A stretch of 45,772 bases of DNA from Candidatus Hodarchaeota archaeon. GTDB lineage: Archaea > Asgardarchaeota > Heimdallarchaeia > Hodarchaeales > Hodarchaeaceae. Location of the stretch: the NCBI GenBank assembly GCA_016839785.1, contig JAEOTQ010000057.1, forward strand, positions 1 through 45,772, in the 5' to 3' direction. A model generated the notes under the pieces. That model was not told the origin of the DNA. It saw only the letters and a list, made by a program, of their open reading frames with translations, and searched no databases. Positions within the stretch are counted from its first letter, which is position 1. Every line of letters starts with the position of its first letter. A program made the translations under genes and the position numbers. Shown in pieces: positions 1 to 45,772 of this stretch.

Positions 1-1183
1 AGATCAAATATTGTAACAAATTTGAGTATATGGATTTAGAAGAAAAGAAAGAGATGGAATTTGATACAATATTCCGTATTTTCTCAATGACGAAACCTAT
101 CGCATGTCTTGCAGCTTTGATGTTATATGAAGAGGGGAAATTTGACTTAGATGCCCCTATCTCGGACTATTTACCCGAATTTTCTAACATGAAGATATTA
201 GAATCAATGGAAAAAGATATTGTAAAAACAAAAGACGCTAAGAATAAAATACGATTCAGACATTTATTTAATCATACTGCGGGTATAAGTCATGCGTTGT
301 TTACAGAATTTAAAAATGAGCATGAACAACTCTACATTAAAGAATTGGGAGAATTTACTGAGAATTTTCATAATCTTGGATCATTAGAAGAACTATCTAA
401 AAAAATTGCTCAATTACCACTAGCTTTTGAACCAGGAACAAAATGGTGGTATGGGTTGAACCATGAGATATTAGCATGGTTTGTTGAGCAATTATCAGGC
501 ATAAGATTTGATGAATTTCTAAAAAAGCGAATATTTGACCCCTTAGACATGAAAGACACCGATTTCTATGTACCCGAAGAAAAATGGAGTAGATTATCGA
601 AAGCGTATGTACAAAATGCTATAAAGAATCCCCAAAATTCAGCTCCCTCAAAACAGCCTTCAATACCACAGAAATTAATAGAATATAAAGAATTTACTAA
701 AGCCTTTGGTGTTTTAAAACCCGAAAAGATGGCAGATAATTTCAAGAAACCCCCAAACACACTTAGTGCCTCCGAGGTCTCGTTTCGACATTATAGGACT
801 ATCTCAGATTTTGTATTATGTTACTAAATCAAGGGAGGTTTAATGGTAATCAAATTTTTGAACTGGAATCAGTGAAACTAATGAATATCAATCAATTGGA
901 GGATAATAAAACCTTGAAAGATGTCATATGGCAAGAAGAGCCTTGGAAAGACTTTTCACATCTTGATTATGGGATGGGATTGGGAGTAAGAGTAAAAATA
1001 AACCCCGATGATAATAAAAGTGAAATTGGAGAGAATGGTTGGGAGGGAGCTGCGGAGACAAAATACTGGATAGACCCCCAAAAAGAGGTAATAGGCATTT
1101 TAATGACTCAAATATTCAGTTCAGATTTTTATTTTATTGATTTTAACGTATTAATGAATCTGACGTATGATTTAATAAAATAG
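1..1183 (+). pseudogene. Serine hydrolase (class C beta-lactamase-like) pseudogene, 5' end outside window
   Basis: Motifs FRIFSMTK (SxxK), HTAG and FEPGTKWWY are in ORF 30..827, whose frame is open to the window edge. The conserved GLVSTxxDYxRF motif is in a different frame (shift near 774) and contains an in-frame TAG at 794-796. The C-terminal GWEGAA..WIDP is in ORF 818..1183. Confidence 0.85.
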
Positions 1184-1366
1184 AAATATACATACACTTT
1201 GTGAGTTAATAGGGGTGAACGGTTTTTATTAAGGATTTTTAAGCAGGGAATGCTTAACTGTATATACTCTTGATGTCATTTAACAAAGGTTAATACACAT
1301 TGTACATGCCCCAGTACTACATTTTGGGATATGTCCAACGTTAAGCGATATTCCGTAAGCTCTAAA

Positions 1367-1404
1367 ATAAGAGAAGAGATTTTCTTCTCCACTTTTTCTC
1401 TTAT
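1367..1404. repeat. Inverted repeat ATAAGAGAA...TTCTCTTAT (overlapping alternative hairpin GAGAAGA/TCTTCTC) upstream of the DUF1295-photolyase operon
   Basis: Arms read directly at 1367-1375 and 1396-1404; function unknown. Confidence 0.35.
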
Positions 1405-1547
1405 CTCAAATAAATCAATATAATGATAAAAGCAATACTGTTTTAAGTAAATAATTTGAGAAAGAATCCTTGTTATTTACCTCTATCCTAATAAAATGGA
1501 ATTAAAAACAGGTAGGTAAAGTTTTTCTACAAAAAAGTTGATTAAAT

Positions 1548-2426
1548 ATGAATTCTAATGATATTAAGTCCTTAATTGCAATATTGATAATTTTATTGCT
1601 CTCTACAGTTTTGGCTCTCGCGGGAAGTCATGAAGGTGCAAGAGTATTTGGTGGAATACCTTTGTTCACTCTTGGAGTTGCTATAGCCTTTATTATCCAA
1701 TGGATAGCATTCATACCCGCATATCTCAAACAAACAGAAAAATTCTTTGATTTAACTGGCTCTGTAACTTATAGCCTTGTAATTATTGTAACCGTTTTAT
1801 TGAGTCCTAAGATAGACACACGTACAATTTTACTAATGATTCTGGTTTTAATCTGGGCGATTCGTCTAGGGTCATTCCTCTTTAGGAGAGTCATGAAAGC
1901 AGGTGAGGACGAACGGTTCAGAGAGCTAAAGAAATCGAGTATAAGATTTTTGCTTACTTGGACTCTTCAAGGGTTATGGGTGAGTTTTACATTAGCAGCT
2001 GCGTTGGCGGCTATTACTGCAGAAAAACGAGTTGATTTAGGAGTTATTGGTTATATAGGATTAGTTATCTGGATTATTGGTTTTGCTTTTGAAGCAATTG
2101 CAGATTATCAAAAAAATAAGTTCAGATCGCTTCCAGAGAACAAAGGAAAATTCATCAATACTGGTTTATGGTCAATATCTCGTCACCCTAATTATTTCGG
2201 AGAGATTGTGATCTGGATTGGCATCGCAATAATTGCCCTTCCAACGCTGGAGAGTTGGAGATGGCTAACACTTATATCCCCAATTTTTGTGGCACTACTC
2301 CTTACTAAAATTAGCGGGGTTCCATTACTTGAGAAACGTGCGGACGAGAAGTGGGGAAATCAAGAAGACTATCAAGAATACAAAAAAGTCACACCTGTAT
2401 TAGTTCCAAAGCTCTCTTGGAAGTAA
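1548..2426 (+). CDS. DUF1295 family membrane protein (steroid 5-alpha-reductase/ICMT-like)
   Basis: Multi-TM protein with WAIRLGSFLF, EDERF, EAIADYQK, GLWSISRHPNYFGE and SGVPLLE motifs. Confidence 0.9.
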   Translation: MNSNDIKSLIAILIILLLSTVLALAGSHEGARVFGGIPLFTLGVAIAFIIQWIAFIPAYLKQTEKFFDLTGSVTYSLVIIVTVLLSPKIDTRTILLMILVLIWAIRLGSFLFRRVMKAGEDERFRELKKSSIRFLLTWTLQGLWVSFTLAAALAAITAEKRVDLGVIGYIGLVIWIIGFAFEAIADYQKNKFRSLPENKGKFINTGLWSISRHPNYFGEIVIWIGIAIIALPTLESWRWLTLISPIFVALLLTKISGVPLLEKRADEKWGNQEDYQEYKKVTPVLVPKLSWK

Positions 2427-2454
2427 CAAAATCTGATAAGAACGAGGTAATTCC

Positions 2455-2907
2455 ATGCTGGGAAAAGTAAAAGAATATCTTGATCAGTCTATAATTCCAT
2501 TAAGACTTTCTGGTGTAACAAAATCCGGTTGGCCATTTGGAGTGAGTCTCTGGTATATTTATTTGGATGAAAAAATCTATTTAGCGACTATTGAAACTGC
2601 AAAAGTTGTCAAACATCTTTCAAACAATCCTAAATGTGCTTTTGAAGTTTCAAGTGAGATTCCTCCATATTGTGGAGTTAGGGGACAAGCATCAGCAAAA
2701 ATCATCGATTCAAAGGGCGATGAAATCCTAAGACTACTATTAGAAAAATATTTAGGTGGAACTGATAACCGTTTAGCCCAGAACCTATTGAATCGTAACG
2801 TGAAAGAAGTTGCCATCGAGCTCACTCCTATTAATATGTATCAGTGGGATTTCAGTCAAAGGATGAAAAAATTAGTTACACCTTCGATAATTAAGGTGTG
2901 TCCATAA
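2455..2907 (+). CDS. Pyridoxamine 5'-phosphate oxidase-like (FMN/F420 split-barrel) protein
   Basis: G-x-P...SLWY, 'NNPKCAFEV', 'GVRGQASA' and 'WDFS' are typical of the PNPOx-like fold. Confidence 0.8.
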   Translation: MLGKVKEYLDQSIIPLRLSGVTKSGWPFGVSLWYIYLDEKIYLATIETAKVVKHLSNNPKCAFEVSSEIPPYCGVRGQASAKIIDSKGDEILRLLLEKYLGGTDNRLAQNLLNRNVKEVAIELTPINMYQWDFSQRMKKLVTPSIIKVCP

Positions 2908-2956
2908 AGATGGTTGATTCAATGAGAAAATACTCTCAAATAGTAGAAATAAGAGG

Positions 2957-3775
2957 ATGTTGAAAATGATAGAAATACTAGGCTTCTCTTTTCTAATTTT
3001 ATTTGTATTTTTCAGTGGATTTTACTTATTGGCTCTAAAACAAGGGATATACAATACAGTAGATATTGCATATGGATTCTCATACATTTTAATTGCAGTC
3101 TATGCATTGATTATGAGTGAGGATATACTAATTAAGAGGAAAATACTTACTACGGTACTTGTTTCTCTCTGGGGAATTCGAATTGCTTATTTCCTGACCA
3201 TTAGAAAATATGGCAAGGATGAAGTGACCAATGAAGATAAGCGTTTTAAAATAATGCGTGATAGATGGGGTAAGAGTAGTACATGGAAGGGGTTCTTAAT
3301 TCTATATATTCCACAAGTCTTCACAGTCCTTTTAGTTTCCTCTCCAGTTTCTGTAATCAATTTTTACAGCAATGCTTCAAAACTAACTTTTCTTGACATT
3401 ATACTCCTAATCTTAATTTTCATTGCAATAATAGGTGAAGCGTTGAGTGATTATCAACTATTTCGCTTTAAAAGCAATTCTTCAAATAAAGGCAAAATCT
3501 ATTCCGGAGGATTATGGAAATATAGTCAACATCCCAATTATTTTTTTGAGATCATGATATGGTGGGGATTTTGGCTCTTGGCTATTGTTTCAGTACCTAC
3601 CAACCAAATGCTTTGGGCTATAAGTTCTATAATTGGACCAGTGCTCATTACATTAAGTCTATTGAAAGTATCGGGTATTCCACTACTGAAGAGACGATTT
3701 GAATCAGAATCTGACTATTCTGAGTATAGTAGACGAACTTCCGTATTAATTCCATGGATACCGAAAAAGAAGTAG
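2957..3775 (+). CDS. DUF1295 family membrane protein (second paralog)
   Basis: VDIAYG, WGIRI, EDKRF, EALSDYQL, GLWKYSQHPNYFFE and SGIPLL motifs. Confidence 0.9.
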   Translation: MLKMIEILGFSFLILFVFFSGFYLLALKQGIYNTVDIAYGFSYILIAVYALIMSEDILIKRKILTTVLVSLWGIRIAYFLTIRKYGKDEVTNEDKRFKIMRDRWGKSSTWKGFLILYIPQVFTVLLVSSPVSVINFYSNASKLTFLDIILLILIFIAIIGEALSDYQLFRFKSNSSNKGKIYSGGLWKYSQHPNYFFEIMIWWGFWLLAIVSVPTNQMLWAISSIIGPVLITLSLLKVSGIPLLKRRFESESDYSEYSRRTSVLIPWIPKKK

Positions 3776-3800
3776 AATTGATAAGATCAGAGGTAATAAT

Positions 3801-4208
3801 TTGTCAGAAGTTCAATATACTACTGGAGTTTGCAATATTGGCGAAGCTGAAATTAACCAGCGACGACGTATAGGATATATAGGCCTTGGGCTGACATTAG
3901 TCTTCCTTATTGGATATGTAGCAATGATTTATCTCATAAGGTTACCTCCTCTTTTTGGAGTAATTGTGTTCATACCTGCAGAAATATTAACGGTAGGATT
4001 CCTTCAGGCCAGGAAAAAATTTTGTGCAGCCTACGGGTTGACTCGTCGACAGAATGTATCCTCAAAAATAGGCTTCACTATAAAAATAGAGGATTCTTTA
4101 GCCCAAAAGAAAGACAGAAATAAAGCTCTTGTAATTATTATCCAATCTATTATCCTGGCATCAACTATTACTATTTTAACACTGTTTCTGGGATCTATAC
4201 TTTACTGA
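3801..4208 (+). CDS. Small 3-TM membrane protein with YxxGxCNIGxxExxRR and FC motifs
   Basis: TTG start after GAGGT. Hydrophobic segments; motifs shared with the C-terminus of 9487..10242 and with ORF 9294..9473. Confidence 0.8.
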   Translation: MSEVQYTTGVCNIGEAEINQRRRIGYIGLGLTLVFLIGYVAMIYLIRLPPLFGVIVFIPAEILTVGFLQARKKFCAAYGLTRRQNVSSKIGFTIKIEDSLAQKKDRNKALVIIIQSIILASTITILTLFLGSILY

Positions 4209-4336
4209 CAAATCTACTGATATGTTGGAAAAAATCAATTCTATCCGTATATGGAATCAGATTTAGGATACCTTTCAGATTTATGTTTTCCAATTCAATG
4301 GGGGAAGCAATCTAAAAAATATAGGAAATCAATACG

Positions 4337-5230
4337 TTGAAAATTGGGTTTGTAGGTTCCGCAAATACAACAATTAATTGTAGGCCAGACAAGTCTTTTC
4401 GACTAGCCTCATACACCAAGAAAAAAGCATTAGAAATAATTGAATCAAATTTAACATGTATTCAAAAGACAATCGAGTTTTGTATTCGAAATCATTTCTA
4501 TTTTTACCGAATTGCAGATTTTATTCCATTTTTCTCGCATTCTATTTCAATATCGTGGGTTCAGATTGAAGAGATCTTTTCTGAATTATTTTTAGATATC
4601 GGAAAAAGAATTAGGAATAATGATATGCGAATCAGTATGCATCCTGGCCAGTATACAATACTAAATTCTCCTAAGGAAGGAGTTCTGAACAATAGTATTA
4701 AAGAATTAGAGGCGAATGTCTGGATATTAGATAAGCTGAAGCTAGACCATACCGCAAAAGTACAAATACATGTAGGGGGGATATATGGAAACAAAGAAGA
4801 AGCGACACTGCGCTTCATAAAAAATTTTCAACGCTTACCAGAATTCATGAAAAATAGAATTGTTATAGAAAATGATGATCGGTTATTTGATTTTAAAGAC
4901 TGTACAGCTCTCTCCAAGGAGCTAAACATACCTGTTGTATTTGATGTGTTTCATCATACTATTAAGAACAACAATGAGAGTACTTTGGAATCTTTAAACA
5001 TATTAGGATATTTATGGGACAATAAGGACGGTATCCCCATGGTTGATTGGAGTTATCAAGAAGTAGATGCACGAATGGGAAAGAATGCCAATACAATTGA
5101 TCTCATGTTATTTAAGAAATTTATTACTGAAATTAGTGATGAGGATTTTGACTTAATGCTTGAAATACGAGATAAGGAAAAAAGTGCGCTTCAAGCAGCC
5201 AAATTATTGCGTACACTTGGGCGATTATAG
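4337..5230 (+). CDS. uvsE: UV DNA damage endonuclease (UVDE)
   Basis: SMHPGQY, IHVGG, IENDD, FDVFHH and MLEIRDKE motifs; abuts the photolyase gene. Confidence 0.92.
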   Translation: MKIGFVGSANTTINCRPDKSFRLASYTKKKALEIIESNLTCIQKTIEFCIRNHFYFYRIADFIPFFSHSISISWVQIEEIFSELFLDIGKRIRNNDMRISMHPGQYTILNSPKEGVLNNSIKELEANVWILDKLKLDHTAKVQIHVGGIYGNKEEATLRFIKNFQRLPEFMKNRIVIENDDRLFDFKDCTALSKELNIPVVFDVFHHTIKNNNESTLESLNILGYLWDNKDGIPMVDWSYQEVDARMGKNANTIDLMLFKKFITEISDEDFDLMLEIRDKEKSALQAAKLLRTLGRL

Positions 5231-6613
5231 ATGAGTCAAAAAGATGAAACAGGGAATAATTCCCTTTTTATTTTTCGAAGAGATTTACGTCTAGTAGACA
5301 ACACCGCTTTTTGCGTAGCAGTGGAATCATCAAAACTCGTTATTCCAGTTTTTATTTACGATTCACATCTTTTGAATAACCCAAACCGCAGTTCAAATGC
5401 AATTCAATTCATGCAGGAATCCGTCCTTGATTTAAAAAGACAGTTAAAGAAAGCAGGAGGAGGGATGTATTTATTTAAAGGGAAACCTTGGATTATTGTA
5501 AAAAATTTGCTCAGTGATAGGAACCTAGACATTAAATCAATCTTTATCAATCGGGATTATACTCCTTATAGTCGGAAGCGTGATGAATTAATCAGAAAAA
5601 AAGCTAAGGACAGAAATGTAAGATTAAGGATTTTCAGTGACCTATTATTGAATGAACCTGAATCAGTATTAAAAAAAGATCGGACACCATACACTGTTTT
5701 CACCCCTTTCTATAAAAAGGCCTCTGAAATGAAAATAACCCTTCCTAATAAAGTTAAGCCAAATAATATGTATTCTGATTCCATTGAAAAATTGTCCGAC
5801 TTTAAAGGTCTGGATATTTCAACGAATTCTGATATATTCATTAAGGGAGGAAGAGAAAAGGGAAAAATAATACTGAAGAACATCTCTGAGTTTAGTAATT
5901 ATGAAACTGAAAGAGACTATCCTGCGATAAAAGGAACTACCTTGCTTTCTCCACACCTACGATTTGGAACCTTATCAATACGAGAAGTATATAAAGCCAT
6001 CTCAAGTCAGGGTAACATTTCACTGGTACGACAGCTTTACTGGAGAGATTTTTACCATTATATTGGCTTTTATTTTCCACATGTATTTACTGGATCTTTC
6101 CGTAGTAAATATGAAAATCTCCAATGGGCTTATGATAAAGAAGCTTTTAAAAAATGGACCGAGGGAATGACTGGCTTTCCAATCGTAGATGCAGGTATGA
6201 GACAGCTCAATAAAACGGGTTATATGCATAATCGTGTTCGAATGATCACTGCATCTTTTTTAACTAAAGACTTACACATCAATTGGCAATGGGGAGAGCG
6301 TTATTTTGCACGAAAACTGTTGGATTATGATATCTCAGTGAATAATGGAAATTGGCAATGGAGCAGTAGTACAGGTTGTGATCCAGTACCCTACTTCCGT
6401 ATTTTTAATCCCTGGACTCAACAAAAGAAATTTGATTCGAAATGTCTCTATATCAAGGAATATATTCCAGAGCTTCAAGGATTAACCCCGAAGGAAATTC
6501 ATGGCCTAGAAAAACAGAGGCCTAAAGGATTAAAATATCCCAAACCGATTGTAGATCATTCAAAGGCTCGAAAAGAAGCAATCTTAATATTCAAAAACAT
6601 TCAGGAATTCTGA
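5231..6613 (+). CDS. phrB: Deoxyribodipyrimidine photolyase (photolyase/cryptochrome family)
   Basis: FRRDLRLVDN, YTVFTPF, LSPHLRFG, QLYWRDF, TGFPIVDAGMRQL, GYMHNRVRM, NNGNWQW and FRIFNP motifs. Confidence 0.96.
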   Translation: MSQKDETGNNSLFIFRRDLRLVDNTAFCVAVESSKLVIPVFIYDSHLLNNPNRSSNAIQFMQESVLDLKRQLKKAGGGMYLFKGKPWIIVKNLLSDRNLDIKSIFINRDYTPYSRKRDELIRKKAKDRNVRLRIFSDLLLNEPESVLKKDRTPYTVFTPFYKKASEMKITLPNKVKPNNMYSDSIEKLSDFKGLDISTNSDIFIKGGREKGKIILKNISEFSNYETERDYPAIKGTTLLSPHLRFGTLSIREVYKAISSQGNISLVRQLYWRDFYHYIGFYFPHVFTGSFRSKYENLQWAYDKEAFKKWTEGMTGFPIVDAGMRQLNKTGYMHNRVRMITASFLTKDLHINWQWGERYFARKLLDYDISVNNGNWQWSSSTGCDPVPYFRIFNPWTQQKKFDSKCLYIKEYIPELQGLTPKEIHGLEKQRPKGLKYPKPIVDHSKARKEAILIFKNIQEF

Positions 6614-6666
6614 AACCAGTCAACGTAGAACCAGCTGTACCTATCTAATGTTAAAAGCTTATACAG

Positions 6667-7401
6667 TCAAAAAATACGCCCTAGTGAAGCATCTAATATC
6701 TTTCCAGTCATTAAAGGGGTCATTGCGGCAAACTCTATCATCTCATTCAAATCCTCTGGTAATAATGGATATTGTAGAAGTTGTTTAGTTATTCGTTGAG
6801 ATGATAAGTCTTCAAATGGAACACCAGTCTTCTCTGATTTCTTCTTTAATTCTCGATTGTGCCGATCAGTAAAGACGTATGTAGGAGAAACTCCATTAAT
6901 ACGAATTTGCGGTGCTAAAACCTGTGCCATTGACCGAATGTAATATACTAACCCAGCTTTGGCGACTCCATATGATAATTTATCCAATGAAGCTTCATAT
7001 GCAGAAGAACTAACTATATGGACAATAGCCCCAGTAGTCATAACTTTAGTTGCCATTTGTGTTAATAAAATAGCAGAAGTTAAATTCACTTTTATAACAC
7101 GATCGAAAAAAGCAGGATTAATTTCTAATGGGTTTTTAGAGGCTAAGGATCCCCCTATAGCATTTATGATGATATCTATCGATCCACATTCAGTTTTTGC
7201 CCATTCATTTAACCTATCAATTCCTTTTTCAGTTGTACAATCAGATGAAAAGCTTTTAATGCCTGGAAAACGATCACCTGACATTTTTAAACTCGTTATA
7301 AGAACTTGATTGTTTTGTTTAATGAGTTTGTTCATTATAGCTTCTCCAATCCCTCCAAGAGCGACACCAGTAATTAGAATATTTTTATTTTCAATGATCA
7401 T
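6667..7401 (-). CDS. Short-chain dehydrogenase/reductase (SDR)
   Basis: ITGVALGGIG Rossmann motif, YGVAK catalytic motif and RINGVSP. The start is probably ATG 7401 rather than TTG 7461. Confidence 0.85.
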   Translation of the reverse strand: MIIENKNILITGVALGGIGEAIMNKLIKQNNQVLITSLKMSGDRFPGIKSFSSDCTTEKGIDRLNEWAKTECGSIDIIINAIGGSLASKNPLEINPAFFDRVIKVNLTSAILLTQMATKVMTTGAIVHIVSSSAYEASLDKLSYGVAKAGLVYYIRSMAQVLAPQIRINGVSPTYVFTDRHNRELKKKSEKTGVPFEDLSSQRITKQLLQYPLLPEDLNEMIEFAAMTPLMTGKILDASLGRIF

Positions 7402-7548
7402 ACCTATTTTCCTCAATTCAAAATTAATAGTTTTTACGTAATAAATTCTAGGACAAATCAACTTTGAGTATAGAAAAACGTCTTTAAAAAGGAATTAATG
7501 TCATATTGAAAAGCGATTTCAATTCATAGAAATTAAGGAATTAGGAAT

Positions 7549-9225
7549 ATGGAATCAAAATGGTATAAATCTTGGCCAGAAGGAGTCAGAAAGCACTTAG
7601 ATTATCCTAACGTCACTCTTCATAAACATTTTGAAGATATCGTAAAGAAAAATCAGGACAACCCTTTTCTGTCAATTCTTGGGATGAATTTCTCATATGG
7701 GGAGGTCAACGAGCAAGCTAATCGTTTAGCAAATGCTCTTCTAAAGAGAGGTATCTCGAAAGGAGATAAAGTGGGAATATTCGCACCGAATATTCCTCAA
7801 TGGGCGGTAGCCTTCTTTGGAATCTTAAAAACAGGAGCCACTGCTGTCTTAATCTCACCTTTACTTGGTTCAGAAGATCTAAAATATCTGATACTAGATT
7901 CTGACATAAAAATGATACTAGCGCTTGATTTACTTTATCCTAAGCTTGCAGATGATTGTTTTGACTGTCCAGTTTTGAGTGACGTAGAAAATATTATTAT
8001 TACATCACTGGGTGACCTCCTATCTCCTGTAAAGAGATTTCTGGCAACAGCAATACGCAAACTACCTAAAAGCCCTCCTATTCCAAAGAACGTTTTAAGA
8101 TATCAACAGCTCTTGAATGAAAATGAACCAGTCCTAAATAGTGTAAAATGCGATCCAGATGAAGACATTGCCGTTTTGGCCTATACAGGAGGGACAACAG
8201 GAACCCCAAAAGGTGCCATGCTTACACACAAAAACATTATCAGCAATATGCGGCAAGCGCGGGAGTGGGCTATTGCATCACATCCAGAAGGGATACGAAA
8301 AAAATTCTTAGGAGCTGTTCCGTTTTTCCATTTAATAGGATTAACTACCGTGTTTCTTGCTACTGCAGAGTTCGAAAGTACAGTATATCTTGTTCCCAAT
8401 CCGCGAGAATTTGAATCAATCTTAAAACTAATCCAGAAAGAAAAGATAAATTATTTTCACGGAGTTCCAACTTTATTCAAAGCTCTAATGAAACAACCAA
8501 ATTTCAATAAATATGATATGAGTTCTCTCGATATTATTTTCTCGGGTGGTGCACCACTGCCTGCAGAATTAGCTTTGGAGATAGAAAATTCATTTAAAAA
8601 TGCAATTGTAGTAGAAGCGTACGGTATGACTGAATTATCCCCTATGGTCTCCGCAAATCCCCTAGAAAAAAATAATAGAAAATTTGGCAGTATTGGTCTT
8701 CCCATTCCTGATACCAAATTGAAGATTGTGGATGTAGATACAGGAAAAGAGATACCACAAGGAGAATCTGGCGAAATATGTGCTAAAGGTCCCCAGGTCA
8801 TGATGGGATATTACAAAAGAGATGAGGAATCCAAACTTACGATTGATGAAGAGGGATGGCTACATACTGGGGATATAGGTAAAATGGATGGAGATGGTTT
8901 CTTTTTTATTCAGACTAGAAAGAAAGATATGATCATTGTATCAGCCTATAAGGTTTTTCCGCCCGAATTAGAATCTTACATCGAAAAAGAATTTCCACAA
9001 ATTGAGGAGGTTGCTATTATTGGCGTTCAGGATGAATATCAAGGGGAATCAGTGAAGATGATTGCAGTATTAAAAGAAGGAAAATCATTAACAGATCAAC
9101 AAGTCATATCCCATTTGAAGGGGAAAATTGCATCATATAAGATTCCAAGATTTATTGAATTTCGATCTGATCCCTTGCCTAAAACTGGAATCGGAAAAAT
9201 AGATAGAAAAGCCCTGAAACAGTGA
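7549..9225 (+). CDS. Long-chain fatty acid-CoA ligase (AMP-binding superfamily)
   Basis: YTGGTTGTPKG AMP-binding motif, EAYGMTE, GWLHTGDIG and LPKTGIGKI. Confidence 0.93.
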   Translation: MESKWYKSWPEGVRKHLDYPNVTLHKHFEDIVKKNQDNPFLSILGMNFSYGEVNEQANRLANALLKRGISKGDKVGIFAPNIPQWAVAFFGILKTGATAVLISPLLGSEDLKYLILDSDIKMILALDLLYPKLADDCFDCPVLSDVENIIITSLGDLLSPVKRFLATAIRKLPKSPPIPKNVLRYQQLLNENEPVLNSVKCDPDEDIAVLAYTGGTTGTPKGAMLTHKNIISNMRQAREWAIASHPEGIRKKFLGAVPFFHLIGLTTVFLATAEFESTVYLVPNPREFESILKLIQKEKINYFHGVPTLFKALMKQPNFNKYDMSSLDIIFSGGAPLPAELALEIENSFKNAIVVEAYGMTELSPMVSANPLEKNNRKFGSIGLPIPDTKLKIVDVDTGKEIPQGESGEICAKGPQVMMGYYKRDEESKLTIDEEGWLHTGDIGKMDGDGFFFIQTRKKDMIIVSAYKVFPPELESYIEKEFPQIEEVAIIGVQDEYQGESVKMIAVLKEGKSLTDQQVISHLKGKIASYKIPRFIEFRSDPLPKTGIGKIDRKALKQ

Positions 9226-9293
9226 AATCGAAGTACATCTCACTTATTTCCTCTATTACGTTGTTTTTAAAATCTCGGAGCTATTAATCTTCG

Positions 9294-9473
9294 TTAAAAT
9301 TCCAATAGATATACAATCGCAGTCACTATAACAGCAGAAATTATGGATAATCCTGTTATTTGTAGTGCTTTCCGGAAATCACGTTTTCGCATTTCCTTGT
9401 TACTGACCTTTCCAGTGTAAAACATCGTTGTCATTGCATCAAGCGAAAAAAATCTTTCTTTTTGTCCTGTCAT
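9294..9473 (-). CDS. 59-aa single-TM protein missing from the ORF track; homologous to the C-terminal part of the CNIG membrane protein
   Basis: Manual translation: MTGQKERFFSLDAMTTMFYTGKVSNKEMRKRDFRKALQITGLSIISAVIVTAIVYLLEF*. It is preceded by TAAGGAGA (upstream stop plus SD-like site) and aligns with KIEDSLAQKKDRNKALVIIIQSII of 3801..4208. Confidence 0.75.
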   Translation of the reverse strand: MTGQKERFFSLDAMTTMFYTGKVSNKEMRKRDFRKALQITGLSIISAVIVTAIVYLLEF

Positions 9474-9486
9474 CTATTTTATCTCC

Positions 9487-10242
9487 TTATTTCATAGAAT
9501 ATTGATTCTTTAATGCGTTTGTGACGCAGAACTTGAAAAAATATTGGTAGAGTCCTTGAAAAGACATAAACAGCGGAAAAACAATGATTAAACGTAAAGT
9601 CCGGAAAAATTCTGCATAATCGGGTGTAAGCTGTTCTAGATATACAATTCCTATTAAAATTAATAAAGAAAGTGCACCGAGCCCGAATCCTGTTAATAAT
9701 CTTCTTTGTCGTTCTTGAGGCCCTATATTACATTGGCCTGGCTTATAACCTAAGCTTTTAAACAGAAAACCTTGAACTCTTTGCCGATTCTCCTTATCTG
9801 TCATAATTTTATCGACTTTAGGTGAAGGAATAATGTTCTCTTTGATTAAATGATCCTTAATGGTTTCATTAAAATGTTCTGTTTGCTTTTCAACAAAGTC
9901 ATTAATTCCATCTGGATAATTCCCCGCCATAAAGCCATTAATAAAACCACTTGTTCCATGGATAAATTTTTCGCTATTCTTTAAGTCAACATCAGGGGAA
10001 AACTGGCCAAAAACCAGTTTCATTCTATAGTTTCCAATATTCTTAATGGCGAAAGATTTATTCTCAAAAATTACAAACTTAATTTCATCTTGAGCCATTT
10101 CTTGCGCAAATGCTGAGAGTGCCTGAAAAAGGCTAGATTGTAAAATATATTCGTCGGATTCATTTTTCTCATCCTCACGGGACCAGTGAAACAAAGGAAT
10201 TCCTGAATCTTGTATTACAAAAACTTCATCGATAGTATTCAT
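9487..10242 (-). CDS. Longin/roadblock-like N-terminal domain fused to CNIG membrane domain
   Basis: The N-terminal 'VFVIQDSGIPLF...SSLFQALSAFAQEM..EIKFVIF' is typical of Asgard longin-like domains. The C-terminus has YKPGQCNIGPQERQRR, 2 TM segments and KFC. Confidence 0.75.
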   Translation of the reverse strand: MNTIDEVFVIQDSGIPLFHWSREDEKNESDEYILQSSLFQALSAFAQEMAQDEIKFVIFENKSFAIKNIGNYRMKLVFGQFSPDVDLKNSEKFIHGTSGFINGFMAGNYPDGINDFVEKQTEHFNETIKDHLIKENIIPSPKVDKIMTDKENRQRVQGFLFKSLGYKPGQCNIGPQERQRRLLTGFGLGALSLLILIGIVYLEQLTPDYAEFFRTLRLIIVFPLFMSFQGLYQYFFKFCVTNALKNQYSMK

Positions 10243-10384
10243 GTGATTCTCCCTAGTTTGTTGTTTATTCTATACTCTTCGAATGAATAGTTGCCTAATC
10301 CCCAATATTAAAAGATTATTCGTTTTTTATCGAACAAGAAATATAAAACTTTATTGAGAAATCAAGTATAATGAGGATTAGTTT

Positions 10385-11092
10385 TTGGAACCGTACAAGA
10401 TTCGTTCAAAACTTGGTTTTCGGAGACGATTTATTCATTATTTTCTATTAAATTTGGCCCGAATGATCTTCTGGTTCATACCATTTGAGGTGCAGGGGAA
10501 AGAAAATCTTCCAGACGAAGGGATACCTACATTACTCACTTCCAACCATTTAAGCCATATTGACTCAGTTTTTACCGCTGTAGCGGCTTTTCCAGTTAAG
10601 CGAGCTATTCGTTTTACAGGAGCAGCCGATTTCATGAAAAAAATCATGTTTAAATGGACAAAGTATGAATTAGCATTTCCTGTAGGGCGAGGACCATTAG
10701 AAAGAACCAGATTTATTCGCAATAGTCTTACATTGCTTACAAATAAAGAAACTGTAGGAATCTATCCAGAAGGAGGAAGATCAAGATCTGGCAAGTTTCA
10801 ATTTGAAAAAATTAAAGTAGGAACAGGATGGATTGCTAAGTTAGCAGGACCCGATACTAAAGTAATCCCTGTTTTCGTTTATGGTACAAATAATATCATT
10901 CCATTTGGAAAGTTCTTTCGTTTAAACTTCCATACTCAAGTGAGGATCTATTTTGGACCTCCTCTATCTTTAGATCAGTATTATCAGTTACCAAATGATC
11001 TAGAAACGTCCAAAAAAGTAACTAAAGCCATTGTCGAAGGAATTTTAGAACAGGGAAGACAATGCGCCAAGGATTTAGCTTCTAAAGACTAA
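10385..11092 (+). CDS. 1-acyl-sn-glycerol-3-phosphate acyltransferase family (PlsC-like)
   Basis: NHLSHID (HX4D), YPEGGRS and IPVFVYG motifs. Confidence 0.9.
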   Translation: MEPYKIRSKLGFRRRFIHYFLLNLARMIFWFIPFEVQGKENLPDEGIPTLLTSNHLSHIDSVFTAVAAFPVKRAIRFTGAADFMKKIMFKWTKYELAFPVGRGPLERTRFIRNSLTLLTNKETVGIYPEGGRSRSGKFQFEKIKVGTGWIAKLAGPDTKVIPVFVYGTNNIIPFGKFFRLNFHTQVRIYFGPPLSLDQYYQLPNDLETSKKVTKAIVEGILEQGRQCAKDLASKD

Positions 11093-11099
11093 GAGCGGA

Positions 11100-11570
11100 T
11101 TAATACTCCTCGAACAGACGATAATTCTCTAGTGAACCCCAATCCTCAATTTTATTAAATTTTTCTTTCTTTGATCGGAAATGAACCTTGATTGGCGCCT
11201 TATCCAGGACAGGATCAGTAAGAAAATGCTGCTGATCTCCATAACGAAAAGCTTCCAGTACTAAAGGCAATTCCTGACGAAATATTCTATCACGAAATTT
11301 CAATGTGCCAATTCCCCCACTTATTTGGCAATAAACATTGAGGGAACAACGCCCTTCATCTTCCAACCATTCAGCTAATACTTCATCACGCATAAGACGT
11401 GTCTGCCATCCCTTCAATTGTTGTCTATTAAATTCGGGAGCAATGGTCAAAAATAAATCTCCAGTTCGGTCTGAATGTGTTAAAGTATAGCAACGGGGTG
11501 TTAAACCGGATTCACTAGCTGTCGGGAAGGTGATCGTCACATGTAATTTTTCAGGGTTTAATCGGCTCAA
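11100..11570 (-). CDS. Staygreen (SGR, Mg-dechelatase-like) family protein
   Basis: PEKLHV, PRCYTLTHSDRTGDLFLTI, RDEVLAEW, IFRQELPLVLEAFRYGD, VHFRS and EDWG motifs. The start is probably TTG 11570; the ORF-track extension to 11723 overlaps heliorhodopsin. Confidence 0.9.
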   Translation of the reverse strand: MSRLNPEKLHVTITFPTASESGLTPRCYTLTHSDRTGDLFLTIAPEFNRQQLKGWQTRLMRDEVLAEWLEDEGRCSLNVYCQISGGIGTLKFRDRIFRQELPLVLEAFRYGDQQHFLTDPVLDKAPIKVHFRSKKEKFNKIEDWGSLENYRLFEEY

Positions 11571-11597
11571 CTGAAAAAACCAATATTGTTCATTATT

Positions 11598-11607
11598 AAA
11601 AAAAAAA
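11598..11607 (-). terminator. T10 tract just downstream of the heliorhodopsin stop; candidate archaeal terminator, possibly overlapping a TATA-like element for staygreen
   Basis: A-run at 11598-11607 on the + strand. TTTAATAA on the minus strand lies ~25-30 nt upstream of TTG 11570. Confidence 0.45.
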
Positions 11608-11620
11608 TAGAAGAGGGGGA

Positions 11621-12454
11621 TTATGCAAAAATTAATCCCGAAAATACAAGCCAGGCCAATGCTGATTTGGCAACCAGACTTAAAATTATGTATCCTCGTT
11701 CGCCAAACAGGTAATCTTTCCAAGGTCCAACCTTCTTATACTGAAGGAACATATTGAGAGCAAAGCTGTTGAAAAAGAGGAAATACATCACTATAGCAAT
11801 GTATACAAACGTAGGTGCCTGTTGACCTCCAAGATCGAAGCTAAGAAATGCACCAAGTATCACAATCCATGGCATTATTCCTGCGATCCATCCAATCCAA
11901 TATGGTAGCCAGTTGGTTTTTTTAGTGTATTGATTAATTTGCTCCATTAATAAACCGAACATGTTCATTAGAAAGTTCAATACAAAAACAAGTACTATCA
12001 CCCAAAAATCTAGGATTCCAAATGCAAGTGAAATGAAGATAATCATAACTGATGAGCTAAATGCATATTCCCACCAGCGGATTGGATTCATTTTTTTCTG
12101 TAGATTCGTAATGTAGGAGTTATTCAAAGGATATGCAATTAAGAAATGTGCTAAGGCTGACATTAAAAGAAAACTTGCCAGGAGAATTCCTGCAACATTT
12201 TCGAATGCAAAAAAAACCTCGGGTGCTGGACCAAAGATAGGTTTTGTTCCTGTTAATTCTACAATTTCTAATTTTGAGATATAAACATCTACTGAAAAGT
12301 TCCTTATTTCGTCAATAAATAAACTTAGCCCAAAAATCATTATTCCTTGCACTAAATGCAATATCGCCATTATTTTATTGAATTTTTTCAAATATGGCGC
12401 ACTTATGGAGGATTTCTCCCCATTAATAAAAGTAAATTCACTCATTTTCCTCAT
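11621..12454 (-). CDS. Heliorhodopsin
   Basis: 7-TM protein with TM1 LHLVQG, TM2 ALAHF, TM3 NPIRWWEYAFSSSVM (Arg/Glu counterion) and TM7 GERGYIILSLVAK (retinal lysine). Confidence 0.95.
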   Translation of the reverse strand: MRKMSEFTFINGEKSSISAPYLKKFNKIMAILHLVQGIMIFGLSLFIDEIRNFSVDVYISKLEIVELTGTKPIFGPAPEVFFAFENVAGILLASFLLMSALAHFLIAYPLNNSYITNLQKKMNPIRWWEYAFSSSVMIIFISLAFGILDFWVIVLVFVLNFLMNMFGLLMEQINQYTKKTNWLPYWIGWIAGIMPWIVILGAFLSFDLGGQQAPTFVYIAIVMYFLFFNSFALNMFLQYKKVGPWKDYLFGERGYIILSLVAKSALAWLVFSGLIFA

Positions 12455-12752
12455 ACCTTAATTTCTATGCGGTTTGTGGTAAATAAAAGGAATTCTTCGT
12501 GTTATTTAATAACTTAGCTTCACATTCTCACAATCTTACGATTCTCGTTCTCCCATGTCTAGATTCTCCACAAACAATTTACATTCAATGAATTTACAAT
12601 ATAGTAGTAATCATCATTTCTTTATGACTCTCAAACGTATTTTCGATGTTTATTAGTGAGAAGTCGTACATATTTAATACCAGTCTAAAAGCCATCCTTT
12701 TAGTTTCTTTTTGCTTATCAACAAATTATTCAACTTTAAATTGGTTTAGATC

Positions 12753-13135
12753 TTGAGTTTCAATGTAAAAAGGTATTCCAGTAATATAAAATGGCTTTTA
12801 AACCATCTATTAAACCAAAAATTACTACTGGCGAGTGTTCTTGTTGGAATTCTTATTGTCACTTTTTCAAGAGTTATCATTCCCATTTTTATTGGGGTAA
12901 TAATTGATAATATTCTTTTAACGGAGAAGCTTTGGATGTTCTTCTAAAAGGAAGAACCTCAATTATCATTGCCCACCGACTTTCAACCATTTTGAATGCA
13001 GATCGAATTCTTGTGATGGACAAGGGCAAGATTATCGAAGAAGGAAGCCACCAATCGTTACTTGAAGGAGGAGGAAAATATAGCCAATTATATAAACAAT
13101 ATTATGAACATCAAAGCGCCAATTGGAGTATCTAA
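12753..13135 (+). pseudogene. ABC transporter (fused TMD-NBD exporter) remnant with large internal deletion
   Basis: The first ~60 codons resemble an exporter N-terminus/TM1. They join out of frame near 12925-12935 to the extreme NBD C-terminus ([34 protein letters not shown]). Walker A/B and the signature motif are absent. Confidence 0.85.
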
Positions 13136-13214
13136 GATAAAACAATCTCATATCTTTCCGCTAGGAAATCAATTCCCATGTTTAGTGAATAAATTCTTTT
13201 TTGTGTAGGGATTA

Positions 13215-14129
13215 TTACCTCGGTGGTAAAACGAATAAAACCTGAGTATCTCTTAAACTAGCTCCAAGATCTTCAGCGACTTTGCTAGCTAAATCTCCAT
13301 TAGTAAAAGAACTAAATAAAAGGGATTCATCCCAGCTTAGGTCATTACAATGTAAAGCAATCTCTCCAAGAAGTATTTTCCATGTATCTTCAAACCCAGG
13401 ACGGATAGCCGTAAATCGTACAATTATTACATCTTCTACATAACCTCTCAAAGGAGCTCCTGCTGCTACAAGTAGATTATCTCTAAAAATCATAATTACA
13501 TGGTTATCAGGAATGACTCGGTCTTCAAAATAGGATTTCCAAGCCTCATCATTTGGGAAAGCCTCTTTGATATTTGAATCGTTTTTACATAAATCTATTA
13601 GTATATTAATATCATCTATTGCTCCCTTCCTAATCGTAAATTCATGGTTCGAATCTTTATTGACTTCTTTCGTGTCCAGTGAATAGAAAAATGCTTTATC
13701 TTTGATTAGAAATCCCTTATTCTTCGCAAATTCGGTTTGTCTTTTCCATGTTTCTGTAAAATATCCCATAACGATTTCATTTTCTGGAAATTTCTTCAAT
13801 ACATAATCTAGCATTTCCTCATATAAGAACTCTTGGACTTCCACAGGGCAATGCTCCATGGCCCAAGGATATCCGATCCAAGTTTGGGGAGGGGAGTTAG
13901 TAAAAGTAGTTTGAATATAAGCCAGTGGGTGTCCTTGTTCATCTAACGCGTAACGAACCCCTAATCTATCTTTTTTTTCATTAATATACCGTTGTTTAAT
14001 TTGATCGGCAGAGGCCTTACCAAATGCCGATTGAGGATTTCTTTTAAGTTCATCATTATATATCTGTGCCTGTAGTTCTTCAAAGCCTTGATCAGGTTCA
14101 TAATAACGATAAATAATTTTCATTCTCAT
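13215..14129 (-). CDS. Hypothetical protein, possibly tandem degenerate GNAT folds
   Basis: 304-aa ORF with two halves starting 'IYRYY' and 'TIRKG' and GNAT-like strand patterns (FAKNKGF; FTAIRPGF). Weak call. Confidence 0.55.
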   Translation of the reverse strand: MRMKIIYRYYEPDQGFEELQAQIYNDELKRNPQSAFGKASADQIKQRYINEKKDRLGVRYALDEQGHPLAYIQTTFTNSPPQTWIGYPWAMEHCPVEVQEFLYEEMLDYVLKKFPENEIVMGYFTETWKRQTEFAKNKGFLIKDKAFFYSLDTKEVNKDSNHEFTIRKGAIDDINILIDLCKNDSNIKEAFPNDEAWKSYFEDRVIPDNHVIMIFRDNLLVAAGAPLRGYVEDVIIVRFTAIRPGFEDTWKILLGEIALHCNDLSWDESLLFSSFTNGDLASKVAEDLGASLRDTQVLFVLPPR

Positions 14130-14244
14130 CAGAATCCGATATTTTTACCAGTTATTATTAAATATATTATTCTGGCAAATAAGCTAGAACATTAATGAAA
14201 AGGGAGAAGATAAAAAAAGAGGTTAGAAGGGGATTAATCCTTCT

Positions 14245-16695
14245 TTAGCTCTGTTTACGTCGTTTTCGTGATTTATAGAACGAAAATCCAGCAGCAGAGA
14301 ATAGTACCAAAACCAGTTCAAATCCAGGGGCCGATTTCTTCATTTCTCCTGGAGTAATTTTCTTGACTACGAGTGATTTTTGTTTAACTTCATTATCACT
14401 TATCGTATCATTATATTCCTCACTTAATTGGAATGTCATAGCTGTTGAAGGTATTTTCGAGATTACAACTTGAAGTGTACCGTTGTAAAGTGCCACTTGT
14501 CGTTCTAAATCAATGAAGAGATAAGTTGTGTCCGATACAGTTAAAATCAGCATAGTTTGCCATGTCTTGAGATCATCAGAACCTGACATATACGTTCCAA
14601 AGATATCTAGGTCACGGAGATTCGCACCGTGGGTGTGAATTCGATTTTCAAACGATATGTTTAGGCTTGCAGTTGCAGAGTAATTTCCAATTAAGTTCAC
14701 AGTGATGTTATAGATAGTATTTGCATCCAAATTCAGAGGAATACCGAAAATTTGGTCGTCATCAATGGTATGGTCACTATTTATATCAAAGCTTGTGGTA
14801 CTGCTAATACTTGATACAGGAATATAAGTACCTGCAAACCCTGTGGGACCAAATGCTGAAGATAGTGAGGAAAATGTTAATGGTGTGTATGATTGGTCAA
14901 TTACCTCATTTGTACTTACAATCAGTGTACCTGCAAATTCTGATATAGGATCTGTAAGATTCTGGGCTGATGTAGGATTAACTACTAGAATTGGAACATC
15001 GTAATCTCGAGTTGGTAAATATTGAGCAATTACCGTATTATTTGAAGATGGCCAAGCATCCCAGAGGCCATTGTTCTGTCGATTTCCTAATGTTGTAGAA
15101 CTCGATCCAGTGTTAACTAGTTCATTATATTTGCTAACAATGGTGTATTGATAGGTAATTGATTGATTTATATGATCTGTAGTCGATAAGTTAACAAAAT
15201 TTATGAGATTCCGAGTTAAGGGTAGCTCAATTGCTAATACACTCTCTTGGTCGATAGTGAATGGTAAGGCTCCAGGTGTTTGAATTGCCGCCATGTTTAC
15301 ACGAATTTCATCATCGACATTGAAGTTTAAGAACTCAATTGCGTACGTTCCACTCGGTAGATAACGCCAAACACTCCCGAAGAAATTTTCGTTTGCTTCA
15401 TAAATCCATTGACCCGGATCGCCTTCAACATAAATATCATAATCAAATCCGATTGATGAATTGAATCTGAGAACAGCGGGGGAAGACAGTGTAAATTCGT
15501 AGTACACAGAATGCTCAGGTGCAATATCCTGATTAAATGTTAGTGGTTCTATATCTTCCAATGTGAATTGAGATATCTCTTGAAAGAAGATTGAATAAGT
15601 TCCATGGGCTTCTCCTGGCGAATACATGAATAAAACTACCTCTTCATCCTCTGTTGCTCGGATAGATAATCCTTCTTGGTCTAGAGAACCCGAAATAGTT
15701 TCAAAGTAATTTCCAATTATGTATGTCATCGGTTGACTGCTAAGTACACCAGGTTTAACCTCATCCATTTCAAAAACGGTATTAATTCGATAATATTGGT
15801 CTTTCTCCAAAGTTAAATTGAACATCCTTAAAGAAAACATCTCATTATCAGGTTTGATTAATTGATCTGTATTATCATCTTTAAACCAGGGATCTCCTTG
15901 TTTAAATTCCTCCGTGAAAATCGTATTCACCTCTAAGTCTGGGAACCATGATGGGAATTCCCATTCGTGAGGTGTAAGTGTTATAAGGGTAGAATCATTC
16001 GTAACTAGAGTAAATTCTTGAAGACCTCCGACCATTGGAATAAATGGATACGTCATTTTACTTTCGGGGTTACCAACAGTATATCCACCTAATGGATATG
16101 TTGCTCCGAACCAGAGAAATCCCTCTGCTTTACTATTACTAAATGTCACATCCATAAAGAAACTACCGTCTGCTTGTAGAAATCCAGAGTAAAATGTACT
16201 ACCTTCTGCAAAGAAAGTTGAAGCATAATCCTCATGAAGGGATATGGCTGCTTTCTGGGATTTCGTGAATTCCGCATCCTTACTAGAATCTATTCGTACC
16301 GCCCGTGGATACATTGTACTTTCGAAGAAATTATGGTTTGAACTTCTAACATCATCACTTAATATAGAGGAAGAACCGATCAGTTCTCCTCGTGTAAGTG
16401 ATCTATCATAATCGGTGTAATCATTTTGTAATACATCAGTATATTGAGCGGATCCTGATCCTCCGCTTCCACCAAGATAATATACATCATTATAATCTGT
16501 ACCCGGGGGAATTGTATAATAATCCCAATCACCGTACGATGCTGGATACGATTCAGGGGTATAAGTATCTTCAACATCAACAATCGGGATTATTGGTATT
16601 TGATCCGCAACTGCAATTATGGGTGAAAAAGTAAATATCACTAGCACGAAAATGCAGAAGCTAATCAATTTTAAGTTTAATTTTTTTAGTATCAT
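14245..16695 (-). CDS. Large secreted cell-surface protein with PGF-CTERM-like sorting signal
   Basis: N-terminal signal peptide and an acidic, beta-rich body with many N-x-S/T sequons. C-terminus is APGF + hydrophobic helix + KSRKRRK. Confidence 0.8.
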   Translation of the reverse strand: MILKKLNLKLISFCIFVLVIFTFSPIIAVADQIPIIPIVDVEDTYTPESYPASYGDWDYYTIPPGTDYNDVYYLGGSGGSGSAQYTDVLQNDYTDYDRSLTRGELIGSSSILSDDVRSSNHNFFESTMYPRAVRIDSSKDAEFTKSQKAAISLHEDYASTFFAEGSTFYSGFLQADGSFFMDVTFSNSKAEGFLWFGATYPLGGYTVGNPESKMTYPFIPMVGGLQEFTLVTNDSTLITLTPHEWEFPSWFPDLEVNTIFTEEFKQGDPWFKDDNTDQLIKPDNEMFSLRMFNLTLEKDQYYRINTVFEMDEVKPGVLSSQPMTYIIGNYFETISGSLDQEGLSIRATEDEEVVLFMYSPGEAHGTYSIFFQEISQFTLEDIEPLTFNQDIAPEHSVYYEFTLSSPAVLRFNSSIGFDYDIYVEGDPGQWIYEANENFFGSVWRYLPSGTYAIEFLNFNVDDEIRVNMAAIQTPGALPFTIDQESVLAIELPLTRNLINFVNLSTTDHINQSITYQYTIVSKYNELVNTGSSSTTLGNRQNNGLWDAWPSSNNTVIAQYLPTRDYDVPILVVNPTSAQNLTDPISEFAGTLIVSTNEVIDQSYTPLTFSSLSSAFGPTGFAGTYIPVSSISSTTSFDINSDHTIDDDQIFGIPLNLDANTIYNITVNLIGNYSATASLNISFENRIHTHGANLRDLDIFGTYMSGSDDLKTWQTMLILTVSDTTYLFIDLERQVALYNGTLQVVISKIPSTAMTFQLSEEYNDTISDNEVKQKSLVVKKITPGEMKKSAPGFELVLVLFSAAGFSFYKSRKRRKQS

Positions 16696-16892
16696 TTCAT
16701 GATTCCTTCTTTCAAATAATGATATTCTCGTTCAAGGAATTCTGCTTTAAATAGCTTAAGAAATAAAAAATTCCTAGAATCCATTAAACTATGCAGGAAA
16801 CTGTGGGGATAGGAGACTTCAATAGCTTCTAAGAAATAAAATCTATAGACCAAATAAAAGTTCGATGAAAGATGTTAATTTCAATCAAACAG

Positions 16893-18389
16893 TTACTTTT
16901 TACTTTTACGGCGTCTGTAAGTGATATATACAAGTACAGTAATAATTATTGTAAATTCCCAAGCATACCCAGCGGCTCCTGTTGGTTCTTCAGTTTCTGT
17001 TGTCGAAGTATGCGTTTCATGGGATTCTGTTTTTTCTAATTTCAGGAATTCTTCAAAAGTAAGAAGAAGATTCACATGATCAATAAGAAACTGATTTTCA
17101 CTATCCTCATTCGATGTGAAATAACTAGAATTTTCAGTCCCAAATGTTGATCTCACTATACTGAGTGTATATTCTGCAAAATTCCTTTTTTCATGTAAAA
17201 TGTTCATTCTGATAAAAAATAGTTGATCTAAGAGAAAAATTTTATCGGAAAGTTCATCTGAGGTCTGATTATACCTATAGGCAATACTCCAATCTTGTTG
17301 GAGGAAAAAGTTAGTAAGAAAGTTATTTAATCTAGTTGAAAGACTATCAATGATAGTTAATGCCCCTAAAAGTGATCTTAACTGATTTAAAGCTAATATC
17401 ATCTCAGATTGTTGATAACTGTAAAAAATAGGGGAGGGTATTGTTATGTTATATTCAAAGGATTCTGGAAGACCATCTGTAGTTATTGTAAGGAAATTTA
17501 ATGTTTCTAGTAATTGAATTGCTATTTCTTGCGTTATGCTGAGATTAAATACAGATGGATGCTCAGCTGTTTTGGCCAAAACTTGAGAAAAGAGTATTTG
17601 GTCATGAGTATTAACTAATGTATTGTTATCTGGATCAAAAATACCAGTTTCATTGTTGTATGCTGAACTTATATTTTGCCATAGCTGTTTACTAATATTC
17701 TGATAAGTTTCAAGCTCACTTGTTTCTAGTAGAATATTTTCTGGTGAATAGGCAACTAAGCTTCTTAGAGCCAAAAGCTCGAAACGAAGATTTTCAGTCA
17801 GATATGTTGTTTTATTCCACAATAGATATGTCTCAAATATCAAGCTTCTACCAAGATTCCACCATTCTGAGTTTTCATCGAATTGACTTAGAATCCATAC
17901 TAGATCGAATAATTCGAGGTCAGAAATTGTCTGGGATCGATTAATTGTACCATTGACAACAACTGGGTTGATTGAGGAGTGGTTAGGTGCAATCATAGCG
18001 TTGATAAAAACCTCTACTTGGGGAATTGACGTTGTTATTGCCTGTTCGGTGTCAATAGGTTGGGTTGTTTCCATTGAAGTTGTTGTAGTAGCAATCGTTG
18101 TCGTAGTTGTAGCAGTCGTTGAAGGAGTCGTAGTTGTTGTATCATCGCCGTTGTTATTTTTTCCAGAATCAAGCTCTAGGAAAGATCCTCCAAGCATTAA
18201 GCTCGAGGATATGATTATGAGAATCATTACACCAATTATCTTGAATGGAAGTTTCTTCCTCGGTTTGAATAATAAAGGTGGTTTTCCATTCTTCATTTGT
18301 GTAATGGATTCTCGACTTTGTCGAATATAATCATCTAATTCTTGCTGAGATGGTGATTCAAACCCTTTTTTACCCCGAATTTCACTCAT
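16893..18389 (-). CDS. Membrane-anchored surface protein: N-terminal TM, Thr-rich linker, helical domain, C-terminal TM plus basic tail
   Basis: TM IIGVMILIIISSSLMLGG, a poly-Thr linker and C-terminal AAGYAWEFTIIITVLVYITYRRRKSKK. Confidence 0.75.
   Translation of the reverse strand: MSEIRGKKGFESPSQQELDDYIRQSRESITQMKNGKPPLLFKPRKKLPFKIIGVMILIIISSSLMLGGSFLELDSGKNNNGDDTTTTTPSTTATTTTTIATTTTSMETTQPIDTEQAITTSIPQVEVFINAMIAPNHSSINPVVVNGTINRSQTISDLELFDLVWILSQFDENSEWWNLGRSLIFETYLLWNKTTYLTENLRFELLALRSLVAYSPENILLETSELETYQNISKQLWQNISSAYNNETGIFDPDNNTLVNTHDQILFSQVLAKTAEHPSVFNLSITQEIAIQLLETLNFLTITTDGLPESFEYNITIPSPIFYSYQQSEMILALNQLRSLLGALTIIDSLSTRLNNFLTNFFLQQDWSIAYRYNQTSDELSDKIFLLDQLFFIRMNILHEKRNFAEYTLSIVRSTFGTENSSYFTSNEDSENQFLIDHVNLLLTFEEFLKLEKTESHETHTSTTETEEPTGAAGYAWEFTIIITVLVYITYRRRKSKK
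18076..18142. repeat. Low-complexity trinucleotide tract encoding the Thr-rich linker
   Basis: gtt/gta/gtc iterations on the + strand correspond to TTTTTTPSTTATTTTTIATTTTS on the - strand. Confidence 0.7.
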
Positions 18390-18411
18390 AGAGATGCATC
18401 AGCCATAGTTT

Positions 18412-19218
18412 TCATTTTTGGAGTAGTTTATTACAAAAAGTTTCAATTTCAACAGTGAAGGGATGATTTTTTTCATCAAGAACATAAATTCTCTCAGTTA
18501 CGAAAGGAACTCTAGGAAAGGAATGCAAAAGTGGTATTGGAACAGAGCTTTCCTCGAGACATTTAGTGATACCTAGCACATTTACCTTTGCAAAATTGAC
18601 ATCTAATGGATTAGGAGGATGCACTAAATCTTTTATGTTTTCTACTTGATTCATTATGGAGAAAATTTCAGCCCCTTCAAGTTTTGAATAACATTCTGAT
18701 ATAACTAACCTCAATCCAGAAATTTCTGATTTCACAGGACGGGTTACAACCATTATTTTATCCGAAACTATAAGTGCGTCAAGTGAGCGATAAGTAACAC
18801 CTGGCATGCAGTCGAAGATAAGAAAATCAAATTTTTGGGTATTGCAATACCTTACAAACTCGAATAATTTTGCGAGGATTCTTCCTTCACCATGCTGGGT
18901 TAATTTAGTGCGGACTTTAGATTCCTTTTGTTGAAATATTTCAATATCGGAGAATACACAATAGAAATTTTCTTTATCTGTAGAATTAATTACACTTTGT
19001 GGTTCATGATCACCGACGAGAAATCCAGTAAATGATTTTGCGGTTGGTGACATTGAAAAAGTACTTGAGATAAACAATGATTGATGAGATGGTGCGCGTA
19101 GATCAAAATCAACCAAGCATACTTTTTTACCCAATAATGCCAGCTGAACCGCCGTGTTGACGGAGAGGACAGTCTTCCCAACTCCACCTCTGTAGCTGTG
19201 AAACGTAATGGTCTCCAT
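18412..19218 (-). CDS. MinD/ParA family P-loop ATPase
   Basis: Deviant Walker A HSYRGGVGKT, LVDFDL and switch II FDCMPG; no evident C-terminal amphipathic membrane helix. Confidence 0.88.
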   Translation of the reverse strand: METITFHSYRGGVGKTVLSVNTAVQLALLGKKVCLVDFDLRAPSHQSLFISSTFSMSPTAKSFTGFLVGDHEPQSVINSTDKENFYCVFSDIEIFQQKESKVRTKLTQHGEGRILAKLFEFVRYCNTQKFDFLIFDCMPGVTYRSLDALIVSDKIMVVTRPVKSEISGLRLVISECYSKLEGAEIFSIMNQVENIKDLVHPPNPLDVNFAKVNVLGITKCLEESSVPIPLLHSFPRVPFVTERIYVLDEKNHPFTVEIETFCNKLLQK

Positions 19219-19662
19219 CTAACTGTTCGCTCCTACTATTCTATACCAGACTTCAGTTGCTCTACTATCTGATTCGATTTTTTCTCTTTTCTTCATTACG
19301 AATCCTTTTTGAGCTAAATAATTAAGATATCTGGATTCAAGACCCCGACTCCGAGAAGTCATATCCGCAATATCAGCACTTTTTACCCAATCTACCTTCT
19401 TTTGTATAGCTTTATATGTTTTGAAAATCCCAGGACGCGATTCCTGTAAATTTAGTATTTCAAGGCTTGAAGGCATTGAAGTGAGCTCATCTGATCTTGA
19501 AGAATCTGATATAGGTGCATTAGACTTGGATATTTCCAAGGAACCTACTGAAGATGAGTCTAAAGATGATTTGATTGATTGCAAGTTTTGAGAAATTGTT
19601 TTCAATTCATCTAGAATCTGTGAGAGTATTTTCTTTAGTTCCCTATCTTGTAAATCGGACAT
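19219..19662 (-). CDS. Coiled-coil plus C-terminal winged-helix DNA-binding protein
   Basis: N-terminal heptad helix; C-terminal 'SADIADMTSRSRGLESRYLNYLAQKGFV...WY' wHTH pattern. Its stop directly abuts the ParA ATG. Confidence 0.75.
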   Translation of the reverse strand: MSDLQDRELKKILSQILDELKTISQNLQSIKSSLDSSSVGSLEISKSNAPISDSSRSDELTSMPSSLEILNLQESRPGIFKTYKAIQKKVDWVKSADIADMTSRSRGLESRYLNYLAQKGFVMKKREKIESDSRATEVWYRIVGANS

Positions 19663-19698
19663 TTTCTACAACAAGCACTTATGTTTAAATCTTAATAA

Positions 19699-19722
19699 AC
19701 GTTGCGCAATGTTGCACAACGT
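19699..19722. promoter_or_regulatory. 24-bp imperfect palindrome (two tandem GTTGCRCAAY units), candidate wHTH binding site, beside a TTTAAA TATA-like box at 19684-19689
   Basis: ACGTTGCGCAATGTTGCACAACGT matches its reverse complement at 20/24 positions and is a relatively GC-rich island in an AT-rich intergenic region. Confidence 0.6.
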
Positions 19723-19919
19723 ATGGAACGAGAACATTCATGGCGAAATCAAGGTTCATAAATCAAAGATTATCACTTTTCTACTATTACCCTAGATTAA
19801 TTAGATTTCATATATCATTTGTTCTCCATTCAGAATATCTTAAAAAAATACTATCCATAATTATGTGAAAATACATTTCTACCCATCTTTTACACAAATA
19901 CTGTAAAAAGTCCAATTGA

Positions 19920-20819
19920 GTGGAGAATGGACGAATTCGCATGGTCGTAATAAGCCAAATCTGGGTTCAACACCTGAACTGTACCCAGATAATAGGTCAT
20001 TGTCATCTTCGGACGGGTAGCGAGCTCGACCCATTTTTAGGAGGTAGTATGTTTACAGCACTGGTAGCTACTTTAGCTGACATTGAACATGAATTTAAAT
20101 ACACAATGTCAGGTTTTTATGGTTATAGAATCCCTGAGATTGAAGGAATAGGCTTATTTACTGTTTCAAATAAGAATTTCAGAATTTTTTTTCTATGTGA
20201 GGGCCTTTATAGAAAAGGAATTCCATATCTCGCAGGGAAAGAACTTTCCCGACAGATCAATAGGCTTTTCAGTCATCTTCAGGATAAATCATACGCTGAT
20301 TCGTGCACTTATGCCCATCGATTGGAGGAAGGATCTTATTGGTTCGATTTAATGTGTTCAGTGGGTTTTGGAGGGGAAATTTCTGTTGGATTGATCGATG
20401 AGATTTATCCTTTGAGAAGTGTAACCATTCATACAAAATCTCATCTTCAAACAAGTAAGACAAAGATATTCCGATTAGAATCATCATTATTGGGTTCATT
20501 AGGATATGGGTGGAAAGATAGAGACGATATGATTGCATCCAAAATTGAGGGAATATTCAGGGAACCTGAGAGAAGTTATCATTTTTATGAAGCGATTTTT
20601 AAACAAGTTCGGGAATTCATACCTAGCTTTGAACCGAATACGGTAATATTGACGTATCAGCCCTCCTCGGGATCAGAATCCCAGAGTGCATTAGTAGCAT
20701 TTCTCTCTGTGAAAGGAGATTCTTTAGATATTAGATATTGCATACCTATAGTAAAGAGTTCAGGAATGCACGGAACTCCTACAAATCTTTATCTACAAAG
20801 TTTATTTCTTGATTCCTAA
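19920..20819 (+). CDS. Hypothetical protein, possible degenerate N-terminal longin-like domain
   Basis: 299-aa ORF (start may be ATG 19941). 'LDPFLGGSMFTALVATLADI' resembles the longin helix. Confidence 0.6.
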   Translation: MENGRIRMVVISQIWVQHLNCTQIIGHCHLRTGSELDPFLGGSMFTALVATLADIEHEFKYTMSGFYGYRIPEIEGIGLFTVSNKNFRIFFLCEGLYRKGIPYLAGKELSRQINRLFSHLQDKSYADSCTYAHRLEEGSYWFDLMCSVGFGGEISVGLIDEIYPLRSVTIHTKSHLQTSKTKIFRLESSLLGSLGYGWKDRDDMIASKIEGIFREPERSYHFYEAIFKQVREFIPSFEPNTVILTYQPSSGSESQSALVAFLSVKGDSLDIRYCIPIVKSSGMHGTPTNLYLQSLFLDS

Positions 20820-20844
20820 TTGGAATTTCAGGGAGATTATCTAA

Positions 20845-21486
20845 TCATATCTTCATTAGTAACTCAAAAATTTCAAGATAATCGCGTAACTGATATTTAT
20901 ACCCTCTACTTAGTGAGAGGTCAATGAAATCATCAAAATTAAAATCATTGATGAAATCTCTAATATCCGAACAGATTGAAAGGTTTTCTTGCCTTTTTAG
21001 AGGAATAACCCAAGATGAAACCTGCATCTCTTTTGGGATGAGTAGCACAGTCTTTGGTAAATCAACCAGAACTGGAGAACTCGTTTTTTTGTTAAATAAT
21101 TCCCAAAGTAATTTGGCGTTATGTTTAAGTTGGTCTTCTGCGGTTCCTTCAATAGCTAAAACATTCATACATTCCAAGTAAGAATAATGATCATCGTATT
21201 GGCGTCCATGTTTTGAACGAAACTTCTGGACAATTCCTTGATTTTGGAGAAAGTTATAAGAGATAATATGAATATTTAATTCAACTGAATGAGAATTTAT
21301 GAGTTTCTCTAAATCAGTTGACCATCCAAACTTCTCCGAGACCCTACTTTGTATATTTTTATCAAAATCGTATCCGTGGAAAGTTGAGTAGGGAGTAAAC
21401 CACATATCAGGAGAGCGCTGTTTCCGATCTTGCACCATATCGATAAAGCAAATCTTAAGTTTTTTCAAAACCGTGTTGCCTTCCAT
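20845..21486 (-). CDS. Hypothetical protein
   Basis: 213-aa ORF filling the gap between neighbours; no motif recognised. Confidence 0.6.
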   Translation of the reverse strand: MEGNTVLKKLKICFIDMVQDRKQRSPDMWFTPYSTFHGYDFDKNIQSRVSEKFGWSTDLEKLINSHSVELNIHIISYNFLQNQGIVQKFRSKHGRQYDDHYSYLECMNVLAIEGTAEDQLKHNAKLLWELFNKKTSSPVLVDLPKTVLLIPKEMQVSSWVIPLKRQENLSICSDIRDFINDFNFDDFIDLSLSRGYKYQLRDYLEIFELLMKI

Positions 21487-21680
21487 AGTTATCTACTTCT
21501 CAATTTGGTGGTCGAACCTGAGTTATTCTGACATTTTACCTTATTAGTTCTACCTAGGTGGTACTGATCTTTTTTGCCACCAAAATTACATTTATATAAA
21601 TACAAATGTAATTCATTTACAGAATAATTCGCAAGGATGATCTGAAAAGCTCCTTCGAACTTGTATCATTACTGGAGAAT

Positions 21681-22985
21681 TTGACAATGGAACCAGAAAC
21701 TTCAATGAACTCAACTTTTGATAATCAAGATCAATCAAATGACACAACCAACTTACCAGGGTACATACTAATATGGGCAGGTCAAATAATTTCAATCCTC
21801 GGCTCAGGAATTGTACAATTTGCTATAATATGGTGGTTAACCGAAGAATCGGGAAGTACGTTTGTACTAGCATTAGCAACTTTTGTAGGATTAGTCCCAA
21901 TGGTAATAATTGGCCCTTTTTCTGGAGTATTGGCTGATCGTTGGAATAGAAAGAAAATCCTGTTATCAACTGATTTTCTACAGGCACTTGCCACAATTGG
22001 GTTGATAGTATTATTCTGGATTGACCTTGTAGAAATTTGGCATGTCCTACTGCTAATTGCGATTCGTGGAGCATTTCAAGCCTTTCAGATGCCAGCAAGC
22101 ATTTCCATTGTCCCTCAAATGGTACCAAAAAATCAAATAAGCAGAATAAATGGCTTAGGACAGATTTTCAATAATTTTATATTTATTTTAAGCCCAGTTT
22201 TGGGAGCTATTATTCTTGAAGCTTCATCAATAAGCATAATTTTGTGGATTGATGTAATCACTTTTCTCATTGCGGTTTTTACATTAATTCTAGTCACTAT
22301 CCCTCCTGTCATAAGGAGATCAGTTGAGAGCGTCGAAACGAAAAATCCTTCATTTAAATCACAATTCGTAGAAACTTTCGATTATCTAAAAACTCACGGT
22401 TGGTTACCTTTGATTATAGGATTTACAATAGGAAACATTCTGATTAACCCGTTATTCAGCTTACTACCGTTATTCATCAAAGAAGTTCATTTAGGGGGAG
22501 TTTTAGAACTAGCTTTTGTAGTAGGTATCTTTCAAGTCGGAAGCTTAATTGGAGCCGTCCTAATTGCTGTAAGTAACTTTACTCCGAAGGTAATCACAAT
22601 TGTCGGATTCGTGTTCATAGCATTTTTAGGACTATTAGTAATCTCCATAGCACCAGTCGGTGAGTTCGAGTTAATGGCAGTGGGTGGTTTAGTAATTGGT
22701 TTTTCAATTGCTTTTATTGATGTAGGGGTTGTAACACTTCTTCAGATTCATATCCCCCAAGAATTACATGGCCGTATATTTTCAGTAACTTTTACCCTAA
22801 TTAAATCCCTATTACCTATAGCCCTACTCTTTATTGGGGGTATTGCAGAATTTGTGGCACTTGAAATTATCTATATAGTTTGTCCGCTTCTGGGTGTCCT
22901 GTTAGTTGGCTATTTAGTGTTTATAGGCAATATATCATCGCTTGATAAAAAATTAGGAGAATCTACTACAACACCATCCGTTTAA
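21681..22985 (+). CDS. MFS transporter (MefA/DHA3-like efflux)
   Basis: ~12 TM segments; WAGQIISILGS, GVLADRWNRK (motif A) and IPQELHGRIFS. Confidence 0.92.
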   Translation: MTMEPETSMNSTFDNQDQSNDTTNLPGYILIWAGQIISILGSGIVQFAIIWWLTEESGSTFVLALATFVGLVPMVIIGPFSGVLADRWNRKKILLSTDFLQALATIGLIVLFWIDLVEIWHVLLLIAIRGAFQAFQMPASISIVPQMVPKNQISRINGLGQIFNNFIFILSPVLGAIILEASSISIILWIDVITFLIAVFTLILVTIPPVIRRSVESVETKNPSFKSQFVETFDYLKTHGWLPLIIGFTIGNILINPLFSLLPLFIKEVHLGGVLELAFVVGIFQVGSLIGAVLIAVSNFTPKVITIVGFVFIAFLGLLVISIAPVGEFELMAVGGLVIGFSIAFIDVGVVTLLQIHIPQELHGRIFSVTFTLIKSLLPIALLFIGGIAEFVALEIIYIVCPLLGVLLVGYLVFIGNISSLDKKLGESTTTPSV

Positions 22986-23010
22986 ATAAGAAGATATACT
23001 TCCCAGCTTC

Positions 23011-23019
23011 TTTTTTTTT
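23011..23019 (+). terminator. Poly-T tract after MFS gene
   Basis: T9 run ~25 nt after the stop at 22985. Confidence 0.4.
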
Positions 23020-23110
23020 CGATATTTATAGAAATTACATTTATTTAACCCAGATGGTTAGTGGAAACCTACCAATTTCTCCAACAATCCAGTTTTTATG
23101 GGTTTTTTTG

Positions 23111-24028
23111 ATGCCATCCGATATCTCTTACAAATTTATTCGACGATTGGTAAAATTTAGCGCGAGAATTGGGTATCGGCTCGAAGTTCAGGGTAGTGAG
23201 AATCTCGCTAATCATTTGGATGGATTGGGTGACGGGGTAATATTTGCAGCAAATCATGAAAGTGTCATTGATGCATTTCTAATGGGATTGATTGTTCCAC
23301 CAGAAATTTCTCGTGTCTTTTTTCTCGGAAAGCAGTCTGCTTTGTGGCGAAATAGAATTTGGGGAACGATGATGGATTATTTTGGAGTAATTCCAGTACA
23401 AAAAAGAAATAATGACGAGGCGATCAGGAGGGGCCTAGAAGTCCTTCACAAAAACCAAGCACTTGGAATATTCCCTGAGGGGCATATCCGTTATTCTCGT
23501 AAGAGTCTCGATGGGAAGGTGGGAGTAGCTCGATTTTCATTTGAAACAGAGTCTCCAGTCGTGCCTGTTGGTATTGTAGGGACAGATGGAGTCCTTCCAT
23601 ATGGAGGAAATTGGCCGAGTGCAGGGAAAAAAGTCACATTGATCGTAGGAGAGCCCATTTACCTTTCATATGATTTTGATAAATCTGATATTTATAGTTT
23701 AGGAGCTTTGAGACAAGCAACTGATCTTGTTATGTTCAACATCCGACATCTAAGTTCAGGATATGGAGTTAATCCTCTTGACGCATCCAGCTTGAAAAGT
23801 ATGAAAGGCGTGGACAAGATACTAATTCCTCGGCGGAGAATGCAAGTCCTTCGCTCACAACAATTAATCCAGCAAGAAAAGAAAGACGTTGTAGACCACT
23901 TCACGGAATGGATGACTACACTATCTGATGATTGGGAAAGGAATCCTGTAAATGAGGAAATTAGTAGACCTTTACCTAAGAAGGCCGCGAGCGATGAATT
24001 TTTAGAGTGGTTGAACGATCAATTGTGA
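23111..24028 (+). CDS. PlsC-like acyltransferase with C-terminal extension
   Basis: NHESVID (HX4D), FPEG and VPVGIVG motifs. The start is ATG 23111 or 23054. It has a ~90-aa hydrophilic tail with repeated F-x-E-W (HFTEWMTTL, EFLEWLNDQL). Confidence 0.88.
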   Translation: MPSDISYKFIRRLVKFSARIGYRLEVQGSENLANHLDGLGDGVIFAANHESVIDAFLMGLIVPPEISRVFFLGKQSALWRNRIWGTMMDYFGVIPVQKRNNDEAIRRGLEVLHKNQALGIFPEGHIRYSRKSLDGKVGVARFSFETESPVVPVGIVGTDGVLPYGGNWPSAGKKVTLIVGEPIYLSYDFDKSDIYSLGALRQATDLVMFNIRHLSSGYGVNPLDASSLKSMKGVDKILIPRRRMQVLRSQQLIQQEKKDVVDHFTEWMTTLSDDWERNPVNEEISRPLPKKAASDEFLEWLNDQL

Positions 24029-24057
24029 GGAATAGTTACTGAAACTTATCCCTTGTT

Positions 24058-25119
24058 TCACGAGGAAAATGATGAATCAATTTGTTTTAATAGTGGTCTA
24101 AAATAGGGAAGAAGGGTTAAATGTCCTCCAGGATATCGATAAAGAGGTCTTTCCAACATTCGAGCCAGCTTACTTACTAGATAAAATGGAACAATCCTAT
24201 CATATAGCCCACCTATGATTGTGGTATTTTCATTGGTCGTATAAGGATCAAAATACTTTAAGTTAGTAGAAAAAAGAATTTTATAAGACGAGGCGAAGCC
24301 CTCTGCTTTATGCTTAAGGATATACCTATTTGCTATTGGTACAATTTTAGTTTTCGTTGAGAGTCCAAATAGAAAGGGACTTGCTAACGCAGCTATGCAA
24401 TCGATATCGCTTACTAGTTGTGAAGACACAGCCACTAAATGACCACCAAGGGAACCTCCAAATAAGATCACTCGATCATACTTTTCCTTTAAGTAATTTA
24501 CTAGAAACTGTATTTCAATAATTGACTGAGAAAAAGCTTCTAGCATGCGTATAGGATTACCATTCAGAAAATATGCCCCTGAAAAAGGTGAATCATAAGG
24601 AACACGATGATGATGATACGGAAGTTCAAGAGCGAAAATATCACTTTTGAATTGATTATAAATCAGACGAAAGTAAAATTGTTCATGAAAGATGAAATGT
24701 GACTCTGCATAGCCATGAATAAAAAGAAACGCCGTTTTTGAGTCATTAACCTTTCTTTTCTTTTTATACCTATGGACTACAAGTTGTTTAAGTGGATCAA
24801 ATTTCGAGTTACTAAATATAGCCTCAGATTTTGGACGATAGGGTGAGTAGGCAGAACCAATCGCCTCACGAAATAACCCTCGTCCAACAGAATCTTTCCA
24901 AATAATATCCTTCTCGCCCTTAGACCCAAGAGTAAAGAATAAACGTGGATCTTTCTGTTGATAAGGTAAATACTGTTGGATAAGTTCTTTTGTAGGCTCA
25001 AAATCTTCTAAATAACCATTATTTCGATATTGAAAATAACTTATAACTGGATATTCAAGTAGATCAGATGGAACGAGATGTATTGTCTCGAAAAACTGCT
25101 TGAGTACCGCATTCATCAA
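24058..25119 (-). CDS. Alpha/beta hydrolase
   Basis: FIHG, nucleophile elbow GGSLGG, YDRIVP and YPGGH catalytic-triad motifs. Confidence 0.85.
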   Translation of the reverse strand: MMNAVLKQFFETIHLVPSDLLEYPVISYFQYRNNGYLEDFEPTKELIQQYLPYQQKDPRLFFTLGSKGEKDIIWKDSVGRGLFREAIGSAYSPYRPKSEAIFSNSKFDPLKQLVVHRYKKKRKVNDSKTAFLFIHGYAESHFIFHEQFYFRLIYNQFKSDIFALELPYHHHRVPYDSPFSGAYFLNGNPIRMLEAFSQSIIEIQFLVNYLKEKYDRVILFGGSLGGHLVAVSSQLVSDIDCIAALASPFLFGLSTKTKIVPIANRYILKHKAEGFASSYKILFSTNLKYFDPYTTNENTTIIGGLYDRIVPFYLVSKLARMLERPLYRYPGGHLTLLPYFRPLLKQIDSSFSS

Positions 25120-25186
25120 AATCTGTTCCTAATCTTGTTTATCAATCATAGGAATTACAGACTTAAAAAACTAATATTATGTTAGC

Positions 25187-26068
25187 TCATAGTAGATTAT
25201 TTTTTTTGAGAAATGTACCATTCTGATACTCCTCAAAGGCAACACGTAGTTCTTCTTGTGTATTCATCACAATAGGACCTCCCCATGCAATAGGTTCGTT
25301 TATCGGCTTTCCAGATATCAAAAGGAAGCGTACTCCATAATCGTCTTTTGTAGTTACTTGTATGGTGTCTCCTTTTCGATTATACACAACTAGATTATCC
25401 TCTTCTAAATACTTATCACTATTTGGAGAAAATCTTCCTTTCCCTTCAAAAATATAAGCAAAAACAGTATGGCCATCTTCCACTGTGTGCGTAAATGTTA
25501 TACCTGGTGGAATTTCTACATCTAGATAGTGGGGTTCAGCTATGATATCTTTAACTGGACCTTCAGTTTCATTAAATTTACCAGCAAGGACACGAACTTT
25601 TATACCTCTATTTAGCTCTATTTCAGGTACTTGGGAAGCACTTATATCCTGATATCTAGGATCAATCATTTTTGAAGACCTTGGGAGGTTTACCCATAAT
25701 TGAAATCCAGTTAATGCCCCATCTGATAATTGAGGCATTTCCTCATGAACGATTCCTCCTCCAGCTGTCATCCATTGGATATCACCGCTACCTAAAATAC
25801 CCGAATTCCCGATACTATCTTTATGTTTAATGAGACCCTCCAACATGTATGTGACGGTCTCAATTCCTCGATGGGGATGTTCTGGAAATCCTGCGATATA
25901 ATCAGCTGGGTTGTCAGATCCAAACGCATCAAGAAGTAAGAAAGGATCTAGGAGCTTTGTCTCTTGATGACTAAAGACACGTTTGAGTTTAACACCTGCC
26001 CCATCCATCGTCGGAAAACTCGGTTGGATTCTATCAATAGTTCGAAAATTATTCATAGGAGAAGTCAT
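25187..26068 (-). CDS. Pirin family protein
   Basis: DGAGV, DPFLLLD, GFPEHPHRGIETVTY, QWMTAGGGIVHEE, QLWVNLP and GPIVMN motifs. Confidence 0.96.
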   Translation of the reverse strand: MTSPMNNFRTIDRIQPSFPTMDGAGVKLKRVFSHQETKLLDPFLLLDAFGSDNPADYIAGFPEHPHRGIETVTYMLEGLIKHKDSIGNSGILGSGDIQWMTAGGGIVHEEMPQLSDGALTGFQLWVNLPRSSKMIDPRYQDISASQVPEIELNRGIKVRVLAGKFNETEGPVKDIIAEPHYLDVEIPPGITFTHTVEDGHTVFAYIFEGKGRFSPNSDKYLEEDNLVVYNRKGDTIQVTTKDDYGVRFLLISGKPINEPIAWGGPIVMNTQEELRVAFEEYQNGTFLKKNNLL

Positions 26069-26263
26069 AAAATATTATCATATAAGCATCGTTATGAAGA
26101 AATCAGATTTTTTGAGATTGACCTTACAAAGGAGGTAGAGTGTCCACTATCTAGTGATTTCTTGAAGAGATCATACTGGCTCTGTTAGTAGGATCTAAAT
26201 ATGATTCTCTGACCTCTCAGAGAGCCTGTAAATGAATAAAGAAAATGTGAAGAACTACTAATT

Positions 26264-26542
26264 TCACATTTTGGAGGCAGCTAGTCTGATATCATCACTC
26301 TTGACTGTTTTTCGTCCAGAGTTATTACAAATCTCAACCGCATACTTCGATAATTTCAAGCTGTATTCGGTAAGTTCATTATTAAGTGCATCGACCGCAT
26401 CTGCTGACACTCGGAATGCTCCTGCGTCACGTATTAATCGTTCAACTCTTGCACTTGCAAAACCACCAGCTCCAGAGCTTGATTTCTTTGCTGGGGCTGC
26501 TTTTTTGGCAGGTGCTTTTTTTGCTACTTTTTTCTTCGCCAT
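26264..26542 (-). CDS. Archaeal histone with Lys/Ala/Pro-rich N-terminal tail
   Basis: Histone fold ARVERLIRDAGAFRVSADAV...GRKTVKSDDI with a ~27-aa tail MAKKKVAKKAPAKKAAPAKKSSSGAGG. Confidence 0.95.
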   Translation of the reverse strand: MAKKKVAKKAPAKKAAPAKKSSSGAGGFASARVERLIRDAGAFRVSADAVDALNNELTEYSLKLSKYAVEICNNSGRKTVKSDDIRLAASKM

Positions 26543-27056
26543 TTTTTTCAGATTCCTTTTCTCATCAGGTAACTTGACGTGAGTTCTACATAAGGAATTA
26601 TTCCCTTTAAAAACTTATTCCATCAGAAGCAGTTCTTTCTAGAAAGCTAAGCCATGACAACAATCATATGAGTGACCATGATCAAGTAGAATTATAGCTA
26701 GAAGAGGGAACTTTGACTGATCATATATTTTGGAAAATAAAGAATAGTTACCAAAGGTACTACTTCATTATGACCAAATATAAATTCATAAGGCATAGAA
26801 TAGTATCGGATATGAGAACATTCGCTCACTCTGGAATCAGCGGTAGTTCTAAAATATAACTAATTCTTGGAGTAACGCATCTTTTAATCCATTAGATAGA
26901 AAAAAAACATATTTTTCTTATTCTATGAGTCCTGTTCTAACATTAAAAGGAAACTATGTAGTTTGAAAAGGAAATAAATAAAACTACACTATCCTGATCC
27001 TCTTGAAGTCTAGGAAAGTAAAATATAGTAGGGGTATTCCACTAGAATTAAGGAGA

Positions 27057-27938
27057 ATGCAAGAGTTGAATATTAAATTTCATCCAAACCTTTCAGAATA
27101 CTATGAGTATGTTTTCCCGTTTCTGCTTAAACATGAAGCAGAGAATAACCTACTAATTGGCATCCTAAATACTTTGAAAAATGACATTCACTCATATAGT
27201 AAGGAAGATTCTCCAGTATTCATCTCATTAGAGAGTAATAACGAATTGGAATTGGTTTCTATTCGGACTCCCCCCTTCAATCAACTTATTTCATTTACAA
27301 ATAATTTGCGTACAATTGATATCCTTGTAAAGGAACTTAATAAAAAAAATATGGAGATTCCAGGTGTCTTAGGCTTTAAGGAAGGAGCACTGAGATTTGC
27401 ACAATTATGGGGGGAACTGAATAACCTCAGATTTATTCTAGAAACTCATGAACGGATTTATAGGCTTGAGAATGTAAATGCAAATACTTTAGGGGATAAT
27501 AAATTTGAAATAGCGGCAATAGATGATAAAGAGATCATTCTAAGCATGATGAAAGCATTCTTGTTTGAAGCACTTCCAGAAGGATCAAAAGAGGCAGAGC
27601 ACATCGAATCCTCTCAACGAAGAATGGCACAAGCAATTAAAGACCAGATGGTTCACGTTCTAAAAGTTGAGGGGAAGATTGTTTCAATGGCAAAACGAGC
27701 TCACGTAACTCCTAACGGACAAATAGTTAATGCAGTTTACACTCCTCCAAAAGAACGTAGAAAAGGCTATGCTACAGAATGTGTAGCAAGATTAAGTAAG
27801 AAAATTCTCTCTGAGGGAAAGAAATATTGTTTTCTCTTCACAGATCTAGCAAATCCAACCTCAAACAAAATTTATCAGACAATTGGCTATCGTCCAGTTA
27901 CTGATATGGATTTATATCGCTTTCAACCTGGTGAATGA
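27057..27938 (+). CDS. GNAT family N-acetyltransferase
   Basis: VYTPPKERRKGYA (acetyl-CoA motif A) and LFTDLANPTSNKIYQTIGY. ATG 27057 follows AAGGAG. Confidence 0.9.
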   Translation: MQELNIKFHPNLSEYYEYVFPFLLKHEAENNLLIGILNTLKNDIHSYSKEDSPVFISLESNNELELVSIRTPPFNQLISFTNNLRTIDILVKELNKKNMEIPGVLGFKEGALRFAQLWGELNNLRFILETHERIYRLENVNANTLGDNKFEIAAIDDKEIILSMMKAFLFEALPEGSKEAEHIESSQRRMAQAIKDQMVHVLKVEGKIVSMAKRAHVTPNGQIVNAVYTPPKERRKGYATECVARLSKKILSEGKKYCFLFTDLANPTSNKIYQTIGYRPVTDMDLYRFQPGE

Positions 27939-27939
27939 T

Positions 27940-28173
27940 ATGCAAAAGAAAAAAAAGTGCCAGAACTGTGGAGGAGCTTATATAGTCAATATTCCCAATA
28001 GTTTTTTCGAAAGAGAAGAACATTTATCAATGAAGTGCCCCTATTGTGATTTTTTATTGTCCATGATGGTTGAGGATGGGCGTTTAATTACGGAATCGGA
28101 TGCGAGCTCATATCTGAGGCAATTACCTAAAAAACAGGTGAAGACACAGCCTTGGGTTCAATTGATTAAATAA
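27940..28173 (+). CDS. Small zinc-ribbon protein
   Basis: CQNC...CPYC; the ATG at 27940 is just after the GNAT stop. Confidence 0.65.
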   Translation: MQKKKKCQNCGGAYIVNIPNSFFEREEHLSMKCPYCDFLLSMMVEDGRLITESDASSYLRQLPKKQVKTQPWVQLIK

Positions 28174-28358
28174 TCAAATAACAATCATCATTACTGGTAT
28201 CCCAAAACTCCTCATTCTTACGTTTTTCAGAGTTCAAATTCTCTTGAACTAAGGGATTTACACATTTATGTAAGTAAAACTATAAGTTAGCCTTGCATAA
28301 TAGTGTATTCAGATATATTCTATTTCGTAAATCGTAAATTTAAGGAGTTAGAATCATA

Positions 28359-28565
28359 ATGAAAACACTTGAAGAGCTGGAAAGGGAAAATATTGCCCAG
28401 CAAGCTAACTGCTGGTGGTGTGGATCAATCTTTAAGAGAGGATCAATATGGAGTGATTCAAATAAACATGGAGTTTCACTCTTGGGAAAAAGTGAAAAAC
28501 AACTTGTTTTCCTCCACTGCAATGATTGTGGTAATGATACTTCCCTGACTAGGTGGATTTCATGA
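28359..28565 (+). CDS. Small zinc-finger protein
   Basis: CWWC...HCNDC; upstream AAGGAG. Confidence 0.65.
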   Translation: MKTLEELERENIAQQANCWWCGSIFKRGSIWSDSNKHGVSLLGKSEKQLVFLHCNDCGNDTSLTRWIS

Positions 28566-28998
28566 CATAGTTTGGGATTTTTGGAGTTAATTTTTGAGTT
28601 AACATTCTCCAAACATGATTTCGACTTCTCTAATTTCATTTATTATCTTCTTTGTCCATAAAATAACAGGAAATTCTTATTTCTGTCTTTGGGAAAACGT
28701 ATTAATCTGAAGGGGAAATTAAAAACTCCTAGAACTTGGTTCCAAAGATGTTGGTTATCATAGCAAAAGAACCCAGCGATAATTACGAATTCTTGTAATT
28801 TGCAGCTGTAATATTAATAAGAATTGACCTTGGATTTATGAAGTAGTCCGTTTTTCTTTTTTTCTAATTTTTATTACTTAATATATTTGTTGAGAATGAA
28901 GGCTTAATGAATTGAGTACAAGAACCAACCTAAAATGATTCATTTATATATGAAGACGTTGATTTATCTTATATATTTAACTTCAGGAAGTTTCTAAA

Positions 28999-29520
28999 TT
29001 GGAAAAGAAAACACAGGTTTACACACTCATATGGGATAATGGTTTTGTACTGAAGAATGACGAGAAACAATCTCAGAACAAGATATTCCTTTTTATGGAT
29101 GAAGAATCAAAATATATGCGATTAACATATCCTTCTTCTATCGATTTGATTACACGGAGAACTCTGGAACGGCAGCTCCGTCAGATTCAGAAAAGAGGTT
29201 TTTTTCTCGAAAAAGAAAATCTGCGAATCGGCCAAGGTTATGAATATCAAATGGAAGAGGATAGAGATGTTTCACCATCAAGTCTAAAGGAGCATTCTCT
29301 TGAAAAAAGCCCTGATTCAACTGAAGCTGAAGATTTCCCCAAAATTGTACCGTTGATACGCGAAATTAAACAGATATGGATCCATAAGCGAACAGGTGAA
29401 GGATCAGACATGGCAGATTCTCTTGAAAATGGCCAACCGAGTTATTTTGTGTCATTTTTAGCATCTAACTATCAGAAGTTAAATATTCTTATCAATAGTC
29501 TTCCAGATAATCTCTCTTAA
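28999..29520 (+). CDS. Hypothetical protein; N-terminal ~90 aa possibly a divergent gelsolin-like domain
   Basis: 'KIFLFMDEESK..RLTY...DLITRRTLERQLRQIQKRGF' resembles the strand-strand-long-helix pattern of Asgard single-domain gelsolin-like proteins (recalled pattern, unverified). Confidence 0.5.
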   Translation: MEKKTQVYTLIWDNGFVLKNDEKQSQNKIFLFMDEESKYMRLTYPSSIDLITRRTLERQLRQIQKRGFFLEKENLRIGQGYEYQMEEDRDVSPSSLKEHSLEKSPDSTEAEDFPKIVPLIREIKQIWIHKRTGEGSDMADSLENGQPSYFVSFLASNYQKLNILINSLPDNLS

Positions 29521-29545
29521 TGATCTATAAGAATGTGTGTAATAA

Positions 29546-30214
29546 ATGGTAAGAAAAAACCACTATAATAGTGTAGAGACTATTATAACAACCTTAGAGG
29601 AAGCTGATACACAGATCTCATATGAAGAACTGAGTAAACAGACCAAGATTAGAGCAAACAGTTTGAAAATGTGGTTGAGGATTATTGAACTAGTCCAAAA
29701 TAGTACTATTTTCCTAAATTTGACTGAAAATGGGGTAGTAAGCAAATCGTTATCAGATGGTCCCGTTAATGCCCGTATTAGAGTCCAAAAGCGTGAAAAA
29801 GACCCGAAAATTCAAGCATTTCTAACAGAGTTTAAAGGAGTACTATCGAGGACCAAAATATCTTTGGAGGACGATAATATTAAGAATTACCCACAATTAA
29901 AAACTCGAACAGACCTTTCTTCACCTAGATCACCAGTATACACAGATTTACAGTCAGAACTTACTCAAGTACTTGAACAGGGGCTTTCTTTTTTATCTTC
30001 ACCTGAACAAATTAACAAAGGAGAGAATTCTAAGTCCGAAACGCGTTTCATGAATGAATTAAAACAGGCTGTCAATCTTGGAATCAAGAATCTTGAAAAA
30101 GTCGTTGTTACGGATTACAAAGAGAAAAAAGGAAGAGTCACTGCAATGAAATCTGAATTGGAGATGGCTTTTAAAGCTCGTGAAAATCGGCTTATAGAAA
30201 ATAGAAAGAATTGA
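29546..30214 (+). CDS. N-terminal HTH protein with four 16-aa amphipathic WH2-like repeats
   Basis: HTH 'ISYEELSKQTKIRANSLKMWLRII'. Repeats: FLTEFKGVLSRTKISL, LQSELTQVLEQGLSFL, FMNELKQAVNLGIKNL(EKV), MKSELEMAFKARENRL. Confidence 0.7.
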   Translation: MVRKNHYNSVETIITTLEEADTQISYEELSKQTKIRANSLKMWLRIIELVQNSTIFLNLTENGVVSKSLSDGPVNARIRVQKREKDPKIQAFLTEFKGVLSRTKISLEDDNIKNYPQLKTRTDLSSPRSPVYTDLQSELTQVLEQGLSFLSSPEQINKGENSKSETRFMNELKQAVNLGIKNLEKVVVTDYKEKKGRVTAMKSELEMAFKARENRLIENRKN

Positions 30215-30519
30215 TGTCATTTTATTATAATGAATACAATAATATCATCAGTATTTTCAAAAAGGAATAACCTTACTTGAGTATGTAAACAACTGTTTAT
30301 TTATCCGTAGAGAGGTATTTTTGTGTATCGTGGTCAAAAATTAATTGCAATACTCTTAAGTTGTGAAAAGTATTTGTTTTGGTATTTCTCCATGATAATC
30401 AGTAGTAGGATGATTCTAATTTAATAGATTCTATAAATAAGCAATCGAATGAGTTTTTAGCTATCGATTTCATGTAGATATAGAAATTCTTTTTATAGCA
30501 GGATTAATCCATCTAAGTT

Positions 30520-31923
30520 ATGAATCATGAGTCATCAAAAACAATCAAACGAGTGTCCATAATTAATGCTGATACTGGGATAGAAATATACCAAAAAGAT
30601 TATGAACCTTCATTCTTCCTAGATAAAGATAATCAATTAATTTCTGGATTCATTTCGGCTTTGGTCCAATTTTCTCAAGAAATTGTTAAAGATAACATCC
30701 AAGAGATGGTTTTTTCGAACTCACAGCTATATTTAATGCGGTTTCCCACCGTTTTAATTGTAATTTTGACTCCGATTGGTATTCCTCATGAAAAAGTCAT
30801 GCCCATATTTGAAGTCTTAGGAAACGAAATTGAGAATAAATTTTCCTCTACTCAACTAGACTTCGTCACTCCAGAATTGTCTATAGAAATTGAAACAGTT
30901 ATTGATAAATGTTTGGAAAAGGATGTTCAGTTTCCTACATTTCCAATCACTAGGCAAGATACTGCCCCTAAGATTGTTATAGCTGGATTAAGAAAAGCAG
31001 GTAAAACTACAGCAATTAGAAGTTTCTTTGACTCGTGGGATAAAGAACAGCTACAAACAATACGTCCAACTGTTGATCACTCAATCTTTCACTCCTTCTT
31101 GGAAGTTATGAAGACTGAACTGACAATTTTCGACCTTGGGGGGCAAACCCAGTATGTAGACATGCATGTTAAGGATCGATCAAAGTGGAGAGGTGCAACC
31201 GCCGTTCTGTTCTTAGTAGACATGCACCAACCTGAAGAATTCTCTGCGGCTCATATTTACCTTGAAAATATAATGAAAATATATGAATCAATGAATGAAA
31301 TTCCATTTATTGCTTTAATGGGCCATAAATACGATCCTGCTGATGTCAGTGAGCTTCAACCTAATCTCATGGAATTGCTAAAGACATTTAAAGATCTCTT
31401 TAAATGGCCCCGTTATTCTGTCTTCCTGTCTTCTATCTTTGATGATTCGCTCTATTTAGCATTGATGCGTACATTGGTACGAATTGTTCCTCGTGCTCTT
31501 CTCCAAAATATCATTGGTAGTGCTATTTTCTTTGAGACGCAAAATCAAGTTTGGAGTACTATTTCAGAGGAAGTAGTTCCAGAGGCTAATTCTCGTGCAT
31601 TCTGGTCCAAAATAATAAATCTATCAATTCCATATGGAGAAAAGCTTGCTAATACTATTTTTAGAGAGTGGTTATCTGGAGAGTTTGATCAGGAAATAAA
31701 ACCAAATCTAAAGCTAATTGATGTTGCACTTAAAGATATTGCTGGGGGGATGCAAATCAATATTGTAATGCCAAAAGAGGGGAATTCTCATATCATGATT
31801 CCTGTTATTGAGGGTTTGCTCACTGGGTTAGGAAACGTTTTTGGTTTCTCACGGATTATGAGGCTTCATATAGATCAACAAACTGGGTACATCTCTACAA
31901 GCTGGGGTTTATACGAATTTTAA
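30520..31923 (+). CDS. Longin-like domain + Rag/Gtr-like small GTPase + C-terminal domain (possibly V4R/TRAPP-like)
   Basis: Longin 'NQLISGFISALVQFSQEI'; G1 GLRKAGKT, RPT, G3 DLGGQ, G4 HKYD and G5 SSIFDDSLY. The C-terminus has 'YGEKLA...IEGLLTGL'. Confidence 0.85.
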   Translation: MNHESSKTIKRVSIINADTGIEIYQKDYEPSFFLDKDNQLISGFISALVQFSQEIVKDNIQEMVFSNSQLYLMRFPTVLIVILTPIGIPHEKVMPIFEVLGNEIENKFSSTQLDFVTPELSIEIETVIDKCLEKDVQFPTFPITRQDTAPKIVIAGLRKAGKTTAIRSFFDSWDKEQLQTIRPTVDHSIFHSFLEVMKTELTIFDLGGQTQYVDMHVKDRSKWRGATAVLFLVDMHQPEEFSAAHIYLENIMKIYESMNEIPFIALMGHKYDPADVSELQPNLMELLKTFKDLFKWPRYSVFLSSIFDDSLYLALMRTLVRIVPRALLQNIIGSAIFFETQNQVWSTISEEVVPEANSRAFWSKIINLSIPYGEKLANTIFREWLSGEFDQEIKPNLKLIDVALKDIAGGMQINIVMPKEGNSHIMIPVIEGLLTGLGNVFGFSRIMRLHIDQQTGYISTSWGLYEF

Positions 31924-31925
31924 CC

Positions 31926-32318
31926 TTAGGAATTCTTTTTTTCACTCAATTTCAGGGTGACCAAATCTAGCAATTTCTCTTCCTGAAAAGGTTTAGTAAT
32001 ATAATCATTTGCCCCAAGAAATCGTGCAAAACGTATGTCGTCAGGAGTAGCTAAAGCAGATAAAAATATTAAAGGTATTTGATTGAATTTTGGATTATTC
32101 TTCAAGAATTGATATAACTCATAACCGTCCATTTCTGGCATCATGATGTCACTGACAATTAAATCAGGGAGCCTCCCTTGTGATATATCAAGCAATTTTT
32201 TTGTTGCCTCTTTTCCATTTGTAGCCATTTCCACTTCATAATTATTTGCTTCTAAAGTAACCATTATATTAAATAAAACGTCAGGATTGTCTTCAACAAC
32301 TAAAATTAATGGAGATAT
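31926..32318 (-). CDS. Stand-alone response regulator receiver (CheY-like); probable ATA start
   Basis: DLIVSDIMMPEMDG, FLSA and YITKPF motifs. The essential beta1 'LILVVEDN' lies upstream of the annotated ATG 32264, and AGGAGG precedes ATA 32318. Confidence 0.88.
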   Translation of the reverse strand: MSPLILVVEDNPDVLFNIMVTLEANNYEVEMATNGKEATKKLLDISQGRLPDLIVSDIMMPEMDGYELYQFLKNNPKFNQIPLIFLSALATPDDIRFARFLGANDYITKPFQEEKLLDLVTLKLSEKKNS

Positions 32319-32356
32319 CTTAAACGCCTCCTTTTTAACTACATTACTTGTACCTA

Positions 32357-34099
32357 TTAATCTTTCTTTTCGATTTCAATTTCATCATCTAGCTGATCTT
32401 CTTTCAGCCTCGGGATAAAGAGAATTACAGTGGTTCCATATTTTAATTTGCTTTCTAAGAAAATGTCTCCTTTGTGCATTTTTATCAGATCTCTTGCAAT
32501 TCCTAGTCCTAAACCTGTTCCAGGAATATGGTTTACCTTTTGCGATCGGAAAAATCGTTCAAACATCCTAGGTAGGTCATCATCTGAAATTCCCATGCCT
32601 TTATCTGATATCTTAACTAATACCCCTTCTGAATTCTCTTTATTATATTTTCCTTTATATTTTTCTATTCCCGTAACCAATATTGATCCTTTCTCAAATG
32701 AATATTTAATACTGTTATCTAAAATTATTCTAAATATCTGAGACATCCTATTCGGATCACCAACGAGAGGAAGTTCAATATTATTCGATATATGGACTTC
32801 TATTGATTTTGACTGAGCTCTTGGTTCTAATTGGGTCAGAACCTCCAAAATCACTTCATCTAACAGATATGATTTCCAATGAAATTTAACCCTTCTCTCA
32901 TCAATACGTGATACTAAAAGTAAATCTTCAATTAGCTCGTGTAAGAGCGTTGCATTCCGGGAAATTGCTTCCATCAATTTAGATTTAGTTGAATCAGGTA
33001 ATTTATTTCCATATTTTTCGTAATTACTTATACTTTGGTTTATAACAGTAATGGGTGTTCGCAATTCATGACTAACAGTCGAAACAAATTGTTTTCTCAT
33101 ATTATCAAATTCCACAAAAGGTGTAATGTCCTGAAATTCTATAATGGTTCCTATAGACGAAGTATCGTAATAATTTCCCATTGCAGAACCGAATTGTAGA
33201 AATAATCCTGTCATAGGTTCAATTGAAATTTCTTGTGGGAAATATGAAAAAAACAACTTTTGTATTGTGCTAAAGAATGGATTTCCCTCACTAAGAATTA
33301 AATTAACTCCCTCGATAATTTCTTTTTTGAAAATTCGTCTAAAATACTCCTTAGCGGTTTGGTTTACAATGACAACTTTTCCATCATCATCTAAAACAAT
33401 TATTCCATCTGTGATTGTGTTTAATATTAATTCTATACGTCGTTTCTGATCAAGAAGATCTTGGGTTTTTCTTTGTACTTGAGATTGCAAGAAATCTCTC
33501 GATTTGGACAATGTTTCTTCAGTTTTTTTTCGAAATATCGCAGTACCTAGTATATCTGCAAAGATTCGGATACTTCTCAAATCTTCTTCTTGCCAAGTGT
33601 GAGCCATTGTGATATTTAGGATGAATATGCACCCAGCCAAATATTCAGGAGTGAATATTGGGAAACCGATTAAACTTTGAACACCTTTTTCTTCCAGATA
33701 GTTACGTTCCTGTTCTCCAGTGCTTAGAATTCCTGAATTTCCTGCCAGGATAATTTCATGTCCTTCCCGTATTTCGTTTTGAAACCATTTAAAGTTGTAA
33801 ATTGGAAATGTGCTAAAATAATCATCTCTATTTGAAATTCGATCAGAATTCCAACCAAGAACCATGATTTCATCATTCGTTGGTTCATCAAATAAGCAAA
33901 CTAACACCCCATCCACCATATACATATGAAATAGATCCGCAATCTCTGATAAGTAATATTTCAGTGCCATTTTGAAGTTACTTGAAAATACAAGATAAGT
34001 CGAAATATCACCTATAGTCTTTTCTACCTTCAACCTGAATTCGATTTTCTCTTCCAACGTTTTTATTAACGAATTTTCATAGCTCATAAGCAGTTTCAA
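32357..34099 (-). CDS. Cytosolic sensor histidine kinase (GAF + PAS + HisKA + HATPase)
   Basis: GAF 'GVQSLIGFPIF...WQEEDL', PAS 'ITDGIIVLDDDG', H-box SHELRTP, N-box DNSIKYS, DKGMG and GTGLGL; no TM. Confidence 0.93.
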   Translation of the reverse strand: MKLLMSYENSLIKTLEEKIEFRLKVEKTIGDISTYLVFSSNFKMALKYYLSEIADLFHMYMVDGVLVCLFDEPTNDEIMVLGWNSDRISNRDDYFSTFPIYNFKWFQNEIREGHEIILAGNSGILSTGEQERNYLEEKGVQSLIGFPIFTPEYLAGCIFILNITMAHTWQEEDLRSIRIFADILGTAIFRKKTEETLSKSRDFLQSQVQRKTQDLLDQKRRIELILNTITDGIIVLDDDGKVVIVNQTAKEYFRRIFKKEIIEGVNLILSEGNPFFSTIQKLFFSYFPQEISIEPMTGLFLQFGSAMGNYYDTSSIGTIIEFQDITPFVEFDNMRKQFVSTVSHELRTPITVINQSISNYEKYGNKLPDSTKSKLMEAISRNATLLHELIEDLLLVSRIDERRVKFHWKSYLLDEVILEVLTQLEPRAQSKSIEVHISNNIELPLVGDPNRMSQIFRIILDNSIKYSFEKGSILVTGIEKYKGKYNKENSEGVLVKISDKGMGISDDDLPRMFERFFRSQKVNHIPGTGLGLGIARDLIKMHKGDIFLESKLKYGTTVILFIPRLKEDQLDDEIEIEKKD

Positions 34100-34241
34100 T
34101 CCAAAATCCTGATTTGGGGTTAGAGAGAATCAATATAATATAAATTTTAATTAAGCAGAGTTTTTCAGTTCCATATGGATGGTAATGAAACTAATAAGTT
34201 ATAAATGATAATATTAGAATAGACACAATGAGATTTTTTCC

Positions 34242-35123
34242 ATGAACGGGATTTCAGGAATTCAAAACGTCAGGATTTTAGATTTAGTATCAGGGTCAAC
34301 TTTGATAAACCGATCATATTTAAAGAACCTACATGATGAAATTCAACCAGAATTATTGATATCTACAGTATTATCTTTCACTCAAGAGTCTAAAGACCAA
34401 GAAATTACGAATACAATCATGGTCAAAGACCAGAAGGTCGTTTTGGAGACCACTGAGAACTTGGCTTTTATTGCAGTCGTAGCTGCGGATTATGAAACAT
34501 CAGATGCTAAAAGGATTTTATCTCACGTTCGAGCAAGCTTTTTCCGCCAGCATCCTGTACGGGATTGTCAATGGCAATATGGTGAAAGCATAAAATATTT
34601 TCATAAATTCGAAAAGAAATTAGATGAAATTGTACGGCATTTTAGTAATAGAAAAACTGTCCTGAAATTCGTTTTAATCGGTCGTGAGTATGCTGGGAAA
34701 ACAACTTTAACTCATGCATACGCGGGTACCAATTATGAGGGGTACTTACCCACTTTAGGATTAGACATATTGAGAATAGAGTACAAGAATAAACATATTC
34801 GCCTGTGGGATTTAGGAGGTCAACGTCAATTTAGAAGACTCTGGCCTAAATTTGCTACAGAAGCTTCAGGCATAATTTTTGTAATAGATTCGACAACAAC
34901 ACATTGGGTGGAAACTTTAGAGGTTTTTGAGATTTCAAAATTATTCCATTTACCTACTGTTATATTTGCGAATAAACAAGACTTGGTAGATCATGCAAAT
35001 TCTGTTGAATTGATTGCAGAAAAGCTTGGTGTTCCTATATCATCGATCATTGGAGGAAGTGCTTTATTAAATAAAGGTATTTATGAAGTCTTAGATCAAC
35101 TTCTCGATGAGAGTGTTTTCTAA
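34242..35123 (+). CDS. Longin-like domain + Arf-like small GTPase
   Basis: N-terminal longin-like domain; GREYAGKT, PTLG, WDLGGQRQFRRLW, IIFVIDS, ANKQD and GSA motifs. Confidence 0.88.
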   Translation: MNGISGIQNVRILDLVSGSTLINRSYLKNLHDEIQPELLISTVLSFTQESKDQEITNTIMVKDQKVVLETTENLAFIAVVAADYETSDAKRILSHVRASFFRQHPVRDCQWQYGESIKYFHKFEKKLDEIVRHFSNRKTVLKFVLIGREYAGKTTLTHAYAGTNYEGYLPTLGLDILRIEYKNKHIRLWDLGGQRQFRRLWPKFATEASGIIFVIDSTTTHWVETLEVFEISKLFHLPTVIFANKQDLVDHANSVELIAEKLGVPISSIIGGSALLNKGIYEVLDQLLDESVF

Positions 35124-35156
35124 ATTCTTCTTAAGTAGGGAATTCCACAAGAAATT

Positions 35157-35879
35157 TTATTTCTTTTCCTGCCTAGCCCGAAGTCGCTGGTAAGCAATAA
35201 TTTGAATTGCTAGTTGCTTAAATGCCTTAGTAACTCCTTCACCTGTTTTTGCACTTGTAATCACTGATTTCGTACTGAATTTGTGTTTTGTGAGAGTTTC
35301 GTAATTGATGATTCTGGCAACTCGCTCTACTCGCTCCTTAGGTACGATATGATGGATTTGGTTTCTAAACAAATCGTATTTATTTCCAACAATCATAAAG
35401 GGTACTGGACCCAAATCATTACTTTTCCATAGTTCATTGATCCAATGGCGGAGGTTATCAAATGATGTCGGGTTTGTTACATCACATACAATTAAAGCAC
35501 CATGAGATCCTTTATAGAATGCATTTCTTACTTGATGGAACTTTAATTGCCCTGCTAGATCCCAAATAATAAATTTCACTTTGGAATATCCGATTTCTGT
35601 TTCGTGGATTGCAAAATCGGCTCCAATCGTTTGTTGATATTTTGACTCGAATCCCTCTCCAAGATAAGAGCGTCTTAAAGATGTTTTTCCAACCGCTCCA
35701 TCTCCTGCTAGAATTATTTTTAGATTATATTCTCCTTCTTGTGTTTCATCAATAGTGAAATTCTTCTCTAGTTTTTTCACAGAATTTTCTTCATGTTTCG
35801 ATAAACGTGTATCTTTAATCCTTTCCCAAAGATCATAAAAAGATGAGTCAGAGCTTTCTGTATATTTTGAATCCTTCAT
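35157..35879 (-). CDS. Rab-like small GTPase
   Basis: GDGAVGKT, TIGADF, IWDLAGQ, FYKGSHGAL, GNKYD and TSAKTG; no C-terminal prenylation Cys. Confidence 0.93.
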   Translation of the reverse strand: MKDSKYTESSDSSFYDLWERIKDTRLSKHEENSVKKLEKNFTIDETQEGEYNLKIILAGDGAVGKTSLRRSYLGEGFESKYQQTIGADFAIHETEIGYSKVKFIIWDLAGQLKFHQVRNAFYKGSHGALIVCDVTNPTSFDNLRHWINELWKSNDLGPVPFMIVGNKYDLFRNQIHHIVPKERVERVARIINYETLTKHKFSTKSVITSAKTGEGVTKAFKQLAIQIIAYQRLRARQEKK

Positions 35880-35920
35880 AATGAGAGCACCTTTATTACA
35901 GATAGATTAATACTTTACCG

Positions 35921-38900
35921 CTATTTATCTAAGACTTCTTTAACATTGAGAATCCTCGGGAGAAATATCGAAAAAACTGTACCATATCCATAGTCGCTTT
36001 CAACTTGGATTTCCCCATGGTGACTTTCTATTATGGTTTTAGCAATATCTAAACCCACTCCACTCCCTGGTACATCAATTATATCATCTGAACGGAAATA
36101 TCTATCAAAAATAAATGGGATATCTTTCTCTGGAATACCTTTTCCTGAATCAATGACTTGAATTAAGATACCATCCTCATTTTTTGGATTATACTCTCCA
36201 TAATAGTGGTCTAAAGCCTCAATCCGTACTTTAGAGTGCCTTTTACTATACTTAAATGCATTATCAAGTAAAATTCGAAAAACTTGACTTAATCTTTTTC
36301 CATCTCCCAAGAATTCGATATTTGACGCAATATTACAACTTAAACTTATCTCTCGCTCAGATCGTTTCGAATCCATCTGGATTAAAACCTCTTTCACGGT
36401 TTTTCTTAATTTTACATTCTGCCAATTAAGATTAAACTTTCCAGCTTCAATCCGTGAGACAATCAGTAGATCCTCTACCATTTGAGTAAGCACATCAGAA
36501 CTGAAACTCATAGTTTCGATAAGAGATTTTTTCTCAAGTTCAGAGAACTTATCCCAATACCGCTGCAAATTTTGGAGAGAGAGACTTATCCCTGTAATAG
36601 GAGTTCGTAATTCATGTGAAACAGTGGAAACAAATTGTTTTCTCAAATTATTCAATTCGACAAATGGAGTTACGTCCCGAACCACAATTACTACGCCTAT
36701 ATGTGTATTAGGTTGACTTATAACTTTAGAAGATGCTAATTCTAAATGAAATCCTTTTACCGGTTCTATAGTTGTATTTATATCTTTTTTTGAATAAAAA
36801 ATCTTAGAAATTGTGTCTCCAAATTTATTCTTCAGAATCAAAACCTCATTCAGAAATTTTGGTAATTTACTCTGATAAATTTTCTGATAAAATTCATGAA
36901 ACTTCTTATTTATCAGAATAAATTTCATCTTCGAGTCAATAACCACAATTCCAGTAGGTATAGTTTCGACTATGGCTTCAATCCTCAATTTTTCTTTTTT
37001 CAAATCGTGTGTTCTTTTGTCAATTTGGTCCGAAAGATAATCTCGTGCTTGTAGCAAGAAATCCTCAGCCTTCTTTTTCGCAGTAATATCTGATACAATT
37101 GCAAAAGATCCCAGGATTTCATTTTTATTATCAAAAATTAATCTTCCAGAGACTCTCGCTATTAACGGTATTCCATCTTTACAAATAAATGTTAGTTCAT
37201 AAGAAGATGAATCTATTTGCTCACTGAACCTCTCTTTCGAAACAGCGGTAAAAGTTGTCAATGAGTTCGTATCCAAGAAATCTTTGACGTGATGCCCAAG
37301 CATTTCATTTTTAGTATAACCTAGCATTTTCTCAAGTGCGGGATTCACGAAGGTTGTTATATCTTCTTTATCTGTTACCCAAATCCCCTCTGGAGAGGTT
37401 GAAACTAACCTTCTGTAGTTTTCTTCGCTTTTCTTCAACGCTTCTTCCGCTTGCTTTCGTTCAGTGATATCCTCACCTGAACTAAGGGTTCCTATGATCA
37501 CCCCTTTTTCATCAGTTAACATGGTATTAAACCAGGAGATCTCTCTAACTTCCCCTTCTTTTGTCATAATTGGATTTTCAAATCGGTCTTTTTGAGATAT
37601 TCTCCCCTCTAGTAAATTTCTGAAAACAGTTCGAACTTTCTCTCTGTATCTGGAAGGAAGGAATGAATCAAACCAGTTTTTACCAAGTATTTCATGTTCT
37701 GAATAACCTAAAGTTTCACATCCCATCCGATTTATTAAAGTCACTTCCTGATTTTTATTCAGTGCCAGCATAATCACTGGAATGATATCAAGATATCTTT
37801 GAGCTGTGTCCCGCTCCTTTCTCAAGATTACCTCGATTGATTTTTGTTCTGAGATATCGTTGAGGATATGGACAACCTCAGTAACATCTCCCCTCTCATC
37901 GTTTATTGGGAATAGTTGACTTTGAACCCATAATTTTTTTGTACCTTCAAATTCATGAATATCTGGATTATTAGGGTTAAAAAAGATAGAAGGAAGAGAG
38001 ATATTTTCACCTGCGAAACCTCGCTTAATAAAAGGCATTAGACCCTTTTTTTCCAATTGCTCATCATCTAAGATATTGTAGTTCCCTAGAATATATTCAT
38101 AGTGTTCCTGAGATATGCCCCAAAGTTTCCTTGCTGCCTGATTTCCAAAAATTACATTACCATTTTTCTCATGCACAACAATACCTGCAGGATATTGTTC
38201 TATTAGACTTCTAAATCGCGATTCTGATTCCTGTAGCTCGTTTTCAATCCTCTTCAACTCAGATACATCGCGAATTATTGATAGAATTGATACTGGTTTA
38301 TCATTCTCATATAAAACAACTGATTTTGCGTATCGATTTACCCATTGGCCTTTTTTATTTTTGACACGATATTCTACACTTGATTTTCCTTTTTCCATAA
38401 GAATTGTGTCACTAATTTTTAGACGAGGAGCGTCATCTGGATGAATACGAGAGTATCTATCTAGATCGATATTGTCTATATCTTCGAATCCTAAGCTTGA
38501 ATAATATGCCTTGTTCCGATAAATATGTTTACCTTCTAAATCAGTTTGAATAATAACATCATCTGCAGCATTGATTAATGTTTCAAATCTCCTTTTCGAC
38601 TTTTTTAATTCGCTGTTAATCCGCTTCTTCTCGGTTATGTCACTTAATATAGCAATTATTCCCCAAGGTGTGGGATATATATCTGAGTTATAATGTCTAT
38701 CTGTAAAAGGTACTTCTAAACTTTTAGCCTTCTTATTATCGAATACATCACTGATTAATGTATATAAAAGAGAATTCTCAAACTCGGAAGAAATTTCAAG
38801 CAAATTTGATCCTTCTATTCCTTCTGCTGTATTTTTGTCTAACAGCTCTGCAAAAGAATCGTTACAAAATAGAATAGAGAAGTCTGAAATAAGTGCCACA

Positions 38901-38968
38901 ATTGGGGATTGAATACACTGTAAAAGAACTCTATGCTTTAGATCGAAATCTTTGTTGCTTTCGGACAT
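35921..38968 (-). CDS. Cytosolic multi-PAS (about six) sensor histidine kinase
   Basis: Repeated PAS/PAC units ending DITE/DVSE/DISE/DITA; SHELRTP, DNAFKYS, DSGKG and GSGVGL; no TM. Confidence 0.94.
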   Translation of the reverse strand: MSESNKDFDLKHRVLLQCIQSPIVALISDFSILFCNDSFAELLDKNTAEGIEGSNLLEISSEFENSLLYTLISDVFDNKKAKSLEVPFTDRHYNSDIYPTPWGIIAILSDITEKKRINSELKKSKRRFETLINAADDVIIQTDLEGKHIYRNKAYYSSLGFEDIDNIDLDRYSRIHPDDAPRLKISDTILMEKGKSSVEYRVKNKKGQWVNRYAKSVVLYENDKPVSILSIIRDVSELKRIENELQESESRFRSLIEQYPAGIVVHEKNGNVIFGNQAARKLWGISQEHYEYILGNYNILDDEQLEKKGLMPFIKRGFAGENISLPSIFFNPNNPDIHEFEGTKKLWVQSQLFPINDERGDVTEVVHILNDISEQKSIEVILRKERDTAQRYLDIIPVIMLALNKNQEVTLINRMGCETLGYSEHEILGKNWFDSFLPSRYREKVRTVFRNLLEGRISQKDRFENPIMTKEGEVREISWFNTMLTDEKGVIIGTLSSGEDITERKQAEEALKKSEENYRRLVSTSPEGIWVTDKEDITTFVNPALEKMLGYTKNEMLGHHVKDFLDTNSLTTFTAVSKERFSEQIDSSSYELTFICKDGIPLIARVSGRLIFDNKNEILGSFAIVSDITAKKKAEDFLLQARDYLSDQIDKRTHDLKKEKLRIEAIVETIPTGIVVIDSKMKFILINKKFHEFYQKIYQSKLPKFLNEVLILKNKFGDTISKIFYSKKDINTTIEPVKGFHLELASSKVISQPNTHIGVVIVVRDVTPFVELNNLRKQFVSTVSHELRTPITGISLSLQNLQRYWDKFSELEKKSLIETMSFSSDVLTQMVEDLLIVSRIEAGKFNLNWQNVKLRKTVKEVLIQMDSKRSEREISLSCNIASNIEFLGDGKRLSQVFRILLDNAFKYSKRHSKVRIEALDHYYGEYNPKNEDGILIQVIDSGKGIPEKDIPFIFDRYFRSDDIIDVPGSGVGLDIAKTIIESHHGEIQVESDYGYGTVFSIFLPRILNVKEVLDK

Positions 38969-39001
38969 CTACTCATCTCTAAAGGATTGCCATAGGAGAA
39001 T

Positions 39002-39898
39002 TCATGATTGAATCAAATCAGTCATGAGAATTTCGACCATTCTTTTCCAATATGGCTCAATTTTCCACTCTATTCCATTCCTGATATTCCTAGCTAATTC
39101 AGTGAACTCTTCCTCAATCCTCAATGACTCAAGATAATTTATTCTAGGAGCTAAAGCAACTAACATGAACTGTCTCTTACCACCTCTTACCTCGTCATCA
39201 TCGATTGCGTCAAAATATATATATCCATCTTTATTTATGCTAGCTATTCTTAATAAGAGCCCTTGTGGATCATAATCTGTGGTTTGTCCATAGACTGAAA
39301 CTGTTGCTTGGAATAGTTGTGTTCCAATGATATCAAAATCAATAGATGAATCAACTTTTTCTGGAAAAATGGTAGTAATTTTCGGTCCAAATGACTCATC
39401 CCAATCTATAATTAGGATAACTAATTCTTCTTTTTCACCTTTCATGAGTGAAGGTTTAAGATTTTTGATTAATAAGTCCAATATTTTTTGGCCAATCTTC
39501 TGAGAATATGTGCTCTGAAATTTATTTCTCCTTAGCTTTCCCTTTATACTTGCGAGTAAATCATCATTGTCAAAGGGCTTGATGATATAATCATCTACGC
39601 CGAGTTTTTTACCAAATCGAACATCTTCGGGATCAGATTTTGCTGTTAAGAAAATAAATGGAATCCGAAACCAATTAGGATTATCAGAAACTTTCTCAAA
39701 GAAATCGTAGCCATCCATTTCAGGCATCATAATATCACTAAGAATTAAATCTGGAGGATTGTCCATTGTTTCAAGTAGTTTTAACGCTTCGACTCCATTT
39801 TGAGCTTTGTACGTCTGATAATCATTCAACCTAAGAATCAAATCAAGATTCAGCATTATTTGCTTATTATCTTCTACAATCAAGATTGTTTTTGTCAA
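39002..39898 (-). CDS. Response regulator: receiver fused to a uDENN/longin-like output domain
   Basis: Receiver ILIVEDN, DLILSDIMMP, FLTA and KPF. The C-terminal domain 'ILIIDWDESFGPKITTIFP...GYIYF...RGGKRQFMLVAL' has no HTH. Confidence 0.85.
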   Translation of the reverse strand: MTKTILIVEDNKQIMLNLDLILRLNDYQTYKAQNGVEALKLLETMDNPPDLILSDIMMPEMDGYDFFEKVSDNPNWFRIPFIFLTAKSDPEDVRFGKKLGVDDYIIKPFDNDDLLASIKGKLRRNKFQSTYSQKIGQKILDLLIKNLKPSLMKGEKEELVILIIDWDESFGPKITTIFPEKVDSSIDFDIIGTQLFQATVSVYGQTTDYDPQGLLLRIASINKDGYIYFDAIDDDEVRGGKRQFMLVALAPRINYLESLRIEEEFTELARNIRNGIEWKIEPYWKRMVEILMTDLIQS

Positions 39899-40383
39899 TG
39901 AGAATCCCTGATTTTTTCAACATAGTCGCGTGAGAATAGTATTCAATTATTGTATGCGTGTTGGTAAATGAAGTCCGCTCTTCATATTTAAAGATATGAA
40001 TTTAAAAAATTCAAACACTCATACAAAATTTTCTTGAGGTGATATGAAAGTGAAGGACTGAATGGAAGCATTGTTCTTCAAGAAAAAAGGCTCAAGATTG
40101 AGTCTTTCAAATTTTTATAAGTTAATTATCTAGATAAATGCTTTAAATTTATTGTTTTAACTCTCGGAAACATTATAGAGATCATACATTCAAATTAGAA
40201 AGATATGTAAGGGATCGGGAAGGGTGATTCTAATTTTGTTTGTCGATTTGACTAACCTTCTTGTTGAGGAAACTGGTATCAAAGAAAAGCAATTGGTTTT
40301 TCTTTTTTTGAGATTGTGGAATGATACCTCACTAACTAGATGGATTACTCAATAAAGGAGCCAAGAAGGGATTTTAATCCATT

Positions 40384-41058
40384 CTATTGAATAACCCTCG
40401 TCATTATCTTTCCTTCAGCCTTCCGAAGATGTTCTAAGATGGCGGCCTTAGAGACTCCAAATTCACGTGCTAATTCCATTGTAGTAATCTTACGAGGGAT
40501 TTCATAATATCCTGATTGTTTTGCTTTTATTAAAATTGCTTTTTGTCGTTCAGTTAACCCAGATAAGATACTTTCATCATTATATGTGTGATCCTGAATT
40601 CTTAAGACAGTTAAATCTCCGACAACTTTCTTAACCAAAGTTAAAAATGAGGATAACGCTTTTTCTTCACCTAAAATCGAAAAAACCAGACGGTTACCTT
40701 CTAAGTAAGCAGGAGTTTCATAAAATATCTCTTCTATTCCAAAAGGTGAAAAATTCGAATGTATAGTGCTTAGGGTTGCATAGTCATAGTGTATTTGGAT
40801 AAGAACAAGAAATTGATTTTCATGTTGAGTGAAAACTTTTAGGATTCTAGCAAATGGAGGAAAAGGAATATCATCTAAGGTATACCCAGATTTCATGGTA
40901 AATTCAACAATGGCTATTTTTTCACCTTTCTGATAATCAATCTTCAATAAAGATTTAGCCTCGATTTTATCAACTAGGGCTTGAATTGATGAAAAAGCAT
41001 CAAAAGAAATCTTTTCCGTAAGAATGGAAAAATCGATTTCTAAAGTTATGGTTCGCAA
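40384..41058 (-). CDS. Transcriptional regulator with C-terminal HTH-10 (bacterio-opsin activator-type) domain
   Basis: LTERQKAIL..A...GYYEIPRKITTMELAREFGVSKAAILEHLRKAEGKI; divergent from the ABC operon. Confidence 0.9.
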   Translation of the reverse strand: MRTITLEIDFSILTEKISFDAFSSIQALVDKIEAKSLLKIDYQKGEKIAIVEFTMKSGYTLDDIPFPPFARILKVFTQHENQFLVLIQIHYDYATLSTIHSNFSPFGIEEIFYETPAYLEGNRLVFSILGEEKALSSFLTLVKKVVGDLTVLRIQDHTYNDESILSGLTERQKAILIKAKQSGYYEIPRKITTMELAREFGVSKAAILEHLRKAEGKIMTRVIQ

Positions 41059-41248
41059 TATCCTAACCTAAGATTGTGAATCATCCGAGTCTTTAAATAA
41101 TACTTACTCAGACAAGCAATAATTAAATTAAGTGACGCAAAATCTCCTTTTAACGATAATAATTGTCTAATTACTTCTAACAAGGATTTAGTCAGAAATT
41201 TCTTATTGAGTATTATTTCATTTTTTTATTTTTTCAATGGTGTAGAAG

Positions 41249-42154
41249 ATGACATCTGAAACAAAGATCGAAATTAAAGGATTAACGAAATACTATGGGA
41301 AAACTCGCGGGATAGAGGATTTAGATCTCGAAGTTAAAAGTGGTGAAATATTTGGATTTCTGGGCCCAAATGGGGCGGGGAAAACAACCACAATACGCTG
41401 TATGATGAATACACTGTTACCAACTAAAGGAGAAATAAGAATCTCAGGTGAGTTAGTAACACGAGGAAATCCAAAGTTGCGAGAGAAGATAGGGTATGTT
41501 CCAGGTGAATTGGCTTTACCTGAATATTATAGAGTTAATGAATTCCTAAATTATATTGAAGCCATGCGAGGTAAACCAGAGACACGACGTCAAGAAATAA
41601 TAGATCGATTTGATCTGAATTCTAACCTTCACAAGAAAATTGGAGAATTGTCGAAGGGTAACAAACAGAAACTAGGCATTGTCTCTGCGTTTATGAATGA
41701 TCCTGAGGTTCTTATAATGGATGAGCCCACAGCTGGGTTAGATCCATTACTCCAACAAGAGGTCTATAAACTTTTAATTGAATCAAAAAAGGAGGGGAAA
41801 ACACTTTTTATGAGTTCTCATAATCTTGAAGAAGTCCAAAGAGTATGTGATCGAGTTGGGATAGTTAAAAATGGTTCACTTATTAGTATAGAGGATATTG
41901 AAAATCTTAACAAGGATGTTCCCCGTATCGTGGAAGCACGTCTTCGAAATCCTGACGAAACTCGCCTTGCCGAATTTGGTAATCGACTACTCGAATTTCG
42001 AAAGCATGATAGTTTCGTTCGAATATTGATTCGCATGGAGGATTCGATAAAGGATAATATAGGGATTCTTTTAGCTCAGGATCCAGAGGAGCTTATTTAT
42101 CCCCCTGCGAGTCTTGAAGAGTTCTTCTTGCAGTTCTATGAAAGGAAAAATTAG
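41249..42154 (+). CDS. ABC-2 type transporter ATP-binding protein
   Basis: GPNGAGKTT, LSKGNKQK, LIMDEP and SSH motifs. Confidence 0.95.
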   Translation: MTSETKIEIKGLTKYYGKTRGIEDLDLEVKSGEIFGFLGPNGAGKTTTIRCMMNTLLPTKGEIRISGELVTRGNPKLREKIGYVPGELALPEYYRVNEFLNYIEAMRGKPETRRQEIIDRFDLNSNLHKKIGELSKGNKQKLGIVSAFMNDPEVLIMDEPTAGLDPLLQQEVYKLLIESKKEGKTLFMSSHNLEEVQRVCDRVGIVKNGSLISIEDIENLNKDVPRIVEARLRNPDETRLAEFGNRLLEFRKHDSFVRILIRMEDSIKDNIGILLAQDPEELIYPPASLEEFFLQFYERKN

Positions 42155-42165
42155 GTGAACCAAGA

Positions 42166-43878
42166 ATGACTATCAAATTCACAGTTCAACGCCTTTGGCT
42201 TGATATGAAGAGGTATAGAACTTTTTCATTACTAATAGCTCTTATTTTTCCGATAGGTGCTGCTCTTTTTTTTATTATCTACCCTGGTCCTGAATTCTTC
42301 GATGTTTTTCTTGAGATACCTGCTTTTCAAGCTCTTGTTGGGGAGCTACCTGATATTGGAAATCCAAGTTTACTCCTTTGGATCCTAATACTTTTAGCAA
42401 TATTTCTAAATATCCTATATCCAGTAATAGGGATCCTATTTGGAGCTCGTATTTTACCATTTAATGAGAATGACGGAAAAGAATTAATTTTTAGCACAGA
42501 GAAATCACCTTTAGAGTATTTTTTAGAAAATTTGTTCCTTGTGGTCATCTTAATTTCGCTGGTTGTGTTACCAGCGTATCTCGTAGGATTAGGTTTCCTC
42601 TTTTCAGATGAGGGTGCTGTACCGTCTTTTACAATCGCTTTTATCCTTCCTCTCTTTTTTGCATTAGTTGTAACACTAGTTACTAGTCTGGGTTGTGCAA
42701 TTTGGTCATCTACGAGAGCTGGTTATGCCTTAGGTGGTATCTTCTTCATTGTGTCGTTTACTTTGGATCTCTTACAACAAGAAATCGACTTCGTAAAGGA
42801 TTTCAACCTGATGACGAAGAGTAATGCTATGTTGCACGCCATAAAAGGAACTTGGAATTTAGAATTCATCCTCACATGTCTCTTTCTAATGGTACTTCTT
42901 ATAATCTTGACAATTTTCTTCTTATATAGGACAGATTACATTGAAACACGCTCATCATACAATAAACCAGTTAACCTAGAAGAAAGCCGTGGAATTATAG
43001 CTAAATTTTCTTTCATACGTACTCCTGTCGAATCAGTACTTTCTCAAGTTGGATGGAAAAATCCAGCCTTTCGAGATCAGCTACAATCGTCAGCAGGATT
43101 ATTTCTGATTTATTCAGTTGTAACGTGCGGTTTACTAATGTTGGTAGCTTTAGTATATCCTGGAGATGCAGCGATGAAGGAAGTGTTTTCTGGATTGGAT
43201 GCAGTATTTAATTCTCCTATCATAGCTGCTTTTCTGTTTGGGCATCAGTTGACGGCGAGTCTAGAGGGCTTCTTGCTTTACAAGATTATGGCTTTCCATT
43301 GGATTTACTATGGTCCCTTTCTCTTCATTGCAACGTATAGTATTATTTTGCGTGATAAAAGTGCAGGATATGACGAAATAACCTGGTCGATGCCCCGTAC
43401 TCGCTCTAAGGTTATCGTGGAAAGAACGATTGCAGCTATCTTGTATCTCTGGATAATTATAGTTGCAAATTTTGTTGCACTTTACTCAGGGGAAATTATT
43501 CTGAGCACCTATGCAGATATTGTGATGACAGACTTTATGGCTACTGTTCTAACATTTTTCTATCTAGCGTTAGGGTACAGTCTTTTTCTCATAATTTTTG
43601 TTGCATTAGCCTCGATTCCACGGCCAAAATATCTAGCATTAACACTTCTAGGGGCTTTTCTAATAGCGGTGTTTATACCATTAATTTGGTACATAAATCA
43701 AGAGCTTTCATGGTTATTGTACCTCTCGCCCTTCTATTATTTCGATGTCGCAGGATTATTTTTGAGTGATATCCGCCTTGTAGAAATAATCCCCGAAACA
43801 ATCATCTATGGAGCTATTTCTCTCATATTTCTTGTCACAGTTCTCAGATTCTGGACTCCTAGGCGTGATATAACTTAA
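42166..43878 (+). CDS. ABC-2 type permease with two tandem permease domains
   Basis: Two similar ~6-TM halves (IIYPGPE / LVYPGDA); SPFYYF and RRDI terminus; follows the ATPase. Confidence 0.85.
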   Translation: MTIKFTVQRLWLDMKRYRTFSLLIALIFPIGAALFFIIYPGPEFFDVFLEIPAFQALVGELPDIGNPSLLLWILILLAIFLNILYPVIGILFGARILPFNENDGKELIFSTEKSPLEYFLENLFLVVILISLVVLPAYLVGLGFLFSDEGAVPSFTIAFILPLFFALVVTLVTSLGCAIWSSTRAGYALGGIFFIVSFTLDLLQQEIDFVKDFNLMTKSNAMLHAIKGTWNLEFILTCLFLMVLLIILTIFFLYRTDYIETRSSYNKPVNLEESRGIIAKFSFIRTPVESVLSQVGWKNPAFRDQLQSSAGLFLIYSVVTCGLLMLVALVYPGDAAMKEVFSGLDAVFNSPIIAAFLFGHQLTASLEGFLLYKIMAFHWIYYGPFLFIATYSIILRDKSAGYDEITWSMPRTRSKVIVERTIAAILYLWIIIVANFVALYSGEIILSTYADIVMTDFMATVLTFFYLALGYSLFLIIFVALASIPRPKYLALTLLGAFLIAVFIPLIWYINQELSWLLYLSPFYYFDVAGLFLSDIRLVEIIPETIIYGAISLIFLVTVLRFWTPRRDIT

Positions 43879-44217
43879 AAGGGTACCCCTTCATTTCGAT
43901 TTTAAAGCATCTACCTGTCCAGGGGAATTGGGAGTTATCTTTTTACTCTTCAACTAAAAATTATCCTTTCCCAGTAAAAGATTGAACCCTATTAGAATTC
44001 AATCACTTGAAGAGAGCTCACTTTCTATATGTATATTAGCTGATTGCAAAAAGCTTTCGGAATTTATTCATTTTAGGTAGATAAATTCGCTCCAGTTTGG
44101 AATTCAGTCATTTCAAGTCCAATACACTTAATCTTAAAAACCAAAGTTAGAGAATATCCTCGTTTATCAATAGTTTGAAATTTCCTTCTATAAAAGGAAA
44201 ATTTAATCACTTTGAAT

Positions 44218-45225
44218 TTAATTGAGATAAGAGAGAAGATTAGTTTGAACGAACGGTCTAGAATAGACTTGATGATGCCAGTTCCAGACTCCATACAATT
44301 GACTCAGGATACAGGTGAGTAAAACATATTTCGTGACTTTTTTCACTCCTCTCACGGGAACTGTTCGTCCCTGGAGAATTTCCTTGAAGCTAGAATTGTA
44401 ACGTTCAACAGACATTCGTTGATAATAATACTTTTGACGTAAACGTATCCCTTCAGTTCCTAGACATCGTTTTCTCCAGTTTCTCTGTGGTAGATTAAGA
44501 AACTGTTTGATTTTTGACTTCTTGGGATTATAATCAATCAAAGGAACAAGTTGCAATTGGATACAACGATGATAGCTTTTCTTATCATCACAAGCCGAAT
44601 CAGAGGTTAGTAAAGTAGCGTTACATAAGTTTCGAGATTCTAGATCATCGAATAACCGTTGTGCGGTCATAGATTGATGAATATTGGCGGGACTAACCCG
44701 AGCCGCTCGGACCATTTCACTATCTGAACCTGTTACAAATTGCACCCAATAGCCATGGAATCGTTCTTTATCAGATTTATAGCCGAATCCTGCCTCTGAA
44801 TCGGAATTATGCTTATTTCGACCATTGGAGAGGATATCAGTAGCGTCTAGGGATAATTCGTCTTTTAGAAAAGCTCCTTCTTTAGCTAGATAATCATCGA
44901 TTTTCCGAATGATAGTTTGCAACCGTTTTTGACTTATTTTACGGTTGAATCTAGAAAAAGTATCATGTGAGGGAATATGATCGTTCCTAAATCCACAAAA
45001 CTGGCGATAGGTGACATTCTCTTCCAATTTACGGACTAGAGCGGTATCATACTGGATGTGTTCTCTGATCTTTAATAGTAGAGCCAAAAAGAGATTAATT
45101 GAAGAAAATCCTGTCCTTCCTAAACGAGATTTTCGCTTAGGTAACCATCGGTTAAATTTAAGACTGAGAACACAATCTTTAAGTAGGGGTAACGATACGG
45201 TTGTAGTGGAGCGAATGGTTGCTAT
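44218..45225 (-). mobile_element. DDE transposase (IS4/IS5/IS1182-like); probable ATA start at 45225
   Basis: YRQFCGF..IPSHDTFSRF, SLDATD, DSACD and YYQRMSVERYNS motifs. The open frame extends 46 codons upstream of TTG 45087 and includes GRTGFS..NLFLALLLK. Terminal repeats not resolved. Confidence 0.85.
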
Positions 45226-45772
45226 CTTAGTAACCTCCTGAAGGATTAGATTACGATCACTTTGCTGGGTAACCGTAATCTATCCGCTCTACTACATAGA
45301 CGATTATAAAAGGTTTTTGGTCTCTGATATGAATTGCAAGTTATGCAAAAAAGGAAATTTCATCATTCAAACATTGAATCTTAAGATTTACCTCTCTTAG
45401 ATTCAATTCTGAACTCAAATCTTGGAATTAACGGTTCAATCTCCCCTGAGATTAAAAATCGTTTTGCAATTGTCTAAATATAAAGAAGAAAAAGATCTTT
45501 AATGCTAGCATGATTTTTTTTTGCGAATTTTTTCAACTAAAGTGGATTGACCGTAAACACTTCGAAAAAAAATCGACCTTAACAAATTAGAAGAAAACAA
45601 TTTCCTTAACTGCACTCATTATTAAAAATACAACAAACAGGTAAAAAATCTGATAACCTAGGAATTTCTTTCTAGCACCACTCAGATGGAAATAATAAAA
45701 GGTTATGATAAGTTCAAAAAGTGTACTTGATACACTATAGAGAATTAATGCAATAATAACTGATTTGAATAT

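Follow-up and report, generated by a model that had tools for sequence, protein, structure and literature searches.

Hodarchaeales are the archaea placed closest to eukaryotes, and to our knowledge the actin regulators known from Asgard archaea amount to profilins, gelsolins and little else. How actin filaments are nucleated in these organisms, and how they are tied to other cell structures, are open questions. The WH2 motif consists of a short amphipathic helix, often a glycine, and then, a few residues on, an LKKV or LKKT element that carries a basic residue in its second place. Spire, Cobl and VopL/VopF contain such motifs in tandem. In the actin-sensing cofactors of the MRTF/RPEL type, repeated short actin-binding helices are coupled to a gene-regulatory protein. 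The Asgard gelsolins include Thorarchaeota ProGel, 1DGelX and 2DGel (Akil et al. 2020, PMC7444086; Akil et al. 2022, PMC9433394). In the portions available of PMC9433394 and of bioRxiv 10.1101/2025.11.30.690169, WH2-like motifs in Asgard archaea are described only as LKKT-like linker motifs in the 2DGel gelsolins. Asgard actin regulators of the gelsolin type that have an accessory partner are a kind already known. The two genes examined here form a conserved pair: the product of one, P0015, has the predicted fold of a gelsolin, and the product of the other, P0001, combines a predicted winged helix with four peptide-sized helix motifs and is specific to its lineage.

Both genes lie in the window, by which we mean the whole stretch of 45,772 nucleotides that was analysed. 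Their coordinates and those of the other features are collected in Table 1.

Table 1. Coordinates of the gene pair, its domains and motifs, the nearby GTPase genes and the gelsolin fusion found elsewhere in the same genome (positions refer to the window unless a contig is given)
Feature	Position	Strand	Description
P0015 partner gene	28999..29520	+	173 aa ORF, 25 nt upstream of P0001
Predicted gelsolin/ADF-like fold domain of P0015	29017..29262	+	aa 7-88; AlphaFold2, Foldseek, VIA
P0001 gene	29546..30214	+	ATG start, 222 aa ORF; real, conserved Hodarchaeales (Asgard) gene
Predicted winged-helix domain of P0001	29558..29749	+	aa 5-68; three helices and a beta hairpin; AlphaFold2 pLDDT 67-84
Basic helix after the wing	29765..29797	+	aa 74-84; consensus IRTRIKKRE, then invariant D86-P87
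Motif repeat 1	29819..29866	+	aa 92-107, FLTEFKGVLSRTKISL; invariant F92 F96 V99 L100 T103
Motif repeat 2	29948..29995	+	aa 135-150, LQSELTQVLEQGLSFL; invariant D134 E138 L139 L143 G146 S148 L150
Motif repeat 3 and LEKV end	30047..30103	+	aa 168-186; invariant L172 K173 A175 L178 G179 I180 L183 E184 D190
Motif repeat 4, basic end	30146..30193	+	aa 201-216, MKSELEMAFKARENRL; invariant E204 L205 R212
Three small-GTPase genes within 5.4 kb	30520-31923, 34242-35123, 35157-35879	+, +, -	
Three-part gelsolin	G000:C204:5676-6908 (locus L063:898-2130)	-	411 aa; two PF00626 domains, LKHV linker motif, Pro-rich linker, P0015-type domain aa 330-393

The nine homologues of P0001 (218-234 aa, 55-75% identity) come from metagenomes and MAGs, and those that are named bear the label "hypothetical protein" of Hodarchaeales or Heimdallarchaeota. 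Among 1.84 billion cluster representatives there were four matches at E <=0.001, the remotest with 31% identity. Full-length relatives occur in 2 of 400 Asgard genomes, namely the window's own (G000) and a second one of the same genus (G060). No Pfam family reached the cut-off for P0001 or 13 family members, and the only match in PDB sequence searches with P0001 (phmmer and profile) was a de novo protein at a meaningless E of 0.1. A feature-based Atlas search with the homologue P0006 placed clusters of wHTH proteins nearest, with scores of at most 0.82 that make them leads only. Among 2,530 candidates of 390-2000 aa, no longer or fused form of P0001 was found at E <=0.01, a result that carries little weight. 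The P0001 and P0015 families are described in none of the libraries used, and the architecture of the accessory partner of the gelsolin-fold protein is new.

P0001 has a fixed partner. At all four loci where the upstream DNA is present (the window, G060, L072 and L073), the P0001 homologue is immediately preceded, on its own strand, by a P0015 homologue; L071 was excluded from this count as it ends 33 nt before the gene. Eight homologues of P0015 were found besides P0015 itself; four members of this set come with a longest contig equal in length to that of a P0001 homologue. Full-length P0015 matches in the 400 Asgard genomes are restricted to the same two genomes as those of P0001. Within the genus, 2 of 22 genomes have the pair, the window's own counted, and the module is therefore an accessory one. 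The possibility that the two proteins are paralogues of each other was rejected (BLASTP E 25). In G060 (L010:4663-5655), a tfb (TFIIB-like) gene is situated directly upstream of the pair and a membrane protein downstream, and the flanks are unrelated to those in the window, with no nucleotide similarity to the window. Since the flanking contexts differ, the pair travels as a unit, and its GTPase neighbour is incidental. The earlier note had placed P0001 next to a GTPase signalling locus; this description is true of the window, but the arrangement is not conserved at the homologous loci. The position behind tfb in G060 raised the question of whether the pair is carried as cargo of tfb-associated cassettes. 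For the window this is not supported: tblastn revealed neither a tfb gene nor a remnant of a tfb end there (best E 2.2), and the genome's tfb copies are on other contigs.

The partner is where a possible connection to actin comes into view. AlphaFold2, run with 10 sequences, predicts for P0015 an N-terminal domain in which four strands lead into a long helix and three more strands follow (aa 7-88; block-mean pLDDT 68-90 over aa 1-90). Residues 90-111 form an acidic linker predicted to be disordered, and residues 113-173 a small domain of low confidence, which among the 400 genomes was found only in the P0001-P0015 pair. The top match of the N-domain in both fold searches was 7c2f, Thorarchaeota ProGel bound to actin. 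Foldseek aligned it with 7c2f_B at E 1.3e-2 and prob 1.00, and VIA aligned aa 6-90 of the model with 7c2f_D at a middling Z of 8.1 (rmsd 3.0 over 72 residues). Ranks 2-23 in VIA were nearly all gelsolin, adseverin, villin, fragmin, severin, ADF, cofilin, coactosin and drebrin ADF-H domains. Judging from one AlphaFold2 model with a mean pLDDT of 67, the N-domain is predicted to have a gelsolin-type fold, that is, a mixed sheet packed on a long helix. Such a fold does not prove actin binding; Sec23/24 domains are also among the VIA matches. A roadblock or longin fold was considered as well, since a Rab-like GTPase gene adjoins one member of the family, but found no support: no such chains appeared among the best 50 VIA matches, and three members from other lineages have different neighbours.

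Although ProGel is the best structural match of the P0015 N-domain, sequence searches miss the relationship. The Pfam Gelsolin profile PF00626 had no match in P0015 and three relatives, and in the genome it matched at seven places, none of them on the window's contig (C8), on C96 or at the paralogue on C27. Searching PDB sequences with the partner profile returned nothing significant. When the P0015-type domain was compared with the canonical gelsolin domains of the genome, hhalign aligned 57 columns in register, at E 0.019 and a probability of 2.4%. The conserved helix of the P0015-type domain is basic, with the consensus SLITKKIIERRVQSIAKSGF. In its layout of a gelsolin-like domain, a disordered linker and a C-terminal domain, P0015 resembles 1DGelX, a comparison of layout and not of sequence.

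The N-domain of P0015 belongs to a larger domain family, which is invisible to Pfam. P0015-type N-domains are present in 131 of the 400 Asgard genomes, in proteins of ~100 aa and of ~250 aa, and the family profile matches 4 ORFs among the 11,870 of the window's genome. In the three-part gelsolin on contig C204, a domain of this type follows a true gelsolin, namely a 2DGel whose linker contains an LKHV motif, within one protein. It was recognised at E 1e-10 in the genome-wide search, and the C204 protein had not been used in building the profile. The connection that this fusion makes between the P0015-type domain and the gelsolin machinery does not depend on the fold model. The available parts of PMC7444086 and PMC9433394 do not mention a three-part gelsolin consisting of a 2DGel and a P0015-type domain.

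Other members of the family are found in various settings. A 93-aa stand-alone member on contig C96 of the same genome (L062:1018-1299, - strand) abuts a Rab-like GTPase gene (466-1017, - strand) with no gap, and members in other Asgard lineages (L057, L059 and L060) have neighbours that differ from a Rab-like GTPase. A ~250-aa paralogue of P0015 with the same predicted gelsolin-fold N-domain is directly preceded by the gene of a proline-rich protein at 16 of 16 loci of the genus (L061:130-1005 on G000:C27, L043-L056 and L058). This proline-rich protein combines PxP-type repeats, which vary in number, with a helix conserved as DK[FL]xAL[ND]EALxxSGL and an acidic C-terminus, EEDDMLSLSLREALKILRDEDED, that is nearly invariant. 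Its succession of proline-rich part, helix and acidic tail recalls eukaryotic nucleation-promoting factors, but Pfam had no match in the protein. PMC8410842 contains passages on polyproline and profilin. A relationship between the P0001 motifs and the C-terminal helices of the proline-rich protein was rejected (hhalign E 0.5 over 8 columns). Around the genome's canonical gelsolin genes, the ORFs of at least 45 aa on the gene's strand included none for a WH2-like microprotein.

The N-terminal part of P0001 was expected, from the earlier note, to be an HTH domain, and the structure predictions bear this out in the form of a winged helix. AlphaFold2 with 10 sequences places helices at residues 5-19, 26-33 and 37-49 and strands at 55-59 and 63-68. 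In VIA, aa 2-71 matched the N-domains of NiaR, ScpB and PurR with Z 9.1-9.9 and rmsd 1.9-3.1 over 63-70 residues, and Foldseek matched TFE-alpha, AspA, MarR and ArsR at E 0.05-0.3 with prob 0.94-0.99. The N-domain of P0001 is predicted to be alike in fold to those of ScpB, NiaR, PurR, TFE-alpha and AspA, but falls into no sequence family at the cut-off. DNA binding does not follow from the fold, because some of the matched domains (ScpB, ESCRT-II, cullin and proteasome lid) bind proteins, not DNA. In 11 full-length members, pI values between 5.7 and 10.3 were obtained for the domain, and neither this spread nor the basic helix behind the wing is decisive for DNA binding. Five further genomes among the 400 match only the first 61-70 residues of P0001. 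These weak relatives (E 1.8e-7 to 9.3e-4) have the motif NSxxxxKWLExI in common and comprise ~100-aa ORFs (L005, L006 and L008), a protein of 185 aa (L007) and one of 345 aa (L009). Because the winged helix occurs both alone and with other C-terminal extensions, it is a mobile module of an undescribed Asgard family.

The second half of P0001 carries the helix motifs. The pattern [FLM]xxE[LF]xx[VA][LVF]x6L, proposed in the earlier note for four segments, matched P0001 at exactly the four starting points of Table 1, spaced by 43, 33 and 33 aa, and the ends of two segments also read as claimed (...LGIKNLEKV in repeat 3 and ...MAFKAR in repeat 4). Its description of the segments as separated by polar linkers fits repeats 1-2 and 2-3, where the linkers are polar and variable; repeats 3 and 4 are joined by the short connector VVTDYKxKKGRV, which is conserved. 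Repeats 2 and 3 have a common core, L-x3-hydrophobic-x2-G-hydrophobic-x2-L.

In 20,000 shuffled versions of P0001, the pattern was absent from 19,990, matched once in 10 and matched at least twice in none. A looser 9-residue pattern, which has four matches in P0001, reached three matches in 4 of the 20,000 shuffles and at least four in none. These figures overstate the significance, because the pattern was written after the four segments had been seen; fairer controls come from counting matches across the genome and from conservation. Of the genome's 11,870 stop-to-stop ORFs of at least 60 aa, eight contain at least one match, and P0001, with four, is the only one to contain at least two. In 10 close homologues the strict pattern matched 4, 4, 2, 4, 4, 3, 3, 4, 3 and 3 times, the misses being single conservative substitutions. 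The alignment of homologues, a check that the earlier note had suggested, came out in favour of the motif: its core residues are the same even in homologues with 29% identity, whereas length and sequence differ in the linkers between repeats 1 and 2 and between repeats 2 and 3. Invariant glycines lie within helices 2 and 3, and numerous exposed polar residues are invariant too. Profile-profile comparison of the four segments gave P 0.02-0.66, and an HMM made for each repeat matched only that repeat in the genome, so what we see is a repeated short motif and not a detectable domain duplication. At the level of sequence, the four copies are a genuine repeat, each of them individually conserved.

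The explanation that we tentatively prefer, and would stop just short of calling probable, is that P0001 and P0015 constitute a two-gene adaptor module linked to the actin cytoskeleton, with the helices serving as docking motifs. P0001 is the second half of this conserved gene pair, which belongs to a narrow Hodarchaeales lineage. Through the divergent gelsolin/ADF-fold domain of P0015, the module would make contact with actin or the gelsolin machinery. The P0001 motifs would dock on P0015, which has a C-terminal domain exclusive to the pair, and possibly on actin too, and the winged helix would tie the complex to DNA or to another protein. A link of P0001 to actin is plausible because its fixed partner has a predicted gelsolin/ADF fold and contains a domain type that is fused to a canonical gelsolin. 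The low pLDDT of the C-terminal half of P0001 (37-59), together with conserved motifs set in drifting linkers, fits segments that take up their fold on a partner. If the motifs bind only P0015, the pair would represent a new adaptor for the archaeal actin machinery. The two proteins are cheap recombinant targets, and the motifs can be tested singly.

The model of the C-terminal half of P0001 can also be taken more literally. AlphaFold2 predicts helices at 87-108, 130-151, 163-188 and 191-221 (pTM 0.33) and, at this low confidence, packs the last three, which hold repeats 2-4, as a three-helix bundle. VIA aligned aa 124-222 with three-helix bundles at Z 9.6-10.4 and rmsd 2.2-2.9 over 86-96 residues, where a Z of ~10 is below the level counted meaningful for helical bundles. 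P0001 would then be an ordinary small archaeal winged-helix regulator that dimerises or senses a ligand through a self-contained C-terminal bundle or coiled coil, and P0015 a co-regulated accessory protein, with no role for actin. The conserved connector between repeats 3 and 4 agrees with such a bundle, and both the winged-helix matches, which are mostly transcription regulators, and the wHTH leads of the Atlas search agree with a regulator. Nevertheless, we regard this explanation as rather doubtful: to the weak confidence and Z-scores of the bundle are added the invariant glycines inside two of its helices and the invariant polar residues exposed on its surface, and the strict pairing with a gelsolin-fold gene and the gelsolin fusion are left unexplained.

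The earlier note had gone further than docking and read the segments as WH2-like repeats. In its strong form, this reading would have each of the motifs, above all repeats 2 and 3, occupy the cleft between subdomains 1 and 3 of an actin monomer, and P0001 would sequester or nucleate actin or act, in the manner of MRTF, as a G-actin sensor for a DNA-bound winged helix. The likeness to tandem WH2 proteins is visible in several respects. The helices recur every ~33 residues in polar linkers, which between repeats 1 and 2 and repeats 2 and 3 are variable; in repeats 2 and 3 a glycine is followed by a leucine three residues on, and the core of these two repeats and the LEKV of repeat 3 resemble the WH2 consensus. 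The low AlphaFold2 confidence would also suit segments that fold upon binding, and the adjoining gene has the predicted fold of an actin-binding protein, with a domain type that is fused to a true gelsolin.

The profiles and the details of the repeats speak against it. Pfam WH2 (PF02205, cut-off 23.1 bits) had no match in P0001 or 13 family members at E up to 1, and a six-frame search of the genome at E up to 10 gave one match on contig C69 and none on the window's contig. The RPEL profile (PF02755) was likewise empty for P0001 and its family members and, at E up to 10, matched only another contig of the genome, so that the likeness to MRTF/RPEL cofactors lies in the concept alone, that is, in repeated short helices combined with a gene-regulatory protein. 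Both profiles are short, and divergent copies could be missed by them. An LKKV-like end is present in one of the four repeats, repeat 3, where the helix core and G179 are followed by L183-E184-K-V, with a glutamate where WH2 has a basic residue. Repeat 2 continues from its helix core and G146 to L150-S-S, repeat 1 reads L100-S-[KR]-T-[KR], and repeat 4 has no motif of the LKKT/LKKV type. Moreover, the predicted helices of P0001 are longer than those of WH2 (22-31 residues, not ~3 turns), the connector between repeats 3 and 4 is short and conserved, the repeat HMMs recognise only themselves, the array is fused to a winged helix, and AlphaFold2 draws repeats 2-4 as a bundle. Of the original claim, conserved amphipathic helix motifs and the LEKV of repeat 3 stand; the WH2 profile did not match, and three of the four repeats have no LKKV-like end. 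We therefore consider it unlikely that the motifs bind actin as WH2-like elements, and the reading of the repeats as four WH2 domains is not established by their sequence.

The last alternative, a meaningless chance pattern in a helical protein rich in Leu, Glu and Lys, could appeal to the post hoc pattern and to the profile-profile P values, but is hardly credible given that no shuffle and no other ORF of the genome reached two matches and that the cores remain invariant at 29% identity while the linkers drift.

The broader proposal, a stand-alone tandem WH2-like array of Hodarchaeales that is joined to a winged helix, shares an operon with a gelsolin-fold gene and couples actin to the chromosome physically or through regulation, seems to us improbable on the same material. 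Were it true, the WH2 nucleators, sequesterers or actin-sensing transcription cofactors of eukaryotes would have an archaeal forerunner or analogue in P0001, and actin binding by the motifs would mean that WH2-type regulation predates eukaryotes.

The neighbours of the pair in the window confirm its Asgard setting; they include histidine kinases, response regulators and GTPases that are Gtr1/RagA-like, Arf-like and Ras-like. Between a GNAT gene and the pair lie two small ORFs, 27883-28173 (+) and 28359-28565 (+), which are Cys-rich and zinc-ribbon-like and whose Pfam matches are all below the cut-off. Among the three small GTPases, one is a protein of 467 aa with a Gtr1/RagA-like G domain (aa 151-325) between unassigned terminal regions, another is Arf-like with a possible longin-like N-terminus (E 0.054), and one is of the Ras family. 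Two histidine kinase/response regulator pairs, at 31926-34099 and 35921-39898, interleave with these GTPase genes.

Follow-up and report, generated by a model that had tools for sequence, protein, structure and literature searches.

A locus of seven signalling genes, at positions 30520..39898 of the window (the whole stretch of 45,772 nucleotides that was analysed), is probably an island of cytoplasmic signalling genes from an Asgard archaeon of Hodarchaeales type, in which two His-Asp pairs have a genetic link to three small GTPases resembling those of eukaryotes and a phosphorylation-gated longin GAP would connect the two; we hold this reading with moderate confidence. All seven open reading frames (P1 to P7) and their Pfam domains were found as a preliminary description had listed them, in the sequence longin-Rag-like GTPase, receiver, GAF/PAS kinase, Arf-like GTPase, Rab-like GTPase, six-PAS kinase and receiver-longin. 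The intergenic gaps from P1 to P7 measured 2, 92, 142, 33, 41 and 33 bp, and the gaps of 2 to 41 bp formerly claimed within modules hold only if P2 starts at the ATA codon at 32318 (gap then 38 bp). The proposed division into two similarly arranged modules stood in part. The P3 and P6 kinases are, from their alignment, paralogues (39% identical over 398 residues comprising the last PAS, DHp and CA regions, E 7e-95), as are the P2 and P7 receivers (45% identity over 128 residues), but the internal gene order differs between the modules. Catalytic and acceptor motifs were intact in both kinases and both receivers. The products are probably all soluble, as had been stated, judging from Kyte-Doolittle means of at most 1.9 in every 19-residue window of P1 to P7, and neither regulator, P2 or P7, carries a DNA-binding domain, also in agreement with the preliminary description. 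Upstream of P7, at a distance of 485 bp, there is an HTH_10 gene.

The central component is P7 (39002..39898, minus strand, TTG start), a response regulator of 298 aa whose receiver (Pfam Response_reg, 7e-26) contains E9, D10, D55, T85 and K107. Its C-terminal ∼170 residues gave no Pfam match. In the AF2 model, however, residues ∼150 to 298 were predicted to form a longin domain (pLDDT 88.1, topology bbabbbaa). Foldseek matched this domain to GATOR1 (9o5d_D, 3e-5), FNIP2/FLCN complexes, DENND10 and the Loki longin 8yqg (8yqg_B, TMq 0.54), and VIA-align matched it to 8yqg_B (Z 13.1, rmsd 3.0, 134 residues aligned), Lst4 (Z 12.4), the FLCN GAP complex chain 8dhb_J (Z 11.6) and C9orf72-SMCR8 (Z 11.2), followed by DENND1B (Z 10.0), TRAPP longin subunits (Z 9.8) and Mon1-Ccz1 (Z 9.0). 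The P7 family comprises more than 120 full-length clusters over Asgard lineages; among 51 sequences, W166, G171, P172 and R238 were invariant and D167 was near-invariant. In the model, G171-P172 (G45-P46 in model numbering) open strand 2, with W40-D41 three residues earlier, and the loop between strands 4 and 5 contains R238 (R112). The accessible text of a study of longin proteins locates a GP motif where strand 2 begins, describes it as specific to GAP longins and notes its absence from the non-GAP longins, DENND and TRAPP among them; human C9orf72 has W33-D34 and G38-P39, a spacing identical to the WDxxxGP of P7 (PMC12290439). The output domain of P7 is, as modelled, a longin of the FLCN/NPRL2/SMCR8 type that carries both WDxxxGP and an invariant arginine. 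Arg238 may correspond to the arginine finger of FLCN, NPRL2 and SMCR8, an equivalence drawn from loop position and geometry and not from superposition. Eukaryotic GAP subunits have a DENN or NPRL2-specific C-terminal part that is missing from P7. The fold, the structural matches and the invariant columns bear out the earlier suggestion that the receiver-longin is of a GTPase-regulator type.

P7 is followed on the same strand by P6 (35921..38968, minus strand), a soluble sensor histidine kinase of 1015 aa with Pfam PAS, HisKA and HATPase_c domains. PAS models matched all six consecutive segments, the first weakly (20.9 and 19.5 bits), and the phosphoacceptor-box histidine of HisKA is at residue 785. 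The array P7-P6-P5 ends with P5 (35157..35879, minus strand), a Rab-like GTPase of 240 aa (Pfam Ras, 2e-38) with the motifs GDGAVGKT, DLAGQ, NKYD and SAK, an N-terminal extension of ∼50 residues and a basic C terminus devoid of cysteine. Its closest solved relatives in sequence were the Thorarchaeota Rab 7ezb (2e-27), Rab8A, Rab21 and Ypt7.

The two remaining GTPases are preceded by domains for which a longin nature had been claimed; the claim held on structural grounds for P7, agreed with the topology of a moderate model for P1, and found sub-threshold matches in P4. P1 (30520..31923, plus strand; Pfam Gtr1_RagA, 6e-15) is a three-domain protein of 467 aa. Its G domain (residues ∼147 to 325 in the Gtr1_RagA match) contains G1 GLRKAGKT, G3 DLGGQ and G4 HKYD, and its N-terminal domain is longin-like according to the AF2 model (pLDDT 73.7, moderate), where residues ∼11 to 133 adopt a longin topology. 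The preliminary description did not include a C-terminal domain of ∼140 residues (∼325 to 465), helical plus bbabb in the model, which is a candidate for a roadblock-like or V4R/Bet3-like fold. The best VIA-align match of P1 was LokiRagO (8yl2_A; Z 20.7, rmsd 2.7, 156 aligned), and LokiRagM (9m28_A, Z 16.9) spanned model residues 148 to 444. Nineteen full-length homologues, mostly named Hodarchaeales, were found, and 6 of 201 genomes, the own genome included, had P1-family matches. P4 (34242..35123, plus strand), an Arf-like GTPase of 293 aa (Pfam Arf, 6e-27), shows G1 GREYAGKT, G3 DLGGQ, G4 NKQD and G5 SAL, and no amphipathic or myristoylated helix was found at its mature N terminus. Its N-terminal ∼128 residues are probably a longin domain: 7 of 20 family members matched Pfam Longin at E≤1 (best 0.0019) and 2 of 20 matched Fuz_longin_1, all below threshold, and Fuz_longin_1 occurs in 34% of the members of an ESM Atlas neighbour cluster (score 0.80), which is a lead only. 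P4 matched 19 full-length Asgard homologues and then eukaryotic Arf, Arl and TRIM23 at 30 to 37% identity; only 2 of the 201 genomes yielded an orthologue of it. Some P4 relatives have an added C-terminal GAF domain.

The second His-Asp pair is formed by P3 and P2. P3 (32357..34099, minus strand) is a soluble sensor histidine kinase of 580 aa (Pfam HisKA, HATPase_c and PAS, 1e-4) with the H-box SHELRTP (His at residue 344), N, G1 and G2 boxes in HATPase_c, one PAS domain and a borderline GAF domain (22.6 bits versus a Pfam cut-off of 22.4). P2 (31926..32318, minus strand) is a single-domain CheY-like receiver. Its longest ATG/GTG/TTG open reading frame (31926-32264, 112 aa; Pfam Response_reg, 6.5e-21) encodes neither strand 1 nor the acidic pair, and the Pfam match begins only at profile position 18. 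A profile search of genome contigs placed the full receiver in frame upstream, with profile positions 1 to 110 at 31959-32306. From the sequence, translation probably starts at ATA 32318-32316, 8 nt after AAGGAGG (32333-32327). The orthologues (139 aa) open with MN where the window has S-N (AGT AAT), and a run contig of 681 nt was identical to the window at 31889-32500. Since the canonical start codon of P2 is lost, the P3/P2 pair may be impaired.

The association between these gene families extended well beyond the window. The receiver-longin family was present in 43 of 201 sampled genomes, and 39 loci, all from other Asgard genomes, were fetched. In 29 of them a small GTPase gene was adjacent or only one kinase gene away: 19 had GTPase, kinase and receiver-longin in that order on one strand, 7 had the two genes directly adjacent, and 3 had other arrangements. 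The linked loci span at least six genera in two families. Ten loci had no GTPase neighbour, two of them stopping at contig ends. Of the 29 linked loci, 26 had a neighbouring GTPase that scored best against the Rag-like P1 or the Arf-like P4 and not against the Rab-like P5, and Pfam assigned the GTPases of 11 linked loci to Gtr1_RagA/Arf. Among the eight distinct P1-family loci of other genomes, five carried a kinase or receiver at most two genes away and six carried a Rab-like gene; the kinase-receiver pair was tail-to-tail with a longin-GTPase gene in all three further loci that hold it (L031/L076, L075 and L077). Conversely, none of the 74 loci of a control Rag-like family (∼302 aa) had either a kinase or a receiver at a distance of up to two genes. 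The P7, P1 and P4 families probably share contigs, as five longest-contig values are common to their family tables. As to the synteny expected across Asgard genomes, the exact seven-gene order was not conserved, but the neighbourhood was. Within the genus, G102 is the sole genome with all seven genes, which are rearranged; G130 has receiver-longin, longin-Rag, kinase and Rab-like genes in that order, and G136 has Rab-like, longin-Rag and kinase genes. The data support the proposed functional link between two-component and eukaryote-type GTPase genes, which persists through rearrangement and long divergence.

In the most likely, still putative, mechanism, a longin GAP (or GEF) gated by phosphorylation would act on GTPases encoded nearby. 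The PAS and GAF domains would sense an intracellular cue, and the kinase would phosphorylate Asp55 of P7, altering the dimer state or the exposure of its longin domain. Changes of this kind upon phosphorylation are common to many response regulators. The longin dimer would then most probably serve as a GAP that supplies Arg238 to a neighbouring GTPase; a role as exchange factor or platform is less probable. The target of the dimer could be the Rab-like P5, encoded in the same array, or the Rag-like P1; in the own genome, the closest relative of the GTPase from an other-family cassette (see below) is encoded on a different contig, C129 (81 bits), with P1 behind it (58 bits). The relay from P3 to P2 would end in the stand-alone receiver, which probably binds the tail-to-tail longin-GTPase directly. 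Counterparts of the P7 longin-type domain in human cells turn GTPase switches off, and the locus supplies named proteins for testing the kinase-to-GTPase idea.

Longins of Mon1-Ccz1, TRAPP and DENN proteins activate Rab GTPases, and P7 could be an exchange factor or passive platform and not a GAP, so that phosphorylation would switch P5 on. Such a role would suit the Rab-like gene in the P7 array, which also adjoins a P7-type gene in G102, G130 and L037, and the matches to DENND1B, TRAPP longin subunits and Mon1-Ccz1; exchange activity is, moreover, more typical of longins than GAP activity in the portion of the longin study available (PMC12290439). We nevertheless consider it unlikely, since the best eukaryotic matches of P7 were subunits of GAP complexes, non-GAP longins such as those of DENND and TRAPP are without its invariant GP motif according to that text (PMC12290439), and the linked GTPases were nearest to P1 or P4 and not P5 in 26 of 29 loci, the 11 run through Pfam being of Gtr1_RagA/Arf type.

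Rather less probable is signalling in the reverse direction or within a complex, in which the GTPases would bind and modulate the kinases and the receiver-longin would be an effector or feedback element. The model for this is the conservon, whose kinase, MglB-type roadblock and Ras-like GTPase form one system, with interactions that depend on kinase and GTPase activity, in the accessible parts of the reports (PMC4316618; PMC13343842; PMC13621833), and the GTPase gene directly upstream of the kinase gene in the other-family cassette would fit it. Conservons, however, are described without a response regulator in the text available (PMC4316618), whereas both kinases here are matched by a cognate receiver whose acceptor residues are intact, and the longin is fused downstream of the receiver, the usual output position. 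Chance or mere co-regulation in a GTPase-crowded genome, devoid of a direct biochemical link, has to be weighed for the own genome: Ras and Arf models gave 58 and 63 matches in 4.04 Mb, and GTPase genes also cluster with each other (C116, C129 and C130). Counts by eye gave ∼68 small-GTPase loci and about two dozen two-component loci, of which 2 to 3 are expected beside a GTPase and 3 were seen. The genes for GTPases of MK-D1 generally lie outside operons with regulators, in what is available of Tran et al. (2024; PMC10933270). Kinase-GTPase adjacency is therefore no more than chance in the own genome but far beyond chance across genomes, and the linkage in 29 of 39 loci, outlasting rearrangement, with 0 of 74 in the control family, together with the GTPase-regulator fold fused to P7, makes this explanation very improbable.

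The claim that the pathway is undescribed did not survive comparison with the literature. Within the accessible text of Liu et al. (bioRxiv 10.1101/2020.10.19.343400), many Asgard NPRL2-like longin fusions to two-component domains are reported, longin-Rag fusions are mentioned, growth or GTPase regulation via two-component systems is inferred, and most such genes lie outside conserved neighbourhoods. The locus is a Hodarchaeales-type variant of this theme. The domain logic, an NPRL2/FLCN-kind longin plus prokaryotic two-component domains, is alike, but that text describes the fusions without a conserved kinase/GTPase neighbourhood, and the locus goes beyond it in its Rab-like, longin-Rag and longin-Arf partners and in a second kinase pair with a receiver-only regulator. 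For Asgard Rag-like GTPases extended by longin and roadblock domains, the available part of Tran et al. (2024; PMC10933270) lists the longin-GTPase-C-terminal architecture and gives no operon link to regulators; here, the G domain of P1 is nearest to LokiRagO, and kinases, receivers and Rab-like genes are found repeatedly next to P1 relatives.

A related system is the other-family cassette of ArsR, Rag-like GTPase, sensor kinase and receiver-longin. Its receiver-longin is orthologous (40 to 48% identity) and its kinase related (200 to 300 bits to P3 or P6). In contrast, the window has no ArsR gene, the P7 array lacks a small G-domain-only Rag-like gene and runs receiver-longin, kinase, Rab-like, a second paralogous pair is present, and the GTPases bear extra longin and C-terminal domains.

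In eukaryotes, longin GAP complexes comprise FLCN-FNIP (RagC/D), GATOR1 NPRL2-NPRL3 (RagA/B) and C9orf72-SMCR8 (Arf). P7 resembles them in its modelled longin fold, the GP at the start of strand 2, the C9orf72-type WD and the invariant loop arginine, and Rag-like and Arf-like GTPase genes lie nearby. It differs in lacking the DENN/NPRL2-specific C-terminal domain and a known partner subunit, and in its input, a phospho-receiver where theirs are amino-acid sensing complexes. Myxococcus MglA/MglB (with RomR, a receiver protein, and the Frz system) and the actinobacterial conservon, as covered in the available text (PMC4316618), likewise unite in one genetic system a small GTPase, a regulator of the roadblock/longin superfamily and an input of histidine-kinase type, a resemblance best regarded as analogy: they use MglA-type GTPases with an MglB roadblock, the conservon has no receiver and RomR has no longin, whereas the locus uses Rag-, Arf- and Rab-like GTPases with a putative GAP-type longin.

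The seven signalling genes named in the preliminary description were present at 30520-39898, with domains as assigned by Pfam. P1 (30520-31923, + strand), a longin-Rag-like protein, matched Gtr1_RagA (6e-15), with its G domain at residues 147 to 325. P2 (31926-32264, - strand) matched a receiver, and the kinase P3 (32357-34099, - strand) a borderline GAF together with PAS, HisKA and HATPase_c. The Arf-like P4 (34242-35123, + strand) matched Arf (6e-27) over profile positions 3 to 172 of 174, with 128 residues ahead of the G domain, and the Rab-like P5 (35157-35879, - strand) matched Ras (2e-38). For its part, the six-PAS kinase P6 (35921-38968, - strand) yielded PAS domains, HisKA and HATPase_c, and the receiver-longin P7 (39002-39898, - strand) a receiver followed by ∼170 residues without assignment. 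The sole additional ORF of at least 100 amino acids in this span was one nested antisense frame. The intergenic gaps from P1 to P7 measured 2, 92, 142, 33, 41 and 33 bp, and none of the seven products contained a strongly hydrophobic 19-residue window.

HisKA and HATPase_c lay above the Pfam cut-offs in both kinases, and their catalytic boxes could be read: SHELRTP (H-box, His344), LDNSIKY, DKGMG and GTGLGL in P3, and SHELRTP (H-box, His785), LDNAFKY, DSGKG and GSGVGL in P6. P6 has six consecutive segments that each matched PAS models, the match of the first being weak. Alignment to the Pfam match placed the receiver residues of P7 at E9, D10, D55, T85 and K107. From the last PAS through DHp to the catalytic domain, P3 and P6 were 39% identical (E 7e-95), and the receivers of P2 and P7 were 45% identical. 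Since both the kinases and the receivers are paralogous, the locus contains a duplicated kinase-receiver pair, with the kinase gene first in one copy and the receiver gene first in the other.

The P2 receiver has the same acceptor set as P7 provided that its translation begins upstream of the first ATG. The longest ORF from a usual start codon is 112 amino acids long and begins at receiver-profile position 18, so that its product would miss strand 1 as well as the acidic pair; the alternative is a truncated receiver that could not be phosphorylated. No ATG, GTG or TTG giving a complete receiver was found in the region 32264-32356 (- strand). The reading frame stays open upstream, where it encodes KISPLILVVEDN, and an AAGGAGG lies 8 nt ahead of an in-frame ATA at 32318. 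The P2 orthologues (139 amino acids) start with MN, ATG first, and the window has S-N at that place (AGT AAT). The stretch 31889-32500 was matched without difference by one sequencing-run contig (depth 4), which may derive from the same sample. We read the translation start of P2 as a rare codon, ATA 32318 or ATT 32306.

G1, G3 and G4 motifs were all present in P1, P4 and P5. The G domain of P1 best matched LokiRagO (8yl2_A, Z 20.7), followed by LokiRagM (Z 16.9) and human RagD (2q3f, Z 16.5), and its G4 motif reads HKYD; HKxD is typical of Rag proteins. Outside its Asgard family, P4 was closest to eukaryotic Arf, Arl and TRIM23 proteins. A 128-residue domain precedes its G domain, and the protein lacks at its N terminus the amphipathic, usually myristoylated, helix of the Arf type. 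Some members of the P4 family, 469 to 475 amino acids long, carry a GAF after the Arf-like G domain (L077:4452-5879; P0155, P0156, P0158 and P0160), a sensor domain fused directly to a GTPase. The best solved relatives of P5 were Rabs (a Thorarchaeota Rab, 2e-27, and Rab8A, 7e-27), and its C-terminal end, RLRARQEKK, has no cysteine prenylation motif.

The longin domains proposed for the N termini of the GTPases fared differently in the two proteins. The N terminus of P1 was modelled with the same topology as the P7 longin (bbabbbaa), in a model of moderate confidence (pLDDT 73.7). That of P4 gave only sub-threshold matches, to Pfam Longin in 7/20 family members and to Fuz_longin_1 in 2/20 at E<=1, and its ESM Atlas neighbours scored 0.79 to 0.81, below the level that counts. 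Neither pairwise BLASTP nor family profile-profile comparison detected mutual similarity among the P1 N terminus, the P4 N terminus and the P7 C terminus; the three longin-type domains could therefore not be assigned to one family by sequence. Pfam searches at E<=10 with the isolated N and C termini of P1, the C terminus of P7 and the N-terminal extension of P5 returned nothing useful. The C terminus of P1 was modelled as three helices plus bbabb, and LokiRagM and an S. pombe Gtr chain gave matches that extended as far as residues 444 and 439, respectively, of the P1 model. Neither Pfam nor the PDB sequences yielded a match for this region, and a profile of five P1 C-terminal domains gave four matches among PDB sequences, all at E>0.3. 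The modelled fold is compatible with a roadblock or with a V4R/Bet3-like domain; longin-GTPase-RB architectures are among those listed in the accessible part of PMC10933270.

That P7 carries a longin was borne out by its predicted fold and by two structural comparisons. The C terminus, modelled with AF2 from an alignment of 51 sequences, had the topology bbabbbaa (pLDDT 88.1). The first Foldseek match was a GATOR1 chain (9o5d_D, E 3e-5), followed by FNIP2/FLCN complexes, DENND10 and the Lokiarchaeota longin 8yqg. When the top 1000 Foldseek chains were re-aligned with VIA-align, the GAP-type longin chains and the Loki longin spanned Z 10.1 to 13.1: 8yqg_B (Z 13.1, rmsd 3.0, 134 aligned), the Lst4 longin (Z 12.4), the FLCN GAP complex chain 8dhb_J (Z 11.6), C9orf72-SMCR8 (Z 11.2) and GATOR1 (Z 10.5). 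Among other types, DENND1B reached Z 10.0, TRAPP longins Z 9.8 and MglB approximately Z 8.3.

The invariant columns in the 51 P7-family members include W40, G45, P46 and R112 of the longin domain, D41 being nearly invariant; in full-length P7 these are W166, G171, P172, R238 and D167. G171-P172, conserved in 51/51 sequences, opens strand 2, and R238, also in 51/51, lies in the strand 4-5 loop. In the sections consulted of PMC12290439, a GP motif at this very place, where the strand 1-2 loop ends or strand 2 starts, is described as specific to the GAP longins FLCN, NPRL2, SMCR8 and C9orf72. The same sections describe a class of Asgard longins with a GP motif next to an arginine finger, ask which GTPases these serve, and place W33-D34 and G38-P39 in human C9orf72, the WDxxxGP spacing of which is identical to that of P7. 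By its loop position, R238 is a candidate counterpart of the arginine fingers FLCN R164, NPRL2 R78 and SMCR8 R147. From the topology of the model, the 1-2 and 4-5 loops would be neighbours at the same edge of the all-antiparallel longin sheet. Unlike the eukaryotic GAP longins, P7 stops at the longin domain and has neither a DENN nor an NPRL2-specific domain after it. In the sequences of P1 and P4, the N-terminal domain lacks GP at the corresponding place.

Within the source genome alone, the adjacency of kinase and GTPase genes was no more than chance. The assembly (4.04 Mb, 248 contigs, 84.5% complete) contains 58 Ras-model and 63 Arf-model matches at approximately 68 distinct loci, counted by eye, along with 12 receiver and 22 HATPase_c matches. 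One GTPase per ∼59 kb means that 2 to 3 of about two dozen two-component loci would be expected to have a GTPase within 1.5 kb, and three were found, the two of this locus and one on another contig, C56. In the latter (L067:7166-9445), the gene for a 430-amino-acid GAF-HATPase_c kinase is immediately preceded, on the same strand, by that for an Arf-like protein of 303 amino acids with an N-terminal extension.

Across genomes, two-component and GTPase genes were adjacent beyond chance. The P7 family was found full-length in more than 120 clusters, labelled Hod-, Thor-, Hel-, Loki- and Odinarchaea. At E<=1e-40 it occurred in 43/201 sampled genomes of the phylum: 34/40 in family f13, 5/9 plus the source genome itself in f1, 2/22 in f2 and 1/1 in f21. 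We labelled the ORFs of 39 loci from other genomes by phmmer with the proteins of the window and ran Pfam on 68 of the ORFs; the locus counts given here cover related, non-independent genomes and are bare counts, not test statistics. In 19/39 loci, from three genera of f13, a small GTPase, a kinase and a receiver-longin followed one another on one strand. The receiver-longin lay directly beside a GTPase of ∼182 amino acids in seven further loci, and other linked arrangements were seen in three (L031, L032 and L037). The remaining 10, two of them at contig ends, were without a GTPase neighbour (L033, L041, L045, L046, L053, L054, L057, L060, L063 and L068).

The GTPases of the f13 cassette consist of a G domain only, of the Gtr1_RagA/Arf-like type (Pfam, 1e-14 to 1e-24). 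Their orthology to P1 was not supported, their best match in the source genome being on another contig, C129. An ArsR-type HTH gene stood ahead of the cassette GTPase in 7/7 tested loci; this ORF of ∼111 amino acids had been considered as an MglB-like roadblock, which the Pfam assignment to ArsR-type HTH rejects. Upstream of the ArsR-GTPase cassette there was an Lrp/AsnC gene, divergent in 6/7 tested loci and co-directional in L062. This last locus also encodes, two genes downstream of the receiver-longin, a stand-alone 99-amino-acid ORF resembling the P7 longin (L062:4165-4464, 46 bits). In L046, which is among the loci lacking a GTPase neighbour, the gene directly upstream encodes TFIIB, and a MAPKK1_Int/Roadblock protein of 161 amino acids (LAMTOR3-like, L046:8354-8839) is encoded two genes downstream of the receiver-longin.

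Closer to the source organism, a genome of the same genus (G102) held the complete set of seven within 10 kb, rearranged: kinase and receiver-longin on one strand and the Rab-like gene on the opposite one, then longin-Rag, followed by receiver, kinase and longin-Arf on the strand opposite to it. Two others retained parts of the set on one strand, receiver-longin, longin-Rag, kinase and Rab-like in G130 and Rab-like, longin-Rag and kinase in G136. The P1 family comprises 19 full-length homologues and occurs in 6/201 genomes at E<=1e-25. At the eight distinct loci examined in other genomes (three duplicate loci being counted once), a kinase or receiver gene lay within two genes in 5/8 and a Rab-like gene in 6/8. 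The kinase-receiver pair was tail-to-tail with a longin-GTPase gene in 3/3 further loci holding the pair (L031/L076, L075 and L077). The P4 family was narrow (2/201 genomes at E<=1e-30). The tables for the P7, P1 and P4 families have five longest-contig sizes in common (34416, 165639, 78077, 35039 and 71102), which suggests that the three families share contigs.

As a control, we used a Rag-like family of ∼302 amino acids that is ∼30% identical to the G domain of P1: a kinase or receiver lay within two genes in 0/74 loci. These loci (L081-L154, e.g., L095:6558-10906), from many Asgard lineages, have a neighbourhood of their own. In most of the 74, the Gtr1/RagA-like gene follows genes for an FrhB/FdhB-like iron-sulfur protein (∼497 amino acids) and a HEAT-repeat protein (∼531 amino acids), so that a Rag-like GTPase gene is linked there with a redox enzyme gene.

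A functional link between the two-component and the GTPase genes is thus well supported; the receiver-longin fusion and its kinase/GTPase neighbourhood are conserved, and the catalytic and acceptor parts are intact. The idea that such a pathway was undescribed did not hold: passages of Liu et al. (bioRxiv 10.1101/2020.10.19.343400) already describe many NPRL2-like longins fused to two-component domains and propose regulation centred on two-component systems, and they also report longin-Rag fusions. Our literature search, with the bioRxiv figures and supplements outside its scope, did not turn up an account of the neighbourhood as such. Judged by its sequences, the locus is a Hodarchaeales-type version of an already published, untested kind of system, Hodarchaeales-type because the best matches of its families bear that name. 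In the accessible part of the listing of Galperin et al. (2018; PMC5847659), the receiver-longin regulator does not appear and a roadblock-like output domain is recorded in Thaumarchaeota. In bacteria, analogous systems are MglA/MglB/RomR and the actinobacterial conservon. These combine an MglA-type GTPase with an MglB-type roadblock, whereas here the GTPases are Rag-, Arf- and Rab-like and Pfam found no roadblock gene in the P1-P7 locus; the conservon has the CvnC protein and no receiver, whereas here there are two receivers.

In the mechanism that we propose, a cytoplasmic cue would be sensed by the PAS/GAF kinases, which would phosphorylate Asp55 of P7; phosphorylation would alter the oligomeric state or the exposure of the longin, and the longin would then regulate a neighbouring GTPase. 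Because the GP motif and the arginine are present, the P7 longin is most probably a GAP. Phosphorylation commonly makes receivers dimerise, two longin domains build the eukaryotic GAP pocket according to the consulted sections of PMC12290439, and the solved Loki longin (8yqg) is a dimer, as its entry title states; for these reasons a phosphorylation-driven longin dimer is the preferred version. No second longin subunit was identified for P7, and the N termini of P1 and P4 show no profile similarity to its longin. The target candidates are the Rab-like P5, in the gene array of P7, and the Rag/Arf-like GTPases that are the partners in f13. A complex prediction for the P7 longin with the P5 G domain scored 0.01 against a mark of 0.32 and counts neither for nor against the pairing. 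In the P3 to P2 branch, the bare receiver P2 would probably bind the adjacent longin-GTPase.

A more far-reaching reading, which we consider improbable, is that the receiver-longin represents an ancestral, self-sufficient longin GAP assembled by phosphorylation, and that the eukaryotic nutrient-sensing Rag/Arf GAPs have their origin in the output of a His-Asp relay, within the archaea most closely related to eukaryotes. Each protomer would hold both a C9orf72-type WDxxxGP and an arginine of the FLCN/NPRL2/SMCR8 type, and receiver dimerisation on phosphorylation would build a symmetric longin-longin catalytic pocket. As a variant, P7 might pair with the N-terminal longin, lacking GP, of a longin-Rag or longin-Arf GTPase, in the manner of FLCN and FNIP.

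We know of no Asgard small-GTPase GAP or GEF that has been matched to its GTPase. Parts of Tran et al. (2024; PMC10933270) describe this matching as hard, the genes being generally not in operons, and find GTPase and regulator genes not to be linked by operons in general. The locus and its relatives supply soluble, expressible and assayable candidate sets from Hodarchaeales (kinase, receiver-longin, and Rab-, Rag- and Arf-like GTPases), and thus name regulator-GTPase candidates in the lineage nearest eukaryotes. Were the proposed link true, it would reveal how GTPase switches of the eukaryotic type were controlled before there were eukaryotes, and it would bear on whether a GAP of the FLCN/GATOR1/C9orf72 type is older than they are.

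As regards the surroundings of the locus, P1 is immediately preceded, on its own strand, by two ORFs of 173 and 222 amino acids (28999-30214, + strand); they had no Pfam match and no homologue beside the P1 relatives in other loci. On the other side, an HTH_10 regulator gene (40384-41058, - strand) is arranged divergently to an ABC ATPase gene and to a 570-amino-acid ORF without a Pfam match (41249-43878, + strand). A place in the system was considered for the HTH_10 gene, which lies upstream of P7, and rejected, no homologue being found near the receiver-longin in the 39 other-genome loci; more likely, it regulates the ABC ATPase gene and the 570-amino-acid ORF. Homologues of 226 to 244 amino acids were encoded just upstream in approximately 14/74 control loci. 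Near the end of the window, ∼4 kb from the locus, there is a DDE transposase gene (DDE_Tnp_1 with DUF772, 44218-45087, - strand).
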